From Candidatus Staskawiczbacteria bacterium (GTDB lineage Bacteria > Patescibacteriota > Minisyncoccia > Minisyncoccales > Staskawiczbacteraceae): DNA of 64,000 nt. A program made the position numbers and the translations under genes. The DNA lies in assembly GCA_903831095.1 (NCBI GenBank), contig CAIKWD010000011.1, positions 5,706 through 69,705 on the forward strand. Direction: 5' to 3'. The notes beneath the pieces were generated by a model that saw nothing but the letters and a program-made list of their open reading frames with translations, made no database searches and was not told the DNA's origin. Shown one piece after another: positions 1 through 64,000 of the stretch (the stretch's first letter is position 1; every line of letters starts with the position of its first letter).

Positions 1-1574
1 ATAGAAATATTAGCAGAACCTGCGCTCATTGCCGAAATAGTTACTGCGCTTGAAGCTATAGATGCGGAGGCAACGCTTACCCCAGTATTATTTCCAACAT
101 AATAACCCCCATTGCCCGAGACATAAACTGTTGTTTGTTGGCCCGTAGTCATTAAAATATTATTCTGGCTGAATGTTGGCGGAGTTGTTGACGAAACTAC
201 ATTATTTACTGTTATTGATAAATTGGTGCATCCAACAGAAGAACAAACATTAGCTGTGGCCGTTCCAGGATTGACGCCATAAATAGTTAAAATGTTCCCA
301 TTTACAACACCATTGAAAATATTTCCTGAACTTGAAGAAGAGACATTGTATGGAGTTGAGCCTCCTGAAATTGTGATATTAGAGCTTTGTCCAGCTAAAA
401 TTGAAATAGAGGTTTGGCTAAGAGATAACAAGTTTCCACTGCTTGTATTGCTTACATTTGCAGTTAAAGATGCACAACTGCCGGCAAATGCGCAAATACT
501 TATTGTTGAAGTGCCAACACTGGCGTTTGCAATTAAAGTTAAAATATTGCTATTTATGTTGGCTTGCACAATGCTTGGATTGGAATTTGAAGCTACATAA
601 AAATTACTGCCCGTTCCGCCATAAATAGTTACTGTAGTGCTTTGACTAAGTTGTACAACTGGATTTGTTTGGCTTAAAGTGACAGCTGTAGAATTTACAG
701 CGCTTGCGTTGACATTTATAATCCCACAGTAATTCATATCAGTTGTGCATATTGTTATTGAAGCCGATCCAGAGCCAGAAGAAACTCCTCCATTAGCTAT
801 AAGAGTCACTGTAGAACCGCTTAAATTGGCCTGTACGGCAGTTGAATTTGAATTGTTTGATATAGTATAAACGCCAGATCCTCCGGTTATTGTAACAGCA
901 ACACTTTGCCCAGAGTAAATTGAAAAATTATTCTGACTGAAAGTAAGCTGTTGAGCCCCAGAATTTTGAACTGTTATAGTTATACTGGCGCAGTTTGTTG
1001 TACTTCCAACAATGCAAACATTGGTTACTGTTGACCCATAAGTATTAGCTGTAACAGTTATTTGATTTGCATTTAAATTTATGTTGGCAATTGCCGGGTT
1101 TGTATTGCTTAAAACATAAAGATAATTTGCACTAGCTGTCACCACAGAAGTTTGACCAGCATTCAACAACAATGCCAAAGTTGAGGTTGACACTCCCCCA
1201 TTTTGACTTAAGGTTAAATTACTTGCCGTAGATGTGCCTGAAATATAAGGCCAATTAGTGCTTGAAGATTGTGACCCATTGATTCCTCCTGTTTTTACAT
1301 AAACAACGGCATTTGAAGAAATATTATAAGTTGCAGAACTTATTACAGTTGAAAATATCCCGCTTGAATTAGTATTTCCTAAAAGTACTGTTTGTGAGCC
1401 GGCAAAAAGCAAAACCCCTGTATTTGGGTCTCCATTAACATTTATTTGTACGCTATCTCCGCTGCCAGTTGATAAAACAGATAACGTTGGAGTCATCGCA
1501 TTAGCTGAAGAAAAAATACAAAATAAAGCTAAAAAAACAACTGGTATAAACAAAAAAAACTTATTTTTTGACAT
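1..1574 (-). CDS. Secreted repeat protein, N-terminal part only (gene runs off window start); signal peptide plus tandem Ig-like/beta-rich repeats
   Basis: Absent from the ORF track because there is no stop inside the window. Hand translation of the minus strand from the ATG at 1574-1572 gives MSKNKFFLFIPVVFLALFCIFSSANA/MTPTLSVL (Sec-type signal, AxA site) and stays open to position 1. At least five ~80-95 aa units follow, each starting L(T/S)(L/F)SQ and ending with a Cys pair (e.g. ICTTDMNYCGIINV, ICAFAGSCASLTANV, VCSSVGCTNLSITV). Confidence 0.75.
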   Translation of the reverse strand, partial: MSKNKFFLFIPVVFLALFCIFSSANAMTPTLSVLSTGSGDSVQINVNGDPNTGVLLFAGSQTVLLGNTNSSGIFSTVISSATYNISSNAVVYVKTGGINGSQSSSTNWPYISGTSTASNLTLSQNGGVSTSTLALLLNAGQTSVVTASANYLYVLSNTNPAIANINLNANQITVTANTYGSTVTNVCIVGSTTNCASITITVQNSGAQQLTFSQNNFSIYSGQSVAVTITGGSGVYTISNNSNSTAVQANLSGSTVTLIANGGVSSGSGSASITICTTDMNYCGIINVNASAVNSTAVTLSQTNPVVQLSQSTTVTIYGGTGSNFYVASNSNPSIVQANINSNILTLIANASVGTSTISICAFAGSCASLTANVSNTSSGNLLSLSQTSISILAGQSSNITISGGSTPYNVSSSSSGNIFNGVVNGNILTIYGVNPGTATANVCSSVGCTNLSITVNNVVSSTTPPTFSQNNILMTTGQQTTVYVSGNGGYYVGNNTGVSVASASIASSAVTISAMSAGSANIS

Positions 1575-1595
1575 TTTATTTAAGTTAATTAAAAG

Positions 1596-1847
1596 TTAAA
1601 ATTTTCTTAATTGAATTTCGTTTATTACTCTTTGATATTTTATTTCATCAAACTTCAAAACACCAGTTACTACTTTTGGCTCAGCTGTTTCAACTAATGC
1701 AACATATTTATAAAAAATAAATCCACCATAAATCAATTCCAAAAAAACAAACAGCAATATAAGCGAAAATGCATGTAACCCAAAAAACCAGATAATTTCC
1801 TTACTCTTTATGGCTAAATTTTTAGAGTAATCTTTTGAAGATTTCAT
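1596..1847 (-). CDS. Small single-pass membrane protein in the pilus operon
   Basis: 83-aa ORF. Its ATG overlaps the pilO-like stop (ATGA). One hydrophobic helix (IIWFFGLHAFSLILLFVFLELIYGGFIF). No family recognised. Confidence 0.5.
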   Translation of the reverse strand: MKSSKDYSKNLAIKSKEIIWFFGLHAFSLILLFVFLELIYGGFIFYKYVALVETAEPKVVTGVLKFDEIKYQRVINEIQLRKF

Positions 1848-2395
1848 TTTTTTGTAAAAACTTTTAAATTAAAAACAGCATCAACTTTTCTTAAGGAATA
1901 ATCTTTGGGAGCATTTTTGTCCTGTGAATTTTGAATATTGATATTTTCAATTTCCAGCAAATAAGGACCAGCTTCAATTTTACCCACAAAATTCAAAACA
2001 TCTGAAAAACTTCCTTTTGAAGAAAATTGCAGAACAATGAAATTCTGGCTTAGTTGAGGGTTTCCAGATGCTGGAGGCAAGGAAATCTGCGAAGTGATTT
2101 TATGACTTAAAGCAGTATTTTCTAAAAATTCTATAAAATCAACAGGATTGCTGGGATCTACAAATAACTTGTCTATTGATGCAAAATTTGGCTTATAACT
2201 TTTGTAATTCTGCTGAAATTTATCCACCTCATTCATTTGCGCGTCTAAAGTCACTATGTTATTTTTTGCTGTTATAAGATCATTAGAATTTTTACTTATA
2301 TTACTAATCAAAGGCCAAATAAAAAACAAAACCAAAATCAGCGATACTGCTGAAAATATTGAAGAAATTGTGTATATTTTATTCTTATTGTTCAT
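1844..2395 (-). CDS. pilO: PilO-like pilus assembly protein
   Basis: N-terminal TM helix, then a coiled-coil-like segment and an alpha/beta domain. It sits directly after pilM-pilN. The track start at 2410 is TTG; the first ATG is at 2395 (MNNKNK...). Assignment rests mainly on position and topology. Confidence 0.55.
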   Translation of the reverse strand: MNNKNKIYTISSIFSAVSLILVLFFIWPLISNISKNSNDLITAKNNIVTLDAQMNEVDKFQQNYKSYKPNFASIDKLFVDPSNPVDFIEFLENTALSHKITSQISLPPASGNPQLSQNFIVLQFSSKGSFSDVLNFVGKIEAGPYLLEIENINIQNSQDKNAPKDYSLRKVDAVFNLKVFTKK

Positions 2396-2939
2396 TTTGA
2401 GCAATTTCAAATGTTAACGAAAAATTAACGTTTTTGGGACTCACCCAACTGTCTGAAGAAAAACTTGGATTCAATATTTTCTTGTTTTTTTCTATGTTGT
2501 CCTTAAATATAAGCAAATTATCCCTTGTATCGCTAACACCAGAAACATTTGCCTGAATGTTTCCATTGTCTTTTCTTTCTAAAGAAAAATTAACCAAATT
2601 CAAACCCTTAGGATTTTGTACACCAGTTATTATTTCTAACGCACTATCAAAATATATTTCCTTTTTATAAAAAGAATCAAGCTGTGCTAAAGTAGTGTTG
2701 TATTTTTTAATCAAATTGCTTGAATTTACAAATTCTGATTTATTATTTTCCTGTTCCATTTTAGATAAAATACTTTTTTGGTTGTCAGTCTCTGCCAAAA
2801 TATAAAACTTAATGGAAAATAAAATCAAAGTTAAACAAACCAAAGTAACTAAAATTATAATGCCCAAAACCATGACCAATCTTTCCTTTTTTATTAAAAA
2901 TAATTTTCGCCTTTCCTCCAAAGGCAGAAGGTTTATCAT
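2385..2939 (-). CDS. pilN: PilN-like fimbrial assembly protein
   Basis: The N-terminus MINLLPLEERRK followed by a TM helix is the typical PilN start. It lies immediately downstream of pilM. Confidence 0.7.
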   Translation of the reverse strand: MINLLPLEERRKLFLIKKERLVMVLGIIILVTLVCLTLILFSIKFYILAETDNQKSILSKMEQENNKSEFVNSSNLIKKYNTTLAQLDSFYKKEIYFDSALEIITGVQNPKGLNLVNFSLERKDNGNIQANVSGVSDTRDNLLIFKDNIEKNKKILNPSFSSDSWVSPKNVNFSLTFEIAQNEQ

Positions 2940-2944
2940 ATTTT

Positions 2945-4033
2945 TTATTTGCTATCTGGCTGTCTTAATGCTAATCCTATGGCAGTTGTAAAAGACGCCA
3001 AGTCTTTTTTAATTATGCAATTCTGTTTTTTTTGCGAAAAATTTACCAAAGGGTCTCCTACTTCAACAGGAATATCCAATTTTTTAGACAAAAATTCAAC
3101 CAATCCTTTCAATCCTGCTCCTCCACCACACAATAAAATCTTTTCTGTTTTACCATCTGGCAAAAAATATTCGTATGAAGAATATTCCCGGTAAAAATTT
3201 ATATATTTTTTAATTTGAACTGCTAAATCTTCCAAAATTGGAGTTAAAATTTGAAATACTTTTTCCGATTTTACATTATCTTTTTTACCGCTTAATCCAT
3301 ATTCAATTTTAAACTTGTCAGCCTCACGAAAATCTATTTTTAATGAATCAGCAATTGCTTGTGTCAGCAATTGTGAGGAAATAGGTATTGAACAAGTAAA
3401 ACGAATAGAATGCCCGGAAAAAACAATAAAATCTGTATTATTCTCCCCAAAATCAACTAAAATAAGCAAAGACGAGTTAGTTTCATTTTTAACCAATGCT
3501 CTGGCAATTGCCTCAGATTCTGCTTCTAAAATTATTGGCGTAAGGCCGGCTTTTTTAAAACAAGAAACATAAGAATCAACTATTTTTTTAGGCATGGCAA
3601 CAAGCAATACCTCAGGATGATTGAAATATTCCTTTATTGGCGAAATAACCTGAAAATCCAAGTAAGCTTCGTCAATTGGCATTGGAATGTAATTTTCCGC
3701 TTCAAGAGGAACAGCAAGTTTCATTTCCTCCTCTGTCATTTTTGGCATTTGTATTACTTGAAGAAAAGATTTTTCCTCAGGCAAAGATGCAACTATGTAT
3801 TTGGTCTTAATTTTTTTTCCCTTAACAGTTTCACATGCAGACCTTATAATTTTTGCTAAAGCCTCTTCATTCTTTATTACTCCATCTTCAATTATATCGG
3901 GAGTTATTTTTTGTTCATTAAAAGAAACCAAACTAAAACTTTTGCCCCTTTTCTTGAGTTTTACAATTTTAAGCGACAAATCATTTATATCCAATCCGAA
4001 GGCTTCATCTTCTAATGATAAAATTTTGAACAT
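2945..4033 (-). CDS. pilM: Type IV pilus assembly protein PilM (actin-like ATPase fold)
   Basis: 362 aa. Starts with GLDINDLSLKIVKL and has a later LLCGGGAGLKGL segment. Size and the pilM-N-O order match. Confidence 0.85.
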   Translation of the reverse strand: MFKILSLEDEAFGLDINDLSLKIVKLKKRGKSFSLVSFNEQKITPDIIEDGVIKNEEALAKIIRSACETVKGKKIKTKYIVASLPEEKSFLQVIQMPKMTEEEMKLAVPLEAENYIPMPIDEAYLDFQVISPIKEYFNHPEVLLVAMPKKIVDSYVSCFKKAGLTPIILEAESEAIARALVKNETNSSLLILVDFGENNTDFIVFSGHSIRFTCSIPISSQLLTQAIADSLKIDFREADKFKIEYGLSGKKDNVKSEKVFQILTPILEDLAVQIKKYINFYREYSSYEYFLPDGKTEKILLCGGGAGLKGLVEFLSKKLDIPVEVGDPLVNFSQKKQNCIIKKDLASFTTAIGLALRQPDSK

Positions 4034-4061
4034 TTTTTATTCTTTCATATATTATACCATA

Positions 4062-4451
4062 TTATTGCTTTTCCAGAAGCTTGCGCTTTTTAGTAGCCAA
4101 AGAAAATAAATATGCAAAAAATACAAAAATTAAAATAAAAATTATAATCCACCAAAAGACATTTGTATTGAATATCTTTTTTGTAATTGACTTGTCTCCT
4201 TGAAAACCGCCGGCATTATTTTTCCCTGAAATATTCCCCAAAGGCTGATTATTAAAGCTGCCTAAGTTTTCATTGGAAATACTAGGGTTAGTATGCCAGT
4301 TTACATTCCCAGAAATATTTGGAACAACTCCCTCTGGTATTGGTTGCATTTTAACTTGGTTTGGAAAAACAGCTTTTTCTAATGCTAAAGTATTTCCAGC
4401 GCAAAAAAATGCAGAAACAACAAGAAATAAAATTATTTTTTTGAAATTCAT
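4062..4451 (-). CDS. Hypothetical exported protein with signal peptide and C-terminal TM anchor
   Basis: 129 aa. N-terminal MNFKKIILFLVVSAFFCAGNTLA, C-terminal WWIIIFILIFVFFAYLF followed by basic residues. Embedded in the pilus operon. Confidence 0.5.
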   Translation of the reverse strand: MNFKKIILFLVVSAFFCAGNTLALEKAVFPNQVKMQPIPEGVVPNISGNVNWHTNPSISNENLGSFNNQPLGNISGKNNAGGFQGDKSITKKIFNTNVFWWIIIFILIFVFFAYLFSLATKKRKLLEKQ

Positions 4452-4458
4452 ATTTAAA

Positions 4459-5847
4459 TTAATCGCTTGTCCAACTTAATATTTGATACCCCGAACTAGA
4501 CAATGGAAAACTTGGCGGAGGCCCATACAAAAGATTGCTGTCATAAGTGTCATAAGTGTTTCTATACCCAGATGTAGTGCCTCCAGAACCGTTTACCCAA
4601 GTCCAAGTCCATTGGCTAAATGTCATTATTGCTCCGTAAATAGAGATACTGTTCTTTATATTTCCAGTATAGTAAAAAAACTGTGCGCCCCCGTTTTGTG
4701 AAATCATAGCTGCATCAATTTCTATATCTGTTGGCGCGTGGTAAGTAACAACTATGTCTTTTTGAGCAATCAGCCCCAAAACATTTGTTCCATCTTTGGC
4801 TACATAAGTTATATTGTTTGGAACATATATTGTGGGAGCAGTTGAAGAATTATATGGAAGCAAAGAAGCAACTACAGTTACCCTGCCTTTTACTGTGCCT
4901 TCAACCCAGGTTTTATCTTCAACATAAATTATGCCGTTGGCTGGAATAGCATTAGTAAACTGCAAAGTCCTGTTGTTATAGTCAATATACTCGTTATGAG
5001 TGTTTCCAGCTGTATCCTGACCACTTGGATTAGATAAAAGGCTTGTTACTTTATAAACACTTACAGTGCCACTACTATTGAAAACCAGTGAATAACCTTG
5101 AGCGTTGGAAGGAGGTAAATAAATTCCCGCGCTTTGCGCGCTACTTTTCATGGTAGCTAAGTCCGAAGTTACTGAAGAAAAATCAACTGCAGGCACTGGA
5201 AACTGCCAAAAATTCTTAACATTTTGAGAGGCCGAACCCCAAACTCCATTTTCAAGCGCCGGACAAGGCGAACCTTGGTTTGAAGAACAAGTATATGTTG
5301 ATTTGGCAGATTGTATGGGTGCGTTACCTACTCCATCAAACCTAATTCCATTATTAGACTGCATTTGTCCGCTTACTGATTCATTGTTTCCAATCCAAAT
5401 AATATCGTTACTTAAAAATGCGTACTTTGCCAAAGAAGCAATTCCAAATCTTGCAGTTATTGTCCTAGTAACCCCAGGGTTTTCATTTGTCCAACCAGTT
5501 GACTTAATTGTCATAATTGTAGACCCTGTAGCTGGAGGCGTTATTATAAGGCTGAATTTTCCTATACTTTGCTGGGTGTCAGTATCCATATAATTATGGA
5601 CATATGGACCCGAAGCATTGGTGCCATCTTTGTAATCATTTGGAAAATGAGCCAAGTGCCACTGATAATAATTTACTCCCGCGTCAGCAATCTGCATCGC
5701 TTCTTCTCTTTGAATAGAAAGGCGCAACAATTTTATTTTCCCGGTAAAAATTGCAACAACTGGAAACATAACCATGGTAAAAATGGCTATGGCAATTATC
5801 AAATAAAGTAGAAGAGTTCCTTTTTGATTGTTTAATTTCGTAATCAT
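4459..5847 (-). CDS. PilX-N-like pilus-associated protein (large, putative minor pilin/tip factor)
   Basis: 462 aa. The N-terminus NQKGTLLLYLIIAIAIFTMV resembles a PilX-type hydrophobic segment but lacks Glu at +5. The rest is Ser/Thr/Gly/Asn-rich and beta-type. Tightly packed after two prepilin genes. Confidence 0.55.
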   Translation of the reverse strand: MITKLNNQKGTLLLYLIIAIAIFTMVMFPVVAIFTGKIKLLRLSIQREEAMQIADAGVNYYQWHLAHFPNDYKDGTNASGPYVHNYMDTDTQQSIGKFSLIITPPATGSTIMTIKSTGWTNENPGVTRTITARFGIASLAKYAFLSNDIIWIGNNESVSGQMQSNNGIRFDGVGNAPIQSAKSTYTCSSNQGSPCPALENGVWGSASQNVKNFWQFPVPAVDFSSVTSDLATMKSSAQSAGIYLPPSNAQGYSLVFNSSGTVSVYKVTSLLSNPSGQDTAGNTHNEYIDYNNRTLQFTNAIPANGIIYVEDKTWVEGTVKGRVTVVASLLPYNSSTAPTIYVPNNITYVAKDGTNVLGLIAQKDIVVTYHAPTDIEIDAAMISQNGGAQFFYYTGNIKNSISIYGAIMTFSQWTWTWVNGSGGTTSGYRNTYDTYDSNLLYGPPPSFPLSSSGYQILSWTSD

Positions 5848-5848
5848 A

Positions 5849-6478
5849 TTAATTTCCCAAGTTATCTTTTACAGACCTTATTGCCGAACCCGCAGAAATT
5901 GAAAACTTACTTGTGTCGTTCTGCTTTATATTGTTTAAAACCATCAAACTCATTTTAACAAATCTTACCTGATTAATATTAACTGGCTGGGCAAGAGCAC
6001 TGGTATTTCCATTGTAATTACCGTCATAATAATAAAACAGTGGACTGCCAGAATTTGATATTCCCGTAGCAACTACTTTTACTGATTCATTCAAAAGGTT
6101 GTAAGACAGCGGACTACCAGAAGGTAAAACAACTCCCTTGTACAAAATGTTTCCGTCTATATAATACCTGATTCTTGCAACTGCAGAATTGGAAACTTTA
6201 TAATTGGAAAAGAAAACTATCTGTGAATCTCCTGTTTGATTTAATGGATAAGATCCGTCAACTCCCGTAACTGAATTCCTAATTTCATTTGTGAAAGTTG
6301 AAAGCGCGGATCTCGCCTGGTCTATATTACTCATGGAAATTACTTCTTGATTGGAATTTATAAAAATATCGCTGAGCATTTTTGAAACTCCAAAAATTAG
6401 CATAACAAAAATTGCCAAAGCTATCATAACCTCTATTAAAGTAAAACCTTTTTGTTTTGCAAATTTATTTATTTCCAT
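5849..6478 (-). CDS. Type IV prepilin-like protein (N-terminal cleavage/methylation motif)
   Basis: MEINKFAKQKG/FTLIEVMIALAIFVMLIF is the canonical G/FTLIE prepilin motif. 209 aa. Confidence 0.85.
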   Translation of the reverse strand: MEINKFAKQKGFTLIEVMIALAIFVMLIFGVSKMLSDIFINSNQEVISMSNIDQARSALSTFTNEIRNSVTGVDGSYPLNQTGDSQIVFFSNYKVSNSAVARIRYYIDGNILYKGVVLPSGSPLSYNLLNESVKVVATGISNSGSPLFYYYDGNYNGNTSALAQPVNINQVRFVKMSLMVLNNIKQNDTSKFSISAGSAIRSVKDNLGN

Positions 6479-6479
6479 T

Positions 6480-9400
6480 TTAATGGCTTAATAAAATTTC
6501 CATCAAACCGTAACCTTGTACAGTAACAGGTCCAATAACTTTTGTTTGATAACCATTCATTGTAACTGTTATTTGGTAGTCGCGACTATTTTGCAATCCT
6601 GGAAACATAACTTGACCTGGAGCAAAACACCCTGAAACATAATTTATATTGGCGCTAGTTAAAACAGGAGTTTTGGATGCATTTGTTGTCGATAGGAAAA
6701 CTTTGTATCTTACATATCTTTTATTGTCTTGATTACTGATTGTAGTGCCGGGAACTGTATAAAAAGTCGAGCTTGTGCCATCTGGACCAAAATAATCCCA
6801 AGTTTTTTTGTCGTTGTTGGCGGCAATTTGAAACTTCACGCTGGCAGAAGGATCTTGCGAAGTTGGCTGCCAATTCAAAGTTGTATAAGCTGTCAGCCCG
6901 GTACCGGTATCATAAGTTGAAGATTCCAAAGAACCGTAAGAAACATAGGAATTACCATTTTTAGCAAGACGCAATCCAGTTGGAATTATATTGGTAGTTA
7001 TGTTCCCATCATCTTGGTAATACTTTGACTCATCGGAAAAATCTTCCTGCCCCGACCCACCTGTCCAGCTTTGCTGGCTCCATATGCTTCCACTAGTAAA
7101 CCCAGTGTCAACATATCCCCCGCTTATTACTATTGCTTCGAAAGTTGCTGAAACTACGTGGTCAGATGTTACATTATTAATTGTATAAGTCCCAGATGAA
7201 CCCACAGAACTACCGTCTACTTTTACGTCAGAAATATGATATCTATAATTAGGTGTAAAAATAAATGTTTGGCTGTCTCCGCTGTTCACTGCAACCAACC
7301 CTGAAGGAGTTATTGTTCCGTTTGCAGTTGCCGAAGTTGTAATTGTATAAGTGGTTATTTTATTTTCCTGAGAAGCAATAGTTAAATTATTTCCCGAGTC
7401 AGCAATATTATGATATTCAAATTTTATCCAGTCAGATGAGCGAACTGCATTAGAAACTCTAACCTCGTCAATTGGACCTTTGAAATAATGCCCATCTCCA
7501 GTTGTATCCAAACCAATATTTGTGCTATTTGAAGTTGTAATTGAGTCTACAGTTCCTTTGGTAACTGCTGTGGCGGAGTTTTCCAAACCATCAACATATA
7601 TTTTAGGTACAGAACCGTTCCACACTCCCACAACATAATGCCAGCCTGAGCTAAGTGTTGAAGAATCAATTCCATTATATCTATTACTACTTCGGGATAA
7701 TAAAAATCTTGCCTTATTAGAAGAACTTATTGCTAGCATATATCCGTAATCACTCCAGGTGTTTCCATAAATTACATCGCTGGTGGAATCCAGTGCCGGA
7801 TTAACCCACCCGGCAATTGTAAAATTACTAGACAAGGTGAAATTCCCCACATTGCTGCTGAAATTAACGTAGTCGCTGGTGCCGTTGAAAGTCAAAGCCT
7901 TGTCTATTTTTCCGGTTGTTGTTTTGGTATTAGTATTAACTTTTGCTGTACCATTATTTGTACTAATTGAATCGACAACTGTTTTAGTATTAGTGTTGTC
8001 CTCTAAATGCCAAACTCCTGAAAAATTTGAACCCCAAACCAATTGCGCATTTGTTGGGCTTCCAGTTGCAGTCCAATCTGTATTTGCTGAAGAATTGCCA
8101 TAATACATGTAAACAGTTGTTGCTAAAGAATGGCTAACTGTAGGAACTTTTACCCAAAAACTTGCTGTGACCGCGCTTCCACCTCCGCCAGACCAGCTTT
8201 CCCGTTCATATGGCAAAGTTGTATTTCCAGTTGAATCGGCAAACCTTATATCAAATCCAGAAGCTAAAGCCGAAGACATATTTGAATCTGCTGAAATTTT
8301 TACCAAAACTGGAAAATTAGAAAGGTCAGAACTAACATTTGCATTTGAAATTGTAATTTTTTTTCTGTACTGCCACCCGGAAAGCCAAGTATTATTTGGA
8401 GTAAAGCTGGCATATATGGCATGATCCTGAACGACATTTGTAAAAGTATAAGTTAAAACTGCTCCTACAGAAGCTCCATCAACTGAAACATCTTTTACAA
8501 CATACCCAGAATTTGCCGTAATTGTAAAAGTTTTATTTGATCCACTATTAACTAAATTAGATCCAGAAGGAGAAATAATTCCATTTGACCCGGCCAAGGC
8601 AGTTATTGAATAACTTGAAGGAGCAACTGAAGTTTGCAAGTCAACTTGTGCGCCCTGAATTGGATTTCCAGTTGAAGCATCTTTTACAATTGTCAGCAAG
8701 CTGTTGTCTGTTTTTGGTCCAAGTATTAAATTAAAGCTTTGATTTGTCCCAGGTAATATACTGGCTTGTTGAATTGGCGACGACCCATAAACCATGTATG
8801 GCCCAATTAAGCCAGGAGTATAACTATCCCATTCAATATCTCTCAAAGCAATGTTTCCAATTGAATCAGAACTATATGTATGATCAAACTTCAAAACACT
8901 GGGCGTGCCAATTATTTTAGACCCTCTTATTTCCATGCCTATTCCAAAAAGAGGCGCACAAGTCTGATTTAAGGTATTAAAAAACAAAGAACTTAATTTA
9001 TCAATAGAAAAACTAATGCGTGTTACCTGGCCGTTTAAAATTGTTGCGCTTGGCTTGGTTGGATTTGGATTTTCCAATGAAGTTGGAAAAGTTTGGTCTG
9101 TAGAATATCCTGATTTGGTTGCAACAACGCTGTAGCTGTTGGCGCTGTTTGGCAAGCCAACTTCAATCCAATTTCCACTGGCGTCTGCAGTCCTGTACAA
9201 GTTTATAGTAGGAGTGACGATGTTGTTTACAATATGTATTGATGCGCCTGGCACTGGCTGGCCTACTGCGTCAAAAACCTGCAAATAAAGCGCTCCCCCA
9301 TTTACCATACCTTCCAAACCTTTTGGTGAAGCTGATGTCAAAAAACTGCTTGTCAACCCAGTTTTGCTGTTTTTAATATAAAGTTTTATTTGCTTATAAT

Positions 9401-9788
9401 CGTTTGGTGCAGGATCTGTCCCAGCTAAAATTGTTCCGTCAGCTGGATCGTCCACATAACTGATTGCATAATAAACATTGTAAACAATTCCATTTACAAT
9501 CACATTGGTAGCATTAGGTAAATCGGGCAAGGAACCATTTGGATTTCCCTGTATTGTTCCAACTTTGGAATAAGGCAAATTTCTCACCACTTCCAAATAC
9601 TGGTCAGCAATGGAAGAAATTGTAGTTTTTTCCCTGTAAAAAACAATTCCATTAATAACCGCCAAAAAAAGTCCATATATACTCACACTGATAACGGCAA
9701 AAATTGCAACACAAACTATCACTTCAATAAGCGTCATTCCTTTTTGAGAACTGTTCAAATTATTTTTTCCCTTGTGCTTTTGTGCCAT
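6480..9788 (-). CDS. Giant modular type IV prepilin (1102 aa) with lectin-like modules
   Basis: N-terminus SSQKG/MTLIEVIVCVAIFAVISV (G-1, E+5). Two InlB-B-repeat-like units follow (YSITALAGSNGIISPSG...YASF; YTITTSATANGTITPSG...SATF). There is a DUF2341-like stretch (WQYRKKITISNANV..FPVLVKI..DIRFAD) and a LamG/ConA-like stretch (VWHLEDN..ALTFNGTSDYVNF..GWVNP..WHYVVGVWNG..IYVDG..IDEVRVSN). The ATG overlaps the pilC stop (TAATG). Confidence 0.85.
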   Translation of the reverse strand: MAQKHKGKNNLNSSQKGMTLIEVIVCVAIFAVISVSIYGLFLAVINGIVFYREKTTISSIADQYLEVVRNLPYSKVGTIQGNPNGSLPDLPNATNVIVNGIVYNVYYAISYVDDPADGTILAGTDPAPNDYKQIKLYIKNSKTGLTSSFLTSASPKGLEGMVNGGALYLQVFDAVGQPVPGASIHIVNNIVTPTINLYRTADASGNWIEVGLPNSANSYSVVATKSGYSTDQTFPTSLENPNPTKPSATILNGQVTRISFSIDKLSSLFFNTLNQTCAPLFGIGMEIRGSKIIGTPSVLKFDHTYSSDSIGNIALRDIEWDSYTPGLIGPYMVYGSSPIQQASILPGTNQSFNLILGPKTDNSLLTIVKDASTGNPIQGAQVDLQTSVAPSSYSITALAGSNGIISPSGSNLVNSGSNKTFTITANSGYVVKDVSVDGASVGAVLTYTFTNVVQDHAIYASFTPNNTWLSGWQYRKKITISNANVSSDLSNFPVLVKISADSNMSSALASGFDIRFADSTGNTTLPYERESWSGGGGSAVTASFWVKVPTVSHSLATTVYMYYGNSSANTDWTATGSPTNAQLVWGSNFSGVWHLEDNTNTKTVVDSISTNNGTAKVNTNTKTTTGKIDKALTFNGTSDYVNFSSNVGNFTLSSNFTIAGWVNPALDSTSDVIYGNTWSDYGYMLAISSSNKARFLLSRSSNRYNGIDSSTLSSGWHYVVGVWNGSVPKIYVDGLENSATAVTKGTVDSITTSNSTNIGLDTTGDGHYFKGPIDEVRVSNAVRSSDWIKFEYHNIADSGNNLTIASQENKITTYTITTSATANGTITPSGLVAVNSGDSQTFIFTPNYRYHISDVKVDGSSVGSSGTYTINNVTSDHVVSATFEAIVISGGYVDTGFTSGSIWSQQSWTGGSGQEDFSDESKYYQDDGNITTNIIPTGLRLAKNGNSYVSYGSLESSTYDTGTGLTAYTTLNWQPTSQDPSASVKFQIAANNDKKTWDYFGPDGTSSTFYTVPGTTISNQDNKRYVRYKVFLSTTNASKTPVLTSANINYVSGCFAPGQVMFPGLQNSRDYQITVTMNGYQTKVIGPVTVQGYGLMEILLSH

Positions 9789-11002
9789 TAAATATTTCCT
9801 AAAACCGAATATAACGGTCCTATTATGGAAACTGCAAAAACTCCAACAGCCGCGCCGATAATAACAATCATTGCAGGCTCAATAATTGCAGACAAATTTT
9901 CAGCTACGTTGGTAACTTCCTCCTCATAAAATTCTGCTAATTTTTTTAAAATTAAGGAAGTTTTTCCAGTTTCTTCTCCAATTTCCACCATTTCAATGGC
10001 TCCATAAGGAAAAATATCTTGATAAGGTTGCAAGCTGACAAACAACTTCTTACCTTTTTCTACATCTTTAGCAGCTCCAGAAAGAGCTTTTTTAAAATAA
10101 AAATTACTCACAATGCCAGAAGTTATTTGCAAAGACCTTATTAAGGGCACTCCTGAGGACAAAAGAGAACTCAAAGATCTTATCAACGCAGCTGAATTAC
10201 TTTTTTTTACCAAGGAAGAAACAAGAGGTATTTTTAAGGTGGCAGTATCTATTATAAACTTTCCCGTTTTTGTCTTTATTAAAAATAAAAATAAAATGCA
10301 CAAAACAATAAAAATTAAAATAAAAAAATACCAATACTGCATAACAAAATCTCCCGACCCAAGTATTATGCGGGTTGTAATTGGTAAATTGGCATGCAAA
10401 CTTGTAAAGAAAGTATTTATTTTTGGCAAAACAAATACTATAAGGAAAATACCCACAAATAACATTACAGTTATCAAAATAATTGGGTAAATAAGTGCTT
10501 TTTGTATTTTGGAATTCATTTCCTTTTCCTTCTCCAATTGTGAAGACAATACTTTAAGCACGTCTTCCAAAGTTCCAGATTCTTCTCCTGCTTGTATCAT
10601 ACTTTGAAATAAATCTGAAAAAATATCCGGATATTTTTTAAAAGAATCAGATAAATTTTTACCCTTACTTACATCTTGGCCGATACTAAGCAAGGCTGAC
10701 TTCATTTTTTTGCTTTTTGCCTGGGCAGACAAAATTGAAAACCCTTTTACCAAAGACAAACCTGTAGAGACCATTATCCACAAGTTTCTTGTCATTAACA
10801 TTTTTTCTGTTATGGAAACTTTTCCAGACAAAAAAGGTATATTAAATTTACCCTTTGTTTTGTTAACTTCAGAATCTGCTTTAACCAAAATCAAGCCCTC
10901 GCCTTTCAAGCTTTGAGCTAATTCCCTTATATCTTTTGCGTCTGCGTTTCCCATCTTTACCTGACCATCAAGAGACTTGGCAGTATATATGAAATTTGGC
11001 AT
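9788..11002 (-). CDS. pilC: Type IV pilus platform protein PilC (GspF family)
   Basis: 404 aa with the duplicated GspF-type cytoplasmic domain plus TM pattern (e.g. IQAGEESGTLEDVL and MVEIGEETGKTSLIL). Adjacent to pilB. Confidence 0.9.
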   Translation of the reverse strand: MPNFIYTAKSLDGQVKMGNADAKDIRELAQSLKGEGLILVKADSEVNKTKGKFNIPFLSGKVSITEKMLMTRNLWIMVSTGLSLVKGFSILSAQAKSKKMKSALLSIGQDVSKGKNLSDSFKKYPDIFSDLFQSMIQAGEESGTLEDVLKVLSSQLEKEKEMNSKIQKALIYPIILITVMLFVGIFLIVFVLPKINTFFTSLHANLPITTRIILGSGDFVMQYWYFFILIFIVLCILFLFLIKTKTGKFIIDTATLKIPLVSSLVKKSNSAALIRSLSSLLSSGVPLIRSLQITSGIVSNFYFKKALSGAAKDVEKGKKLFVSLQPYQDIFPYGAIEMVEIGEETGKTSLILKKLAEFYEEEVTNVAENLSAIIEPAMIVIIGAAVGVFAVSIIGPLYSVLGNI

Positions 11003-11027
11003 TATTTTATAAGTTTAAAATTTTCTG

Positions 11028-12779
11028 CTAATCCATTATCACGCGCAAAACTTCTTCTATTGAAGTTAATCCCCTTGCTGCCTTAACAAAACCGTCCTCA
11101 GCCATTGTCCGCATGCCATCTTGCACGGCCTGCTTTGTAATTTCAGCTGTTGAGGCTTTTTTATTTATCAAATCCTTTATTGCATTATTAATTGACAAAA
11201 CTTCAAAAATTCCTATTCTGCCTTTGTATCCTGAAACAGAATCTTTTGAAGGTTTAGGTCTGTAAAGCTCCAAATCTTTTATAGTGTCTTTTTCCTTTAA
11301 TATTTTTTCCTTCTTTAAAATACCAATCATTCTTTCCATGTCACAATATTTTTCCAAATTCTCAATGTCTGCAGGCTTTAATTTGTACTTTTCCTTTTCT
11401 CCGTAAAATTTTCTGACCAGCCTTTGCCCAATAATTATATTTATAGTTGAAGACAACAAAAATGGCTCTGTCCCCATGTCTATTAACCTTGGAATTGCTC
11501 CTCCAGCTTCTGTTGTGTGCAAAGTAGACAAAACCAAGTGTCCTGTCAAAGCTGCGTTAACAGCCAAGTCAGCAGTTTCCTTATCCCTGATTTCTCCAAC
11601 CATAATGACATTTGGGTCTTGCCTAACTAAAGACCGCAGTCCAGCAGCAAAAGTTAGCCCAATTTTTTCATTTACCTGAGTTTGGTTTATTCTTGGCATT
11701 CTGTACTCAACAGGATCTTCAATAGTGGAAATATTAACATTGGTTGTGTTTACAATTTCCATCATGGCGTAAAGCGTAGTTGTTTTTCCCGAACCAGTAG
11801 GCCCCGTAATAAGCACCATGCCTGTTGTTTTTAACAAACTCTTTTTTACCTTTTCCAAAGCTTCTCCAGAAAATCCTGAAGCTTCTAAAGAATAAGTTCC
11901 TGTGTCTTCAGCCAAAAGCCTCATAACAATTTTTTCTCCGTTTAAAACTGGTAAAACCGAAACTCTAATAGAATATTTGAAATCTTCAGTTTCAATTTTA
12001 AACCTTCCGTCTTGAGGAAGTCTGTGTTCGTCAAGCTTTAAATTGGACAAAACTTTTATTCTAGCAACAATTCCAGAAGCAGTGCTTGCTGGCAAAGACA
12101 TAACATCGTGCAATATGCCGTCTATTCTGTACCTTACAATAACTTCTTTTTCCAAAGGTTCAATATGCACATCTGAAGTTCTCTGCAAAATAGCGTGTTT
12201 TAACAAGGAATCTACAACCCTGATAATGGAAACTTCCTCGGCTGCTTTTTGCATTTCTTCCTTTCCCCCATGAGATTCTTCCTCTTTTATGTGCTTTATT
12301 GCCCCGGTTCCACCTTTCATGATGTCTCCAAATTCAGTTTCCAATGTTTCCTGATATTGTGACAAGGCATTTTTAATGCTTTCAGGAGTGGTCAGCCGGG
12401 CTAAAATTTTAAAAGATGGCGCAATTTTTTTTATGAACTCAATAGTTCTTAAATCTTCTGGGTCTAACATAGCCACTTCAAGATTATTGTCTTTCTTATT
12501 GAAAGAAACAATATTATGAGCCCTGGCAATTGATTCTGGAATAATCTTCAAAACATCTGAGGGAATTGTTTCCTCTTCTAGATTTATAAATGGTATGCCT
12601 AAAATGTAAGCTTCAATTTTTATAAGTTCTTTCTCAGAAATCAATTCCTCAGAAACCAAAACCTCTCCAATCCATTTCTTGGATTTTTCGCTTTTTGCCT
12701 TGGCCTCTTCAAGTTTCTTAGCATCTATAAGCCCGGCATCCAAAATAAATTGTTCAAGTTTTTTTGGTTCAACCTTCAT
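11028..12779 (-). CDS. pilB: Type IV pilus assembly ATPase PilB (GspE family)
   Basis: Walker A GPTGSGKTTT, Walker B/Asp box VMVGEIRD, His box TGHLVLSTLHT, and an N-terminal GspE-N type domain. Confidence 0.9.
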   Translation of the reverse strand: MKVEPKKLEQFILDAGLIDAKKLEEAKAKSEKSKKWIGEVLVSEELISEKELIKIEAYILGIPFINLEEETIPSDVLKIIPESIARAHNIVSFNKKDNNLEVAMLDPEDLRTIEFIKKIAPSFKILARLTTPESIKNALSQYQETLETEFGDIMKGGTGAIKHIKEEESHGGKEEMQKAAEEVSIIRVVDSLLKHAILQRTSDVHIEPLEKEVIVRYRIDGILHDVMSLPASTASGIVARIKVLSNLKLDEHRLPQDGRFKIETEDFKYSIRVSVLPVLNGEKIVMRLLAEDTGTYSLEASGFSGEALEKVKKSLLKTTGMVLITGPTGSGKTTTLYAMMEIVNTTNVNISTIEDPVEYRMPRINQTQVNEKIGLTFAAGLRSLVRQDPNVIMVGEIRDKETADLAVNAALTGHLVLSTLHTTEAGGAIPRLIDMGTEPFLLSSTINIIIGQRLVRKFYGEKEKYKLKPADIENLEKYCDMERMIGILKKEKILKEKDTIKDLELYRPKPSKDSVSGYKGRIGIFEVLSINNAIKDLINKKASTAEITKQAVQDGMRTMAEDGFVKAARGLTSIEEVLRVIMD

Positions 12780-12792
12780 AAAATTTTGAAAA

Positions 12793-13179
12793 TTACTTCA
12801 AACCAAGCTTTTCCTTAACTTTATCTACAATTTCACTTATTCTCAAATCAGCCTTAACCAAATAGTGAAACCCCATTTCTTCAATACTCCGGGTATAAGC
12901 TACATCCTTCATATTAGTTAAAAAAATAATTGGCACATTCTTGTCAGACAATCTTATTTTCTTTGCCATTTCCAAACCATCTACTTTGGGCATTAAAATG
13001 TCCGACAAAATTAAATCGGGCTTTTCCTTTTCTGCAATTACAACGCCCTCTTCACCATCACCGGCTTTTACAACAGAAAAGCCCTCACTTTTAAACTTTA
13101 GTTCCAAAATTGAACTAAAGTCCTCATCATCCTCTACAATTAATATTTTTTTACCTATATTATCTATTTTCTCTGCCAT
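12793..13179 (-). CDS. Single-domain response regulator (CheY-like receiver)
   Basis: KKILIVEDDEDF...PDLILSDILMPKVDGLE...PIIFLTN receiver motifs, 128 aa, no output domain. Paralogous to 19479-19874. Confidence 0.85.
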   Translation of the reverse strand: MAEKIDNIGKKILIVEDDEDFSSILELKFKSEGFSVVKAGDGEEGVVIAEKEKPDLILSDILMPKVDGLEMAKKIRLSDKNVPIIFLTNMKDVAYTRSIEEMGFHYLVKADLRISEIVDKVKEKLGLK

Positions 13180-13219
13180 TTTTTTATCTTTATTTTCTTA
13201 ATTATATAATTTAAAAAGG

Positions 13220-14878
13220 CTAAGCGCCAGGCTTGTTTTCAACTGGTTTCTCCACAGCTGCTTTCACTTCCTGTTTTACCGGCAACTCAATATTAAATGT
13301 AGAACCTTTGCCCTCGCCTTCGGACTCTGCCCAAATTTTGCCATTGTGAGCCTTGATAATTTGATTGGACAAATATAAGCCAATTCCCCTGCCAGAAACA
13401 AAGGTTTTCTTGGCCTCATCGGTTCTCTCAAAAGTGCTGTCAAACAATTTTGCCAATCTTTCCTTGGCAATTCCCATGCCAGTATCCTGAATTTCAATTT
13501 TTACTTTTTCACCAATAACTTTCATTCTCATTGTGACTCCGCCTTCCTTTGTATATTTTACCGAGTTGTCAAAAATATTAACCAAAGCTGCCTTAAGTTT
13601 TGATTCGTCAGCTGTAATTAAGAAATCTCCAGCTGGCTTTTCCAAAGCAAGCTTAATTCCCTTCTTTTCTGCTTCAAGCTTTATGTCGCTCACAATTTCT
13701 TCCAATATTGGAGGCAAATTTATTCCATCTTTAAGCGAAATAACCTGTTTGCCCAATTGAAACTGAGTAATATCCAAAAAGTCGTTTACCATTTTTATCA
13801 AGCTGGTCGTGGAAACCTCAAACCTTTTTATAACTTCCTCAATTTTCTTTGGCACTTTGCCAAATGTCCCGCTGAGCAACAAATCTGCATAACCTCTCAT
13901 AGATGTGAGAGGTGTTCGCAAGTGATGCTGAATTGTCATTAAAAACTGATTCTTAACCTCAGCCAACTGCTTTAATTCATAATTTGCCTGCCTTTCAATC
14001 ACATAAGCTTTTTCCAATTCTTTCTCAATCTTCTCAATCTTCTCCCTTTGCTTAACTTCTTTTATTACGCTTCTAATAAGCAAAATACCAACGACTACTG
14101 CAGCTATTAGAATACAAATGTTCAATGCTAAATCGCGCGGATTTTCCGAAACAAATATTTTTATAAACAAAGTTATCCAAAGAGCAAAATTAAATAATTC
14201 AGTTGCGATAACTTTGATATTAAATAAGTGATGCTTAAAAACAGCGTAACTTATAAAAACTATGTAAAAAATTACAAAACAATTACCTATTGCATAAGTA
14301 TTAATATCAAAATCCAGAAGAAAATTTGTCGAACCTCCTGCAAAACCAATCAATGCTGCATAATATACAAACTGTATTTGCTTTTGCATAGCGCCTTCAT
14401 ATTTTTTTGAATCGGCCTTAAGTAAAATAACAGAATAAACAGCATAAAATGCAAAATAAAGTAAAAATAAAAAATACAAAGAGCCAGTTTGAACCGGCCA
14501 ATAACCAAAATCTGCTCTGTTTTTAACTCCTAATATGAAAAGATTACTAAAAGAAAGAAGTAAAAATAAAAAAGCTAAAATAAAACCCGCTACTAACGAT
14601 TTTTTGTTTTTTCTCTCAAGTAAATTAACACAAAAATAAAAGAAAAATATAGGAATTAATATAGTCCCAATATATAATATTCTCTGCCAAAAAAGAGCAC
14701 TTTCTTTATCACCAACAATAATTGTCCCATATAAACCTATTTGCCATATAAGAATAGACAAACAAGTAAAGAACCAAGCAATATTACTTTTACCTTTAAT
14801 ATTATTTAGAAGAATAACACAACACATTATTGCTGTAAAAAGTGCTGTTATAATACATGAAATAGCAAAAAGGTTCAT
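13220..14878 (-). CDS. Sensor histidine kinase with multi-TM (7TM-type) N-terminal domain
   Basis: About 280 aa of repeated TM helices. H-box follows (FLMTIQHHLRTPLTSMRGYADLL), then N/G boxes (IFDNSVKYT, DTGMGI, GRGIGL). Confidence 0.85.
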   Translation of the reverse strand: MNLFAISCIITALFTAIMCCVILLNNIKGKSNIAWFFTCLSILIWQIGLYGTIIVGDKESALFWQRILYIGTILIPIFFFYFCVNLLERKNKKSLVAGFILAFLFLLLSFSNLFILGVKNRADFGYWPVQTGSLYFLFLLYFAFYAVYSVILLKADSKKYEGAMQKQIQFVYYAALIGFAGGSTNFLLDFDINTYAIGNCFVIFYIVFISYAVFKHHLFNIKVIATELFNFALWITLFIKIFVSENPRDLALNICILIAAVVVGILLIRSVIKEVKQREKIEKIEKELEKAYVIERQANYELKQLAEVKNQFLMTIQHHLRTPLTSMRGYADLLLSGTFGKVPKKIEEVIKRFEVSTTSLIKMVNDFLDITQFQLGKQVISLKDGINLPPILEEIVSDIKLEAEKKGIKLALEKPAGDFLITADESKLKAALVNIFDNSVKYTKEGGVTMRMKVIGEKVKIEIQDTGMGIAKERLAKLFDSTFERTDEAKKTFVSGRGIGLYLSNQIIKAHNGKIWAESEGEGKGSTFNIELPVKQEVKAAVEKPVENKPGA

Positions 14879-14880
14879 TT

Positions 14881-15528
14881 CTATTTTGCAATTAATGTTA
14901 ATAATTTCTCCGTAAGACTGTTCTTAGTATCTACTTTTTCAACTTTCTCTTTGCTTATTATAAAAGCTATATGCGTATCTTTTTTCATTTCCAAAAGATC
15001 ATTTGCAACAATTAGGTCAGCATTTGAATTTGTCATACTTTTTTTTGCAATTTTTATAAGCTCTTTTTCTTTAACACCTACCTGCAATTTAAACTTTACC
15101 AAAAATACAGAAGGATCCCATTTTTTAATGTAATCAACAATTTTAACTGTTGGCTTTAATTTTATAGTCAAATCTTTTTTCCCAGACTTTATTTTCCCTT
15201 TAAAAACCTTCTCTGGAACATAGTCTGGCACTGCTGCTGAATGTATCACAACGTCGTATTTTTTTGAAGATATTTCTTTTTTCATCAAGGAAAACAATTC
15301 ATCAAAATATTTAAATTTAACAACCTTTAAATTTTCACTTTCCTCAATTTTTACACGCCCAGGACCCATCAAAAATAAAACATCAGCTCCCATGTCTTTA
15401 GCTTTTTCTGCTATAACTGTTCCCAAAGTGCCTCCAAAAACACTGGTAATAATTCTAACTCTGTCTATTGGCACCCAGACTGGTCCTGACGTAATTAATA
15501 TTTTTTTCCCTTTTAAAATTTCTTCCAT
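14881..15528 (-). CDS. coaB: Phosphopantothenate-cysteine ligase (stand-alone CoaB)
   Basis: ILITSGPVWVPIDRVRIITSVFGGTLG matches the CoaB-domain signature ITAGPTxEPxDPVRxISNxSSGKMG (recalled). AAVPDY and IVAND motifs are also present. Confidence 0.75.
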   Translation of the reverse strand: MEEILKGKKILITSGPVWVPIDRVRIITSVFGGTLGTVIAEKAKDMGADVLFLMGPGRVKIEESENLKVVKFKYFDELFSLMKKEISSKKYDVVIHSAAVPDYVPEKVFKGKIKSGKKDLTIKLKPTVKIVDYIKKWDPSVFLVKFKLQVGVKEKELIKIAKKSMTNSNADLIVANDLLEMKKDTHIAFIISKEKVEKVDTKNSLTEKLLTLIAK

Positions 15529-16293
15529 TTAATTTGATTTTATATTTCTAAAAGCTGAGGTTAATTTGAACAAATAAAAATAAATTGGATATTTTTCTCT
15601 TAAATACTTTTTAAATAAAATCTCAACCTCATTAGCTCCAGAAACTCTTATATTATTATTCCTAACAAAATTAACATAAATATTTGCTACCTTTAACAAT
15701 AACCCCCTGGCATTTTTTGGTTTTTTTTCTATTAATACATCTATGTCAGCTTCGGGAAATTTATTGCTTATTATGTCATTCTCACTCAAATTAATAACTG
15801 AATCTACATATCCATCCCATTCAATAAGCTTGCTGGTCGGATTAAAATATGATGTATTATATGCAAGATTCTTATCAACATCTGGATCAACTTTTATCCA
15901 TTTGTTTTCCAGATAAACTAATGGATATATGTGAGTTGAAATCTCACCAATAAATTTTCTCAGCATTTCCAAAGCTATTGGACCAAAATAAGTTTGGCCG
16001 TAAACTTTCATAACTCCATAACCAGCTGGTATTTTTTTATATCTTAATAAAGAAACTAATAAATTTGCTTTGTTTGTACATGTGCCCTTTCTTTCAGTTA
16101 GAGTTTCTGAAGCTTTCTTTTGCCAATTCCCAACCGAATATAAAATATTATCCCTTACCCAATAAAAAGCAGAAACTGCAAATTCCCTATCGCCTTTACA
16201 GTTTTTCCCTATTTGTTCAGCTAATTCTGTAATATTATTATTTGAAAAATCACAGAATTTTGTTTCTTTTAAAAAACTCTCAACATTATCCAT
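15529..16293 (-). CDS. Transglutaminase-like cysteine protease superfamily protein
   Basis: Cys motif RKGTCTNKANLLVSLLRYKKIPAGY, and a His/Asp region HIYPLVYLENKWIKVDPD. Its ATG directly follows the coaC TAA, and its TAA directly precedes the coaB ATG. Confidence 0.75.
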   Translation of the reverse strand: MDNVESFLKETKFCDFSNNNITELAEQIGKNCKGDREFAVSAFYWVRDNILYSVGNWQKKASETLTERKGTCTNKANLLVSLLRYKKIPAGYGVMKVYGQTYFGPIALEMLRKFIGEISTHIYPLVYLENKWIKVDPDVDKNLAYNTSYFNPTSKLIEWDGYVDSVINLSENDIISNKFPEADIDVLIEKKPKNARGLLLKVANIYVNFVRNNNIRVSGANEVEILFKKYLREKYPIYFYLFKLTSAFRNIKSN

Positions 16294-16848
16294 TTATTTT
16301 TTTGCCAAAATTTTTCTGGCCTCCTCCAAAATGTCGTCATTGTCTGCTATTTTTCCTGCTCCCTCATCTCTACATGCCAAAATTCCCTTTCTGGTTTCTA
16401 CAAACTTATATTTTTTATATCCTACCAATGTTTCTATATTCCTTTGAGTAATGGGATTTTCCCACATATTTGTATTCATGGCTGGAACTATCAAAACATC
16501 TGTTTCTTTTGGAAGAGCCATTATTACTGTTGTTAAAAGATTGTCTGCTATTCCACAGGCAACTTTACCAATTACGCTGGCAGTAGCAGGAGAAATAATC
16601 ATAATATCTGCCCATTTTGCCAAAGAAATATGTTCAACTTCTTCCTTATTATAAGTTTGCCACATATCAATATACACAGGGTGATTTGTTAAAGCTTGAA
16701 AAGTCAAAGGAGTTACAAATTTTGTTGCCCCCTCCGTCATAATTACTTTGACATCTGCTCCCTCTTTTAAAAACATATTCACCAAAGAACATGTCTTATA
16801 AGCTGCTATTCCACCTGTAACTCCAATTAATATTTTTCGATTTTTCAT
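16294..16848 (-). CDS. coaC: Phosphopantothenoylcysteine decarboxylase flavoprotein (stand-alone CoaC)
   Basis: KILIGVTGGIAAYK..., PATASVIGKVACGIADNLL and PAMNTNMW are flavoprotein/CoaC signatures. Confidence 0.85.
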   Translation of the reverse strand: MKNRKILIGVTGGIAAYKTCSLVNMFLKEGADVKVIMTEGATKFVTPLTFQALTNHPVYIDMWQTYNKEEVEHISLAKWADIMIISPATASVIGKVACGIADNLLTTVIMALPKETDVLIVPAMNTNMWENPITQRNIETLVGYKKYKFVETRKGILACRDEGAGKIADNDDILEEARKILAKK

Positions 16849-16877
16849 GTTATTTACTTAATTAATTTTATAATGTA

Positions 16878-16906
16878 ATTATCGCTTATTTTTGGGCATT
16901 TTTCAA
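16878..16906 (-). promoter_or_regulatory. Candidate sigma70-type promoter upstream of coaC and the long pilus cluster
   Basis: The minus strand reads TTGAAA-N17-GATAAT (plus-strand tttcaa at 16901-16906, attatc at 16878-16883), about 30 nt upstream of the coaC ATG. Sequence match only. Confidence 0.35.
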
Positions 16907-16911
16907 TTTAA

Positions 16912-18672
16912 TTATCCACACCCATTTTTGAGCTTGTTGTCATACATGCAATCAATAGTTTTCTGGTAATGCTTCTCTATAATATGCCTTCTTAATTTGA
17001 GTGTTGCAGTAAGTTCTTCTTTTTCCTGAGAAAATTCCTGAGGCAAAATTGCAAATTTCCTAATTTGCTCAAACTCGTGTAAATTGGGATTTATTTTATC
17101 ATTAATTCTATCTTGAATAATTTTCAGAAGAACAGGATTTTTTATCATCTTTTCATGCTCTTCCAATTTAATGTTGTTTTGTTTGAAGTAAATTTCCACT
17201 TCCTGCCAATCTGGAACTATTAAGGCAGAAATAAACTTGCGTTTGTTTCCTATAGCCATGGCCTGGGAAATAAAACGATCGTTATTTAAAAAGTTTTCAA
17301 CTTTTTCTGGAGAAACATTCTTGCCACCAGAAGTTATAATCATTTCCTTTGACCTGCCAGTAACAGTCAAAAAGCCGTCCTTATCAATAAAACCAAGGTC
17401 ACCAGTGTAAAACCAGCCTTCTTTGTCAAAGCATTTTGCAGTTTCGTCTTTATTATTATAATATTCGCAAAAAACATTTGGACCTTTAACTAAAATCTGC
17501 TTTTCCCTGGTAATTTTCAATTCAACATCGGGAAGCACTTTTCCAACAGTTCCAAAACGAAAATTTTCAACTAAATTCAAAGCTATGACAGGAGAGGTTT
17601 CTGTCAATCCATAACCTTCTATAATTAAAATTCCAATTTTAGAAAAAAACTTGGCAATATTGTCGCTCAGGGAAGCTCCGCCAGAAACAATAAAACGAAA
17701 ATTACCCCCCATTTGATTTCTTATTTTTTTAAATACAAGAATATTAGCCAGCTTATATGATAGTGTGTCTTTCTTTTGTTTTAGAGCCCATTTAAAAATA
17801 ACTTTCTTAAATTTTGATGAGCTGTTAATTTTGTCCCAAACTGCGTCGTAAAATTTTTCAAAAACCCGTGGGACCGAAACCATTATGGTTGGCTTGATTT
17901 CCTTTAAATTAACCGGCAATTGTTTTATACCTTCGGCATAAGCAATGGTAGACCCGCAATAAATAGGAGTGTAATATCCTGCCAGCCTTTCCAAAACATG
18001 AGACAATGGCAAAAAAGACAAAAAAACATCGCTTTCCCTTATTGGTACAGCTTTATTTATTGATTCTATATTGCTTATAAAATTACTATGCGATAAAACA
18101 ACTCCTTTTGGATCTCCAGTAGTTCCCGACGTATATATTATAGAACAACAGGCATTGGCATCTAAAAATATTTTTTCATTTTTTGTTTTGTAATTTTTAG
18201 AAAAAATATCGCTCCAGCCAATTATTTTGCTGCCAAGTTTTTCCTTTTGAGAATTTGCAAGGTTATCAATAAAAATTATTTTCTCAACTTTTTTAAGGTC
18301 ATTTTCCTCAAGCAAAATTTTATTCAGAAGGTCTCCACTAGAAACAACAACAACTTTTGCTTCGCAATGGTTTAAAACCGCACAGACAGCCCTAGGATTA
18401 AATGTTGTATGTAAAGGCACTGTAACGGCCCCAATAGACATTACTGCCAGGTCAGAAATTGCCCATTCAGGCCTGTTTTCAGACAAAATTGCCACCTTGT
18501 CTCCCTTGCCCAGCCCCAAAGTCAAAAGATAAGAGCTAAAAACTTCAACTTTTTGAGCAAATTCCGCATAGCTTATAGGAAAATAAACACCCTCTTTCTT
18601 ATACAAGAGAGCGGGCTTATTTGGATATTTCCTTGCGTTTTCAAAAAATATTTCCGGGATTGTCTTGTTCAT
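16912..18672 (-). CDS. Long-chain fatty-acid-CoA ligase (AMP-forming acyl-CoA synthetase family)
   Basis: AMP-binding signature IIYTSGTTGDPKGVVLSH, plus later GYGLTETS and TGDLG motifs. 586 aa. Confidence 0.85.
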   Translation of the reverse strand: MNKTIPEIFFENARKYPNKPALLYKKEGVYFPISYAEFAQKVEVFSSYLLTLGLGKGDKVAILSENRPEWAISDLAVMSIGAVTVPLHTTFNPRAVCAVLNHCEAKVVVVSSGDLLNKILLEENDLKKVEKIIFIDNLANSQKEKLGSKIIGWSDIFSKNYKTKNEKIFLDANACCSIIYTSGTTGDPKGVVLSHSNFISNIESINKAVPIRESDVFLSFLPLSHVLERLAGYYTPIYCGSTIAYAEGIKQLPVNLKEIKPTIMVSVPRVFEKFYDAVWDKINSSSKFKKVIFKWALKQKKDTLSYKLANILVFKKIRNQMGGNFRFIVSGGASLSDNIAKFFSKIGILIIEGYGLTETSPVIALNLVENFRFGTVGKVLPDVELKITREKQILVKGPNVFCEYYNNKDETAKCFDKEGWFYTGDLGFIDKDGFLTVTGRSKEMIITSGGKNVSPEKVENFLNNDRFISQAMAIGNKRKFISALIVPDWQEVEIYFKQNNIKLEEHEKMIKNPVLLKIIQDRINDKINPNLHEFEQIRKFAILPQEFSQEKEELTATLKLRRHIIEKHYQKTIDCMYDNKLKNGCG

Positions 18673-19421
18673 TTTATCCCCTTTATAAATTCGTAAATTT
18701 TAGAAAACAAATCTTCATTTCCTCCACCAACAATATCGTGTTTTTTATAATTAAACCAAAAAATTTCTCTAATAGACGAACCAACATTATTAAAAATATA
18801 CTCAACGCTTTTTGGGTGAACTAATGGGTCAAAACTTGCAGACGCAATTAAAATAGGAACTTTAATTTTCTGCAGATTTGGTTTTGTCTCTTTCTCAACA
18901 AATGAAATAAATTCAACAACATTTTTTATAGGTAAAAATGGATAAGCAATATTATCAACAACACTTTTTGGCTTACGCTTGAAAAACCTGAATGGTTTTT
19001 TATAATATTTCATAAATCTGCCATAAGTAAAAAGACGAAGCTTTATCAAATTATGGAATCTAAGATATATTGGGGCGCCAAGCACAACTATTCCTGCAGG
19101 CTCATTATTTAACTCCTTCAAAAGCCACATACCCAAATTGGCCCCAAATGAATTGCCAACAATAAATATTTTGTCAGATATTTTTTTCAATTCTGCATAC
19201 GCGTCCATCACAGACTTTGTCCAATCTTTTGGCGAGGTGTTGATAAAATCCTCTGGAGAAGTTCCATGTCCAGCAATTACTGGGGCTGATATGTTATATC
19301 CCTTTTCAGACAAATAAACTGCCAATTTTTCAAACTGCCTTGGAGCACTAGAAAAACCATGAAGCATTAAAATGCCCACTTTTGAATTATTATTTATGAA
19401 AATAGGCTTCTCTGTTTTCAT
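18669..19421 (-). CDS. Alpha/beta hydrolase (carboxylesterase/lysophospholipase-like)
   Basis: ILMLHGFSSAPRQF...GHG, then nucleophile elbow GNSFGA. The stop overlaps the acyl-CoA ligase start (ATGA). The track start at 19439 is TTG and overlaps a terminator hairpin; the first ATG (MKTEKP) is at 19421. Confidence 0.75.
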   Translation of the reverse strand: MKTEKPIFINNNSKVGILMLHGFSSAPRQFEKLAVYLSEKGYNISAPVIAGHGTSPEDFINTSPKDWTKSVMDAYAELKKISDKIFIVGNSFGANLGMWLLKELNNEPAGIVVLGAPIYLRFHNLIKLRLFTYGRFMKYYKKPFRFFKRKPKSVVDNIAYPFLPIKNVVEFISFVEKETKPNLQKIKVPILIASASFDPLVHPKSVEYIFNNVGSSIREIFWFNYKKHDIVGGGNEDLFSKIYEFIKGIK

Positions 19422-19440
19422 TGTTCTATTATAGCACAAA

Positions 19441-19466
19441 ACCCAAGCTAAAAGCCTGGGTTTTTA
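19441..19466 (-). terminator. Rho-independent terminator after the response regulator gene
   Basis: Minus strand: AAAAACCCAGGC-TTTTA-GCTTGGGTTTTGTG (8-bp stem with one mismatch, then a U-run). Confidence 0.5.
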
Positions 19467-19478
19467 ATATGCACAAAA

Positions 19479-19874
19479 TCATACTATACCTAGCTTCTTT
19501 TTTACCTGTACAATTATCTGGTCAACCGGCACATCGGACTTGATTATATAATCAGACTGAATGGTTTCTATGGCCTTGCTCATATGTTCGACATCTCCCA
19601 TATTTGTTAAAAATATTATTGGCGTGGTTACTCCTTTCAACTTCATTTGCTGAGCCATTTCAATGCCATTCATTTTTGGCATCATAATATCCAACAAAAT
19701 CAAATCTGGTTTTTCCTCCTCAATCATTTTTAGGCCCTCTTCCCCGTCTCCAGCGCTGACAACCGGAAACCCAACTGCAGAAAAGCTCTGGCGTATAATC
19801 CAAAGAAATTGTTCATCGTCCTCTACTATTAATATTTTTTTACCTGTACCCCGAGGGGTATTTATTTGATTCAT
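19479..19874 (-). CDS. Single-domain response regulator (CheY-like receiver), paralog of 12793-13179
   Basis: KKILIVEDDEQF..AGDGEEG..EKPDLILLDIMMPKMNGIEMA..PIIFLTNM. The track start is TTG; the first ATG is at 19874 (MNQINT). Confidence 0.85.
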   Translation of the reverse strand: MNQINTPRGTGKKILIVEDDEQFLWIIRQSFSAVGFPVVSAGDGEEGLKMIEEEKPDLILLDIMMPKMNGIEMAQQMKLKGVTTPIIFLTNMGDVEHMSKAIETIQSDYIIKSDVPVDQIIVQVKKKLGIV

Positions 19875-19985
19875 ATATTTCAAGCATTTTACATTATTGC
19901 CTGTACTCTAATAATAGCGCTAAACCAAACCAAGAGCAAGAAAGATATCAACATATCAGCATTAAAAAGCTAGGCAAGACTTTAC

Positions 19986-20692
19986 TTATGATCTAAGCTT
20001 TTTAATCCAATCTTCTGCAACCTCAAGCGCTTTATTTTTATTTAAAACTTCATTGTGCCCAGGAAAGATAAGATCAAAATTTAGATTAGATATGTTTTTA
20101 AGTGACTTTACAAATTTATTTTTATTATAATTTGGAAAATCAAAATATATTTTACCATTATATAAGGCGTCTCCAGTTACTAAAATCTCTTTTTCCTTTT
20201 CATAATATGCCACACAATCATCTGTATGGCCTGGCACGTTAATTAAGTCAAAATAAAAAGACCCTATATCTAATTTATTAACAACCATGGCTCCATTTTT
20301 CCAATAACCTCTTTGCAATCTTCAAATATATCCATATTACTTAAATTTGGTAAAACCTCTTTATCAAAATCCTTAAATTTTAAATATTCAAATCCCCACA
20401 TTTTTTTGTCTTTTAAATTCTTATATATTTTCTGCGTAACTATGATATCTTGTGGCAAAAAATGCTTAATCCCACCAATATGATCAAAATGTGAGTGGGT
20501 CAGAACAACCTTGATATTTTTAAAACCTTTCTTGTTTAGAAACTCCTTAAGATTAAATAGTCCCAATCCGCAGTCAAACAAAATATTTATTTTTTTATCA
20601 TGGAATAAATACAAATTAGCGTGCTCTTTAAACCACGGCTCTTCTATTTTATATATATTTCTGTTATTTTTTTTAATATTAAATTTTTTCAT
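19986..20692 (-). pseudogene. MBL-fold metallo-hydrolase interrupted by a frameshift in an A5 run
   Basis: ORF 20270-20692 carries THSHFDHIGG (HxHxDH). ORF 19986-20318 carries the C-terminal half (PGHTDD, TGD, PGH). The frames join if one A is added to the A5 run (T5 on plus at 20296-20300), giving ..CKEVIGK|NGAMVVNKLD. Confidence 0.6.
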
Positions 20693-20695
20693 AAA

Positions 20696-21415
20696 TTAGA
20701 TAGAAAAAATATTTTTAATAGAATAATCAACCGCTGATTGGACTATTATCTCTATCGTATTAAAAAGTTTAATATCTGTGTGTGTTTGATTTATTGCCAA
20801 TGGAATTTCCGTGCAACCCATAACAATGGCTTCTACTCCCTTCTTGATATAATCTCGTGCCACATCCTTCAACAAAATAATATCATCATCCTTTTGATTA
20901 CCTCCCATAACGTGTTCTATTACTAAATTTAATATTTTTTGCTGGCTAAGATTTGGAGAAATAACTTCAATATTGCTTTTGCCAAATTTATTCTGATATA
21001 AACCAGATTTAACTGTGCTTTCCGAGGCAAATAGTCCAACTTTTTTATAACCAAATTCAATTACTTTATTTTTTGTTTCCTCAACAATATTCAAAATTGG
21101 TATTTTTACAGCTGCCTGCATTTTTTCATAAAGTATATGAACTGTATTACATCCAATAATTATCAGATCACATCCTGCCGCTTCTAATTTCTTGACTCCA
21201 ACCACAAGCTGATCTTCAACCAACTTTATATTTGTAATTCCAGTTTCATCAAAACCATCTAGAGGCAAACTGTAGATTATTATAGGCGGATAATCAGTGT
21301 CTTGAATTGCATTGTATTTATGCTGTGAATATTTAATAATTTCCATGTATAGGTTGGCAGAAGCACCCGGACCCATACCGCCCAATACTCCAATTGTTTT
21401 ATTTTTGCTTTTCAT
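20696..21415 (-). CDS. Aspartate/glutamate racemase family protein
   Basis: IGVLGGMGPGASANLY, with the two catalytic Cys contexts IIIGCNTVH and VMGCTEIP. Confidence 0.8.
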   Translation of the reverse strand: MKSKNKTIGVLGGMGPGASANLYMEIIKYSQHKYNAIQDTDYPPIIIYSLPLDGFDETGITNIKLVEDQLVVGVKKLEAAGCDLIIIGCNTVHILYEKMQAAVKIPILNIVEETKNKVIEFGYKKVGLFASESTVKSGLYQNKFGKSNIEVISPNLSQQKILNLVIEHVMGGNQKDDDIILLKDVARDYIKKGVEAIVMGCTEIPLAINQTHTDIKLFNTIEIIVQSAVDYSIKNIFSI

Positions 21416-22083
21416 AATTCTATGCTTTTATAAATTGAATATTTTTTATTTAAGACCGCCGCCCAATATCTATCGCCAAACGACCAATGCCACCATTCAG
21501 TCGGATAATTTACAAACCCTGCCTTCTCCATGACTTTTATCAATATCTTTCTGTTCATTTTGACTATATTTGATACACTATTCGAATTGGTCATGGTTTT
21601 TTCCAAATGCATATCTGCTCCAATTTTTGTTCCCATATCCAATTGTTTGCCATTATTCCCAATTATAGAAATATCCACTGCACCTCCAGTTGAATGTGGA
21701 GGGACAATATCCAATGGGGCAACAAATTTACTTGTTTCTTCTCGCAATTTGTCCAAACTCCAATCTGGATGGCCACACTTAATTTTATTGTATGTTTTCT
21801 GATAAATTTCTTTTTGAATTTTTATAGACCGATAACCGCAACGCAAAAGAATTTTATAACCTTGAGGTAATAATTTTTGTGCTATTTTTAATCTCTTTGC
21901 TACTCCAATTCTTACCATTAAGGTTTGCTTAACAAATTTATTTCCTTCACATTCAATATATTTTGGTACTTTGATTATTATTTCGGGAATTAAATCTTTA
22001 ATAAAAACAATTTTTTCCCCATTGTCTTTTATAGGTATTTTTATAAGTTTCTTATCTGAAATTAATTTTATATTTTTAGTCAT
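21412..22083 (-). CDS. ddpX: D-alanyl-D-alanine dipeptidase (M15D, VanX/DdpX-like)
   Basis: LRCGYRS, HSTGGAVDISI and EWWHWSFGD motifs. The start is set at ATG 22083 (MTKNIKL) because the longer track ORF runs through a terminator hairpin at 22099-22131. Confidence 0.8.
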   Translation of the reverse strand: MTKNIKLISDKKLIKIPIKDNGEKIVFIKDLIPEIIIKVPKYIECEGNKFVKQTLMVRIGVAKRLKIAQKLLPQGYKILLRCGYRSIKIQKEIYQKTYNKIKCGHPDWSLDKLREETSKFVAPLDIVPPHSTGGAVDISIIGNNGKQLDMGTKIGADMHLEKTMTNSNSVSNIVKMNRKILIKVMEKAGFVNYPTEWWHWSFGDRYWAAVLNKKYSIYKSIEL

Positions 22084-22098
22084 GATTTTTAATTTATA

Positions 22099-22131
22099 TA
22101 ATAAAACAGACGGCTTATTTAAGACCGTCTG
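22099..22131 (-). terminator. Rho-independent terminator downstream of rpmG
   Basis: Minus strand: CAGACGG-TCTTAAATAAG-CCGTCTG followed by TTTTATTAT (7-bp perfect stem). Confidence 0.6.
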
Positions 22132-22361
22132 GTAATGTTCAAATAAATTGTAATTAGAAACTCCTAAAAATTTAAACGCTAACAAACAGTCTCAAATTGT
22201 TTGAGTTCCTTCTCCTGATTAAGGTTTTGACTGTTTGATTAATATTCATGTTTTTTACTTATAATTAACACTACACCTATAAGATAACTCTGTCAATATT
22301 TTACCTGAAACAAAAAGCCCGAGCTTTTGGCTCAGACTTTTCCGTCGCACAATAGATAAAT

Positions 22362-22523
22362 TTATCTCTTGCTCTCTTTATGCTTTGTGTGCTTTCTGCA
22401 AGTAGAACAAAACTTGCTCAACTCGAGTTTTTTTTCGGCTGTTGCTTTTGATTTTTTTGTAAAATAGTTTGTATTTTTACAAGTTGCACACTGAATTTTT
22501 ATATACGGTTTTTTTACTGCCAT
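22362..22523 (-). CDS. rpmG: 50S ribosomal protein L33
   Basis: 53-aa ORF below the track cutoff, translated by hand: MAVKKPYIKIQCATCKNTNYFTKKSKATAEKKLELSKFCSTCRKHTKHKESKR*. It has the two CxxC pairs and the KHTxHKE motif typical of L33. Confidence 0.85.
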   Translation of the reverse strand: MAVKKPYIKIQCATCKNTNYFTKKSKATAEKKLELSKFCSTCRKHTKHKESKR

Positions 22524-22556
22524 AATGATTTTTACTGTTAATTATTAAATTATCTG

Positions 22557-22628
22557 AGCCGATGGCCAGAATTGGACTGGCGACCTTTTTCTTACCAAGA
22601 AAATGCTCTACCACTGAGCTACATCGGC
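22557..22628 (-). tRNA. tRNA-Thr (anticodon GGU), no encoded CCA
   Basis: Minus strand: GCCGATG TA GCTCAGTGGTAGAGC A TTTTC TTGGTAA GAAAA AGGTC GCCAG TCCAATT CTGGC CATCGGC T. Full cloverleaf. The T-loop is non-canonical. Confidence 0.8.
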
Positions 22629-22676
22629 AAATCGCTCGACGTAGCCTGCACTTCTTGTGCGGAGCGAGTCGAAGTG
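22629..22676 (-). repeat. GC-rich palindromic spacer between the two tRNAs
   Basis: Minus strand: CTTCGAC TCGCTC CGCAC AAGAA GTGCAGGCTAC GTCGAGCGAT. Arms TCGAC/GTCGA or TCGCTC/GAGCGA, inner GCAC/GTGC. Shares the CTTCGAC and GAGCGA words with other GC-rich elements in the window. Confidence 0.4.
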
Positions 22677-22759
22677 TGGGCGCGGTAGGACTTGCACCTA
22701 CGAAGGGGAAACCCCGTTAGATTTACAGTCTAATGCCTTTGCTGCTCAGCCACACGCCC
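22677..22759 (-). tRNA. tRNA-Tyr (anticodon GUA), long variable arm, no encoded CCA
   Basis: Minus strand: GGGCGTG TG GCTGAGCAGCAAAGGC A TTAGA CTGTAAA TCTAA CGGGGTTTCCCCTTC GTAGG TGCAAGT CCTAC CGCGCCC A. Type II tRNA architecture as in bacterial tRNA-Tyr. Confidence 0.8.
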
Positions 22760-22784
22760 AATACTAATACTTTTACCACGAAAT

Positions 22785-23456
22785 TTAATCTTTTTCAATA
22801 ACCTTGCCGTGACTTCGCTTCCATTCGTCTATTTTCTTATGGTCGCCAGACAAAAGCACAGCTGGAACCTTCCATTTCTTGCCCTTTTGCGGCTCATAAA
22901 TTTCTGGCCGGGTATACTGCGCATATTCTAAAAATCCACCCGACTTAGAAATTCTTTCTTCCAATAATTGCTTTTTTCCAATAACTCCCGGAACAAGCCT
23001 TGAAATTGTTTCAATTACCACCATGGCTGGCAATTCCCCACCCATTAAGTCATAGTCGCCAATAGAGACTTCCATGTCGGCAATTTTTTCTGCAACTCTT
23101 TCGTCTACTCCCTCGTATCTTCCGCAAATAAAAATTATTTGATTTTCTTTAGCTAATTTATATGCCATAGTTTGATCAAACTTTTGTCCGCGTGGAGTAA
23201 AAAGTATAATTTTTGCCTTCTTGTCCTTATTTACCTGTTTTACAGCCTTGTATATAGGATCCACTTTTAAAACCATTCCTAATCCCCCGCCAAATGGCCT
23301 GTCGTCTACAGTCTGATGATTGTCTGTTGTCCACTTTCTTAAATTGTGCAAATTTATTTTTATAAACTTTTTTTCTATGGCTCGTGCAATCAAACTTTCG
23401 CCCATATAGGACTTAAACATTTCCGGAAAAATTGTAATTACATCAAACTTAATCAT
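22785..23456 (-). CDS. trmD: tRNA (guanine37-N1)-methyltransferase
   Basis: MIKFDVITIFPEMF..., IFICGRYEGVDERV and GDYDLMGGELPAMV are TrmD signatures. Confidence 0.9.
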   Translation of the reverse strand: MIKFDVITIFPEMFKSYMGESLIARAIEKKFIKINLHNLRKWTTDNHQTVDDRPFGGGLGMVLKVDPIYKAVKQVNKDKKAKIILFTPRGQKFDQTMAYKLAKENQIIFICGRYEGVDERVAEKIADMEVSIGDYDLMGGELPAMVVIETISRLVPGVIGKKQLLEERISKSGGFLEYAQYTRPEIYEPQKGKKWKVPAVLLSGDHKKIDEWKRSHGKVIEKD

Positions 23457-23465
23457 GTAAAACTA

Positions 23466-23560
23466 AAGCGAGGTAATAAACTTTTTGAAGTCCCTGGTCC
23501 ACTTGTCCCGCAGGACAAAGGGGGTTACCAGCAGACGGAAAAAAGTTTATTGCCGAGCGA
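23466..23560 (+). repeat. Copy A of a ~95-nt imperfect-palindromic repeat element
   Basis: AAGCGAGGTAATAAACTTTTTGAAGTCCCTGGTCCACTTGTCCCGCAGGACAAAGGGGGTTACCAGCAGACGGAAAAAAGTTTATTGCCGAGCGA. Near-identical to 53318-53412, and shares both termini with 25381-25458. The outer stem GGTAATAAACTTTTT/AAAAAGTTTATTGCC is perfect except for one U:G pair. Confidence 0.7.
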
Positions 23561-23586
23561 AAATGAAAACCGCGCCTTTCGGCGCG
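23561..23586 (-). terminator. Rho-independent terminator after the KH-protein gene
   Basis: Minus strand: CGCGCC-GAAA-GGCGCG followed by GTTTTCATTTT. Confidence 0.65.
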
Positions 23587-23602
23587 ATGTTCACTCTTTA
23601 AA

Positions 23603-23923
23603 TTATAAAGAAATATTGTCGATGTCGTCTGCTGGGGAAACTTCTTTCCTCTCAGCTCTTGGAGCACGTCCGCCCTCTGGTTCCTCAATCTTGAGGTTTA
23701 CCCTGGCGTGGTTCTTTAATCCGACTATTCGGACCAAGTTCCTGATTGCCTTAGCAGTTGATCCTTCTCTTCCTATGATTTGACCCATATCTTCTGGGTT
23801 TACTTTCAATGAAAGCAATACTCCCATTTCGTCAACCTTTCTCTCGCATTTGACGTCCTTAGGATTATCAACTAATGCTTTGACAATGTACTCAAGAAAT
23901 TCTAAATCCAATTCTTTTGCCAT
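23603..23923 (-). CDS. KH-domain RNA-binding protein (YlqC-like) with charged C-terminal tail
   Basis: The core GQIIGREGSTAKAIRNLV carries the KH GxxG motif. It sits in the conserved position between rpsP and trmD. About 25 extra C-terminal residues. Confidence 0.8.
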   Translation of the reverse strand: MAKELDLEFLEYIVKALVDNPKDVKCERKVDEMGVLLSLKVNPEDMGQIIGREGSTAKAIRNLVRIVGLKNHARVNLKIEEPEGGRAPRAERKEVSPADDIDNISL

Positions 23924-24023
23924 ATTTTCTTGAATCTTTTATCAATTAATCATTATATCGTAGCTCTCGACCTGTATTAGAACTACATTTATTATTTTAC
24001 TAAATTATATCCATATGTCAATA

Positions 24024-24512
24024 TCATATCCAAAAAATTGGGTTCAAATATATTACCCAGGCAGCGGCAGATGGCACAAAAACTAATAAATAAAAAATCA
24101 ATCCAGCTAATAGACTAAGTGCCAAAATCCATATATTAACAGCAATGTTTCCCTGCTTCTTCGCTAATACAATAATTGTTTTAATAATAATCCCAATTAA
24201 AATTACCGAAATTACAAAAAAACCCATCATCATAAAGCTATCCAAATTACTTTGGTCAATTTGAGTGGGAGCTTGGTCTCTAAAACCCCAAAGAATCATA
24301 TAAATAGGCATTATTATTATACCCGGAATTGCAAAATAAAGGCCAATGATAGTTCTAATAATTGCGCTTTTACCATATATAAAAATAATTATCAAAGAAA
24401 GTAAAACATTAGCAATCAAAAAAATATCTCCACTGATAAGGTTATAATAAAACCAAGCCCATAAAAAAACATACATAAAAAACCATGTTAAAACTTTAGA
24501 CTTTGAAATCAT
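24024..24512 (-). CDS. Hypothetical multi-pass membrane protein
   Basis: 162 aa with about five hydrophobic helices. No family recognised. It lies inside the rpsP-KH-trmD neighbourhood where rimM often sits. Confidence 0.6.
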   Translation of the reverse strand: MISKSKVLTWFFMYVFLWAWFYYNLISGDIFLIANVLLSLIIIFIYGKSAIIRTIIGLYFAIPGIIIMPIYMILWGFRDQAPTQIDQSNLDSFMMMGFFVISVILIGIIIKTIIVLAKKQGNIAVNIWILALSLLAGLIFYLLVFVPSAAAWVIYLNPIFWI

Positions 24513-24574
24513 CTTTATTTTATTTAATGTTAATTACCTTATTTTATCACAACTACAAAAAATTACACACTAAA

Positions 24575-24743
24575 AAAGGCGCTGAGGGTCTGAAACAGAA
24601 TTAGAATCATTTTAGCTAAACAAAAAAGGCGCTTGGGTGATTTCTTCTATTTTTTGATAGCCTAGTCGCTCGTGTCCCGCAGCCGGAACCGCAGGATCGG
24701 TTGATAAAGCCCGATGTGTCGAAGAAATCGCCTAAACGCCTTT
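24575..24743. other. Candidate structured RNA / palindromic element with alternative arms (strand unresolved)
   Basis: AAAGGCGCTTGGGTGATTTCTTC (24625-24647) pairs with GAAGAAATCGCCTAAACGCCTTT (24721-24743), about 23 bp. A second copy of the left arm, AAAGGCGCTGAGGG, lies at 24575-24588. The interior is GC-rich with an ATCGG/CCGAT hairpin. Confidence 0.35.
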
Positions 24744-24876
24744 GTTTCTCAATCTACTCTATATAATTACTCATTCCGTTCAAAATGAAAATAAATTTTC
24801 ATTCCTCACTTCATATCCTAATTATAGCATATACAAGAAGTCTTGTCAATAGATGCTATATGTTTGTACTACCAAC

Positions 24877-24899
24877 TAAAAAACCTGCTTTCCAGCAGG
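24877..24899 (-). terminator. Rho-independent terminator after rpsP
   Basis: Minus strand: CCTGCT-GGAA-AGCAGG followed by TTTTTTAG. Confidence 0.7.
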
Positions 24900-24916
24900 C
24901 TTTCAGATTTAAAATC

Positions 24917-25354
24917 TTATGCTGCTGCCTCGCCCGTAGGCGTAGCCTCAGGGCTACGGCCGAGGGGTTTTTCCTCTGCAGGTGCTGCTGGAGCTGGGGC
25001 TGGTGCTGCGGCCGGTGCAGCTGCTGGTGTAGCCTCGGCTGCATGTTTTGCCTCGCCCGTAGGCGTGGCCTCTGGGCTACGGCCGAGGGGCTTTTTGGAA
25101 ACGTTGATTTTCTTTGCGTCTATAATCTTTTCAGAAACCAAGAGGTTGTGTATTGAGGCCGAAGGCTGTGCGCCTTTGGATATCCAGTACAATATTCTTT
25201 CTTTGTTAAAGCTTTTCTTTTTTGTGAGCGGGTCTACATATCCCAAATCTTCAACAGCTCTTCCGCCTGTTGACGACCTTCTCTTATCTATTACAACCAC
25301 TCTGAAAAATGGCTGATTCTTTTTACCTTTTCTTGTTAATCTTATTGTAAGCAT
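24917..25354 (-). CDS. rpsP: 30S ribosomal protein S16 with ~60-aa Ala/Pro-rich C-terminal extension
   Basis: MLTIRLTRKGKKNQPFFRVVVIDKR... is the S16 core. The tail contains KKPLGRSPEATPTGEA twice and an (A/P)n run, all encoded by GC-rich repeat DNA. Confidence 0.9.
   Translation of the reverse strand: MLTIRLTRKGKKNQPFFRVVVIDKRRSSTGGRAVEDLGYVDPLTKKKSFNKERILYWISKGAQPSASIHNLLVSEKIIDAKKINVSKKPLGRSPEATPTGEAKHAAEATPAAAPAAAPAPAPAAPAEEKPLGRSPEATPTGEAAA
24927..24972. repeat. GC-rich palindromic unit, copy 1 (inside the rpsP 3' end)
   Basis: Plus strand: GCCTCGCCCGTAGGCGTAGCCTCAGGGCTACGGCCGAGGGGTTTTT. Inner stem CGTAGCC/GGCTACG, outer CCTCG/CGAGG. Confidence 0.7.
25050..25096. repeat. GC-rich palindromic unit, copy 2 (inside rpsP)
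   Basis: Plus strand: GCCTCGCCCGTAGGCGTGGCCTCTGGGCTACGGCCGAGGGGCTTTTT. It lies 123 nt (41 codons) from copy 1 with only a few substitutions. Confidence 0.7.
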
Positions 25355-25380
25355 GTTTTTATTATTTTTATTATTTAATT

Positions 25381-25458
25381 AAGCGAGGTAATAAGCTTTT
25401 TGCAGGCCTCTGAGACACGAAGTGCCAGATAGCCGGAAAAAAGATTGTTGCCGAGCGA
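25381..25458 (+). repeat. Copy B of the palindromic repeat element (same termini, different core)
   Basis: AAGCGAGGTAATAAGCTTTTTGCAGGCCTCTGAGACACGAAGTGCCAGATAGCCGGAAAAAAGATTGTTGCCGAGCGA. It fills the rnc-rpsP intergenic region, and its last base abuts the rnc stop codon. Confidence 0.65.
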
Positions 25459-26151
25459 TTATTCCCATTTCTTCACACCAAGAGCTAATTCTGCTGCTGC
25501 TTCCTCGGCTTCCCTCTTAGATGTTCCATGGCCTTCGGCAACCAATTCTGAACCAAGATATACTCCCACCACAAACTGCTTTTCGTGGTCTGGCCCTGAC
25601 TCTTTCATTACTTTATAATTTGGCGTGATTGAAACTCTTTCTTGTGCCTCTTCCTGAAATTTTGACTTAGCATCTTTATAAGAACCGTCTTGTATAATGT
25701 CTGCTAATTTCACCAACAAATATTTTTCAATAAATTCATCACATGGTTTGAAACCAGAATCCAAGTAAAGCGCTCCAAGCAATGCTTCAAATGCGTTTGC
25801 TAAAATATATGCTCTGGCTTTTCCTAATTCTTTTGACTCCCCTTTTGAAAGCAATAAGAATTCGTTAAACCCCAATTCTTCGGCAACGCTGGTTAACATT
25901 TTAGCATTTACCAGGGCAGCTCTCCAATTAGTCAGGTCGCCCTCTGCTTTTTCTGGAAAATCCTTATAAAGATGTGAAGTAACAATAAGTTCCATTACTG
26001 CGTCGCCCAAAAACTCCAACCTCTCATTGTGATCTAGTTTGAAATCCGGGTTTTCATTAAGGTAAGACCTGTGCGTAAAAGCTTGTTCCAGTAAGTCCTT
26101 GTTTTTAAATTTTAATCCCAGCTTTTTTTCTAGGATTGAAAAGTCTTTCAT
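25459..26151 (-). CDS. rnc: Ribonuclease III
   Basis: The RNase III signature NERLEFLGDAV and a C-terminal dsRBD (KSKFQE...). Confidence 0.9.
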   Translation of the reverse strand: MKDFSILEKKLGLKFKNKDLLEQAFTHRSYLNENPDFKLDHNERLEFLGDAVMELIVTSHLYKDFPEKAEGDLTNWRAALVNAKMLTSVAEELGFNEFLLLSKGESKELGKARAYILANAFEALLGALYLDSGFKPCDEFIEKYLLVKLADIIQDGSYKDAKSKFQEEAQERVSITPNYKVMKESGPDHEKQFVVGVYLGSELVAEGHGTSKREAEEAAAELALGVKKWE

Positions 26152-26637
26152 TTATTTTTTTTCTTTTTCTAATTTTTCCTCTTTATCTTTTTTTTCCTGT
26201 TCGTCGGCTTGTTCCTTATCTCCTCCCAATTCCTTGTAAACTGTTCCTAAAACTCCGTTTACAAATTTCCCCGATGTCTGCCCTGAAAATGTTTTTGCTA
26301 ATTCAATTGATTCGTTTATGGCAACTTTTGGCGGAACTTCTTTCTTATCTGCGTATAACAATTCAAACAATCCTATTCTTAGAACATTCCTATCTATTAC
26401 TGCTATTTGAGCCAAAGGCCATTCTGGTGCTGCAGTTTCAATAATCTTGTTAAGCTCGGCTAAATGCTTTTCAATGCCCTCTATCAACTGCCAGATAAAT
26501 CCCAATTCTTCCAAGCCAGGCCCAAAATCCTTGATATTTCTTTCGACAATACTTTTTAATGCGGGTTTACAATTATAGAAATCCCACTCGTACAGCGATT
26601 GCAATACTATTGAACGTGATAAGTGCCTTGAAGCCAT
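26152..26637 (-). CDS. nusB: Transcription antitermination factor NusB
   Basis: [14 protein letters not shown]..., [15 protein letters not shown] and [10 protein letters not shown]. Has a Lys/Glu-rich tail. Confidence 0.85.
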
Positions 26638-26645
26638 GTATTAAA

Positions 26646-26933
26646 TTACTTCTTTTGAGACATTTCTTCCATTGTTAGTGGATTGTCTTTTTTCTGCTCT
26701 TTTTCTACTTGCTGAATTTCTTTTTCTCTAGCTTTCTTGTCTTTCTTGGTAAGCTTTGCCATTACATTTAAAACCTCATTTCCCTTGTAAAATCCGCAAT
26801 TTAAACAAACTGTATGGGACAAAATTGGTTTTTTGCATTTTGGACAAACGCTCAAGTACACCTTTTTGATGTATTTGTGCATTCGGCTCTTGCCGACTTT
26901 CGCACGTGTATGACCTTGTTTTGGTACTGCCAT
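26646..26933 (-). CDS. rpmF: 50S ribosomal protein L32 with Lys/Glu-rich C-terminal extension
   Basis: MAVPKQGHTRAKVGKSRMH...CPKCKKPILSHTVCLNCGFYKG is the L32 core. About 35 extra residues. Confidence 0.85.
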   Translation of the reverse strand: MAVPKQGHTRAKVGKSRMHKYIKKVYLSVCPKCKKPILSHTVCLNCGFYKGNEVLNVMAKLTKKDKKAREKEIQQVEKEQKKDNPLTMEEMSQKK

Positions 26934-27003
26934 GTCTATGTATATTTAAGCTAATTTTTAATATTTATATTGTATAACAAATATTGGAAAGTTGCAATAG
27001 TCG

Positions 27004-27031
27004 CAAACAAAAAGCCCTTAGCATGGGGCTT
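27004..27031 (-). terminator. Terminator after the giant-protein gene cluster
   Basis: Minus strand: AAAAGCCCC-ATGCTAA-GGGCTTTTTGTTTG (short GC stem plus U-run). T-runs on both sides. Confidence 0.55.
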
Positions 27032-27042
27032 TTTGATAGATT

Positions 27043-30000
27043 TTACTGGAATGGAGATATTTCCTTCCACTCTGGCACCGCAGTATTATGGATTGAAATA
27101 GATAAATTAGTTGTTTTACTACAATTTCCAAAATTACCAAATACATCTGGAAGGGTTTTGTCAGTAATTGTTAACGTAATAACATGTACTCCTGCAGTAT
27201 CAAAAGTAATAGGACCAGGGTCAAAAGAAAGAACATTTTGGGAAATAATTTTTTCAATTTTATTATGTCCATTAGCATCTATTCCTCCACCAAAATCCCA
27301 ATCATATACAAAGTTTTTCTCTGCTTCTAGATGATTTGCTACCAAATCTTTACACAAAGGAGATTCAATACCATGAGTATCATTGTAATAACAAATAGAA
27401 TTATCAACAATTGTTATTGGTTCTTTAATCAAGAAATTCTGTTTGTTATTCTCAATGCTTATAGATGGAGCAGGCCATGGATGTGGGCCTTTATTAATAA
27501 GAGCACTTGCCCCAGCTGCAGCCAATGAACCTTTGCTATAGCTTACTGTTACGTTTTGTCCTTCGAATATAGTGCTAGAACTATCCAATGCCAAATTCAC
27601 AATATTTGGGTGAACAAGGTCTAATGAAGCACTAGCAATATTGTATTCAACTCCGCCAACTTTTACTGTAAACTGAGATTTTACCAAAGTTTGAGGATCG
27701 ATAACTTTATCAAAAGATACTGCAACAATTGTACCTTGCTCATTTACTACAATGTTAGTAATTTTAGGAGCTGCAACTGTTGTGGTAAAGGTTAAATAAG
27801 CAGACGCCCAAGTTGTACCAATACTATTAGATGCTTTAGCTGAAAAATAATATAATTTTTCAGAAGTCAAACCTGTAATATCTTTGGAAAAATCTGCTGC
27901 TCCCTGAGCCTGAGAATATGTATAACTATGATCCCATACTCCAGGAGTTTGTCCGCCGTCGTTGTCCCCCCAGTAAACTGTGACAGTTGGATTTTCTCCT
28001 CCTGTATCTGAAATACTTCCATTTATAGTAGCAGTATCTGATGCTACGTTTGTCGCAGGACTTAATGAAATATCAGGAGCTGTTTTCACATTTTCCGCAG
28101 ATTGAGGATAACTTATAAGTACAACTCCAGAACCTCCGCCTGCACAAGCGCCTCCTCCACCTCCTGTATTTGCCATTCCACCAACACTCATATTTCCTCC
28201 TCCACCATATCCACCAACGCCATTATGCCCACTTCCATAGCCGCCTCCGCCTCCTGCAAAATATCCACTTTGACCAAAGTCAATAAATTGAGGAAAATAT
28301 AATCCAACACCTCCATTGCCTCCATACTCTCCATAGCCTGCATTTTCTCCAACCCCTCCAGCGCCTCCTCCACCACTAGCACCAACATCTTCTCCGCAAG
28401 TTCCATGTCCACCATCATTACCTTGGCCAGGAGTCCCAACAGCAGTTCCACAATTCCAATCTTTACCTCCTCCTCCGCCAGAACCACCAGAACCACCATC
28501 ACTATAAGTTGCTCCACCCAAACCTCCACCTATTGCAACAATTCCATCAAAAACTGAATTTTGTCCTTTGCTTTGCCCACCTCCGCCAGCTCCGATTGTT
28601 ACGTTATATGTATTAAAAATTCCTGATGAAAGAACATGAGCATCATAATGTAACAAACCACCAGCTCCTCCTCCGCCACCAATCCAATAACCAGAACAAC
28701 CACCACCTCCACCTCCTGCTACAACAAGAGTTTCAACTTTTTTCAAAATAGCACTGGTGTTGGTAAATACTCCATTAGAATTAAATGCATGGACACATCT
28801 CATATTAGGAGTTGAGGTTCTACTAATATTCACAAGTTTTACATCTCCTCCAGAAGCAGAACAACTTGCCACAAAATCTAAAGAAGCAGTTGGCCAGCTT
28901 GTGCCAATACTGTTGGTTGCAGAAGCAGAAAAATAATACTTTGTACCAGGAATTAATCCGGAAATATTTTTACTGAAGTTGCCCAATCCTTGAGGTTGTG
29001 AATAAGTATATTTATGATCCCAATTGCCTACTATTTTCTTTCCATCATTATCACCCCAGTAAACTGTAACTATTGGATTTTCTCCACCAGTAGAACCAAT
29101 GTTTCCATTTAAAGTAGCAGCATTTAATCCCATATTTGTCGGTACATTTAAATTGACAGACGGAGTTGAAGCACCATAACTTACAATAACAATACCCGAA
29201 CCTCCATTTCCACCTTTATTATTTGCGTTATAATGAGATCCTCCGCCTCCCCCTCCGCCAGTATTTGCCCCAGCATCTCCTCCAGGCATATTAGTCTGGC
29301 TGTTTGGTGAACCACCTCCACCCCCATTTCCATTATTATATCCTGCACCTCCATAAGTTGTACCAACAGCTCCTCCTCCGCCACCTCCTATTCCGCCATT
29401 TCCTCCAGTTGACAAAGTATATGAAGCTCCCCCGCCTCCACCGCCCCAATAATAATCAGTTCCTAAAATATTATTTAAAATTCCAGGCCCCCCATTTGGT
29501 TGATTTGGACCATCTGCACCAGCTCCGCCAGCTCCTCCTCCACCGCCAGAATAATAATTGCTATTATTACTATTTCCTCCTCTATAACCTTGTCCAGAAA
29601 CCCCAACTCCACCAGCTACAGATCTGCTTGGCGTGTATCCTGAAGCTCCTCCGCCTGAACCACCAGCTGCGCCTGCTGCACCTGGAGCGTAGTCTTGATA
29701 TGAACTGCCACCATGTCCTCCACCTATTGCGGTTAAATTTCCAAAACTAGAATTACCGCCATTTGTCGCTGGAATAGAATATTGATGGCTTCCTGGTTGT
29801 CCTTCAGTCCCTGCAGCTGGCGCTCCTTTTCCACCGGCACCAACTACAACAGGCACTGCTGTTCCTGGGGTTAATCCAATTGATTGCCTATAAACTACTC
29901 CTCCGCCTCCGCCTCCACCACCCATATCCATTCCTCCACCTCCACCGCCAGCAACAACAAAAACCTCTGCATAAGATACTCCACTAGCAGGGACAAATGT

Positions 30001-33000
30001 CCCGCTTGATGTAAAAGTGTTTATGCATCTCCCATTATGAGACGTAATAGTTCCTCCCGTACTTGGACATCCTTCCACATGAGTGTAATCGGGGGTAGTA
30101 AAACTTGCTGAATATGGAGCCCACGTAGTACCTGCGGTATTTTTACCTCTTGCAGAAAAATAATATTTAGTTTTAGGATTTAAACTACCTATGTCTATAC
30201 TGAATTTTCCTATTCCTTGAGGTTGAATTGGAGTATCTGGAATAAAACTATGTTGCCATTTCCCTGCTGCTTTCAAACCATCCTCTGTGCCCCAAAATAC
30301 TGTAATAGTTGCATCCAAACCTGTGCTACCCAATGTTCCATTTAATGTGGCAGTTGATGGAGCTATGTTAGTAGCATCATCCATCAATAAATTAGGCTTT
30401 GCTTGTAAATCTATAAAGAAATCATCCTTCAAATTAAAATAACTATTGTAATCTGGATGGGAAACACATGGTATTGTATGCACGCCTCCGCATCCGCTGT
30501 ACCCCCAATATGACCACCAATAACATCCCGATATCGTAGAACAACTCGTTGGGTCTCCATAATAATCCCCACAATTTATATTCCAATCAGGTTCCCAGCA
30601 AGTGCAATCGCTTGTAGTCACACTTCTTCCTAATCTTTTAGCTGAAGGACAATACAATTGCTGGCTGAAATAAGAATCCCAATAATTTGCCACGCAGTTT
30701 CCGTCAGAAGTTCCTTTTACTCCTACACTATCACAATTTCCATCAGCCAAAACATAATTAGACATATAATCTGAACATTGTCCACCCCAATAAGACCAAT
30801 CACTCCCAGGATTATTAGTAAACAAATTTTTGCAGGCTGAAGAGCAGGCGCCATTTGCAGGGTCGCAGGTGCTAGCAGGAGGAATATCTTCACCTGGCAA
30901 AGCATCTCCTAAGACAAATCTCTGATATTGAAATCCTGTAAAATCTCCAGAAGAGATAGTATCTGCTTCACCATATCCATCAAAAAGAAAATCTTTGATT
31001 ATACTCCCACTAGAAGTATTAATTTTTACAAAGTACGGGATATAATATCCATAAGTTGCACCTTCATATTGGTAAGAAGCACCATACAAACTAACAACCC
31101 AGAGATTTTCACTATCATCAATGCTTATTGCGCTTGGGTTATATGAATAATAATGACCCATATAACTGCCAGTAGAGCCATTTATTTTTACTATTCCACT
31201 TTGATTAGTAATATAAACATTATCAGAGCCGTCTATTGCTATTTTACCAAAAACGCCACTAGTGTCACGATCACCGGCCCCGAATGTCCCAATTAAATTT
31301 CCCGTATAACCATCCAATTTTGTAACTGTTCCATCGTAATTATTTACAACCCAAACATTGTTTAAACTATCAACTGCAACTGCTCCAGGCCAAGCTCCAA
31401 CAGTATATGTTCCTAATATAGTTCCAGACTGGTTAACTTTCATAACAACTCCGCCACTTGGATGTGCACCAGCGCCAGTACCATCTGGTTGGTTGGTAAT
31501 CCAGACATTTCCATTGGCATCAGCGGCAATTCCACTGCCAGTGATAGGATAACTTCCTATTAACATCCCTGCTGCACTATATTTTGCGATACCAGAAGTC
31601 AACCTGTAATTAACGTAATTACTATAACTACTCCAGATATTTCCATAAATATCAATTGCTATACCTATATTAGATTCATCTGATAAATAACGAAAATCAT
31701 TATTTCCAGTAGTTGAAGCGCATGTATCTGCGATATGAACATTTCCTAATTCATCTAAGGCTATACCTCCTCCACCTGCATGTCCTTTATTATTGCCTAT
31801 GCCGTCACGATTTCCAGTTTCATAATGATCAACCAAATTCCCAGTTGAGTTGTCAAATTTGGCAACTAAACCATTAGCGTTTGTACACCACCAATCTGGT
31901 GGCACGTATCCCCCCGGGTTATTCATTTGTGCTTCATCATAAGATGTTGGCCCTACTTGAGCACTGTTTAAATAAATATAAGGGGTAGAAACATATGTTG
32001 TTTTGGCAACAAAACTTTTTGATGCTCCTCCTGCCCAAACATCTCCACCTGCATTAGTAACTTTGGCAAAATAATAATATGTTTCTCCTGTCTCCAACTC
32101 AGTAATATTTTGATAAAAATCTCCAGATGTACTAATTTGAGAAACTACAGCACTGTAATCCCAAGAATTGGAATTTGTCCACATATTAGTTGTACCCCAA
32201 TATACAGTGACAATTAAATTGGTTAAGTCAGATGCAGCAATATTTCCTTTTATAACTGCTGAAGAAGACCTTATCTTTGTTGCAGGAAAAAGAGTAATAT
32301 TGCTAGGCAAAGTAGTAAAGTTAGCTGAAGTTAAAGACCAGGCAGTTCCAATACTGTTTGTAGCAGAAACTGTGTAATAATATCTAGTATCAGTATTTAG
32401 TCCTGGAATAAACTTATTAAAATTTCCCATTCTTTGAGGCTGAACTGGGCTTGTGGGTACAGAACTGTGTTGCCAATTGCCTGGCACTTTCCCGCCATCG
32501 CTTGTGCCCCAATATACAGTGACAGTTGGCTTGTCTTTTCCAGTAGATGTAACTTTTCCATTAATAATTGCTGAATTAGGCGCTATATCGGAAGTAGTAT
32601 TTAAACTGACAGCAGGAGGAGCATCTTCTCCAACAAAAAATTTATTTTCCAAATTGAAATATTCCTCGTAATTAGGCAAAACAACACAAGGCAAATTTGT
32701 AGTAAGATCTTTGCATGAGCAATCATCAATATCTATTGTTCTAGCTACTCTTTCACTTGAAGGACATCCAAATCTAGAATTGGTTGTATAATCAAAAATC
32801 CATGCGCAGTCTCCATCTGTGCCAGATATTCCTAATCTGTCGCATAATGGATCTCCACTTATATTGGTATCTAAAGACCAATCATATATGTCGTTACACG
32901 AATTGTCATAGCTATAAGAAAAATCATCACTCCATAAATCACCCAAGTAGAAAATATCTTTACATGTATTAGAACAGCTATTTATAGAAGGATCACATCC

Positions 33001-35637
33001 AAAAGTGCCAGGCAATGTTGTAAAATTCAATGAAGATGCCGGCCAGCTATCTCCAAATTTATTGTGCGCCTTTACAGTAAAATAATATTTGGTTGCATGA
33101 TTTAAACCCATTATATTTTTTAAAAAAGCTCCAACGCCTTGTGGCTGGTCTGGACTTGAAACAACTGAACTGTGTTGCCAGCCAGAAGAATTTTTTTGCC
33201 CATCTATTGTGCCCCAGTATGCAGTGACTGTTGGATTCTCTCCGCCAGTATTGGAAATATTTCCATTAATAGTTGCTACCATTTTTCCTACTTTAGTTGC
33301 AGCACTAATAACAACAGTTGGAACACTAAAAGTAGTAAAACTAAAAAAGGAAGCTGTTGGCCAAGAAATCCCAGCACTATTTGTTGCTCGGGCAGTAAAA
33401 TAATACTTAGTTCCTGGATTTAAACCATTAATAGTTTTACTGAAAACACCAACTCCTTGGGGCTGGTATGGATCAGATACAACAGAACTACTATCCCAAC
33501 CTACCGAAGTATTTCCCTTATTAGTGGTACCCCAAAAAATCATTACAGTTGAATTATCTACTCCAGTATTAGTAATACTTCCGTTTATTGTAGCACTATT
33601 TGAGGTAATATTAGTTACATATGTAGTATAAACAATAGGAAAAGGAGTGGCAGCTAAAGTAGTGAAATTTAAGGAAGATGTAGCCCATATAACCCCAGTG
33701 TCATTAATTGCTCTTGCAGTAACATAATATTTAGTTCCTGGAGTTAATCCAGAAAAATTTTTATAAAAACTTACTACTTCCTGGGGCTGAATTGATGGAC
33801 TGGTTGGATATGAACTATGATCCCAATTTATTGGATTTTTCCCTCCATCTGTAGAACCCCAAAATACTGTTACAGTATTACTGCTACCAAAATAATCTGA
33901 AAAACCTCCACTGACAGTAGCTGTTGTTTGTGTTATAGCCGAGGTACTCAAACTTATTGGTATTACTCCAGCAACAAAACTTAAAGACTGATTAGCCCAA
34001 CTGGTTCCTATATCATTGCTTGCCTTGGCAGTAAAATGATATCTAGTCCCAGCAGTTAATCCGCTGATATTTTTTTCAAATAATCCTGTTTGATTCCCCA
34101 AAACAAAATTATTTTCCCATTTTGATGCATCATTTCCAAAATCATTTTTTCCCCAATATATAGTAACAGACGTGCTACTTCCTCCATCACTAACTACGTT
34201 TCCATTAAGGGTAGCTGTTGTTCCTACTGTATTTGTGGCATCACTCACAGTTACTGTTGGTGGACCATTAGTTTTAAAACCAAGTGAAACAGATGGCCAA
34301 ACAGTTTCAGCAACATTTGTCGCTTTTGCCGTAAAATAATAATTTCTTCCAGGAATCAACCCACTGACATTTAATGAAAAATTTCCAATACCCTGCGGTT
34401 GAGAAGGACTGCTGACAACAGAACTATGTTCCCAGTTTTCTGAAATTTGCCCACCATCGGTTGTGCCCCAATACATGGTAACAGTAGGATTGACTCCTCC
34501 TGTTGATATCACACGACCATTCAAAGTGGCAGTTGTAGACCCAACGGCAGCAGAATTAGTCAAAGCTATATTAAGTCCTCCATTATATGCGACAAGTGTA
34601 GGCGCAGGGGCATTACCACGAAAAATTATCCATCCAGTCAATGGCGGAGTAGAGCTGGTAATACAATTAGTATGGTTCTGTATATCACACAAATAATAAG
34701 GAGTGAATGTTGTATCTGTTGTAGGCATCAATTGCCATCCAGAATCAAATAATATTATATGAGTATCATCTTTGGTATACATTACATGACCATCAGGAGC
34801 TATGTTATTCCAATAAAAACCATTCCAATCAGAAGATCCGGCGTCTTTAACAATATATCCTAAGTTTGATTTTTCAAGTTGAGTATAAAAACTTAAAGAA
34901 GCGGTTGGCCAAATAATATCTTCTGATAAAATGTTTATTGTATTGCTACGTGTTAGATCACTATCTATCCTATCTGACGCAGAAAAATAATATTTAGTGC
35001 CAGGAATCAAATCCGAAACATCCAATAAAAAACTATTACTAGGGCCAGATGTAAGTTGAGTAGAACTGTGTTGCCAATTCTCAGGTACTTTTCCTCCGTC
35101 GGTTGTGCCCCAATACATAGTTATATTATGACCTACTGAATCATCGGTAAAAGCACACTTTAAGGTAGAAGTCGACGACGTTATGCTGACAGCATTATTT
35201 GGTGCGATATCAGTATAATAATCGGTAAAAGTTAAAGGGGCCGAAGGCCATGATATACCTGCACTATTCTCAGCAGAAGCTGAAAAATAATATTTGACCC
35301 CAGAAGTTAAACCATAAAAATCATTAATAAAATTACTTATAGGCTGAGGCTGAGGAGGATTAGTTGGTGCAGAACTGTGTTGCCAATTTCCAGGTACCCT
35401 TCCTCCATCGGTTGTCCCCCAATATATAGTAACACGAGGATTACCTCCAACACTACCAGTTATGTTTCCATTTACACGTATTCGGGAATAATCTGTAAAG
35501 CCAGATGAAATACTAAGAGTAACTGTTAGAGGATCAGACGTAGCAAAAACAGTGTTGCAAATAAAAAAAGCAAAAAACAAGGAAGCTAAAACTACTAGAA
35601 ATAGCTGAACTTTTATTTTTGCTTTTTTAAGTGACAT
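27043..35637 (-). CDS. Giant secreted mosaic surface protein (2864 aa): FN3-like repeats, NHL-type beta-propeller, two glycine-rich domains, Ig-like and PKD-like C-terminus
   Basis: Signal/anchor MSLKKAKIKVQLFLVVLASLFFAFFICNTVFA. Twelve units carry (V/I)T(V/I/M)(Y/F)WG..DGG....W.HS...PQ...PGTKYYF.A.A.N..G..W. Six NHL-like blades (GIALDELGNVHIAD, GIAIDIYGNIWSS, GIAADANGNVWITN, AVAVDSLNNVWVVN, KIAIDGSDNVYITN, AISIDDSENLWVVS). Two blocks start ..F.S.G.F.......(V/L)VVAGGGGGG followed by long G-runs. C-terminal YDWDFGGG. Confidence 0.85.
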   Translation of the reverse strand: MSLKKAKIKVQLFLVVLASLFFAFFICNTVFATSDPLTVTLSISSGFTDYSRIRVNGNITGSVGGNPRVTIYWGTTDGGRVPGNWQHSSAPTNPPQPQPISNFINDFYGLTSGVKYYFSASAENSAGISWPSAPLTFTDYYTDIAPNNAVSITSSTSTLKCAFTDDSVGHNITMYWGTTDGGKVPENWQHSSTQLTSGPSNSFLLDVSDLIPGTKYYFSASDRIDSDLTRSNTINILSEDIIWPTASLSFYTQLEKSNLGYIVKDAGSSDWNGFYWNNIAPDGHVMYTKDDTHIILFDSGWQLMPTTDTTFTPYYLCDIQNHTNCITSSTPPLTGWIIFRGNAPAPTLVAYNGGLNIALTNSAAVGSTTATLNGRVISTGGVNPTVTMYWGTTDGGQISENWEHSSVVSSPSQPQGIGNFSLNVSGLIPGRNYYFTAKATNVAETVWPSVSLGFKTNGPPTVTVSDATNTVGTTATLNGNVVSDGGSSTSVTIYWGKNDFGNDASKWENNFVLGNQTGLFEKNISGLTAGTRYHFTAKASNDIGTSWANQSLSFVAGVIPISLSTSAITQTTATVSGGFSDYFGSSNTVTVFWGSTDGGKNPINWDHSSYPTSPSIQPQEVVSFYKNFSGLTPGTKYYVTARAINDTGVIWATSSLNFTTLAATPFPIVYTTYVTNITSNSATINGSITNTGVDNSTVMIFWGTTNKGNTSVGWDSSSVVSDPYQPQGVGVFSKTINGLNPGTKYYFTARATNSAGISWPTASFFSFTTFSVPTVVISAATKVGKMVATINGNISNTGGENPTVTAYWGTIDGQKNSSGWQHSSVVSSPDQPQGVGAFLKNIMGLNHATKYYFTVKAHNKFGDSWPASSLNFTTLPGTFGCDPSINSCSNTCKDIFYLGDLWSDDFSYSYDNSCNDIYDWSLDTNISGDPLCDRLGISGTDGDCAWIFDYTTNSRFGCPSSERVARTIDIDDCSCKDLTTNLPCVVLPNYEEYFNLENKFFVGEDAPPAVSLNTTSDIAPNSAIINGKVTSTGKDKPTVTVYWGTSDGGKVPGNWQHSSVPTSPVQPQRMGNFNKFIPGLNTDTRYYYTVSATNSIGTAWSLTSANFTTLPSNITLFPATKIRSSSAVIKGNIAASDLTNLIVTVYWGTTNMWTNSNSWDYSAVVSQISTSGDFYQNITELETGETYYYFAKVTNAGGDVWAGGASKSFVAKTTYVSTPYIYLNSAQVGPTSYDEAQMNNPGGYVPPDWWCTNANGLVAKFDNSTGNLVDHYETGNRDGIGNNKGHAGGGGIALDELGNVHIADTCASTTGNNDFRYLSDESNIGIAIDIYGNIWSSYSNYVNYRLTSGIAKYSAAGMLIGSYPITGSGIAADANGNVWITNQPDGTGAGAHPSGGVVMKVNQSGTILGTYTVGAWPGAVAVDSLNNVWVVNNYDGTVTKLDGYTGNLIGTFGAGDRDTSGVFGKIAIDGSDNVYITNQSGIVKINGSTGSYMGHYYSYNPSAISIDDSENLWVVSLYGASYQYEGATYGYYIPYFVKINTSSGSIIKDFLFDGYGEADTISSGDFTGFQYQRFVLGDALPGEDIPPASTCDPANGACSSACKNLFTNNPGSDWSYWGGQCSDYMSNYVLADGNCDSVGVKGTSDGNCVANYWDSYFSQQLYCPSAKRLGRSVTTSDCTCWEPDWNINCGDYYGDPTSCSTISGCYWWSYWGYSGCGGVHTIPCVSHPDYNSYFNLKDDFFIDLQAKPNLLMDDATNIAPSTATLNGTLGSTGLDATITVFWGTEDGLKAAGKWQHSFIPDTPIQPQGIGKFSIDIGSLNPKTKYYFSARGKNTAGTTWAPYSASFTTPDYTHVEGCPSTGGTITSHNGRCINTFTSSGTFVPASGVSYAEVFVVAGGGGGGMDMGGGGGGGGVVYRQSIGLTPGTAVPVVVGAGGKGAPAAGTEGQPGSHQYSIPATNGGNSSFGNLTAIGGGHGGSSYQDYAPGAAGAAGGSGGGASGYTPSRSVAGGVGVSGQGYRGGNSNNSNYYSGGGGGAGGAGADGPNQPNGGPGILNNILGTDYYWGGGGGGASYTLSTGGNGGIGGGGGGAVGTTYGGAGYNNGNGGGGGSPNSQTNMPGGDAGANTGGGGGGGSHYNANNKGGNGGSGIVIVSYGASTPSVNLNVPTNMGLNAATLNGNIGSTGGENPIVTVYWGDNDGKKIVGNWDHKYTYSQPQGLGNFSKNISGLIPGTKYYFSASATNSIGTSWPTASLDFVASCSASGGDVKLVNISRTSTPNMRCVHAFNSNGVFTNTSAILKKVETLVVAGGGGGGCSGYWIGGGGGAGGLLHYDAHVLSSGIFNTYNVTIGAGGGGQSKGQNSVFDGIVAIGGGLGGATYSDGGSGGSGGGGGKDWNCGTAVGTPGQGNDGGHGTCGEDVGASGGGGAGGVGENAGYGEYGGNGGVGLYFPQFIDFGQSGYFAGGGGGYGSGHNGVGGYGGGGNMSVGGMANTGGGGGACAGGGSGVVLISYPQSAENVKTAPDISLSPATNVASDTATINGSISDTGGENPTVTVYWGDNDGGQTPGVWDHSYTYSQAQGAADFSKDITGLTSEKLYYFSAKASNSIGTTWASAYLTFTTTVAAPKITNIVVNEQGTIVAVSFDKVIDPQTLVKSQFTVKVGGVEYNIASASLDLVHPNIVNLALDSSSTIFEGQNVTVSYSKGSLAAAGASALINKGPHPWPAPSISIENNKQNFLIKEPITIVDNSICYYNDTHGIESPLCKDLVANHLEAEKNFVYDWDFGGGIDANGHNKIEKIISQNVLSFDPGPITFDTAGVHVITLTITDKTLPDVFGNFGNCSKTTNLSISIHNTAVPEWKEISPFQ

Positions 35638-35684
35638 TATTTATTTTTATTTCTGTTAATATTTGCTTATTATAACTTATTTTT

Positions 35685-38600
35685 TTAGTTGTTAACACTG
35701 TATATTCCGGTTGTTCCAAGCACGCCAGTATCAGCTGAGGTGACTGTGCCCTTTATGTATATGAATGTCACATCTTGCCCTTTTATTATATATCCCATAA
35801 GTTTTAAATCTATAATTTTAGAATTTCCAGATCTTAAAGAGACAGAAGATATCAAATCTCTTTGCCCATCAACAGTCACCACAAATTGATCTTGCTTGCC
35901 AACTGGATTTGCCATTGCCTTATCAAATGTCAAAGACATAATTGTCCCAGAATTGTTTACAGTAATATTTTCTATTTGTGGGGGTACATTTATTTTACTA
36001 TTATTTGAAGCAGGACTATTGGCGAAAGGATCAATAAACAAGGAGGCATTTTTTCCAGCGTCATAATTTGTCCAACTAGAACATTTATTATCAACATCGC
36101 AAACCTGTATTCTGACATAATAATTAGTGCCATAAGCAATACAATATTCACTATTAAGCAAATTACAATCAAAATCAGGATTCATTTTTACATACAACGT
36201 TTGTTGGTTTGTAGAACCATTCCTAGTTATATCAAGATCCCAGTTAGAAAAATCCGGTTTACTATTTGCATCTAAATTTTTAGTTACCTGTATTTCAGAT
36301 TTTAATTCAGCATTTTTACCATTATAATTCCATTGAATTGTAAAATTATCTTCACCAGCAACTTCACAAGTATTACTTGGATTTACTAAAATATTACTAA
36401 CAGTTGGCCTATTATTGCAATCAGTTTCATCAACACCTGGCGTTGTAACACAAACCTGGTTGCCATCTTGGCACTCTAAATGATGTGAACCATCATTACA
36501 ACAAGCAGGATCATTAACATTATTAGCATCACATTTTGGATCAGGTGTACCATGTTCCTCATAGCATTGTCGTGCATTATTACATTTTCCAAAAGTAAAA
36601 TTGCACTCTTCTGGAAAACCAACATTACTACACAAAACCTCACCTGGAGTTCCAGAGCCCTGAATTGTTGTACAAGTTCCATTTACACATGCATTATGCG
36701 TTACAGTTTCATTACAACTATTTGGATTGTTAATATCGCAATCTATTCTTGCTGGAGAATCAGTTCTTATACATGTATCACCAGAGCATGTTGTATATGG
36801 CAAATTATTACAGTTGTCGCCAGTACAACACTGTTGGCCTTGGTCTGGCAAAACTCCGGTACCACAATCTTTTTGCTGAGTTGAATCATTTGTTGTCACA
36901 CATTGGTTGCTACTGTTACAAGTAGTAAATGTACTTCTACAAGTTTCACCAACACATGTACAAGCAGACCCAGTTTCAACACCATCACCGCAGTAATAAT
37001 TATCATACACATTAGTAGTTGTAGTACATATATTATTAACGCAAGTAGGATATTCAATTTTCCAACCACAAGAACCATTGTCTCCGCATATTGGGTCTAA
37101 GTTGTTGGTGTAGACACCCATACTGCAACCACATCCGTCGAAAGCTCCATAAACACATTTCTTGGCTGATAAATCGCATTGAGTACATTTTGGATTGTTA
37201 ACTCCATTAGAATTATTGGCAGCAGGATCACAATCAGAACCATCATCACTTAGAGAATCAGTTGCTTCACAACCTCCTTGAGAGTTACATTTGTAATGTG
37301 CGCCTCCACAAGAACCATTGTCTCCGCATATTGGGTCTAAGTTGTTGGTGTAGACACCCATACTGCAACCACATCCGTCGAAAGCTCCATAAACACATTT
37401 CTTGGCTGATAAATCGCATTGAGTACATTTTGGATTGTGTCCATTGGCGTTAGAAGAAGGAGAACAATCAGAACCATCATCACTTTGAGCATTTGTATAT
37501 ATACACTTTCCCGAAGAGTCACAGCGAGAATATGGGGAGTTACCACAGGCAATATTTCCAGTTAAAAGATTAGCACTTAACAAACAATCTGTGCTGTCAT
37601 AAAATCCTTGAACACATCTTGGATATTGTGTGCTGTAATCACAGTGAGTACACTTTGAATCGTCTCCAATTGTACATCCAGATGCATCAGCTTTTCCTGG
37701 ATCAGCTGTGGCTATACAATGTCCACTATTATCACAATAAGTAAATGGATTAGGACATCTTTCGTTTCCAGTTGGAATATTAGCATTTATTAAACAATCT
37801 GTACTATCATAAATTCCTTTAACACATTTTGGATATTCTGTGCTGTAATCGCAGTGAGTACATTTGGAGTCATCACCTATGGTACAACCAGATGCATCTG
37901 CTAAACTAACATCTGTAGTTTCCTTACATGTTCCACTGTCATCACAATAAGTATATGTTAAAGGAGGACATGAATCCTCTCCAATTGTATTATTGTCACC
38001 AATAACACAATTGAAACCATCATAAGGTCCTTGCATACATTTTGGAAAAATGGGATTAGTATAATCGCAAAATGTGCATTTAGAATTATCACCAATTGTA
38101 CACCCAGACTGGTCAGCCAAGGTTTGATCATTTGTGCCCTGACAAGTTCCAGCGCTGTCACAATATGTATAAGCAAATAGGCAATCGTTATCAGTCTTAC
38201 ACTCGTCTGTTCCAGCGCCATCAACTACTTTACACTGTTTGGAATCATTACAAATGGTGTGACCATTGATTTTACAACTTGTAACATCTGATTCGACACA
38301 CGAGTCATCACCAGCTGTTGCCAAACAAGCGCAATCTTTTTCCCCCTTGTCATTGGCCGTGCATTCTGAGTGGCTGGCACATGTTGACCACTTGCAACCA
38401 GAATCACAAGTCTTTTTTCCGCCACAAGCGCAATCTTTTGTTTCTCCAGGCTTGCAAGCTCCCGCGGTAGAGCATAAATTAGCGCATGTGCCTCCAGACT
38501 GCAAACAGGCACCTCCAGAACACCCGCATTTACAAATAGTTACTGACAATACTTGGTCAACAGGATGAACATCACAATAAGGAAAAGATCTAGACATAGG

Positions 38601-40028
38601 AGCCACTAAAAAAGAACCGGGAGACCAAGCATCATCTCCACACGATTTAGTACCTCCATTGTGAGTATTAGGATCTCCCCCGGTAACTGAAATATTACCA
38701 CCGCCACAATCTATTTCGCACGATTGTGTCATACCTACTTTTTTTACAATTAGGGCGCCTCCCTGACAAGTCATAACTGTATGGTCACCTCCGCTAGGAC
38801 AGGTGTAGAGATATTCCCAACCCTCACTAGATGGCCGTACACAAACACCATCATCGCATTTTACAGCTGTCCATTTTTGCATAATGTCATTTCCTTTACA
38901 CTCTTGTTCTCCAGTGTAATATTTACCTCCGCCAAAAAGTGGATGGTATATCCAACCCCCTTTCATAGTAATATCATTAAACAAATTTCCATTACACTCG
39001 AAATCTTTATATAAATAGTTTTCTTGAAAAAACGAATTCTCCGCACAACAATCTGTCACTTCCCATTTGGTTGCGCCAGGGACACAACTCATTGTAGTAC
39101 CAGATATCTGACATTGCTCATATTGCTTTTGGGTCTGCACTGCGCCAAATGTGCTACATTGTGTTTTTCCCGTACTTTTGGCGTTTTCAGAACAAGTAAG
39201 AGTTTTCTTCCAATATTTATTGTGATCGCATTGCAAAGTCGAAGTATTGCAAGAATTCTTTGTATATAATTGATACCCCAAAGCTGGAATCATGGGATTT
39301 AGAGTATCTGGATCTTTATTTGTACAACTAAAGCTATCTTTAGTCACGGGGGTCACAGGAGCATCACTCACCCCGCAATCCTCAACTTGTGCATCCTGGC
39401 AAGTTGCATTTACGCATTTAGATTTCTTGGCCATTAATTTCTGTCCTTCACAATATTTTTCAGCGCTTTCAGGATGGCAATCAGCGTCACTAGAACATCT
39501 TTTTGTACATTTAGGATCATTAAAGCAAACTGGATCTTCACAATCAGTCAAACAATTACAATCATTATCAATTCCATCTGTGCATGAAAATTCAGTTGTA
39601 CCGAGATTGCTGCATAACCCCATAGATCTAAGCGTTCCTGATACAACATTAAACAATCCTCCCTCATGGCTGGTAAATCCAATATGAAAATTCATACTTT
39701 TACCACTGCCATTAGTTATTATAATATCCTCTAAAGTTGCTTCTCCTCCACAACACTCCCAATAATCAACGCTTATATTACTATCACATTTTACAGCAAA
39801 AGGACCATATGTTACGTCATGAGGACCACTCGGACTTTCACCAGGATAAACAACGGCACCATCAATTGATATTCTAATATCGTCATCCAAATGAGTTGCA
39901 GTTACTGTTATAGAATCTGTACAACCTGCAGCTTCAATTTTTTGATTGTTATAACAAAAAAACAGTACAAAAAATAGACATAAGACAATAATTTTAAAAA
40001 CCTTTATTCTCCCAGAAAAATTAAACAT
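35685..40028 (-). CDS. Giant secreted cysteine-rich repeat protein (1447 aa)
   Basis: Signal MFNFSGRIKVFKIIVLCLFFVLFFCYNNQKIEA, and a DGIDNDC motif near the N-terminus. Many ~65-80 aa Cys-rich modules (YCDxSGxCxxTxDxxxADxSGCTIGDDSKCTHCDYSxxYPKC...). The C-terminal Ig-like module is similar to that of the 2864-aa protein. Confidence 0.85.
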   Translation of the reverse strand: MFNFSGRIKVFKIIVLCLFFVLFFCYNNQKIEAAGCTDSITVTATHLDDDIRISIDGAVVYPGESPSGPHDVTYGPFAVKCDSNISVDYWECCGGEATLEDIIITNGSGKSMNFHIGFTSHEGGLFNVVSGTLRSMGLCSNLGTTEFSCTDGIDNDCNCLTDCEDPVCFNDPKCTKRCSSDADCHPESAEKYCEGQKLMAKKSKCVNATCQDAQVEDCGVSDAPVTPVTKDSFSCTNKDPDTLNPMIPALGYQLYTKNSCNTSTLQCDHNKYWKKTLTCSENAKSTGKTQCSTFGAVQTQKQYEQCQISGTTMSCVPGATKWEVTDCCAENSFFQENYLYKDFECNGNLFNDITMKGGWIYHPLFGGGKYYTGEQECKGNDIMQKWTAVKCDDGVCVRPSSEGWEYLYTCPSGGDHTVMTCQGGALIVKKVGMTQSCEIDCGGGNISVTGGDPNTHNGGTKSCGDDAWSPGSFLVAPMSRSFPYCDVHPVDQVLSVTICKCGCSGGACLQSGGTCANLCSTAGACKPGETKDCACGGKKTCDSGCKWSTCASHSECTANDKGEKDCACLATAGDDSCVESDVTSCKINGHTICNDSKQCKVVDGAGTDECKTDNDCLFAYTYCDSAGTCQGTNDQTLADQSGCTIGDNSKCTFCDYTNPIFPKCMQGPYDGFNCVIGDNNTIGEDSCPPLTYTYCDDSGTCKETTDVSLADASGCTIGDDSKCTHCDYSTEYPKCVKGIYDSTDCLINANIPTGNERCPNPFTYCDNSGHCIATADPGKADASGCTIGDDSKCTHCDYSTQYPRCVQGFYDSTDCLLSANLLTGNIACGNSPYSRCDSSGKCIYTNAQSDDGSDCSPSSNANGHNPKCTQCDLSAKKCVYGAFDGCGCSMGVYTNNLDPICGDNGSCGGAHYKCNSQGGCEATDSLSDDGSDCDPAANNSNGVNNPKCTQCDLSAKKCVYGAFDGCGCSMGVYTNNLDPICGDNGSCGWKIEYPTCVNNICTTTTNVYDNYYCGDGVETGSACTCVGETCRSTFTTCNSSNQCVTTNDSTQQKDCGTGVLPDQGQQCCTGDNCNNLPYTTCSGDTCIRTDSPARIDCDINNPNSCNETVTHNACVNGTCTTIQGSGTPGEVLCSNVGFPEECNFTFGKCNNARQCYEEHGTPDPKCDANNVNDPACCNDGSHHLECQDGNQVCVTTPGVDETDCNNRPTVSNILVNPSNTCEVAGEDNFTIQWNYNGKNAELKSEIQVTKNLDANSKPDFSNWDLDITRNGSTNQQTLYVKMNPDFDCNLLNSEYCIAYGTNYYVRIQVCDVDNKCSSWTNYDAGKNASLFIDPFANSPASNNSKINVPPQIENITVNNSGTIMSLTFDKAMANPVGKQDQFVVTVDGQRDLISSVSLRSGNSKIIDLKLMGYIIKGQDVTFIYIKGTVTSADTGVLGTTGIYSVNN
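37066..37438. repeat. Tandem coding duplication: 133-nt perfect repeat at 240-nt spacing
   Basis: 37066-37198 is identical base for base to 37306-37438. Both encode KCTQCDLSAKKCVYGAFDGCGCSMGVYTNNLDPICGDNGSCG in the 1447-aa protein. Confidence 0.9.
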
Positions 40029-40091
40029 GTAATAATAACAAATCTGTAAATTACTTATTATAACTTAATATTTTCAAAAAATAAAATAACA

Positions 40092-43000
40092 CTACGGACA
40101 TACGCTTACAGGCATGCATTGCGTTTGCTCTTTAGGCGTTGTAGTATGCGAACATTTGCTTTGCGCGGTACCAGGATTGGTGCATGTGTAAACAAAATAG
40201 TTTCTCCACGGCACCTTATTACTATCACAAAACACTGCACCATTATAACCGTCCGTTCCGCATTGAAGGTTAGTAGTGCATTCAATTGTCTGACAAGTTC
40301 CACCAACACAATGCGCGCCAACCAAACAGGAGGTTTGCATTTTTTCCTCTTCTGTCTTAGTACAAACGCTTGCTGTGGTTCCAGGATTGTTGCAAGTCCA
40401 TGTTCTGTATGTTTTATATGTATGACCAGGATCATTTGCCAAGCAATGTACGTCTCCAATATAACCGCTTGCGCCACAGTCAGTAGCAACCGTGTTTGTA
40501 TTGCATTTTACTTCCTTGCACGCACCATTTTCACATACTTCCCAACTTGTACATGGATCTTCTACAACCACTGTATTTTTCAATTCACAATTGTTTAGAA
40601 ACGGCTGGTCATCATTTTTATTGCAAACCCATGTATGATTGTCATATACAACATCTCTTTTATTATCACTACATTTAAGTAAACTTGTATAATTAGAACC
40701 GCAGTCAGTATTAGCAAGACAATCTACGCAATAAAAATGTACGCTCTCACAAGCTATGGGGCATGACCTTATTACTTCATTTTCTTTTATATAGGACGAA
40801 CATTTATTATCAGTGCAGGAATATGCCAATTTGTTTGCAGTAACTACACCATCATTGCAAGCTTCTGTCCCATCTATAACACTTTCTGTTCCACAATCTT
40901 CAGGTTTACCGCATTCAACATCTGAACATACTCCACTTACGCAAGCAGTTCCTGATGGACAAGAAGGTTCTTTTTTGAGAGTTATATAAGAGCTTGCGCA
41001 GTAACTTTTGGTTTCTCCAGGATACATGCAAGCATAATAATGAGTATAATTTTGATATACGTCTGCTAAACCGTTCACGCAAAATGGAGAGCCAATAGGC
41101 ACGTCAGCTGGACAATCAGAAATACCAAAACATTTAATATTCGGCGGATTTTCGCAAGTATGTGTAGTTTCATTGCAAACTTTTCCACCAGTACAAGCTT
41201 GTGACAAAGAAGGAGTGTCTGGCCACGAACAAGTTCCTATACTGCAAGTGCTGTTATAATGATGGCTCCAAATATTTCCATTCTGGCAATACAGAGAATC
41301 GACCTTATTTAAAGGTCTCAAAGCATTACAATCAGACGGAGTATCATCACAACACTGGGCGCTTGAAACAGCTGTACAATGAGGTTCATTATGCAATTGA
41401 TCATAAGTGCAAGTTTCGCATCCTTGTCTGCAAGGAGTTGTCTTTAAATAAGAGGCAACTTGATATGAACATTCATTAACAAGACAAATGCCTTTATATG
41501 TAGTTGTATAAATACCAGCTATTCCACAGCTATAAGTTGGATCTGGCACATTTGTACATTTACTATTGTCACCTGCACAACTTCCAGGGATAGGCTGGCA
41601 TGTCCAAGTTTTAGGGTCACATGCCTTACCTGCAGCGCATGTTTCATTTACAACATCATTTACAGGATATGAACATATTTTAAGAATTGGGTCGCAATTT
41701 TCATCATACATAACACTATGCACCGACCCTCCTCCAGAACTGCAATAGAAATAGCTAAGTGGCTTTTTCGGTAAACAATCAACTGGCTGATCACAATCAG
41801 GCGCACCTATGCACATTGGGACATTACCAGTTAAATCTGAATTATCGCACATTTCATATGTTTCACATTTCTTAGTTTGTTTTGGCGTATCAGACCATGT
41901 ACAAGTTCCAGTAGGACCACAATTTCCATTATAACTATGCTGCCAAATACTGCTTACTCCACAATATAAATAATTAACTGGTTTATTTGTTCGACTATCG
42001 CAATCAGTATTATTACAACAAGCTCCAGCTATATCTTCGCATGTAGAACCATCTAAAGAGCACCTATGGCAAGAGTCATTGCAATCTGTTATAGGATCAT
42101 TTCTATCTGTATAAGCGCAACTTCCATTAGTAGTACAATAGCCATCATAATAATGATGCCAAATTTTTCCTAAAGCACAATAATAAGTGTCACTATGTCC
42201 ATTGTCTTGTTTAGTTTTTGTATCATTACACATTGCAGAAGTGCAACACGTTTTTCCCTCTATAGGTTTGCAAGTTGCAGTGCCACTGCTGTCGTCGCAG
42301 GTTTGACAAGACATATCACAATTTCCAAGTATTTTTCTGGTGTCAGAATTAATACCATCTGTTTTACAAGAACCGTTTGCATTATTACAAGTAGCCTTAT
42401 AAGTAATAATATGAATTCCGTCGCTTTCACATTTTTCAACAGAAGAATCTGCAGTACAATCAGCATCTACACAGCATTTACTATTATCTCTTTTACAATA
42501 AGGACCGTCTGAAGGGTCATATGCACAAGATTCACAGCCAATTTTGCAAGGCGTCACAGTAGGCGTATCTGGCCAATCACAATTTCCCGAAGGTAAACAG
42601 ACATTTCCATATACGTGTCTTATTATGGAATCATTTCCAACGGTTCCAGTTGAACATTCTGAAGTATTATAAATATTATTAACTTCTCTTAATGGGTTTT
42701 CACAAATAGCATTGCTTCCTGCGCAGCCACCTGCTGGCTGGCAGTAATAACTACCTGTTGGACATGTTGTGCCAGTAGGACAATCAGCTCCGGTGTCTGT
42801 TACTGGATAATTACACTTTCCAAGGCTACAGGTTTCATCATAAACAACATTATGCACTCTACCAGCACTGCAGTAGGAATAATTACTTGGCTTGAATGGG
42901 ATACAATCTACATATGAACCGCAACCTACTACTTGACAAGAAGGAGGTGTCCCCTTCACACATGTTTTACCTTGCGTAATACAATCGCTATTTAATATAG

Positions 43001-43211
43001 GTGCATCTGTCCAACTGCAAAACCCAACATCGCAATGGCTTGTCCATTTATGCTGATAAACTTTTCCATAGGCACAATATAAAGTATCTGTTTTACCGTT
43101 GGCTATTTTTAAATCGTCACATTGCCCAACATCAAGACATGCATTTGCCGTAAACGGAAAAAACACAACTGCAAAAAAGAAAATTAAAATTGTGAGTTTG
43201 AGCTTATTCAT
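40092..43211 (-). CDS. Secreted cysteine-rich repeat protein (1039 aa)
   Basis: Signal MNKLKLTILIFFFAVVFFPFTANA. Repeated modules of the type YC..G.(V/I)..H.....C..G.C.(W/Y).DTP......C, e.g. LYCAYGKVYQHKWTSHCDVGFCSWTDAP and LYCQNGNIWSHHYNSTCSIGTCSWPDTP. Confidence 0.85.
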   Translation of the reverse strand: MNKLKLTILIFFFAVVFFPFTANACLDVGQCDDLKIANGKTDTLYCAYGKVYQHKWTSHCDVGFCSWTDAPILNSDCITQGKTCVKGTPPSCQVVGCGSYVDCIPFKPSNYSYCSAGRVHNVVYDETCSLGKCNYPVTDTGADCPTGTTCPTGSYYCQPAGGCAGSNAICENPLREVNNIYNTSECSTGTVGNDSIIRHVYGNVCLPSGNCDWPDTPTVTPCKIGCESCAYDPSDGPYCKRDNSKCCVDADCTADSSVEKCESDGIHIITYKATCNNANGSCKTDGINSDTRKILGNCDMSCQTCDDSSGTATCKPIEGKTCCTSAMCNDTKTKQDNGHSDTYYCALGKIWHHYYDGYCTTNGSCAYTDRNDPITDCNDSCHRCSLDGSTCEDIAGACCNNTDCDSRTNKPVNYLYCGVSSIWQHSYNGNCGPTGTCTWSDTPKQTKKCETYEMCDNSDLTGNVPMCIGAPDCDQPVDCLPKKPLSYFYCSSGGGSVHSVMYDENCDPILKICSYPVNDVVNETCAAGKACDPKTWTCQPIPGSCAGDNSKCTNVPDPTYSCGIAGIYTTTYKGICLVNECSYQVASYLKTTPCRQGCETCTYDQLHNEPHCTAVSSAQCCDDTPSDCNALRPLNKVDSLYCQNGNIWSHHYNSTCSIGTCSWPDTPSLSQACTGGKVCNETTHTCENPPNIKCFGISDCPADVPIGSPFCVNGLADVYQNYTHYYACMYPGETKSYCASSYITLKKEPSCPSGTACVSGVCSDVECGKPEDCGTESVIDGTEACNDGVVTANKLAYSCTDNKCSSYIKENEVIRSCPIACESVHFYCVDCLANTDCGSNYTSLLKCSDNKRDVVYDNHTWVCNKNDDQPFLNNCELKNTVVVEDPCTSWEVCENGACKEVKCNTNTVATDCGASGYIGDVHCLANDPGHTYKTYRTWTCNNPGTTASVCTKTEEEKMQTSCLVGAHCVGGTCQTIECTTNLQCGTDGYNGAVFCDSNKVPWRNYFVYTCTNPGTAQSKCSHTTTPKEQTQCMPVSVCP

Positions 43212-43243
43212 TAAGAAGGGCTGAATATTTTTTCTTAAATTTC

Positions 43244-43666
43244 TTATTTAACAATAGTAACTGAAGAACCTTCAACTTGTCCATCTGCAGATAATTTTAT
43301 AGTAACGTTTACACTATCACCAATTTTAATATCATTAAACGTTGCTGCAGTTTGGCTTGGAACTCCAACTGTTGCACCTGATCCAGAAGCAGAAGTTCCG
43401 TATAAATAAATTATCGCATCACTTTTAATTGTAACATCAAATGTTTCTCCATTGTATTCCAATGTTATAGTTCGCCCTGAGATTTTAGAAACCTTGCCAA
43501 AAGATCCAACCATGGTTATTGATTTGGAATTCAATATCTTTTCCATATTCGCTGTCTTTTGAAGTTCGGGTTTGCTAACTGAAATTCCCATTGAATAACC
43601 AATTATAAAAAGTCCCAATCCAACTAAAACCAATACAGTAACAATTATTATTTTTTTGTTGATCAT
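43244..43666 (-). CDS. Hypothetical membrane-anchored beta-rich protein
   Basis: 140 aa. N-terminal TM IIIVTVLVLVGLGLFIIGY, then a small beta-type domain. It is the first gene of the giant-protein run. Confidence 0.6.
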   Translation of the reverse strand: MINKKIIIVTVLVLVGLGLFIIGYSMGISVSKPELQKTANMEKILNSKSITMVGSFGKVSKISGRTITLEYNGETFDVTIKSDAIIYLYGTSASGSGATVGVPSQTAATFNDIKIGDSVNVTIKLSADGQVEGSSVTIVK

Positions 43667-43700
43667 ATAAATTAAATAAATTACTAATTATTTATTAATT

Positions 43701-44390
43701 TTACCTGTTATTGTTTTTCAAAACAAGTGGCAAACAGTGGATAACTTTTTTCATTTTTTTTTCCCAATTGAAGGACTCACGATGAATTGGGCAATTACCG
43801 ATTTTTCTTAGGACTTTCATATGCGCTTCTGTTCCATAGCCCTTATGTTTATCAAAACCGTAATGTGGATATTTTTTGTGCATTTCTTCCATAATTCTGT
43901 CTCGTGTAACTTTAGCAATTATCGAAGCGGCGGCAATGGACATTACTTTTTGATCCCCTTTTACTATTGCTTTTTGCAAAATATATTGCTCGCCCTGAGC
44001 TTGCCGAAGGGTAAAATTTCCGTCAATTAATAAATAATCAACTTTATTATTTATTTTTTTCTCGATTTGGGCAACAGCCTCACACATAGCTAACTTTGTT
44101 GCCTCTAAAATATTAATTTTGTCTATTACTTTTTCAGAAACTATGCCAATACCCCATTCTATATCTTTATTATTTGTAATTAATTCGTATAATTTATTTC
44201 TATTTTTTTCTGAAACTTTTTTTGAGTCATTTATTCCATCTATTAAAATTTCCACATTTGCCTTAATTAAAACTGCGCCAGCTACAACAGGACCGGCCAA
44301 TGGCCCCCTGCCAACTTCATCTAAACCCACAACATATTCAAAACCCTGTTGCCATAATATTTTTTCCTCGTCAAAATTTGGTTTACTCAT
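43701..44390 (-). CDS. rnhB: Ribonuclease HII
   Basis: GLDEVGRGPLAGPVV, LLIDGN and SIAAASIIAKVTRD. The track start at 44417 is GTG; the first ATG (MSKPNF) is at 44390. Confidence 0.85.
   Translation of the reverse strand: MSKPNFDEEKILWQQGFEYVVGLDEVGRGPLAGPVVAGAVLIKANVEILIDGINDSKKVSEKNRNKLYELITNNKDIEWGIGIVSEKVIDKINILEATKLAMCEAVAQIEKKINNKVDYLLIDGNFTLRQAQGEQYILQKAIVKGDQKVMSIAAASIIAKVTRDRIMEEMHKKYPHYGFDKHKGYGTEAHMKVLRKIGNCPIHRESFNWEKKMKKVIHCLPLVLKNNNR
43984..44012. repeat. 29-nt GC-rich motif inside rnhB, shared with miaB
   Basis: The rnhB coding strand reads ACCCTTCGGCAAGCTCAGGGCGAGCAATA, against miaB ACCCTTCGACGAGCTCAGGGCAAGCCATA (25 of 29 identical by eye). Confidence 0.5.
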
Positions 44391-44461
44391 ATAATATATT
44401 CTACCACGAATAAACACTTGTAAAAATTATGCCAAAAGGTAAAATGGTATATTAAGCTAAT

Positions 44462-47400
44462 ATGTCAAAGTTTACTCATTTACACGTTCACACACATTAT
44501 TCGCTATTAGACGGTTTGCCAAAAATCGACGAGCTTTTAGACCATGCAAAAGAATTGGGCATGGATTCAGTTGCCATAACGGACCACGGCGTAATGTATG
44601 GCGCAATTGAGTTTTACAAAAAAGCCAAAGCCAAAGGAATAAAGCCAATAATTGGATGCGAAGTTTATACTGCTTTTGAAAAGCTTACAGACAAGCGTCC
44701 AAATGTAGACGCCAAAAGAAACCACTTAATTTTGCTTGCAAAAAATGAACAAGGATACAAAAACCTTACAAAGCTGGTAACAATTGCCCATTTAGAAGGA
44801 TTTTATTACAAGCCAAGAATTGATGAAGAAATTTTAGAAAAATATGCTGAAGGCTTAATTGGATTATCTGCCTGCGTACAGGGAAAGATACCACGTCTTT
44901 TAATATCAAATCAATTAGAGGAAGCAGAAAAAACTGCCTTAAAATATGAAAAGTTTTTCGGTAAAGGAAATTTTTATTTAGAACTCCAACACCACCCAAA
45001 TATTCCAGACCAAATAACTGCCAATAAAAAACTCATTGAACTTTCCAAAAAAACCGGCATTCCTTTGGTTGCTACAAATGACATTCACTATTTGAGAAAA
45101 GAAGATTCTGAAGCCCAGGATGTTTTGACTTTAATTAATACCGGAGCTGATGCAGACGACCCAGAAAGACTAAACATGACTCATGAAAACTTTGCCATGT
45201 TGACTCAGGAAGAAATGATTGAACATTTCAAGGATGTTCCCGAGGCAATTGAAAACACCCAGAAAATTGCCGACATGTGCAATATAAAAATTGAGCTTGG
45301 CAAAACAAAGCTCCCAAAATTTCCTTTGCCAGAAGGAAAAACTGCAGAAGAATATTTGGAGGAAATCTGCTGGGATGGAATAGAAAAAAGATATACCAAA
45401 AATGATCCTAAGGTTGTAGAGAGATTAAAATACGAGCTTTCTGTTGTTGAAAAAACCGGATTTGCAGGATACTTTTTAATTGTTTGGGAATTTGTGAAAT
45501 GGGCCAAAGACAACAGAATAATTGTGGGCCCTGGCAGAGGATCTGTTGGAGGATCCATTATCGCCTACTTGTCTGGAATTACCAACGTTGACCCTTTAAA
45601 GCACAATTTGCTTTTTGAGAGATTTTTAAACCCTGAAAGAATTTCCATGCCCGATATTGATATGGACTTTGCCGATAGAAGGCGCGACGAAGTTATTAAA
45701 CACGTAGCTGAAAAATACGGAGCTGACCATGTAGCTCAAATTATTACTTTTGGAACAATGGCAGCTAGGGCTGTTGTAAGAGATGTGGGCAGAGCCTTGA
45801 AATACACTTATTCTTATTGCGACGCTTTAGCAAAAATGATTCCAATGGGAATGGATTTGGCTGAAACTTTGGAAAAAGTAGACGAATTCAAAAACTTGTA
45901 TGATGCTGACCCAATGGCCAAACGCCTAATAGACTTAGGTAAAAAATTAGAAGGAGTTGCCAGACATGCTTCAACACATGCTTGTGGTGTTGTGATTTCA
46001 GCTGACCCTCTTACAGACTCTGTGCCTTTACAAATGCCAACCAAATCTGAGGAAGGGGTAATAACTCAATATGAAGGCCACAGTATTGAAGACCTGGGGC
46101 TTTTAAAAATGGATTTCTTGGGCCTAAAAAACCTCACTATAATAGAAGACACTTTAGCTAGAATTTATGTTTTGCACGACAATTTGAAAATTGACTTAAA
46201 CAAAATCCCATATGACGACGAAATAACATTTGAACTTTTGCAACAAGCTTTAACAACTTCCGTATTTCAGCTTGAATCTGATGGAATGAAAAGATATTTG
46301 AAAGAATTGGTGCCTTCGCAATTTGAAGACATTACAGCTATGGTGGCTTTATACCGCCCAGGTCCTATGCAGTTTATCCCAGATTATATTGAAAGAAAGC
46401 ACGGCAACCAGACAATTGAATATATTCACCCGAAGCTTGAGCCAATTTTAAAAGACACATACGGAATTTGTATTTACCAGGAACAATTAATGAAAATTGC
46501 CCAGGAAGTTTGCGGGTTTACTTTGGGAGAGGCCGATGTATTGAGAAAAGCTGTTGGAAAAAAAATAAAAGAGCTTTTGGATGCTCAGGAAACAAAATTT
46601 ATTAATGGAGCAATTGAAAACGGAGCTTCAAAAAAAGTGGCCAAGGAATTATGGCAGTGGATTTTGCCTTTTGCAGCTTACGGTTTTAACAAGTCACACT
46701 CTGCAGCTTATGCCACAATTGCCTACCAAACTGCATATTTAAAGGCTCACTACCCAGTTGAATTTATGGCTTCGGTTTTAACTTCAGAAAGAGCTGACGT
46801 TGAAAGAATTTCCTTTTTAATAGACGAATGTAAAAAAATGGATGTGAAAGTTTTAGCTCCAAATATAAATGAATCTTTAAAAAACTTTACAGTTGTTGTG
46901 GGAAAAAATGAAATTAGATTTGGATTGCTGGCAATTAAAAATGTTGGAATAAATATAATTGATGCAGTTGTAGAAGAAAGAAAAACAAATGGTCCGTTTA
47001 AATCAATTGGCGATTTCATACATCGAGTAAAATCAAAAGATTTGAATAAAAAATCAATGGATGCCTTAATCAAGGCCGGAGCTTTTGATCAATTTGCCGA
47101 ACGAAACCAGCTTTTGCATAATTTGGAAAAAATGCTTGAAATTGCCAGAGAAAACAATAAAAATGCCAACACAAACCAAATGGGGCTTTTTGCCAGTACA
47201 AAAGCAATTAACAACGACATAAAGCTAGAACCCGCAACTCCTGCAACAGACTTTATAAAACTTGGCTGGGAAAAAGAACTTTTGGGCCTTTATGTAAGTT
47301 CTCACCCTCTAAAAGGTTTTAAAAAGCTTTTTGAATCTAGAACAACTCCAATTGCAAAAATTGATGTAACATATGTCGACCAAAAAGTGATTATTGGAGG

Positions 47401-47641
47401 ATTAATTGCCAACGTTAAAAAAATTATTACTAAAAAAGGCCAGCCAATGCTTTTTATAAAAGTTGAAGATTTGTCAGGAAAAGCCGAGGTTGTTATATTC
47501 CCAAACCTTTTGGAAAGAAATCCCTCAGCTTTGCAGGAAAACAAAATTGTCTTTATAGCTGGCCGAGTAGACGACCGCAATGGAGAAATTAAAATTGTAG
47601 CTGACGACGTCCAGGAAATCCTTGTCCCAAAGGAAGCCTAA
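44462..47641 (+). CDS. dnaE: DNA polymerase III alpha subunit
   Basis: PHP domain FTHLHVHTHYSLLDG, 1059 aa, with polymerase core and OB-fold tail patterns. Confidence 0.95.
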   Translation: MSKFTHLHVHTHYSLLDGLPKIDELLDHAKELGMDSVAITDHGVMYGAIEFYKKAKAKGIKPIIGCEVYTAFEKLTDKRPNVDAKRNHLILLAKNEQGYKNLTKLVTIAHLEGFYYKPRIDEEILEKYAEGLIGLSACVQGKIPRLLISNQLEEAEKTALKYEKFFGKGNFYLELQHHPNIPDQITANKKLIELSKKTGIPLVATNDIHYLRKEDSEAQDVLTLINTGADADDPERLNMTHENFAMLTQEEMIEHFKDVPEAIENTQKIADMCNIKIELGKTKLPKFPLPEGKTAEEYLEEICWDGIEKRYTKNDPKVVERLKYELSVVEKTGFAGYFLIVWEFVKWAKDNRIIVGPGRGSVGGSIIAYLSGITNVDPLKHNLLFERFLNPERISMPDIDMDFADRRRDEVIKHVAEKYGADHVAQIITFGTMAARAVVRDVGRALKYTYSYCDALAKMIPMGMDLAETLEKVDEFKNLYDADPMAKRLIDLGKKLEGVARHASTHACGVVISADPLTDSVPLQMPTKSEEGVITQYEGHSIEDLGLLKMDFLGLKNLTIIEDTLARIYVLHDNLKIDLNKIPYDDEITFELLQQALTTSVFQLESDGMKRYLKELVPSQFEDITAMVALYRPGPMQFIPDYIERKHGNQTIEYIHPKLEPILKDTYGICIYQEQLMKIAQEVCGFTLGEADVLRKAVGKKIKELLDAQETKFINGAIENGASKKVAKELWQWILPFAAYGFNKSHSAAYATIAYQTAYLKAHYPVEFMASVLTSERADVERISFLIDECKKMDVKVLAPNINESLKNFTVVVGKNEIRFGLLAIKNVGINIIDAVVEERKTNGPFKSIGDFIHRVKSKDLNKKSMDALIKAGAFDQFAERNQLLHNLEKMLEIARENNKNANTNQMGLFASTKAINNDIKLEPATPATDFIKLGWEKELLGLYVSSHPLKGFKKLFESRTTPIAKIDVTYVDQKVIIGGLIANVKKIITKKGQPMLFIKVEDLSGKAEVVIFPNLLERNPSALQENKIVFIAGRVDDRNGEIKIVADDVQEILVPKEA

Positions 47642-47705
47642 AAACACTACCAAACTACCTCTAAAAGTGCTAATATTATCAAATATATAAAATTTAACTC
47701 AAATT

Positions 47706-49436
47706 ATGGAAACTAACATCGAAAAAATACGACATTCACTATCGCATATTATGGCTTCGGCTGTTTTGGAACTTTTTCCAAAAACAAAACTTGGAATTGG
47801 GCCTGCAATTGAAAATGGATTTTACTATGACCTTCAAATTCAGAAACCCCTTGAAGAAAAAGATTTGGCAGAAATTGAGAAAAAAATGAAGGAATTGATT
47901 GGGCAAAATCTTAAGTTTGAGAAAAAGAACATAAACAAAAGACAAGCTAAAAAACTTTTTGCCATACAACCTTATAAATTAGAACTTATTAAAGAATTAC
48001 CAGGAGACACTGTTTCCATATATACTACTGGAGAGTTTGTTGATTTGTGTAAAGGGCCTCATATAAAATCTACAAAAGATATTACTCCAAATACTTTTAA
48101 ACTTACAAAACTTGCCGGAGCATATTGGAAAGGAGACGAAAAAAATAAAATGCTAACACGTATTTACGGGTTAGCTTTTGAAAGCGAAAAACAACTTCTA
48201 GACCATTTAGCAATGTTAGTTGAGGCTGAGAAAAGAGACCACCGAAAACTGGGAAAAGAATTAAAGCTGTTTACCTTGTCTGAACTTATTGGCGCTGGAC
48301 TTCCTATGCTGCAACCGAAAGGAATGGTTATAAGAAAAGAAATTGAAGACTATTTGTGGAGTTTGCATAAAAATAAAGGATATGACAGAGTTTGGACTCC
48401 CCACATTACCAAAAAGGCGCTATATGAAACTTCCGGACATGCTGCAAAATTTGGCGAAGAACTCTTTAGAGTAAAGGGCGGAAATGAAGAGTTTTTTATG
48501 AAACCAATGAATTGCCCCCATCACATGCAGATATTCTGTGACAACCAATTCTCATACAGAGATATGCCTGTTAGATATTTTGAACCAGCAACCGTTTACA
48601 GATATGAAAAAGCAGGACAATTATCCGGCTTAACAAGAGTGAGGGCAATAACTCAAGACGATGGACACTTATTTTGCAGGGTAGACCAAATATCCCAAGA
48701 AGTCAGCACCATAGTTGAAATTATCAAATCCTTCTACACAACTATGAACATGATGAATGGGTATTGGGTTAGATTATCTGTGCGTGGAAAAGATAAGAGT
48801 CTATACTTAGGCAAAGATGACGTTTGGAAAAAAGCAGAAGCCGCTCTAGAAAAAGCAGCTAAAGAAAACAACTTAAATTATAAAAGAATAGAAGGAGAGG
48901 CCGCATTCTATGGGCCAAAACTAGACTTTATGTTTAAGGACGCAATAGGAAGAGAATGGCAGTTAGCCACAATACAATGTGACTTTAATTTACCGGAAAG
49001 ATTTGATCTTTCTTTTGTAAACGAAGCTGGCGAAAAAGAAAGGCCAGTTGTTATACATCGCGCTATTTCAGGGTCGCTTGAAAGGTTCATGGCTGTTATG
49101 ATTGAGCACTATGCAGGAGCTTTTCCAGTGTGGCTATCACCTATTCAGGTTTCCATAATCCCTATTTCAGAAAAACATTTAGACTACGCCAAAAAAGTTG
49201 CTGATAACCTAAAAAATAACGACGTGCGTGTTGAAATTAGAAGTGAAAATGAAACTTTGGGCAAGAAAATCAGAACAGCTGAAATACAGAAAATCCCATA
49301 TCTACTTATAATTGGCGACCGAGAAATTGAAGCCAAAGCAGTAGGAGTAAGACAAAGAGGCAAGGGAGACCTTGGACAGATGCAATCTGACGCATTTACT
49401 GCTAAAATAAAGGAAGAGATTATTAATAAGAAATAA
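47706..49436 (+). CDS. thrS: Threonine-tRNA ligase (lacks N-terminal TGS domain)
   Basis: Starts at IRHSLSHIMASAV (the editing-domain HxxxH region). Has class II motifs and HRAISGSLERFMAVMIEHYAGAFPVWLSP. 576 aa. Confidence 0.9.
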   Translation: METNIEKIRHSLSHIMASAVLELFPKTKLGIGPAIENGFYYDLQIQKPLEEKDLAEIEKKMKELIGQNLKFEKKNINKRQAKKLFAIQPYKLELIKELPGDTVSIYTTGEFVDLCKGPHIKSTKDITPNTFKLTKLAGAYWKGDEKNKMLTRIYGLAFESEKQLLDHLAMLVEAEKRDHRKLGKELKLFTLSELIGAGLPMLQPKGMVIRKEIEDYLWSLHKNKGYDRVWTPHITKKALYETSGHAAKFGEELFRVKGGNEEFFMKPMNCPHHMQIFCDNQFSYRDMPVRYFEPATVYRYEKAGQLSGLTRVRAITQDDGHLFCRVDQISQEVSTIVEIIKSFYTTMNMMNGYWVRLSVRGKDKSLYLGKDDVWKKAEAALEKAAKENNLNYKRIEGEAAFYGPKLDFMFKDAIGREWQLATIQCDFNLPERFDLSFVNEAGEKERPVVIHRAISGSLERFMAVMIEHYAGAFPVWLSPIQVSIIPISEKHLDYAKKVADNLKNNDVRVEIRSENETLGKKIRTAEIQKIPYLLIIGDREIEAKAVGVRQRGKGDLGQMQSDAFTAKIKEEIINKK

Positions 49437-49441
49437 ATCAT

Positions 49442-51064
49442 ATGCAAGAACTTTCTGAATCAACAAAAAAATTAATAATGCAGTACAAGCTGGCTCAGCA
49501 ACAAAATCTCCCAAAGTCTGGGGCTGTTACCATTCACGTTGATGAAGTGGCCAAAAAAGTTGCAGCTTTTTACGAGCAAATAAGGACAATAGTTGACTGG
49601 AAAGAAGAGCACTTAATGCGCAGAGCGGCAATTATCAGAAAACTTAAAAGAAAGTTTTTTGACTTGGGGTTAAGTAATTATTCTGAAACTGGAAACGCAG
49701 CTGAATCTTTAGTTTTAGAGTTGATAAGAGGAGGACATTTTCCAAATGACAAAATTGAGGAAACAAAAATTGGAGAAGTGCAAAGAATTATAAACAAATA
49801 CGTTTATATACTCAAAAATAATCCTGAAAACAAAGCCGGAAAAGCTGGAATGAATTTCTCCGCTTGGTTATTGGACGTTGCAGCCTGTGAAGTGGAAGAA
49901 ACCTTGTCACCTGCAATAAAAGAAATGGCTTTAATTGACTACATGTTTGGGTCAATGAAGGAAAAAATAAAAGTTTCAGACAAAATTTTTGAATCTGGAC
50001 TTTTAAAGCGCGAAGACAAAGATATACAAATTTACATTGCAATATGTTTGGCGCTTTTTAAACTGGATAAACCAATAATCAGCTACAACTTAATCAAATA
50101 CAAATACCCAGGATGGAAAAATGGCGACGAAAGACTGATATCTGTCATATCAGACAACGCCTATAAAATATGGCACGAAATTGAAACAGACTTAAATAGC
50201 CCACTGGCAAATAAATTCTATTATCTTTGCGAAAAATACGATACTCCATATTTGATTATAGGAGATATTTTGTCTACTGAAGATGAAGGCCAAGTCGCCA
50301 AAGAAATTGCAGAACCATCTGCCTTGGAAACCCTTATAAAAAATGTTTATACAAAAAGATCAGCGACACTAAAAACAAGAATTCATCGAGCTGCAATTTA
50401 TTCCACTGTTTCCATATTCGTCACAAAAGTTTTATCCTTACTTCTTCTTGAGGTTTTAATAGAAAGAGCAATGGGTTCGGAAATAAACACCGGAATACTT
50501 ATTGCTGACATATTAATCCCAACTTTCTTAATGTTTATGATAGTAATAAGTATAAGGCGTCCTTCAAAGAAAAATTTGAATTTAGTGACAATGGAAACAA
50601 TGAAAATAGCCTACAAAAAAGATTCAGCAGATACTTATGAAATAAAAATGAGCAAGAAAAAAGGAGCTTCTGTTAAAATATTCCTTTCCCTTATTTATAC
50701 AATATCAGCTTTTATAACTTTTGGAGCCATATATTACGTATTAAATTACTTCAAATTTCCTATTACCTCAATTTTTATAGACGTCATATTTATTGCTGTA
50801 ATCCTTTTTGCTGGAACAGCTGTTTCAAAGCGCGCTCAAGAACTTACCATGGAAGACGAGAAAGAAGGATTTTTAAGCTTCTTAGCTGACATATTCTTCT
50901 TACCAGTCCAAGGACTTGGAAGATGGATTTCCAACAAATGGAAAAGATACAATGCCCTTGCTGCCTTGTTTAATGCCTTAATAGATATGCCATTTTCAGT
51001 ATTTGTGGAATTCCTAGAAAAATGGAGATATTTCATCAAAGATAAAAAAGAAGAGATAAGATAA
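49442..51064 (+). CDS. Hypothetical membrane protein
   Basis: 540 aa. Soluble N-terminal half, C-terminal half with several TM helices. No family recognised. Confidence 0.6.
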   Translation: MQELSESTKKLIMQYKLAQQQNLPKSGAVTIHVDEVAKKVAAFYEQIRTIVDWKEEHLMRRAAIIRKLKRKFFDLGLSNYSETGNAAESLVLELIRGGHFPNDKIEETKIGEVQRIINKYVYILKNNPENKAGKAGMNFSAWLLDVAACEVEETLSPAIKEMALIDYMFGSMKEKIKVSDKIFESGLLKREDKDIQIYIAICLALFKLDKPIISYNLIKYKYPGWKNGDERLISVISDNAYKIWHEIETDLNSPLANKFYYLCEKYDTPYLIIGDILSTEDEGQVAKEIAEPSALETLIKNVYTKRSATLKTRIHRAAIYSTVSIFVTKVLSLLLLEVLIERAMGSEINTGILIADILIPTFLMFMIVISIRRPSKKNLNLVTMETMKIAYKKDSADTYEIKMSKKKGASVKIFLSLIYTISAFITFGAIYYVLNYFKFPITSIFIDVIFIAVILFAGTAVSKRAQELTMEDEKEGFLSFLADIFFLPVQGLGRWISNKWKRYNALAALFNALIDMPFSVFVEFLEKWRYFIKDKKEEIR

Positions 51065-51070
51065 ATAAAA

Positions 51071-51093
51071 AAACCGCCTTTGGGCGGTTTTTA
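51071..51093. terminator. Bidirectional terminator between convergent genes
   Basis: AAACCGCC-TTTG-GGCGGTTTTT, flanked by an A-run and a T-run. Lies between the 49442-51064 gene (+) and glmS (-). Confidence 0.7.
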
Positions 51094-51103
51094 ATTACAA
51101 TTG

Positions 51104-52933
51104 TTATTCTACGGTGACGGACTTGGCAAGATTTTTTGGTTTATCTACATCTATGCCTTTTAAATTAGCAATGTGATACGCCAAAAGTTGCAAAGGAACA
51201 GTATTTATTATTGGCATTAATTCCTCTCGGCATTTTGGAACCATTATTATGTTTTCAGTTAAATTGGAAACACTGTTGTCAGTTTCACTTAGTAGAGCAA
51301 TAACCTGCCCACCTCTGGCATGCACTTCCTCCATATTGCTTAAAATTTTACTATACGTGCTGTCTTTTGTGGCAATAAACACCACAGGCATCTCACTGTC
51401 TACCAAGGCAATCGGACCGTGTTTCATTTCAGCTGCCGGATATCCCTCGGCATGTATGTATGAAATTTCCTTCAATTTTAAAGCTCCTTCCAAAGCAACT
51501 GGGAAATTTAATCCTCGGCCAAGATAAATAAAATTTTTACTATCTTCAAATTTTTCTGCAAGTAAAAGTATCTTATCTGATTGTTTTAATGTTTCTTCAA
51601 CTTTTTGTGGTAAATCTCTTATATCGTCAAAGAATTCTTTTGAAATAACTTTTCCTTTTTGCTGAGCCAAATACAAAGCCAATAGTAATAGAGCTGTAAC
51701 CTGGCATGAAAAAGCTTTTGTTGAAGCAACTCCAATTTCAGGACCCGCATGCAAATATATTCCAGAATCAACTTCCCTGGAAATGGTCGAACCAACTACG
51801 TTTATTATACCCAAAGTCTTAGCTCCCTTGGCCTTAGCTTCGCGCAAAGCAGCCAAAGCGTCAGCTGTTTCTCCAGACTGGGAAATCACCAAAAGTAAGT
51901 CGCCTGTTCCTATAATTGGATTTCTGTATCTGAATTCAGAAGCATAATCAACATCAACTGAAAATCCAGCCAGCTTTTCTATGAGATATTTCCCAATCAA
52001 AGCTGAATGCCAACTTGTACCACAAGCAACAATGACTATTCTTTTTATAAGGTTAAAATCAATGTCTATGCTCAACTTAATTTTATTCTCAGAGTCTATT
52101 CTTCCGCGTAAAGTGTTTTCGATAGCATTTGGCTGTTCAAAAATTTCCTTGAGCATGAAATGTTTAAATCCTTTTTTCTCAATTTCTGTTGCAGTCCATT
52201 TTATTTCGTCTATGACCTTTTCCACTGCCTGCCCTTCGAAATTTTTTATAGAATAATTACCCTCAGTCAGCACAATCATTTCGTTATCATTGATATAAAC
52301 AACTTTTTTGGTAAATGGCAAAACTGCTACGGCGTCGGAAGCAACAATATTTTCCTCTTCGCCAACGCCCAAAACAATTGGCGAGCCTTTTCTGGCAACT
52401 ACAATCTTGTTTTCTTTGCTACACAACACAGCTATGCCAAATGTTCCTTCAACCAATTTCAAAGCTTTAACAACTGCATTTTCCAGATTGCCATCGTAAA
52501 ATTTTTCTATTAAATGGCTCAATACTTCTGAATCTGTTTTAGAAACAAATATATGGCCTTCACGCTCTAAAATTTCTTTCAAAGCACTATAATTTTCAAT
52601 AATTCCATTATGCACCACTGCTATTTCTGGTTTATCCCGCGTAGCGGGATCCCGCCCTGCGGGACACCCAAAATGCGGATGAGCATTAACCTCATTCGGC
52701 TCTCCGTGAGTTGCCCATCTGGTATGAGCTATCCCGATATTGGCCGGATTCAAACCTAGAGCAAGCTTTTCCAGCTCAGAAACGCGCCCCTTAACCTTTG
52801 CCGACTGTAATTTCCCATTGTTAAGTAAACAAACTCCAGCAGAGTCGTATCCTCTGTATTCGAGCTTTTTTAAGCCATCTATAAGTATTGGCGCTACATT
52901 TTTCTTACCAAAATAAGCAATTATTCCACACAT
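51104..52933 (-). CDS. glmS: Glutamine-fructose-6-phosphate aminotransferase
   Basis: MCGIIAY N-terminal nucleophile, two SIS domains, C-terminal ..LAKSVTVE. Confidence 0.95.
   Translation of the reverse strand: MCGIIAYFGKKNVAPILIDGLKKLEYRGYDSAGVCLLNNGKLQSAKVKGRVSELEKLALGLNPANIGIAHTRWATHGEPNEVNAHPHFGCPAGRDPATRDKPEIAVVHNGIIENYSALKEILEREGHIFVSKTDSEVLSHLIEKFYDGNLENAVVKALKLVEGTFGIAVLCSKENKIVVARKGSPIVLGVGEEENIVASDAVAVLPFTKKVVYINDNEMIVLTEGNYSIKNFEGQAVEKVIDEIKWTATEIEKKGFKHFMLKEIFEQPNAIENTLRGRIDSENKIKLSIDIDFNLIKRIVIVACGTSWHSALIGKYLIEKLAGFSVDVDYASEFRYRNPIIGTGDLLLVISQSGETADALAALREAKAKGAKTLGIINVVGSTISREVDSGIYLHAGPEIGVASTKAFSCQVTALLLLALYLAQQKGKVISKEFFDDIRDLPQKVEETLKQSDKILLLAEKFEDSKNFIYLGRGLNFPVALEGALKLKEISYIHAEGYPAAEMKHGPIALVDSEMPVVFIATKDSTYSKILSNMEEVHARGGQVIALLSETDNSVSNLTENIIMVPKCREELMPIINTVPLQLLAYHIANLKGIDVDKPKNLAKSVTVE
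52635..52664. repeat. Two tandem 15-nt GC hairpins inside glmS (in-frame 10-codon block)
   Basis: Plus strand: TCCCGC-GTA-GCGGGA then TCCCGC-CCT-GCGGGA. They encode CPAGRDPATRD between the conserved HPH and VVHNG motifs. Confidence 0.7.
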
Positions 52934-53011
52934 AATAATATAAGTTTAAACCTATATAAGCAAAAGTACAACTCCTTTCCAAAACATGAAAATTGTTGTA
53001 TTATTATCTCC

Positions 53012-54328
53012 ATGCAATACCACATTATAGTGTACGGTTGCCAAATGAACATAAGCGATGCGGAACGTGTTTCTGCTGTTTTAGAATGTATAAAATACAA
53101 AAAAACCTCAAATATGTCTGAAGCTGATTTAATTGTTGTAGTAATGTGCTCTGTGCGCCAATCAGCTGTTGACCGAGTTCACAGCTTGGCAGAAAAATTC
53201 CAAGAAATTAAGAAAAAAAATCCAAAACTTAAAACTATTTTAACTGGATGCATTTTAAAAAAAGACAAGAGAATTTTTGTTAACAACTTTGATTATATTT
53301 TAAACATAAAAGACTTAAAGCGAGGCAATAAACTTTTTGCAGTCCCTGGTCCACTTGTCCCTCAGGACAAAGGGGGTTACCAGCAGACGGAAAAAAGCTT
53401 TTTGCCGAGCGATTATTTAAACATAACGCCAAAATATTCCTCCAAGTTTTCTGCTTGTGTGCCAATTATGACAGGATGCAATAATTTTTGTGCTTATTGC
53501 GTTGTACCTTATGCCAGGGAAAGAGAAGTTTCCAGATCTGCAAAAGAAATAATTTCAGAGATAAAAAATTTAATTAAAAAAGGATACAAAGAAATTTGGC
53601 TTTTGGGGCAAAATGTAAATAGTTATAAGGACCCTTCGACGAGCTCAGGGCAAGCCATAAATTTTCCAAAGCTTTTAAATATGGTAAACAACATTCCCGG
53701 AGAATTTTGGATAAGATTTACATCCTCTCACCCAAAGGATTTCACAGAAGAAGTTATAAATGCGATGTCTGCCTGCAAAAAAATTACCCCCTATTTGAAT
53801 TTGCCAATTCAAGCTGGTGACGACCAAGTTTTAAAATCAATGAACCGACATTATACAGTTAAAGAGTACAAAGCAAAAATAAAAAAATTAAGAGAAAAAA
53901 TTCCTGATATTAGCCTTTCTACAGATATTATTGTAGGATTCCCCGGCGAAACAAGAAAACAATTTAACAATACTGCCAAGCTTTTTTATGAAGTAAAATA
54001 TGATTTTGCCTACATTAATAAATACTCTAAAAGAGCTGGAACTGCGGCCTTCAAGCTTAAAGACGACGTTTCTACAGACGAAAAGAAAAGACGAGAAAAA
54101 GTTTTGACTAACATACTTAAAAAAACAGCCTTAGAAAAAAATAAAAAACTTATTGGAAAAGAAACTACAGTTTTAATAAATGAAAATCGTGACGAAGAAT
54201 ATTTCGGCAAAAATGAACAATATAAAACTATCAAAGTAAAATCAAAGAAAAATATTATAGGACAACTTGTTAAAGTAAAAATTAATCAAGTTTCACCATT
54301 CACCTTGACCGGAAAATTATATGAATAA
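53012..54328 (+). CDS. miaB: tRNA methylthiotransferase MiaB (radical SAM MTTase) carrying an in-frame repeat-element insertion
   Basis: N-terminal MTTase domain Cys contexts YGCQMN, MCSVR, TGCILKK. Radical-SAM GCNNFCAYC and a TRAM-like C-terminus. Overlaps miaA. The stretch KRGNKLFAVPGPLVPQDKGGYQQTEKSFLPSD is encoded by the repeat. Confidence 0.85.
   Translation: MQYHIIVYGCQMNISDAERVSAVLECIKYKKTSNMSEADLIVVVMCSVRQSAVDRVHSLAEKFQEIKKKNPKLKTILTGCILKKDKRIFVNNFDYILNIKDLKRGNKLFAVPGPLVPQDKGGYQQTEKSFLPSDYLNITPKYSSKFSACVPIMTGCNNFCAYCVVPYAREREVSRSAKEIISEIKNLIKKGYKEIWLLGQNVNSYKDPSTSSGQAINFPKLLNMVNNIPGEFWIRFTSSHPKDFTEEVINAMSACKKITPYLNLPIQAGDDQVLKSMNRHYTVKEYKAKIKKLREKIPDISLSTDIIVGFPGETRKQFNNTAKLFYEVKYDFAYINKYSKRAGTAAFKLKDDVSTDEKKRREKVLTNILKKTALEKNKKLIGKETTVLINENRDEEYFGKNEQYKTIKVKSKKNIIGQLVKVKINQVSPFTLTGKLYE
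53318..53412 (+). repeat. Copy C of the ~95-nt palindromic repeat element, inside miaB
   Basis: AAGCGAGGCAATAAACTTTTTGCAGTCCCTGGTCCACTTGTCCCTCAGGACAAAGGGGGTTACCAGCAGACGGAAAAAAGCTTTTTGCCGAGCGA. Flanked by TTA on both sides. Confidence 0.75.
53631..53659. repeat. 29-nt GC-rich motif inside miaB, shared with rnhB
   Basis: ACCCTTCGACGAGCTCAGGGCAAGCCATA, encoding DPSTSSGQAI. The same nucleotide motif in rnhB is read in another frame (TLRQAQGEQ). Confidence 0.5.
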
Positions 54329-55205
54329 ATTAATTGTCATTTTAGGACCAACTTCATCTGGAAAAACAGACCTTTCTGTTAAGCTAGCCAAAAAATTCAA
54401 AGGCGAGGTGGTTTCAGCTGATTCAAGGCAAGTTTATAAAGGAATGGACGTGGGATCTGGCAAAGTTACAAAAAAGGAAATGGCAGGAATTCCGCATTAT
54501 TTACTTGATGTTGCCAGCACGCGCCAAAGGTTTTCAGTTGCCCAATACCAAAAACTAGCCATGAAAGCCATAAAAAAAATACAGACAAATAATAAAATTC
54601 CATTTGTAGTTGGAGGCACAGGTTTTTATATACAATCAATAACCGATGGAGTTGTAGTACCTGAAGTTAAGCCAGACTGGAGACTTAGAGAAAAGCTAGA
54701 AAAAATGACAGTTGTAGAAATGTTTGAAAAATTAAAAAAACTCGACCCAAAAAGAGCTGAATCAATCGACCAAAAAAATCCAAGAAGGCTTGTCAGAGCC
54801 TTGGAAATTGTTCTAAAAACCGGAAAAGCCGTGCCTTCCCTGGGAAAAAATCAAAACAAAAAATTTGAAATTTTAGAAATTGGAATTATAAAATCAAGAA
54901 CAGAATTAAAGAATAGAATACACTTGAGACTGGTAAAAAGATTGAAGAATAATTTGATGGTTAAAGAGATAGAAAAATTGCATAAAATTTTGTCATGGAA
55001 AAGACTTGAAGAATTTGGCCTAGAATACAGATTTGTCGCACAATACTTGCAAGGTAAAATTACCTACCAAGAAATGATGGACAAAATAGAAATAGAATCT
55101 ATACAATATGTAAAAAGGCAGGAAACCTGGTTTAAAAGAGATAATCGCATTAAGTGGGTAAAGAATTATATAGAAGCTGAAAAATTAATCAAAAAATTTA
55201 TTTAA
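54321..55205 (+). CDS. miaA: tRNA dimethylallyltransferase
   Basis: P-loop ILGPTSSGKTDLS, DSRQVYKGMDVGSGK and GGTGFY. Confidence 0.9.
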   Translation: MNKLIVILGPTSSGKTDLSVKLAKKFKGEVVSADSRQVYKGMDVGSGKVTKKEMAGIPHYLLDVASTRQRFSVAQYQKLAMKAIKKIQTNNKIPFVVGGTGFYIQSITDGVVVPEVKPDWRLREKLEKMTVVEMFEKLKKLDPKRAESIDQKNPRRLVRALEIVLKTGKAVPSLGKNQNKKFEILEIGIIKSRTELKNRIHLRLVKRLKNNLMVKEIEKLHKILSWKRLEEFGLEYRFVAQYLQGKITYQEMMDKIEIESIQYVKRQETWFKRDNRIKWVKNYIEAEKLIKKFI

Positions 55206-55206
55206 C

Positions 55207-55232
55207 AAAAAACCGCCTAATAGCGGTTTTTT
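55207..55232. terminator. Bidirectional terminator between miaA and gatB
   Basis: AAAAAACCGC-CTAATA-GCGGTTTTTT. Confidence 0.7.
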
Positions 55233-55236
55233 AATT

Positions 55237-56688
55237 TTACAATAATTTCTTAAGCAACTCCTGCACTTTGTCAGGTTTTGCAGTACCTCTTGTAACTGCC
55301 ATAACTTGTCCGGCTAAAAATTGCAATGAATTCTGTTTGCCGGCTTTATAATCCTCAATTGCCTTTGGATTTTTTGCCATAACTTCCTTAATAATTTTTT
55401 CAAGCTCAGAATCGTCTGACATCTGTCTCCAATTGTTGTTGTCCACAACTTCAGAAGGGTCAGACCCAGTGTTAAACATATCAACAACAACCATTTTAGC
55501 TACTTTACTGGAAATTTCCCCTTTATAAATCATCTTCACAAACTCGGCAAAATTTTCCGGAGTAATTTTAAACTCAGCCTCAACAAATTCTTTTCCACCT
55601 AAAAGTCCTTGTACATCAGAAATTAAGTAATTAGCAACCAGCTTTGAAACTTTTTTATGAGCTTCACCTTTTTCCTCTTCTGTTGTCCATTCTTCAAATT
55701 CAGAAACAACCTTCTCAAAATATTCGCTCAAATCTTTGTTGACAACAAAAAACTCAACAGACTTCTCGTCCAAACCAAATTCTTTTTTAAACCTTTCTCT
55801 TTTTTCTTCTGGTAATTCAGGCATACCTAATTCTACCTCTTTTATATAATTTTTGTCAAAATGCATTAAAGGCAAATCAGGTTCTGGAAAATATCTGTAG
55901 TCATGTGCCTCCTCTTTTTCTCTTTGGGAAAATGTAATTTCCTTCTTGTCATGCCAACCTCTGGTTTCTTGTACAATTTTTTCTCCAGCTTCCAAAATTT
56001 CTTCCTGACGCTTTATTTCAAAATCAACTGCCTTTTCAACAACCTTAAAAGAATTTAGATTTTTAATTTCAACTTTAGTGCCCAATTTATCATTTTTACT
56101 TATACTTATATTTACTTCAACCCTCATTTGCCCTTTTTCCATATTGGCATCGGAAACTCCCAAATATTTCAAAATCATCTGAAGCTCCTGTGCGAATTCT
56201 CTAGCTTCTTTCCCAGATGTAATATCTGGTTCTGTTACTAATTCCATTAATGGTACTCCTGCTCTATTTAAGTTGACCAAAGAATAATCTGCGCCTTCGG
56301 GATGCATTAAGCTTCCAGTATCTTCTTCCAAGTGTATCCTAGTTATTCTTATCTTATGCCCCTCAACTTCCAAATATCCACCCTCACACAAAGGCTGGTC
56401 GTACTGGGAAATCTGGTATCCTTTCGGCAAATCTGGATAAAAATAATTTTTTCTATCAAACTTGGAATTTTCTGCAATTTTACAGTGCAAAGCCAACCCT
56501 GTTTTAATAACCTTTTTAATTGCCTCTTCGTTGGCAACAGGTAAGGTTCCAGGCTGAGCCGAACAAACTGGGCAAATATTGAAATTTGGCCTTTTTTCAT
56601 CGGGATCATTTTTGCATGAGCAAAACATCTTGGTATTTGTTTTTAACTCTGCGTGTATTTCCAATCCTATTGTTACTTTATATGCCAT
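55237..56688 (-). CDS. gatB: Asp-tRNA(Asn)/Glu-tRNA(Gln) amidotransferase subunit B
   Basis: YKVTIGLEIHAELKT.., NRAGVPLMELVTEPD and a C-terminal YqeY-like tail. Confidence 0.9.
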   Translation of the reverse strand: MAYKVTIGLEIHAELKTNTKMFCSCKNDPDEKRPNFNICPVCSAQPGTLPVANEEAIKKVIKTGLALHCKIAENSKFDRKNYFYPDLPKGYQISQYDQPLCEGGYLEVEGHKIRITRIHLEEDTGSLMHPEGADYSLVNLNRAGVPLMELVTEPDITSGKEAREFAQELQMILKYLGVSDANMEKGQMRVEVNISISKNDKLGTKVEIKNLNSFKVVEKAVDFEIKRQEEILEAGEKIVQETRGWHDKKEITFSQREKEEAHDYRYFPEPDLPLMHFDKNYIKEVELGMPELPEEKRERFKKEFGLDEKSVEFFVVNKDLSEYFEKVVSEFEEWTTEEEKGEAHKKVSKLVANYLISDVQGLLGGKEFVEAEFKITPENFAEFVKMIYKGEISSKVAKMVVVDMFNTGSDPSEVVDNNNWRQMSDDSELEKIIKEVMAKNPKAIEDYKAGKQNSLQFLAGQVMAVTRGTAKPDKVQELLKKLL

Positions 56689-56700
56689 GTTATTATTTTA

Positions 56701-56934
56701 CTATTTTTTATCTTTATAAAACCAATTATAAATTCCTAAAGCCCAACTAAAAAGATATATTATACTTAGAAAAAATACTCCCCACTGTTTGTTTAAATAA
56801 GAAGTGATAAGCCAAAATGGTTGTGAAGCCAAGCCAAGTACAAATCCCCACTTGTTCTTTTTTGCAACCAATATAACAGCGGCTACTCCAAATATTGCAA
56901 TTCCTATTTGAGCGATTGTATCTAGCGAAATCAT
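56701..56934 (-). CDS. Small 3-TM membrane protein, pattern reminiscent of one triple-helix repeat of PnuC-family transporters
   Basis: 77 aa: TM1, then AKKNKWGF, TM2, NKQWG, TM3, GIYNWF. Compare the recalled PnuC C-terminal repeat (..TRKYVENWLLW..., ...G..MW). Last gene of the nucleotide cluster. Confidence 0.4.
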   Translation of the reverse strand: MISLDTIAQIGIAIFGVAAVILVAKKNKWGFVLGLASQPFWLITSYLNKQWGVFFLSIIYLFSWALGIYNWFYKDKK

Positions 56935-56949
56935 TTATAAGTAATTAAA

Positions 56950-57654
56950 TTATTTTAACTGAGCCTTTACCAACGTGGCGCTCTGGCCATCTTCTGCTAT
57001 TTGAAAATCGTCAAAAAGCACTGGCACACGCTGTTTTACTTCTTTTAACAACTTTACCATAACTTGTCTTATTTCCCAATGAGCATCCATTGCGCACCTC
57101 ATTTTGAATATGTGCCTCCATTCCCTTAAATTGGCAGTAACCACTATTTGTGCCTCTATTCCATTTGGAAGTATTTGCCTGGCGTCTTGAGGCAACCAGC
57201 CTTGCTGGCGCAAACCCTTGTACATTTGTTCATTTAATTCTACAAAATCTTTAAAGGAAACTTTAACTGGAGCGTCTGACCCAGGTATTTTCAACTCAAC
57301 TGCTTTAGTTTCCAAATCTCTATTTGGCGGAGCAATTACTGTAAAATCTTTTTCGTCTACATATCTTGTAGACTCCTGTGTAAAGGAAGCTATTCTATGC
57401 CTTACCAATTCATGAGTCAATCCGCGTGAGACACCATTTAACTCAACAATCATACAAGAATGTTCAAATACAGATTCGTGGCCCCTTTTCCTAAGAAATT
57501 CTATGAATTTCAAGGATGACTCATCTGTAATTTTTTCTCTGCTTTGATAAGCTGTTCTTCCAGCTGTTTCCATTAACTGTAAGGGATTTTCACCACTGAC
57601 CCCAGTCATTAAAGCTAAAATTTTAAAACTTCCCTCATTTTGTAAAATTTTCAT
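56950..57654 (-). CDS. thyX: Flavin-dependent thymidylate synthase
   Basis: ThyX motif HELVRHRIASFTQESTRY (RHR-x7-S). 234 aa. Confidence 0.9.
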   Translation of the reverse strand: MKILQNEGSFKILALMTGVSGENPLQLMETAGRTAYQSREKITDESSLKFIEFLRKRGHESVFEHSCMIVELNGVSRGLTHELVRHRIASFTQESTRYVDEKDFTVIAPPNRDLETKAVELKIPGSDAPVKVSFKDFVELNEQMYKGLRQQGWLPQDARQILPNGIEAQIVVTANLREWRHIFKMRCAMDAHWEIRQVMVKLLKEVKQRVPVLFDDFQIAEDGQSATLVKAQLK

Positions 57655-58355
57655 AATTTTTGTTTTACTACTTCTATTATTTTTTGACTTATTATTTCTG
57701 GTGATAATAAATTACCTTTTTCTAGACATTCAATAACTTTAAAATCTTTAGGAAATTCCTTTGAGGCCAACAAATAAGAATTTAAGGCATTAGCTAAATG
57801 ATTCTCGCTTTTTTCGTGTATATCCTGCTTTCCTGAATTTCCAAGATAACTTTTTCTTCTTGCCTGCTTTTTTTTGTCAGTTATTTTGTGAGACATTTTC
57901 AAGGAAAATTCCGGAGATGTTTTCAATATAAAAGTGTAATCTGGTTTGGGAATTCCAAAAATGCCATATTCCAAATCATAAAGCCAACTGACATATTTTT
58001 TCCAATCTTTTTTATTTTTTAGTTTTCCTCCTTGGTGACCTATGTTTGAAACTAAATACCTATCGGCAACAACTATTTTTCCTTCGCTTAACCATTTTTT
58101 AATTTTAAAACTTGCGTCATATCTATCAATTGCATAAAAAATAGAAGCCACATAAGGACCAACTTCTTCTGCATTTCCATATTTTCCAGTCAAATAGTCG
58201 TCAACCATAGCAGAAGATCTCTCTCCATGCTGAGGAAAATCTATTTTTTCTACCTTATATCTGTTTTTCATACAATAATCAGCCAACAGTTTTGTCTGAG
58301 TAGCCTTACCACATCCGTCGATACCTTCAAAAACAAAAAATTTTCCCTTTTTCAT
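57651..58355 (-). CDS. tmk: Thymidylate kinase-like (dTMP kinase family)
   Basis: P-loop FVFEGIDGCGKATQ and DRY motif VVADRYLVSNIGHQGG. Overlaps thyX by ATGA. Confidence 0.75.
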   Translation of the reverse strand: MKKGKFFVFEGIDGCGKATQTKLLADYCMKNRYKVEKIDFPQHGERSSAMVDDYLTGKYGNAEEVGPYVASIFYAIDRYDASFKIKKWLSEGKIVVADRYLVSNIGHQGGKLKNKKDWKKYVSWLYDLEYGIFGIPKPDYTFILKTSPEFSLKMSHKITDKKKQARRKSYLGNSGKQDIHEKSENHLANALNSYLLASKEFPKDFKVIECLEKGNLLSPEIISQKIIEVVKQKL

Positions 58356-58972
58356 AATAAAATTTCTTCTAATTCTTTAATATTGTGTACTAAATAGTCT
58401 GGATTCTTCGATTTTAAATATTCCTCAGTGTTAAAGCCCCAAGTTACTGCAATTGTTTTTATGCCATTTTCTCTACCAGCAATAATTTCATGATTGCTAT
58501 CACCAATAAAACAAGTATCCTCTGGATTTAAATTAAATTTTAAAGCCATTTCTTTCAACGATACACCTTTAATTAGAGACCGCGCTACTACATTATCAAA
58601 AACATCTTCCAATCCGTATTCTTTTAATTCAGGAAAAATAGTTTCTGATAAATCAGTACTTATCACGCCCAAAAAATAACCTTTTCCCTTTAACCTTTTT
58701 ATTAACTCACACATTCCGGGAATAGATTTTGATTTCGGACAATCTCTTCCTAAAATTATTTTTTTATATACTGGTAATTGTTCTTCTTCAGTTAAATTGG
58801 GTAAATATTTATTATAGAAAAGCATGTGAGGCTGTTCCCAATTTTCCTGCAATTCTTTCTCCGAAATTTCTTTGATTCCAAATTCTTTAAAAATATTGTT
58901 AACAACCCATAAATGGCACTCTAGTGCGTCTTTTATTACGCCAGACCAGTCAAAAATAACATTCTTAAACAT
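58352..58972 (-). CDS. HAD-superfamily hydrolase (phosphatase-like)
   Basis: Motif I VIFDWSGVI (the residue at D+2 is Ser), motif II GVISTD, motif IV FIGDSNHEI. Overlaps tmk by ATGA. Confidence 0.65.
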   Translation of the reverse strand: MFKNVIFDWSGVIKDALECHLWVVNNIFKEFGIKEISEKELQENWEQPHMLFYNKYLPNLTEEEQLPVYKKIILGRDCPKSKSIPGMCELIKRLKGKGYFLGVISTDLSETIFPELKEYGLEDVFDNVVARSLIKGVSLKEMALKFNLNPEDTCFIGDSNHEIIAGRENGIKTIAVTWGFNTEEYLKSKNPDYLVHNIKELEEILL

Positions 58973-59517
58973 TAAATTGAACCAATTATTGTTTTAATTT
59001 GCTCTTGTAGTTGTTCCTTTGAGCCATTATTATCTATCCTAAAATCTGCTTCTGCCCCAATAGTTGTTATTAAAGATTCAGCTTCAGCTTTTCCCATTTC
59101 AATAAATTGTTCGAATGTAACGTCGTCGTCGGCCTTCTCACCCCTTATCTTCATTCTTTCCCATCTTATTTTTGGATCTGCAGTTATATAAATAAGTTTT
59201 CCCCCAATTGATTTTAATGCCTTAAAGTCGTCTGGCCTTCTGACGCCATTCAAAATAACAATTCCATCGCTGATTTTTTCAATTTTCTTTACCAAGGCTT
59301 TCACCAAAATGTCTCCGCCAAACCTTTCACGCAAGGCCGAACTTATCCATTGTTGGTCTTCCCTTTTAACGTCATCAAAAAATATTTTCAAAATATCTGT
59401 GAGAGCGTCTGAAAACCTAAGAAAATACACATCCTTATAGTTTGCCTTTAAATATTCACAGACTGTGTCTTTACCTGAAGCCATTTCTCCAACAATGCCA
59501 ATTATTTTTTTTGCCAT
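58972..59517 (-). CDS. P-loop kinase, deoxynucleoside-monophosphate-kinase-like
   Basis: IIGIVGEMASGKDT P-loop, of the GxxxSGKDT type recalled from phage T5-type dNMP kinases and dephospho-CoA-kinase-like proteins. 181 aa. Confidence 0.5.
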   Translation of the reverse strand: MAKKIIGIVGEMASGKDTVCEYLKANYKDVYFLRFSDALTDILKIFFDDVKREDQQWISSALRERFGGDILVKALVKKIEKISDGIVILNGVRRPDDFKALKSIGGKLIYITADPKIRWERMKIRGEKADDDVTFEQFIEMGKAEAESLITTIGAEADFRIDNNGSKEQLQEQIKTIIGSI

Positions 59518-59531
59518 ATTATTTTTAGTAA

Positions 59532-59891
59532 TTAATTTGTTTTTTCATTCCAATCTATTCTATCGCGTTTACCAGCGTCTTTTTCCGTAAAAACTCCGCT
59601 TGAATATCTCTTCTTTAGTTTATCTACATTTTCATTAAATAAGTCCTGCATATCCCAGCCATAGAAATTGCATATTGCAGCTATGTACCATAATGTATCT
59701 CCCAAGTTTTCCCTTATGCCCGGCTTTTGGTCGTTATTGTGCGAATACGTCTTTTTAATGCACCCAGCTACGTCACCAGCTTCTCCGCTTATTCCCAGGC
59801 CCCATGTCATTATCTCCTTCTCCGGGTCTTCATATTTTTTAGTAACTGATTTGCAAAACTCTTGATAATTTTTGAAAAAATCTTTTTCCAT
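59532..59891 (-). CDS. MazG-like nucleoside triphosphate pyrophosphohydrolase (small all-alpha type)
   Basis: LGISGEAGDVAG and ENLGDTLWYIAAI metal-binding helices (the EaGE...E..GD.LWY pattern). Confidence 0.7.
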   Translation of the reverse strand: MEKDFFKNYQEFCKSVTKKYEDPEKEIMTWGLGISGEAGDVAGCIKKTYSHNNDQKPGIRENLGDTLWYIAAICNFYGWDMQDLFNENVDKLKKRYSSGVFTEKDAGKRDRIDWNEKTN

Positions 59892-59893
59892 TT

Positions 59894-60502
59894 TTATAAT
59901 TTAGATAAATAATCCCTATATACTATTTGGACCCAGACTCCCGGGTTTCCCTTTATATGCTCGCCTATGTCTTTTATATCCATAAGTTGGCCTACAATGT
60001 TTTCTGTTTCCTTAACTGAAATTTCTGGGCTGTCTCCAACAAAAAGATAAACCAATCCTATATGTACGCTCTCAACTGGGCGGGAATTGTCGCTTATTAT
60101 GCCAATGAATTTCTTTTCTGTTATGTTTCCCTTAAAACTAACTTCTTCGTTCCACTCACGCATTGTACCTGCTTCTATAATATCCTGGCCTTCTGTAACA
60201 TCTTCCTTATTTATATGCCCGCCCAAACCAATCTGATAATTGTCTATTAGCCTTTTTTCTGTGATATTTTTTAAATAATTAAAGACAAAATATTTGTCCT
60301 GATACTTGAAAATTATGTGCGGTATTATCTGCTGAAAAGAAGTGTCATTCTCCATGTCTCCCCTTCTTTTAAATTCACAATTATTTTTAATCAAATCAAT
60401 ATAATAATCCAAGTTGTCAGTTTTCAATCCCTGCCATTTTCCTTTTTTAAAAAGAATATCTGACTTTATTACTAAAACTTGTTCGTCGTCTTTATTGGGC
60501 AT
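59894..60502 (-). CDS. Nudix-like phosphoesterase (MutT-family-like)
   Basis: FQQIIPHIIF..., then GLGGHINKEDV...EAGTMREWNEEVSF, resembling a degenerate Nudix box (REx2EE). Confidence 0.5.
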   Translation of the reverse strand: MPNKDDEQVLVIKSDILFKKGKWQGLKTDNLDYYIDLIKNNCEFKRRGDMENDTSFQQIIPHIIFKYQDKYFVFNYLKNITEKRLIDNYQIGLGGHINKEDVTEGQDIIEAGTMREWNEEVSFKGNITEKKFIGIISDNSRPVESVHIGLVYLFVGDSPEISVKETENIVGQLMDIKDIGEHIKGNPGVWVQIVYRDYLSKL

Positions 60503-60503
60503 A

Positions 60504-61025
60504 CTATTGATTTTTATACTCTACTACAGTGTTTTCTAAAGCAACAAATTGTATTCCTGTTTTTGCAAACAATTCAACGGATTTTGCGTCTGAATGGTAC
60601 CGCTTTATAGCCACTAGTTTTTTAATACCAACACGCAATATTCTCATAGCACAATTGTAACAAGGAGCCATTTTGCAATACATAGTAGCCCCTTCAAGCC
60701 TTATTCCATCTTTAGCACATTGCAATATAGCATTTTCCTCAGCATGTAAAGTTCTAACGCAATGTTGAGATTGTGTGCCATCTTCATGGATAACTGTATT
60801 CATCATATGGCCAACTTCATCGCAATGAGGCATTCCTGGAGGAGCTCCAGCATATCCAGTTGCTAAAATAGTATTATGCGGGCTGACAATAACAGAAGCT
60901 GCACGGCCTCTGTCGCAAGTGCCTCTTCTACCTAGTGGCTCTAGTAAGGCCAAAAAATATTTATCCCATGATGGACGAACATATTTTTCTTTTATTTCCT
61001 GGGGAGTTTGTTTTACTTCTTCCAT
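60504..61025 (-). CDS. dCMP deaminase (ComEB/CDA zinc-deaminase family)
   Basis: Zinc motifs LHAEENAI and PCYNCA. The N-terminal SWDKYFLAL is typical of dCMP deaminases. Confidence 0.85.
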   Translation of the reverse strand: MEEVKQTPQEIKEKYVRPSWDKYFLALLEPLGRRGTCDRGRAASVIVSPHNTILATGYAGAPPGMPHCDEVGHMMNTVIHEDGTQSQHCVRTLHAEENAILQCAKDGIRLEGATMYCKMAPCYNCAMRILRVGIKKLVAIKRYHSDAKSVELFAKTGIQFVALENTVVEYKNQ

Positions 61026-61073
61026 GTTTTATTTTTTTATTTAATAGTTAGATTATTTTAACACTTATGCAAA

Positions 61074-61102
61074 ACAAAAAGCAAGAGTTTTTTCCCCTTG
61101 CT
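61074..61102 (-). terminator. Terminator after rplK
   Basis: Minus strand: AGCAAG-GGGAAAAAACT-CTTGCT followed by TTTTGTTTTG. Confidence 0.55.
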
Positions 61103-61122
61103 TTTTTGTATATTTATTGTGT

Positions 61123-61548
61123 TTATCCAATAACTTCTACTCCCATGTTTTTTGCTGTCCCAGCAATTATTTTAATTGCCTGTTCTATGTCTGTTGTATT
61201 CAAGTCTGGCATTTTCTTTATTGCAATTTCCTTTAGCTGAGCCTTGGTAATTTTTCCAACTTTTGTCTTATTAGGTGTCCCTGATCCTGTTTCAATTCCA
61301 ATTGCCTTCTTTATCAATTCTGATGCCAAAGGTGTTTTCAATATGAAAGTGAAAGACCTGTCCTTATAAATTGTAACTTCTGCTGGAATTGTATAACCTG
61401 CCATTGCCTGAGTTGCTGCGTTGAACTTTTGGCAGAACTCGGAAATGTTCAATCCATGAGGAGCCAATGCTGGTCCAATTGGAGGAGCTGGAGTTGCCTT
61501 GCCTGCTGCTATTTGTACTTTTACTTTGGCTTTAATTTCTTTTGCCAT
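61123..61548 (-). CDS. rplK: 50S ribosomal protein L11
   Basis: [35 protein letters not shown]. The track start is TTG; the ATG is at 61548. Confidence 0.9.
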
Positions 61549-61621
61549 ATTTTTTACCAAATACTATGTTATAGATTAATGTCTTTCGAAATATATCTAT
61601 AAGCAATATTCAGCTGTTTAT

Positions 61622-62170
61622 TTATTGAACTTTTTTAATTTGTAATGAATCCAATTCTACTGGCGTGTCTCTTCCAAACATATTTACCAATACTTTTATC
61701 TTTCCTCTTTCTTTGTCTATTTCTGAAACCTTTCCTTCAAATCCTTTAAATGGTCCATCATTTACCTTAACTGTAGCACCAATCTCAAAATCAATCGTAA
61801 ACTCAGGCTCACCCATTTCCATTCTCTTCATTAAGTCAGCCATGTCTGGGGCTGAAACTGGAATTGGAGTTGTTCCTGCTCCCAAAAATCCTGTAACCCT
61901 TGGAGTGTTTCTAACAACATACCACGATTCATCAGTAACTACCATTTGAACCAATACGTATCCTGGGTAAATCTTTTCTTCTACTGTTTTTCTCTTTCCA
62001 TTTTTAATTTTTATCTTTTTTTCCTTTGGCACTATTACGTCAAAAATCTTATCTTCCATGCTCAAACTCTCAATCCTTTGTTTGAGGTTTTTTGCAACTG
62101 CGTCTTCATATCCTGAATAAGTGTGAATAACGTACCAATTTTTTTCCTGTTCTATGACTTGTTTTGGCAT
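61622..62170 (-). CDS. nusG: Transcription termination/antitermination factor NusG
   Basis: NGN domain WYVIHTYSGYE, KOW motif VKVNDGPFKGFEGKVSEID. Confidence 0.9.
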   Translation of the reverse strand: MPKQVIEQEKNWYVIHTYSGYEDAVAKNLKQRIESLSMEDKIFDVIVPKEKKIKIKNGKRKTVEEKIYPGYVLVQMVVTDESWYVVRNTPRVTGFLGAGTTPIPVSAPDMADLMKRMEMGEPEFTIDFEIGATVKVNDGPFKGFEGKVSEIDKERGKIKVLVNMFGRDTPVELDSLQIKKVQ

Positions 62171-62171
62171 T

Positions 62172-62366
62172 TTACTTTATGATTAACTTCTTAATAATCT
62201 CAGTGAAAATAAAGTCCAATCCGCCTAAAAATGCGGACACTGCAATGGTAATTCCCAAGACTATAAGAGTGTATCTTATAACATCTTTTTGGGAAAGCCA
62301 GCTGACTCTTTTCATTTCTACCCAAACTTCCTTAAAAAATACATTTACTTTTTGTGTTATTGTCAT
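62172..62366 (-). CDS. secE: Preprotein translocase subunit SecE
   Basis: 64 aa: FFKEVWVEMKRVSWLSQKDV followed by one TM helix. In the conserved position upstream of nusG. Confidence 0.75.
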   Translation of the reverse strand: MTITQKVNVFFKEVWVEMKRVSWLSQKDVIRYTLIVLGITIAVSAFLGGLDFIFTEIIKKLIIK

Positions 62367-62370
62367 GGTT

Positions 62371-62392
62371 TTTAAAACCCCGCTTGGCGGGG
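62371..62392 (-). promoter_or_regulatory. GC hairpin plus U-run in the secE leader, ending 4 nt before the ATG region
   Basis: Minus strand: CCCCGC-CAA-GCGGGG followed by TTTTAAAAACC-ATG. The only G-rich (SD-like) run lies in the 3' arm. Confidence 0.45.
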
Positions 62393-62406
62393 CTATTTAT
62401 ACATAT

Positions 62407-62435
62407 ATAATAGCCGAATATATCTAATAAGTCAA
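62407..62435 (-). promoter_or_regulatory. Candidate sigma70-type promoter for secE-nusG
   Basis: The minus strand reads TTGACT-N17-TATTAT (plus-strand agtcaa at 62430-62435, ataata at 62407-62412). Confidence 0.4.
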
Positions 62436-62483
62436 TATATTTAACAATTATAGCACAATTTACCATAAATCCAACAATTTACA

Positions 62484-62508
62484 ATAAAAAAGCGCTCCTT
62501 TCGAACGC
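62484..62508 (-). terminator. Terminator directly after the 62509-63030 gene
   Basis: Minus strand: GCGTTC-GAAAG-GAGCGC followed by TTTTTTATT. Begins right after the TAG stop. Confidence 0.55.
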
Positions 62509-63030
62509 CTATGTATTTTTGTAAATCTGATGTTTCTCCCTGGCCTTTATTATTAAATCATAAATAGCCTGAGTATCCTGATTTAATTCTTCATTTAAAA
62601 TGCGTTTTGTGATGTCGTTATCCGGAATATAGTTCCAGTTGCCGTATGCAAGCCAGTCACCTTTTTTCGGGATTAGCAACACATCCCATGTGATAACTCC
62701 AATAGGACAAGGGTCTATAATTGCTCCGTCGGGAGTCTCCAGCCACGAATGATCGCAGAAAGTATGGCCTATCTTTACTTGATCCCCTGATTCCTCTCTA
62801 CTTATTCCCATATAATGACCGTCAATTACTTTAAGTTCAGGCATAATTTTAGAAAAAGCCCGACATGTAGAATGACAGCAATATCTTATATGCTCATATT
62901 GGGGATTATTTTTAATATATCTCCCCATATATTTTCGAATATTAATCATTCTTACCCTCAACCTTTGATCAAGATCAGTTGTATTTTCCAACAAATTATC
63001 TCTTTCAAATGTAAAAAACGTAGCATACAT
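62509..63030 (-). CDS. Hypothetical Cys/His-containing protein
   Basis: The ATG at 63030 is preceded by GGAGGA four nt upstream; the track start at 63042 is TTG. Contains CCHSTCRAF and HTFCDHSW. No family recognised. Confidence 0.6.
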   Translation of the reverse strand: MYATFFTFERDNLLENTTDLDQRLRVRMINIRKYMGRYIKNNPQYEHIRYCCHSTCRAFSKIMPELKVIDGHYMGISREESGDQVKIGHTFCDHSWLETPDGAIIDPCPIGVITWDVLLIPKKGDWLAYGNWNYIPDNDITKRILNEELNQDTQAIYDLIIKAREKHQIYKNT

Positions 63031-63118
63031 TCTATCCTCCAAATTATTTTAGGTTTTCAAATATCAGCGTCCTTAGATAATATCACAATATATATTTAAT
63101 GTCAATCACATGACGTAA

Positions 63119-63141
63119 CAAAAAACCAGGCTTCCACCTAG
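63119..63141 (-). terminator. Possible terminator after the ybaB-like gene
   Basis: Minus strand: AAAAACTAGG-TGGAAG-CCTGGTTTTTTG (5-bp stem including one G:U). Confidence 0.45.
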
Positions 63142-63157
63142 TTTTTTAAATTATTTA

Positions 63158-63415
63158 TTAGAAGCCGATTCCGGAGGCCATCATCATTTTGGCCAGCTTT
63201 TTCTGAATGCTTTCTCTGGCTTCATTGAGACATCTCTTTAAAACTTCCTGTTGCTGTTCTGTACTAAGCTGCGGATTCAATTTTATATTCTCAACTTCAA
63301 AATTTCCATTTATTTCAACAGAAACCCCATCTCTCTCAACTATTTCCTTTTCTTTTTTGAAGCTATCTTGAAGTTTTTTCAACTCCGCCATCTTTTTTAA
63401 ATTATCGAATATCAT
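63158..63415 (-). CDS. YbaB/EbfC-family nucleoid-associated protein (short)
   Basis: 85 aa. N-terminal helix MAELKKLQDSFKKEKE, then a beta segment VSVEINGNFEVENIKLNP and a C-terminal helix. Its size and its position next to gyrB fit the family. Confidence 0.6.
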   Translation of the reverse strand: MIFDNLKKMAELKKLQDSFKKEKEIVERDGVSVEINGNFEVENIKLNPQLSTEQQQEVLKRCLNEARESIQKKLAKMMMASGIGF

Positions 63416-63430
63416 ATATAAATTATTTAA

Positions 63431-64000
63431 TTAAATATCAATGTTTTTAGCGGCTTTGGCGTGGGTCTGGATGAATTTCTTTCTTGGTTCAACTTCGTCA
63501 CCCATAAGAATTTCCAAAGTTTTGTCAGCTAAATGCGCATCTTCAGCTGAAACCTGTAGCAAAGTCCTATTTTGTGGATTCATAGTTGTTTCCCAAAGCT
63601 GTTCTGGATTCATTTCTCCCAAACCTTTATACCTTTGAATTATTGGATTGGTTTTTCCAATTTCCTTTAAAATTTTATCTCTTTGATCATCAGAATATGC
63701 ATACTGATTATTTTTCCCATAAGAAATTTTATACAAAGGTGGTTGTGCAATATAAATATGACCTGCTTCTACAATTGGCTTAAAATGCCTATAGAAAAAT
63801 GTTAAAAGCAAAGTCCTAATATGAGCTCCATCAACGTCAGCATCGGTCATAATTACAATTCTGTGATATCTCAATTTCTCAATGTCAAAATCTTCTCCTA
63901 TGCCAGTACCCATGGCAATAATAAGAGCCTTAATTTCTTTTGAGGCCAACATTTTATCTAACCTGGCTCTTTCAACATTTAAAATCTTCCCGCGCAAAGG
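63431..64000 (-). CDS. gyrB: DNA gyrase subunit B, C-terminal part (gene continues beyond window end)
   Basis: [49 protein letters not shown], and the tail [25 protein letters not shown]. Confidence 0.9.

Follow-up and report, generated by a model that had tools for sequence, protein, structure and literature searches.

The classical dCMP-deaminase route to dTTP of Gram-positive bacteria and eukaryotes draws on dCMP deaminase, Tmk and either ThyX or ThyA plus DHFR, with DHFR going with ThyA and not with ThyX. Phages carry nucleotide-metabolism sets built from overlapping protein families (dCMP deaminase, MazG, a dNMP kinase of the T4 gp1 type, ThyX). For CPR bacteria, in turn, reliance on scavenged nucleotides is generally assumed, and the transporter PnuC moves nicotinamide riboside by facilitated diffusion. 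In the Bacillus subtilis operon nrdI-nrdE-nrdF-ymaB, a Nudix gene sits inside a deoxynucleotide-supply operon, and preliminary dNTP pyrophosphohydrolase activity has been reported for its product YmaB (PMC5960316). Here, we describe a gene cluster in a 64-kb window (the whole stretch of DNA analysed) of a Candidatus Staskawiczbacteria-like (CPR/Patescibacteria) genome that most probably is a vertically inherited housekeeping operon for thymidylate supply, kept at a fixed site between rplK and gatB.

The original prediction of seven tightly packed genes was borne out by the ORF listing and the sequence. Seven minus-strand ORFs, all in one direction, occupy exactly positions 56950-61025, and their successive junctions from g1 to g7 measure +1, +2, +14, -1 (TAATG), -4 (ATGA) and -4 (ATGA) nt, with gaps and overlaps as foreseen. 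The run was, however, thought to end at thyX, which overlooked an eighth gene: g8 starts 15 nt past thyX and gatB 12 nt past g8, so the packing continues to gatB (Table 1). Upstream, the hairpin after rplK has a 12-pair stem (-16.4 kcal/mol, z = -4.8), and none of 200 shuffles folded equally well. Because no promoter was identified, operon status is deduced from the spacing and this upstream terminator. The overlaps implied by the term translationally coupled are present, but no Shine-Dalgarno-like motif precedes any start of the cluster genes, and coupling is read from the overlaps only. Close spacing is the norm for this genome: coding sequence fills 93.6% of the window, and 58% of its same-strand junctions measure at most 15 nt (median 12.5 nt). 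The signal lies in the functional coherence of the genes and their conservation in relatives.

Table 1 Features of the cluster and its boundaries in the 64-kb window
Feature	Positions	Strand	Assignment	Basis or reaction
Hairpin	61076..61106	-	Terminator-like hairpin and T run, upstream boundary of the cluster	Directly after rplK
g1	60504-61025	-	dCMP deaminase (zinc-dependent, ComEB/Dctd type), 173 aa	dCMP -> dUMP
g2	59894-60502	-	YmaB/TM1382-type (COG4112) Nudix-fold protein, 202 aa	PDB 3e57 match and fold search
g3	59532-59891	-	Small MazG-like all-alpha (d)NTP pyrophosphohydrolase, 119 aa	PF03819
g4	58972-59517	-	P-loop nucleotide kinase (phage-dNMP-kinase/PRK08356/UPF0200 type), 181 aa	
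g5	58352-58972	-	HAD-IA hydrolase (COG0546, PpaX/phosphoglycolate-phosphatase-like), 206 aa	PF13419
g6	57651-58355	-	Thymidylate kinase Tmk (divergent type), 234 aa	dTMP -> dTDP
g7	56950-57654	-	ThyX, flavin-dependent thymidylate synthase (small type), 234 aa	dUMP -> dTMP
g8	56701-56934	-	Half-size PnuC-like membrane protein, 77 aa, three helices	PF04973
gatB	55237..56688	-	Co-directional downstream boundary gene	ORF; PF02934 and PF02637 on identical neighbouring gene

The seven enzyme assignments first made all hold at the family level, that of the Nudix protein only via PDB 3e57 and a fold search. The sequence of g1 is that of a small dCMP deaminase, complete and canonical (HAE, PCxxC): it has the zinc motifs HAEENA and PCYNC and matches PF00383 (73.4 bits, cut-off 25), phrog_174 (E 2e-37) and, under the equivalog cut-off, TIGR02571 ComEB (E 1e-31). 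The canonical RHR-x7-S motif expected of ThyX is present in g7 as RHRIASFTQES, along with matches to PF02511 (178.7 bits) and TIGR02170 (150 bits, above the equivalog cut-off of 87.9). Tmk matches PF02223 (83 bits, cut-off 27) and NF005923 (E 3e-28), its TIGR00041 score of 75.5 bits lying under the cut-off of 83.25. Ribonucleotide reduction encoded elsewhere would supply dCTP or dUTP, which the Nudix protein would cut to dCMP or dUMP and PPi, with the MazG-like protein as a putative second pyrophosphohydrolase. The deaminase would then yield dUMP, ThyX would methylate dUMP to dTMP and Tmk would make dTDP, as their family assignments and, for ThyX, the motif suggest. This predicted order from dCMP via dUMP and dTMP to dTDP is supported by conserved synteny in relatives. 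The supply was also called self-contained, which finds no support, the cluster being without Ndk, SHMT, a folate enzyme or RNR; a tblastn search restricted to RNR, SHMT, ThyA, DHFR and Dcd as queries found none of these five in the window.

Related loci came from 47 species-level genomes, mostly Candidatus Staskawiczbacteria, and were sought with g2 as the anchor, which makes its 100% presence true by construction. On every contig that extends far enough, rplK is found upstream and gatB (57-87% identical in relatives) downstream, and the interval between them holds a thymidylate module every time. Counted over the 27 complete intervals, a cytosine-nucleotide deaminase is present in 26 (21 dCMP deaminase, three longer deaminase, two Dcd, PF22769; missing in L012), Tmk of one of two types in 25, and a thymidylate synthase in 24 (19 ThyA, two small ThyX, three large ThyX). 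DHFR accompanies ThyA in 19 of 19 ThyA intervals, which reproduces exactly the rule seen in classical thyA-folA/thyX alternatives. Only L028, L036 and L041 have orthologs of the present ThyX (70-74% identity); elsewhere its slot is taken by ThyA with DHFR or a large ThyX. Large-ThyX loci beyond the complete set vary further, and in one of these (L021) the synthase is fused to Tmk in a single 722-aa protein. The Tmk itself is either of the g6 type (59-82% identical) or, in the same place, of a second, more canonical type (26-32% identical to g6, PF02223 E 1e-41). The site acts as a modular cassette throughout the lineage, with analogous parts swapping for one another. Some intervals also contain genes for a DeoC aldolase (L047), HD phosphohydrolases or extra canonical Nudix proteins.

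Pfam and NCBIfam profile searches gave no match for the constant Nudix protein. Its sequence matches PDB 3e57 (E 1.3e-20) and phrog_8902 (E 6e-29), and 3e57 is also the top Foldseek hit (E 3e-18, TM 0.82-0.90) of its AF2 model (pLDDT 90.8), ahead of NudC, MTH1 and NudI. The Nudix box REx2EE is invariant (R115, E116, E119, E120). The protein shares 33% identity (E 2e-26) with the one at the ymaB position of the nrdI-nrdE-nrdF-ymaB operon in B. glycinifermentans, and in 10 of the 28 loci of its phage relatives an RNR large subunit lies within 7 kb, often as the immediate neighbour. A deaminase directly precedes g2 in 33 of the 44 loci with a visible upstream side (30 dCMP deaminase, three Dcd), and the two genes frequently overlap. 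Retention of g2 across deaminase types is as expected of a triphosphate-to-monophosphate enzyme serving either route. We propose that g2 is a pyrimidine dNTP pyrophosphohydrolase supplying dCMP or dUMP, the substrate being suggested by context alone.

The enzyme set had also raised the idea of a phage-derived module for nucleotide-pool reprogramming or base hypermodification, acquired horizontally and making a non-canonical nucleotide. All eight genes do match PHROG families, strongly so for the Nudix, MazG and kinase proteins, and the accessory genes are unevenly spread among relatives. Yet the chromosomal position is fixed in 47 genomes, and orthologs at the locus are 46-82% identical versus 30-48% for the best phage proteins among 50,697 phage records (Nudix 38%, MazG 40.5%, kinase 30%, ThyX 43%, deaminase 48%). 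The GC content of the cluster region (0.31-0.36) is inside the usual range of the window. Modification enzymes are absent from the cluster, with no hydroxymethylase and no glycosyl-, amino- or other transferase among its genes, and neither phage structural genes nor integrase genes lie nearby. Against a non-canonical product stand the ThyX and deaminase motifs and the relatives' ThyA, which retains PCH as well as the Asn of PFNIASY that specifies dUMP. As the cluster shows no trace of base modification or of a recent origin from phage, we consider this idea highly unlikely. Scatter of the genes among relatives, named beforehand as grounds for refutation, is not seen for the core; g3, g4, g5 and g8 are accessories of patchy occurrence.

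Of these patchy genes, g3 matches PF03819 (34.1 bits, cut-off 22) and phrog_229 (E 7e-28) and is found at the same position in only two of the 47 relatives (L005, L013). A sequence search for solved homologs found none; a pyrophosphohydrolase role is suggested by the family, and its substrate by context alone. The kinase g4, present in nine of the 27 complete intervals, matches AAA_18 (43.2 bits), NF006226 (E 7e-26), phrog_139 over its full length (E 2.5e-26) and PDB 3lw7 and 3h0k (E 1e-8), with a weak dNK match. Its PF21448 DNMK score (27.0 bits) falls just under the cut-off of 27.1 and covers residues 4-55 only, with a match confined to the N-terminal 51 positions. The P-loop reads SGKDT, as is typical of phage dNMP kinases. 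A split dCTP deaminase of kinase plus deaminase, aided by dNTP hydrolases, could in principle deplete nucleotides against phages: g4 matches the kinase-like part (positions 156-330, E 8.6e-12) and g1 the deaminase part (436-490, E 1.5e-17) of a single model, PADLOC dCTPase, and both match NF041025. We regard such a defence function as extremely improbable, since the scores (56.7 and 23.1 bits) fall a long way short of the 400-bit cut-off, g4 and g1 are separate and non-adjacent in the window, and g1 is complete by itself. Moreover, g2, g3, g5, g7 and g8 have no PADLOC match, the genes are co-linear with anabolic Tmk and thymidylate synthase, and the site, unlike defence islands, is kept in all relatives between genes of the ribosome and of translation.

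The HAD protein g5 (three of 27 complete intervals) matches PF13419 (90.8 bits) and, below the cut-off, PpaX (E 9e-24). The predicted Ser at D+2 is confirmed in motif I (FDWSGV) and is invariant in nine of nine orthologs from related loci, whereas the closest solved homologs read FDLDGT; motif IV is GDSNHE. As the usual general acid/base Asp is missing at D+2, a phosphatase role is uncertain. The short g8 matches PF04973 (31.1 bits, cut-off 27.3) over profile positions 4-68 of 175, and phrog_2421. Its AF2 model (pLDDT 94.2) has three helical segments and best fits PnuC 4qtn (TMq 0.71, rmsd 1.9 A) and, next, SemiSWEETs; at so short a length the Foldseek E-value does not reach significance. Profile and fold thus align g8 with the first triple-helix bundle of PnuC, which has ~230 aa. 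Like the SemiSWEETs, which form homodimers, it spans a single bundle, and it might possibly act as a homodimeric nucleoside facilitator. Representative clusters matching g8 number 842, mostly of 72-110 aa among the matches listed, and no description of half-size PnuC proteins was found in the literature searched.

These proteins invite a reading of the cluster as mainly a salvage unit. Deoxynucleosides would enter by facilitated diffusion through a g8 homodimer, or dNMPs would come from imported DNA; g4 and Tmk would trap or process them, dCMP would be converted to dTMP, and the HAD, MazG and Nudix proteins would balance the pool. The PnuC match, the recurrence of g8 at this site in L015, L025, L027, L039, L042 and L084, the nucleotide/nucleoside kinase-like character of g4, the DeoC, HD and Nudix genes in relatives' intervals and the assumed reliance of CPR on scavenging all fit. 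However, g8 occurs in only one of the 27 complete intervals, without consistent co-occurrence with g4, its relatives elsewhere lie in unrelated contexts, and the constant core of deaminase, Nudix protein, Tmk and thymidylate synthase requires no transporter. We thus find this reading rather unlikely; it overlaps with thymidylate supply, and where the substrates come from is the sole difference. In a thymidylate-supply operon, g4, g5 and g8 are optional add-ons of uncertain substrates that probably tune or feed the dNMP pool, g4 perhaps by phosphorylating dNMPs, g5 by dephosphorylation or PPi removal and g8 by admitting nucleosides.

Compared with the phage sets, the cluster is chromosomal, has a conserved context, is without modification enzymes and shows 30-48% identity to deposited phages. 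With the Bacillus operon it shares a Nudix gene among deoxynucleotide-supply genes, YmaB (COG4112) being homologous to g2 and TM1382 (PDB 3e57) their solved relative; the partner of ymaB, however, is ribonucleotide reductase, while those of g2 are dCMP/dCTP deaminase, Tmk and thymidylate synthase. From the classical dTTP route, whose enzymes it shares, the locus differs in gathering all steps at one site with the Nudix gene as a constant member, and in the in-situ swaps between sister species, which involve two Tmk types, three synthase types, Tmk-ThyX fusions and Dcd standing in for dCMP deaminase.

The evidence points to a resident cellular operon between rplK and gatB, and the original reading of the cluster as a thymidylate-supply unit holds. 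ORF listing returned the seven minus-strand genes g1-g7 (in order of transcription the deaminase, Nudix, MazG, kinase, HAD, thymidylate kinase (Tmk) and ThyX genes) exactly where they had been placed, with junctions of +1, +2, +14, -1 (TAATG), -4 (ATGA) and -4 (ATGA) nt in the direction of transcription. Upstream, rplK is followed by a hairpin with a T run (-16.4 kcal/mol, z = -4.8) and a 97-nt spacer. Downstream, a previously overlooked ORF, g8, starts 15 nt past thyX, and gatB starts 12 nt past g8, so that the packed run comprises nine genes. Coding sequence makes up 93.6% of the window, and 58% of the same-strand junctions are <=15 nt; tight spacing by itself was dropped as evidence, since close packing is the norm of this genome. 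No Shine-Dalgarno-like motif was recognisable before the nine consecutive starts from g1 to gatB, and the 20 nt upstream of each are A/T-rich throughout. The gene rplA is absent after rplK in the window and in every related locus (L001-L047), and a tblastn search of the window with an approximate E. coli L1 sequence gave no match. L1 is reportedly missing in part of the Parcubacteria, which the occurrence of rplK without rplA may fit. Elsewhere in the window, a giant minus-strand ORF reaches a GC content of 0.44-0.47 with a strongly negative GC skew in its part at 28-30 kb; 0.31-0.38 is usual for the window.

Coordinates of features in the window and in related rplK-gatB loci
Feature	Locus	Position	Strand
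Giant ORF, 2864 aa	window	27043-35637	-
Run of nine consecutive starts, g1 to gatB	window	56690-61045	-
g8, PnuC-like, 77 aa	window	56701-56934	-
Seven-gene cluster, g1-g7	window	56950-61025	-
g5, HAD gene (motif I at residues 8-12)	window	58352-58972	-
Hairpin and T run	window	61106-61076	
rplK (end at 61123)	window	61123-61560	
Tmk-ThyX fusion, 722 aa	L021	8146-10314	
Protein with MtrA-like domain, 557 aa	L002	7608-9281	
Sub-lineage layout	L033, L035, L040, L044	about 4200-6400 in each	
Added DeoC-family aldolase or canonical PF00293 Nudix gene	L047	2374-3135	
Added DeoC-family aldolase or canonical PF00293 Nudix gene	L027	5750-6208	
Added DeoC-family aldolase or canonical PF00293 Nudix gene	L042	7748-8227	
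Added DeoC-family aldolase or canonical PF00293 Nudix gene	L084	5231-5683	

The core enzymes g1, g6 and g7 were assigned by profiles and by motifs in their translations. The predicted dCMP deaminase g1, of the CDA fold, matches PF00383 (73.4 bits, cut-off 25) and carries the zinc motifs LHAEENA (HAE) and APCYNCA (PCxxC); with a score of 110 against a cut-off of 219 it is a family member and not a ComEB equivalog. The putative thymidylate kinase g6 matches PF02223 (83 bits, cut-off 27) and has the P-loop GIDGCGKAT, and its score slightly under the TIGR00041 cut-off (75.5 vs 83.25) marks it as a divergent Tmk type. The product of g7 exceeds the cut-offs of PF02511 (178.7 vs 24.8) and of the equivalog model TIGR02170 (150 vs 87.9) and, with the RHR-x7-S motif RHRIASFTQES, is predicted to be a canonical ThyX. 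Briefly, g2 would cleave dCTP/dUTP to dCMP/dUMP and PPi, with the MazG protein g3 as a putative second or sanitising activity. As expected from its family, g1 would turn dCMP into dUMP; ThyX, by family and motif, would convert dUMP to dTMP; and Tmk, again by family, would convert dTMP to dTDP. The conversion of dTDP to dTTP, the supply of methylene-tetrahydrofolate and ribonucleotide reduction would have to be encoded elsewhere, so the unit is not the self-contained dTTP supply that had been proposed: tblastn of the window with ribonucleotide reductase (RNR; NrdE, NrdD), Dcd, ThyA, DHFR, SHMT, HD and IMPase queries found nothing. As a textbook pathway, the cluster leaves the understanding of dTTP synthesis unchanged, and its value is comparative.

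The Nudix protein g2 had zero matches among Pfam (PF00293 included) and NCBIfam models, and its assignment rests on PDB sequence search and fold search. By sequence, residues 6-183 match PDB 3e57 (TM1382, 'putative Nudix hydrolase') at E 1.3e-20. The AF2 model (pLDDT 90.8) has the Nudix alpha/beta/alpha fold: it superposes on 3e57 with a TM-score of 0.82-0.90 (E 3e-18) and also matches >200 Nudix structures at E <= 1e-3, including NudC, MTH1 and NudI. In the Nudix-box core (REx2EE; R115-E116-W-N-E119-E120), R115, E116, E119 and E120 are invariant and in register; relative to the Nudix box GX5EX7REUXEEXGU, the first Gly is an invariant D101, the +6 Glu is D107 and the last Gly is lost. Full-length homology assigns g2 to the YmaB/TM1382 (COG4112) family, with COG4112 taken here as YmaB, in line with the JGI label 'predicted NUDIX family phosphoesterase'. 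A g2 homolog in a Bacillus SPbeta-like phage led to chromosomal relatives in Bacillaceae, among them a B. glycinifermentans protein, P0390 (33% identity to g2, E 2e-26). Its locus order, ymaF-miaA-hfq-x-nrdI-nrdE-nrdF-[P0390], is that of the ymaB position in B. subtilis. A study of the B. subtilis class Ib RNR in PNAS describes YmaB as homologous to Nudix proteins, with a dNTP pyrophosphohydrolase activity seen in preliminary data and a function yet to be established (PMC5960316); literature searches for COG4112, TM1382 and 3E57 yielded nothing useful. A 318-aa metagenomic g2 homolog (P0053) unites a g2-type Nudix domain with a MazG domain (PF03819); as it comes from a 999-bp contig, it may be a true fusion or a sequencing frameshift over the 2-nt gap between the two genes.

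Scanning GTDB with a single genome for each species yielded 47 loci, mostly from Candidatus Staskawiczbacteria; tblastn, ORF clustering and Pfam served to compare them with the window. The gene g2 is present in all of them by construction, because it was the search anchor. All contigs that extend far enough have nusG-rplK on the upstream side and gatB on the downstream side. The contents of the 27 complete rplK-gatB intervals identify the site as a conserved deoxynucleotide/thymidylate cassette in which analogous parts are replaced in situ. The window holds one of its richest versions; closest in layout is L041, with g1, g2, g4, g5, g6, g7 and then gatB directly. Single loci also hold canonical Nudix genes, a DeoC aldolase, SHMT or HIT/cytidylyltransferase pairs, and the site gathers deoxynucleotide-metabolism genes more generally.

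Gene content of the complete rplK-gatB intervals
Gene type	Intervals
Cytosine-nucleotide deaminase, any type	26/27
dCMP deaminase	21/27
Longer deaminase	3/27
dCTP deaminase (Dcd, PF22769)	2/27
Tmk, either type	25/27
Tmk, window type	9/27
Tmk, second, more canonical type (26-32% identical, PF02223 E 1e-41)	16/27
Thymidylate synthase, any type	24/27
ThyA, DHFR alongside every time	19/27
Small ThyX, window-like	2/27
Large two-domain ThyX	3/27
Kinase, g4 type	9/27
HAD, g5 type	3/27
MazG	1/27
Mini-PnuC	1/27
IMPase-like	2/27
HD	2/27

Several relatives carry unusual versions of these parts. In L021, which lies outside the complete set, Tmk is fused in frame to the large two-domain ThyX (PF02223 + PF02511). 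Similarly long ORFs (732-772 aa) occur in L005, L022 and L037, where tblastn matches both Tmk and the large ThyX; in L005, ORF calling may have artificially lengthened the 5' end. Four loci (L033, L035, L040 and L044) share a sub-lineage layout in which the deaminase has 278 aa with an N-terminal extension and an antisense HIT and cytidylyltransferase pair lies just upstream of the Nudix gene. Their ThyA is divergent (46-50% identical to the others); a hydroxymethylase was considered and rejected, as the PCH motif and the Asn in PFNIASY are retained and DHFR is present. The thymidylate synthase slot of L002 is taken by a protein whose N-terminal domain is MtrA-like (PF04208, E 2e-34); with a C-terminus that is ThyA-like by eye (…NPCF…RAND…), it may be an unusual thymidylate-synthase-like enzyme. 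The site amounts to a natural swap experiment, with one fixed chromosomal position in a CPR lineage exchanging ThyA plus DHFR, ThyX and a Tmk-ThyX fusion, as well as dCMP and dCTP deaminases and two Tmk types.

The cluster had also been described as phage-like and possibly of horizontal origin. The likeness stands at the level of families, all eight proteins belonging to families also common in phages. Orthologs of the cluster proteins within the lineage are 46-82% identical, and the best identities among 50,697 phage records were 38% for g2, 40.5% for MazG, 30% for the kinase, 43% for ThyX and 48% for the deaminase. In 47 genomes the cluster occupies one fixed chromosomal site, and the composition is typical (GC 0.31-0.36, inside the usual range of the window), which argues against phage derivation or horizontal acquisition and for a cellular operon. 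The patchy occurrence of the accessory genes shows that there is gene flux at the site, for which loss or exchange among related genomes is the simplest route. A non-canonical product, also suggested originally, finds no counterpart in the gene content, as ThyX and the deaminase are canonical and the cluster contains no transferase or hydroxymethylase. A phage base-hypermodification module was likewise rejected, Pfam, NCBIfam and PHROG profiles revealing no further enzyme families beside the canonical ThyX. Nucleotide-depletion defence was considered because of matches to the PADLOC dCTPase. The domains of this anti-phage dCTP deaminase (NF041025) are split over two non-adjacent genes here, the scores of 23.1 and 56.7 bits fall far short of the 400-bit cut-off, and the context is anabolic, so the defence reading was dismissed. 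One half of the fused model is matched by g4 and the other by g1, a hint at a functional link between this type of kinase and deaminases.

Among the accessory genes, g3 encodes a predicted small MazG all-alpha NTP pyrophosphohydrolase (PF03819, 34.1 bits, cut-off 22; phrog_229, E 7e-28) with the acidic metal-binding motifs GEAGD and ENLGD; a sequence search of the PDB gave no match. The kinase g4 matches AAA_18 and, over its full length, NF006226/PRK08356 (E 7e-26) and phrog_139 'dNMP kinase' (E 2.5e-26); its relatives of solved structure, 3lw7 and 3h0k, are uncharacterised. It was rejected as a phage-type dNMP kinase of PF21448, scoring just under the cut-off (27.0 vs 27.1 bits) and covering only profile positions 1-51 of 232. 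Together, these matches identify a P-loop nucleotide kinase-like protein, which probably phosphorylates a dNMP. By sequence, g5 belongs to the HAD fold and family (PF13419, 90.8 bits), with PpaX, phosphoglycolate phosphatases and COG0546 (HAD-IA hydrolase) as nearest relatives. Motifs II to IV are present, and motif I reads FDWSGV, where the nearest solved homologs read FDLDGT. The Ser predicted at D+2 is thus correct, and every one of the nine orthologs from related loci shares it. With Ser in that place, g5 was rejected as a DxDx(T/V) HAD phosphatase with Asp at D+2 as general acid/base, and an ordinary phosphatase mechanism is doubtful; possible roles of g5 are PPi removal and the dephosphorylation of dNMPs. 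That a HAD clade conserves Ser where the catalytic Asp+2 would be expected is a small puzzle worth carrying forward.

The same applies to g8 and its large family of half-size PnuC-like membrane proteins, on which no paper was found in the literature searched. The protein matches PF04973 (31.1 bits, cut-off 27.3) over profile positions 4-68 of 175 only and falls under the cut-off of TIGR01528. Its AF2 model (pLDDT 94.2) is built of three helical segments; a fold search ranked PnuC 4qtn first (TMq 0.71, rmsd 1.9 A) and SemiSWEETs after it, all with E-values that are non-significant for so short a protein. A full PnuC has 7-8 TM helices in two triple-helix bundles and was rejected for g8, which has one bundle and is homologous to the first bundle of PnuC only. 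The protein may admit nucleosides. Its family comprises 842 representative clusters, with mostly 72-110 aa among the matches listed, and a phage search gave 5 partial matches only. In another Staskawiczbacteria genome, the order is DHFR, mini-PnuC, Nudix, gatB. Elsewhere the gene context of g8 relatives varies; their neighbors outside the lineage showed no homology to one another or to genes of the cluster, which argues against a general transporter-kinase pairing.

The closest homologs of g2 occur in Candidatus Staskawiczbacteria and other Patescibacteria (58-97% identical). Where the upstream side is visible, the directly preceding gene is a deaminase in 33 of 44 loci (dCMP deaminase in 30, Dcd in 3), often overlapping g2; Tmk, the kinase, the HAD gene or MazG follows downstream. 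Annotated phage records near g2 homologs (SPbetaL1, phage 6ec) consist almost entirely of 'hypothetical protein' entries, and the neighbors of IMG/VR relatives (25-38% identical) were therefore typed by Pfam. An RNR large subunit (NrdE-type or NrdD) lies within 7 kb in 10 of these 28 loci, often as the very next gene, and the remaining relatives sit among replication genes, e.g., Pol III alpha, UDG and primase. The g2 family is thus repeatedly linked with deoxynucleotide supply, and here specifically with a step requiring dCMP/dUMP. Since g2 is kept beside dCMP and dCTP deaminases alike, the simplest role we infer is that of hydrolysing dCTP, dUTP or both to the monophosphate. A tempting, if rather unlikely, reading makes the YmaB/TM1382-type Nudix protein the pyrimidine dNTP pyrophosphatase that these bacteria rely on for housekeeping, a functional dUTPase/dCTPase stand-in supplying dCMP/dUMP to the adjacent deaminase and thymidylate synthase, with g8 as a SemiSWEET-style homodimeric nucleoside facilitator for the same pool. 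If true, the stand-in function would give a role to an orphan family of Bacillus and phage RNR operons. As the constant partner of the deaminase, the YmaB-type Nudix protein provides a concrete and testable hypothesis for the function of this orphan family, the member in the B. subtilis nrd operon included.
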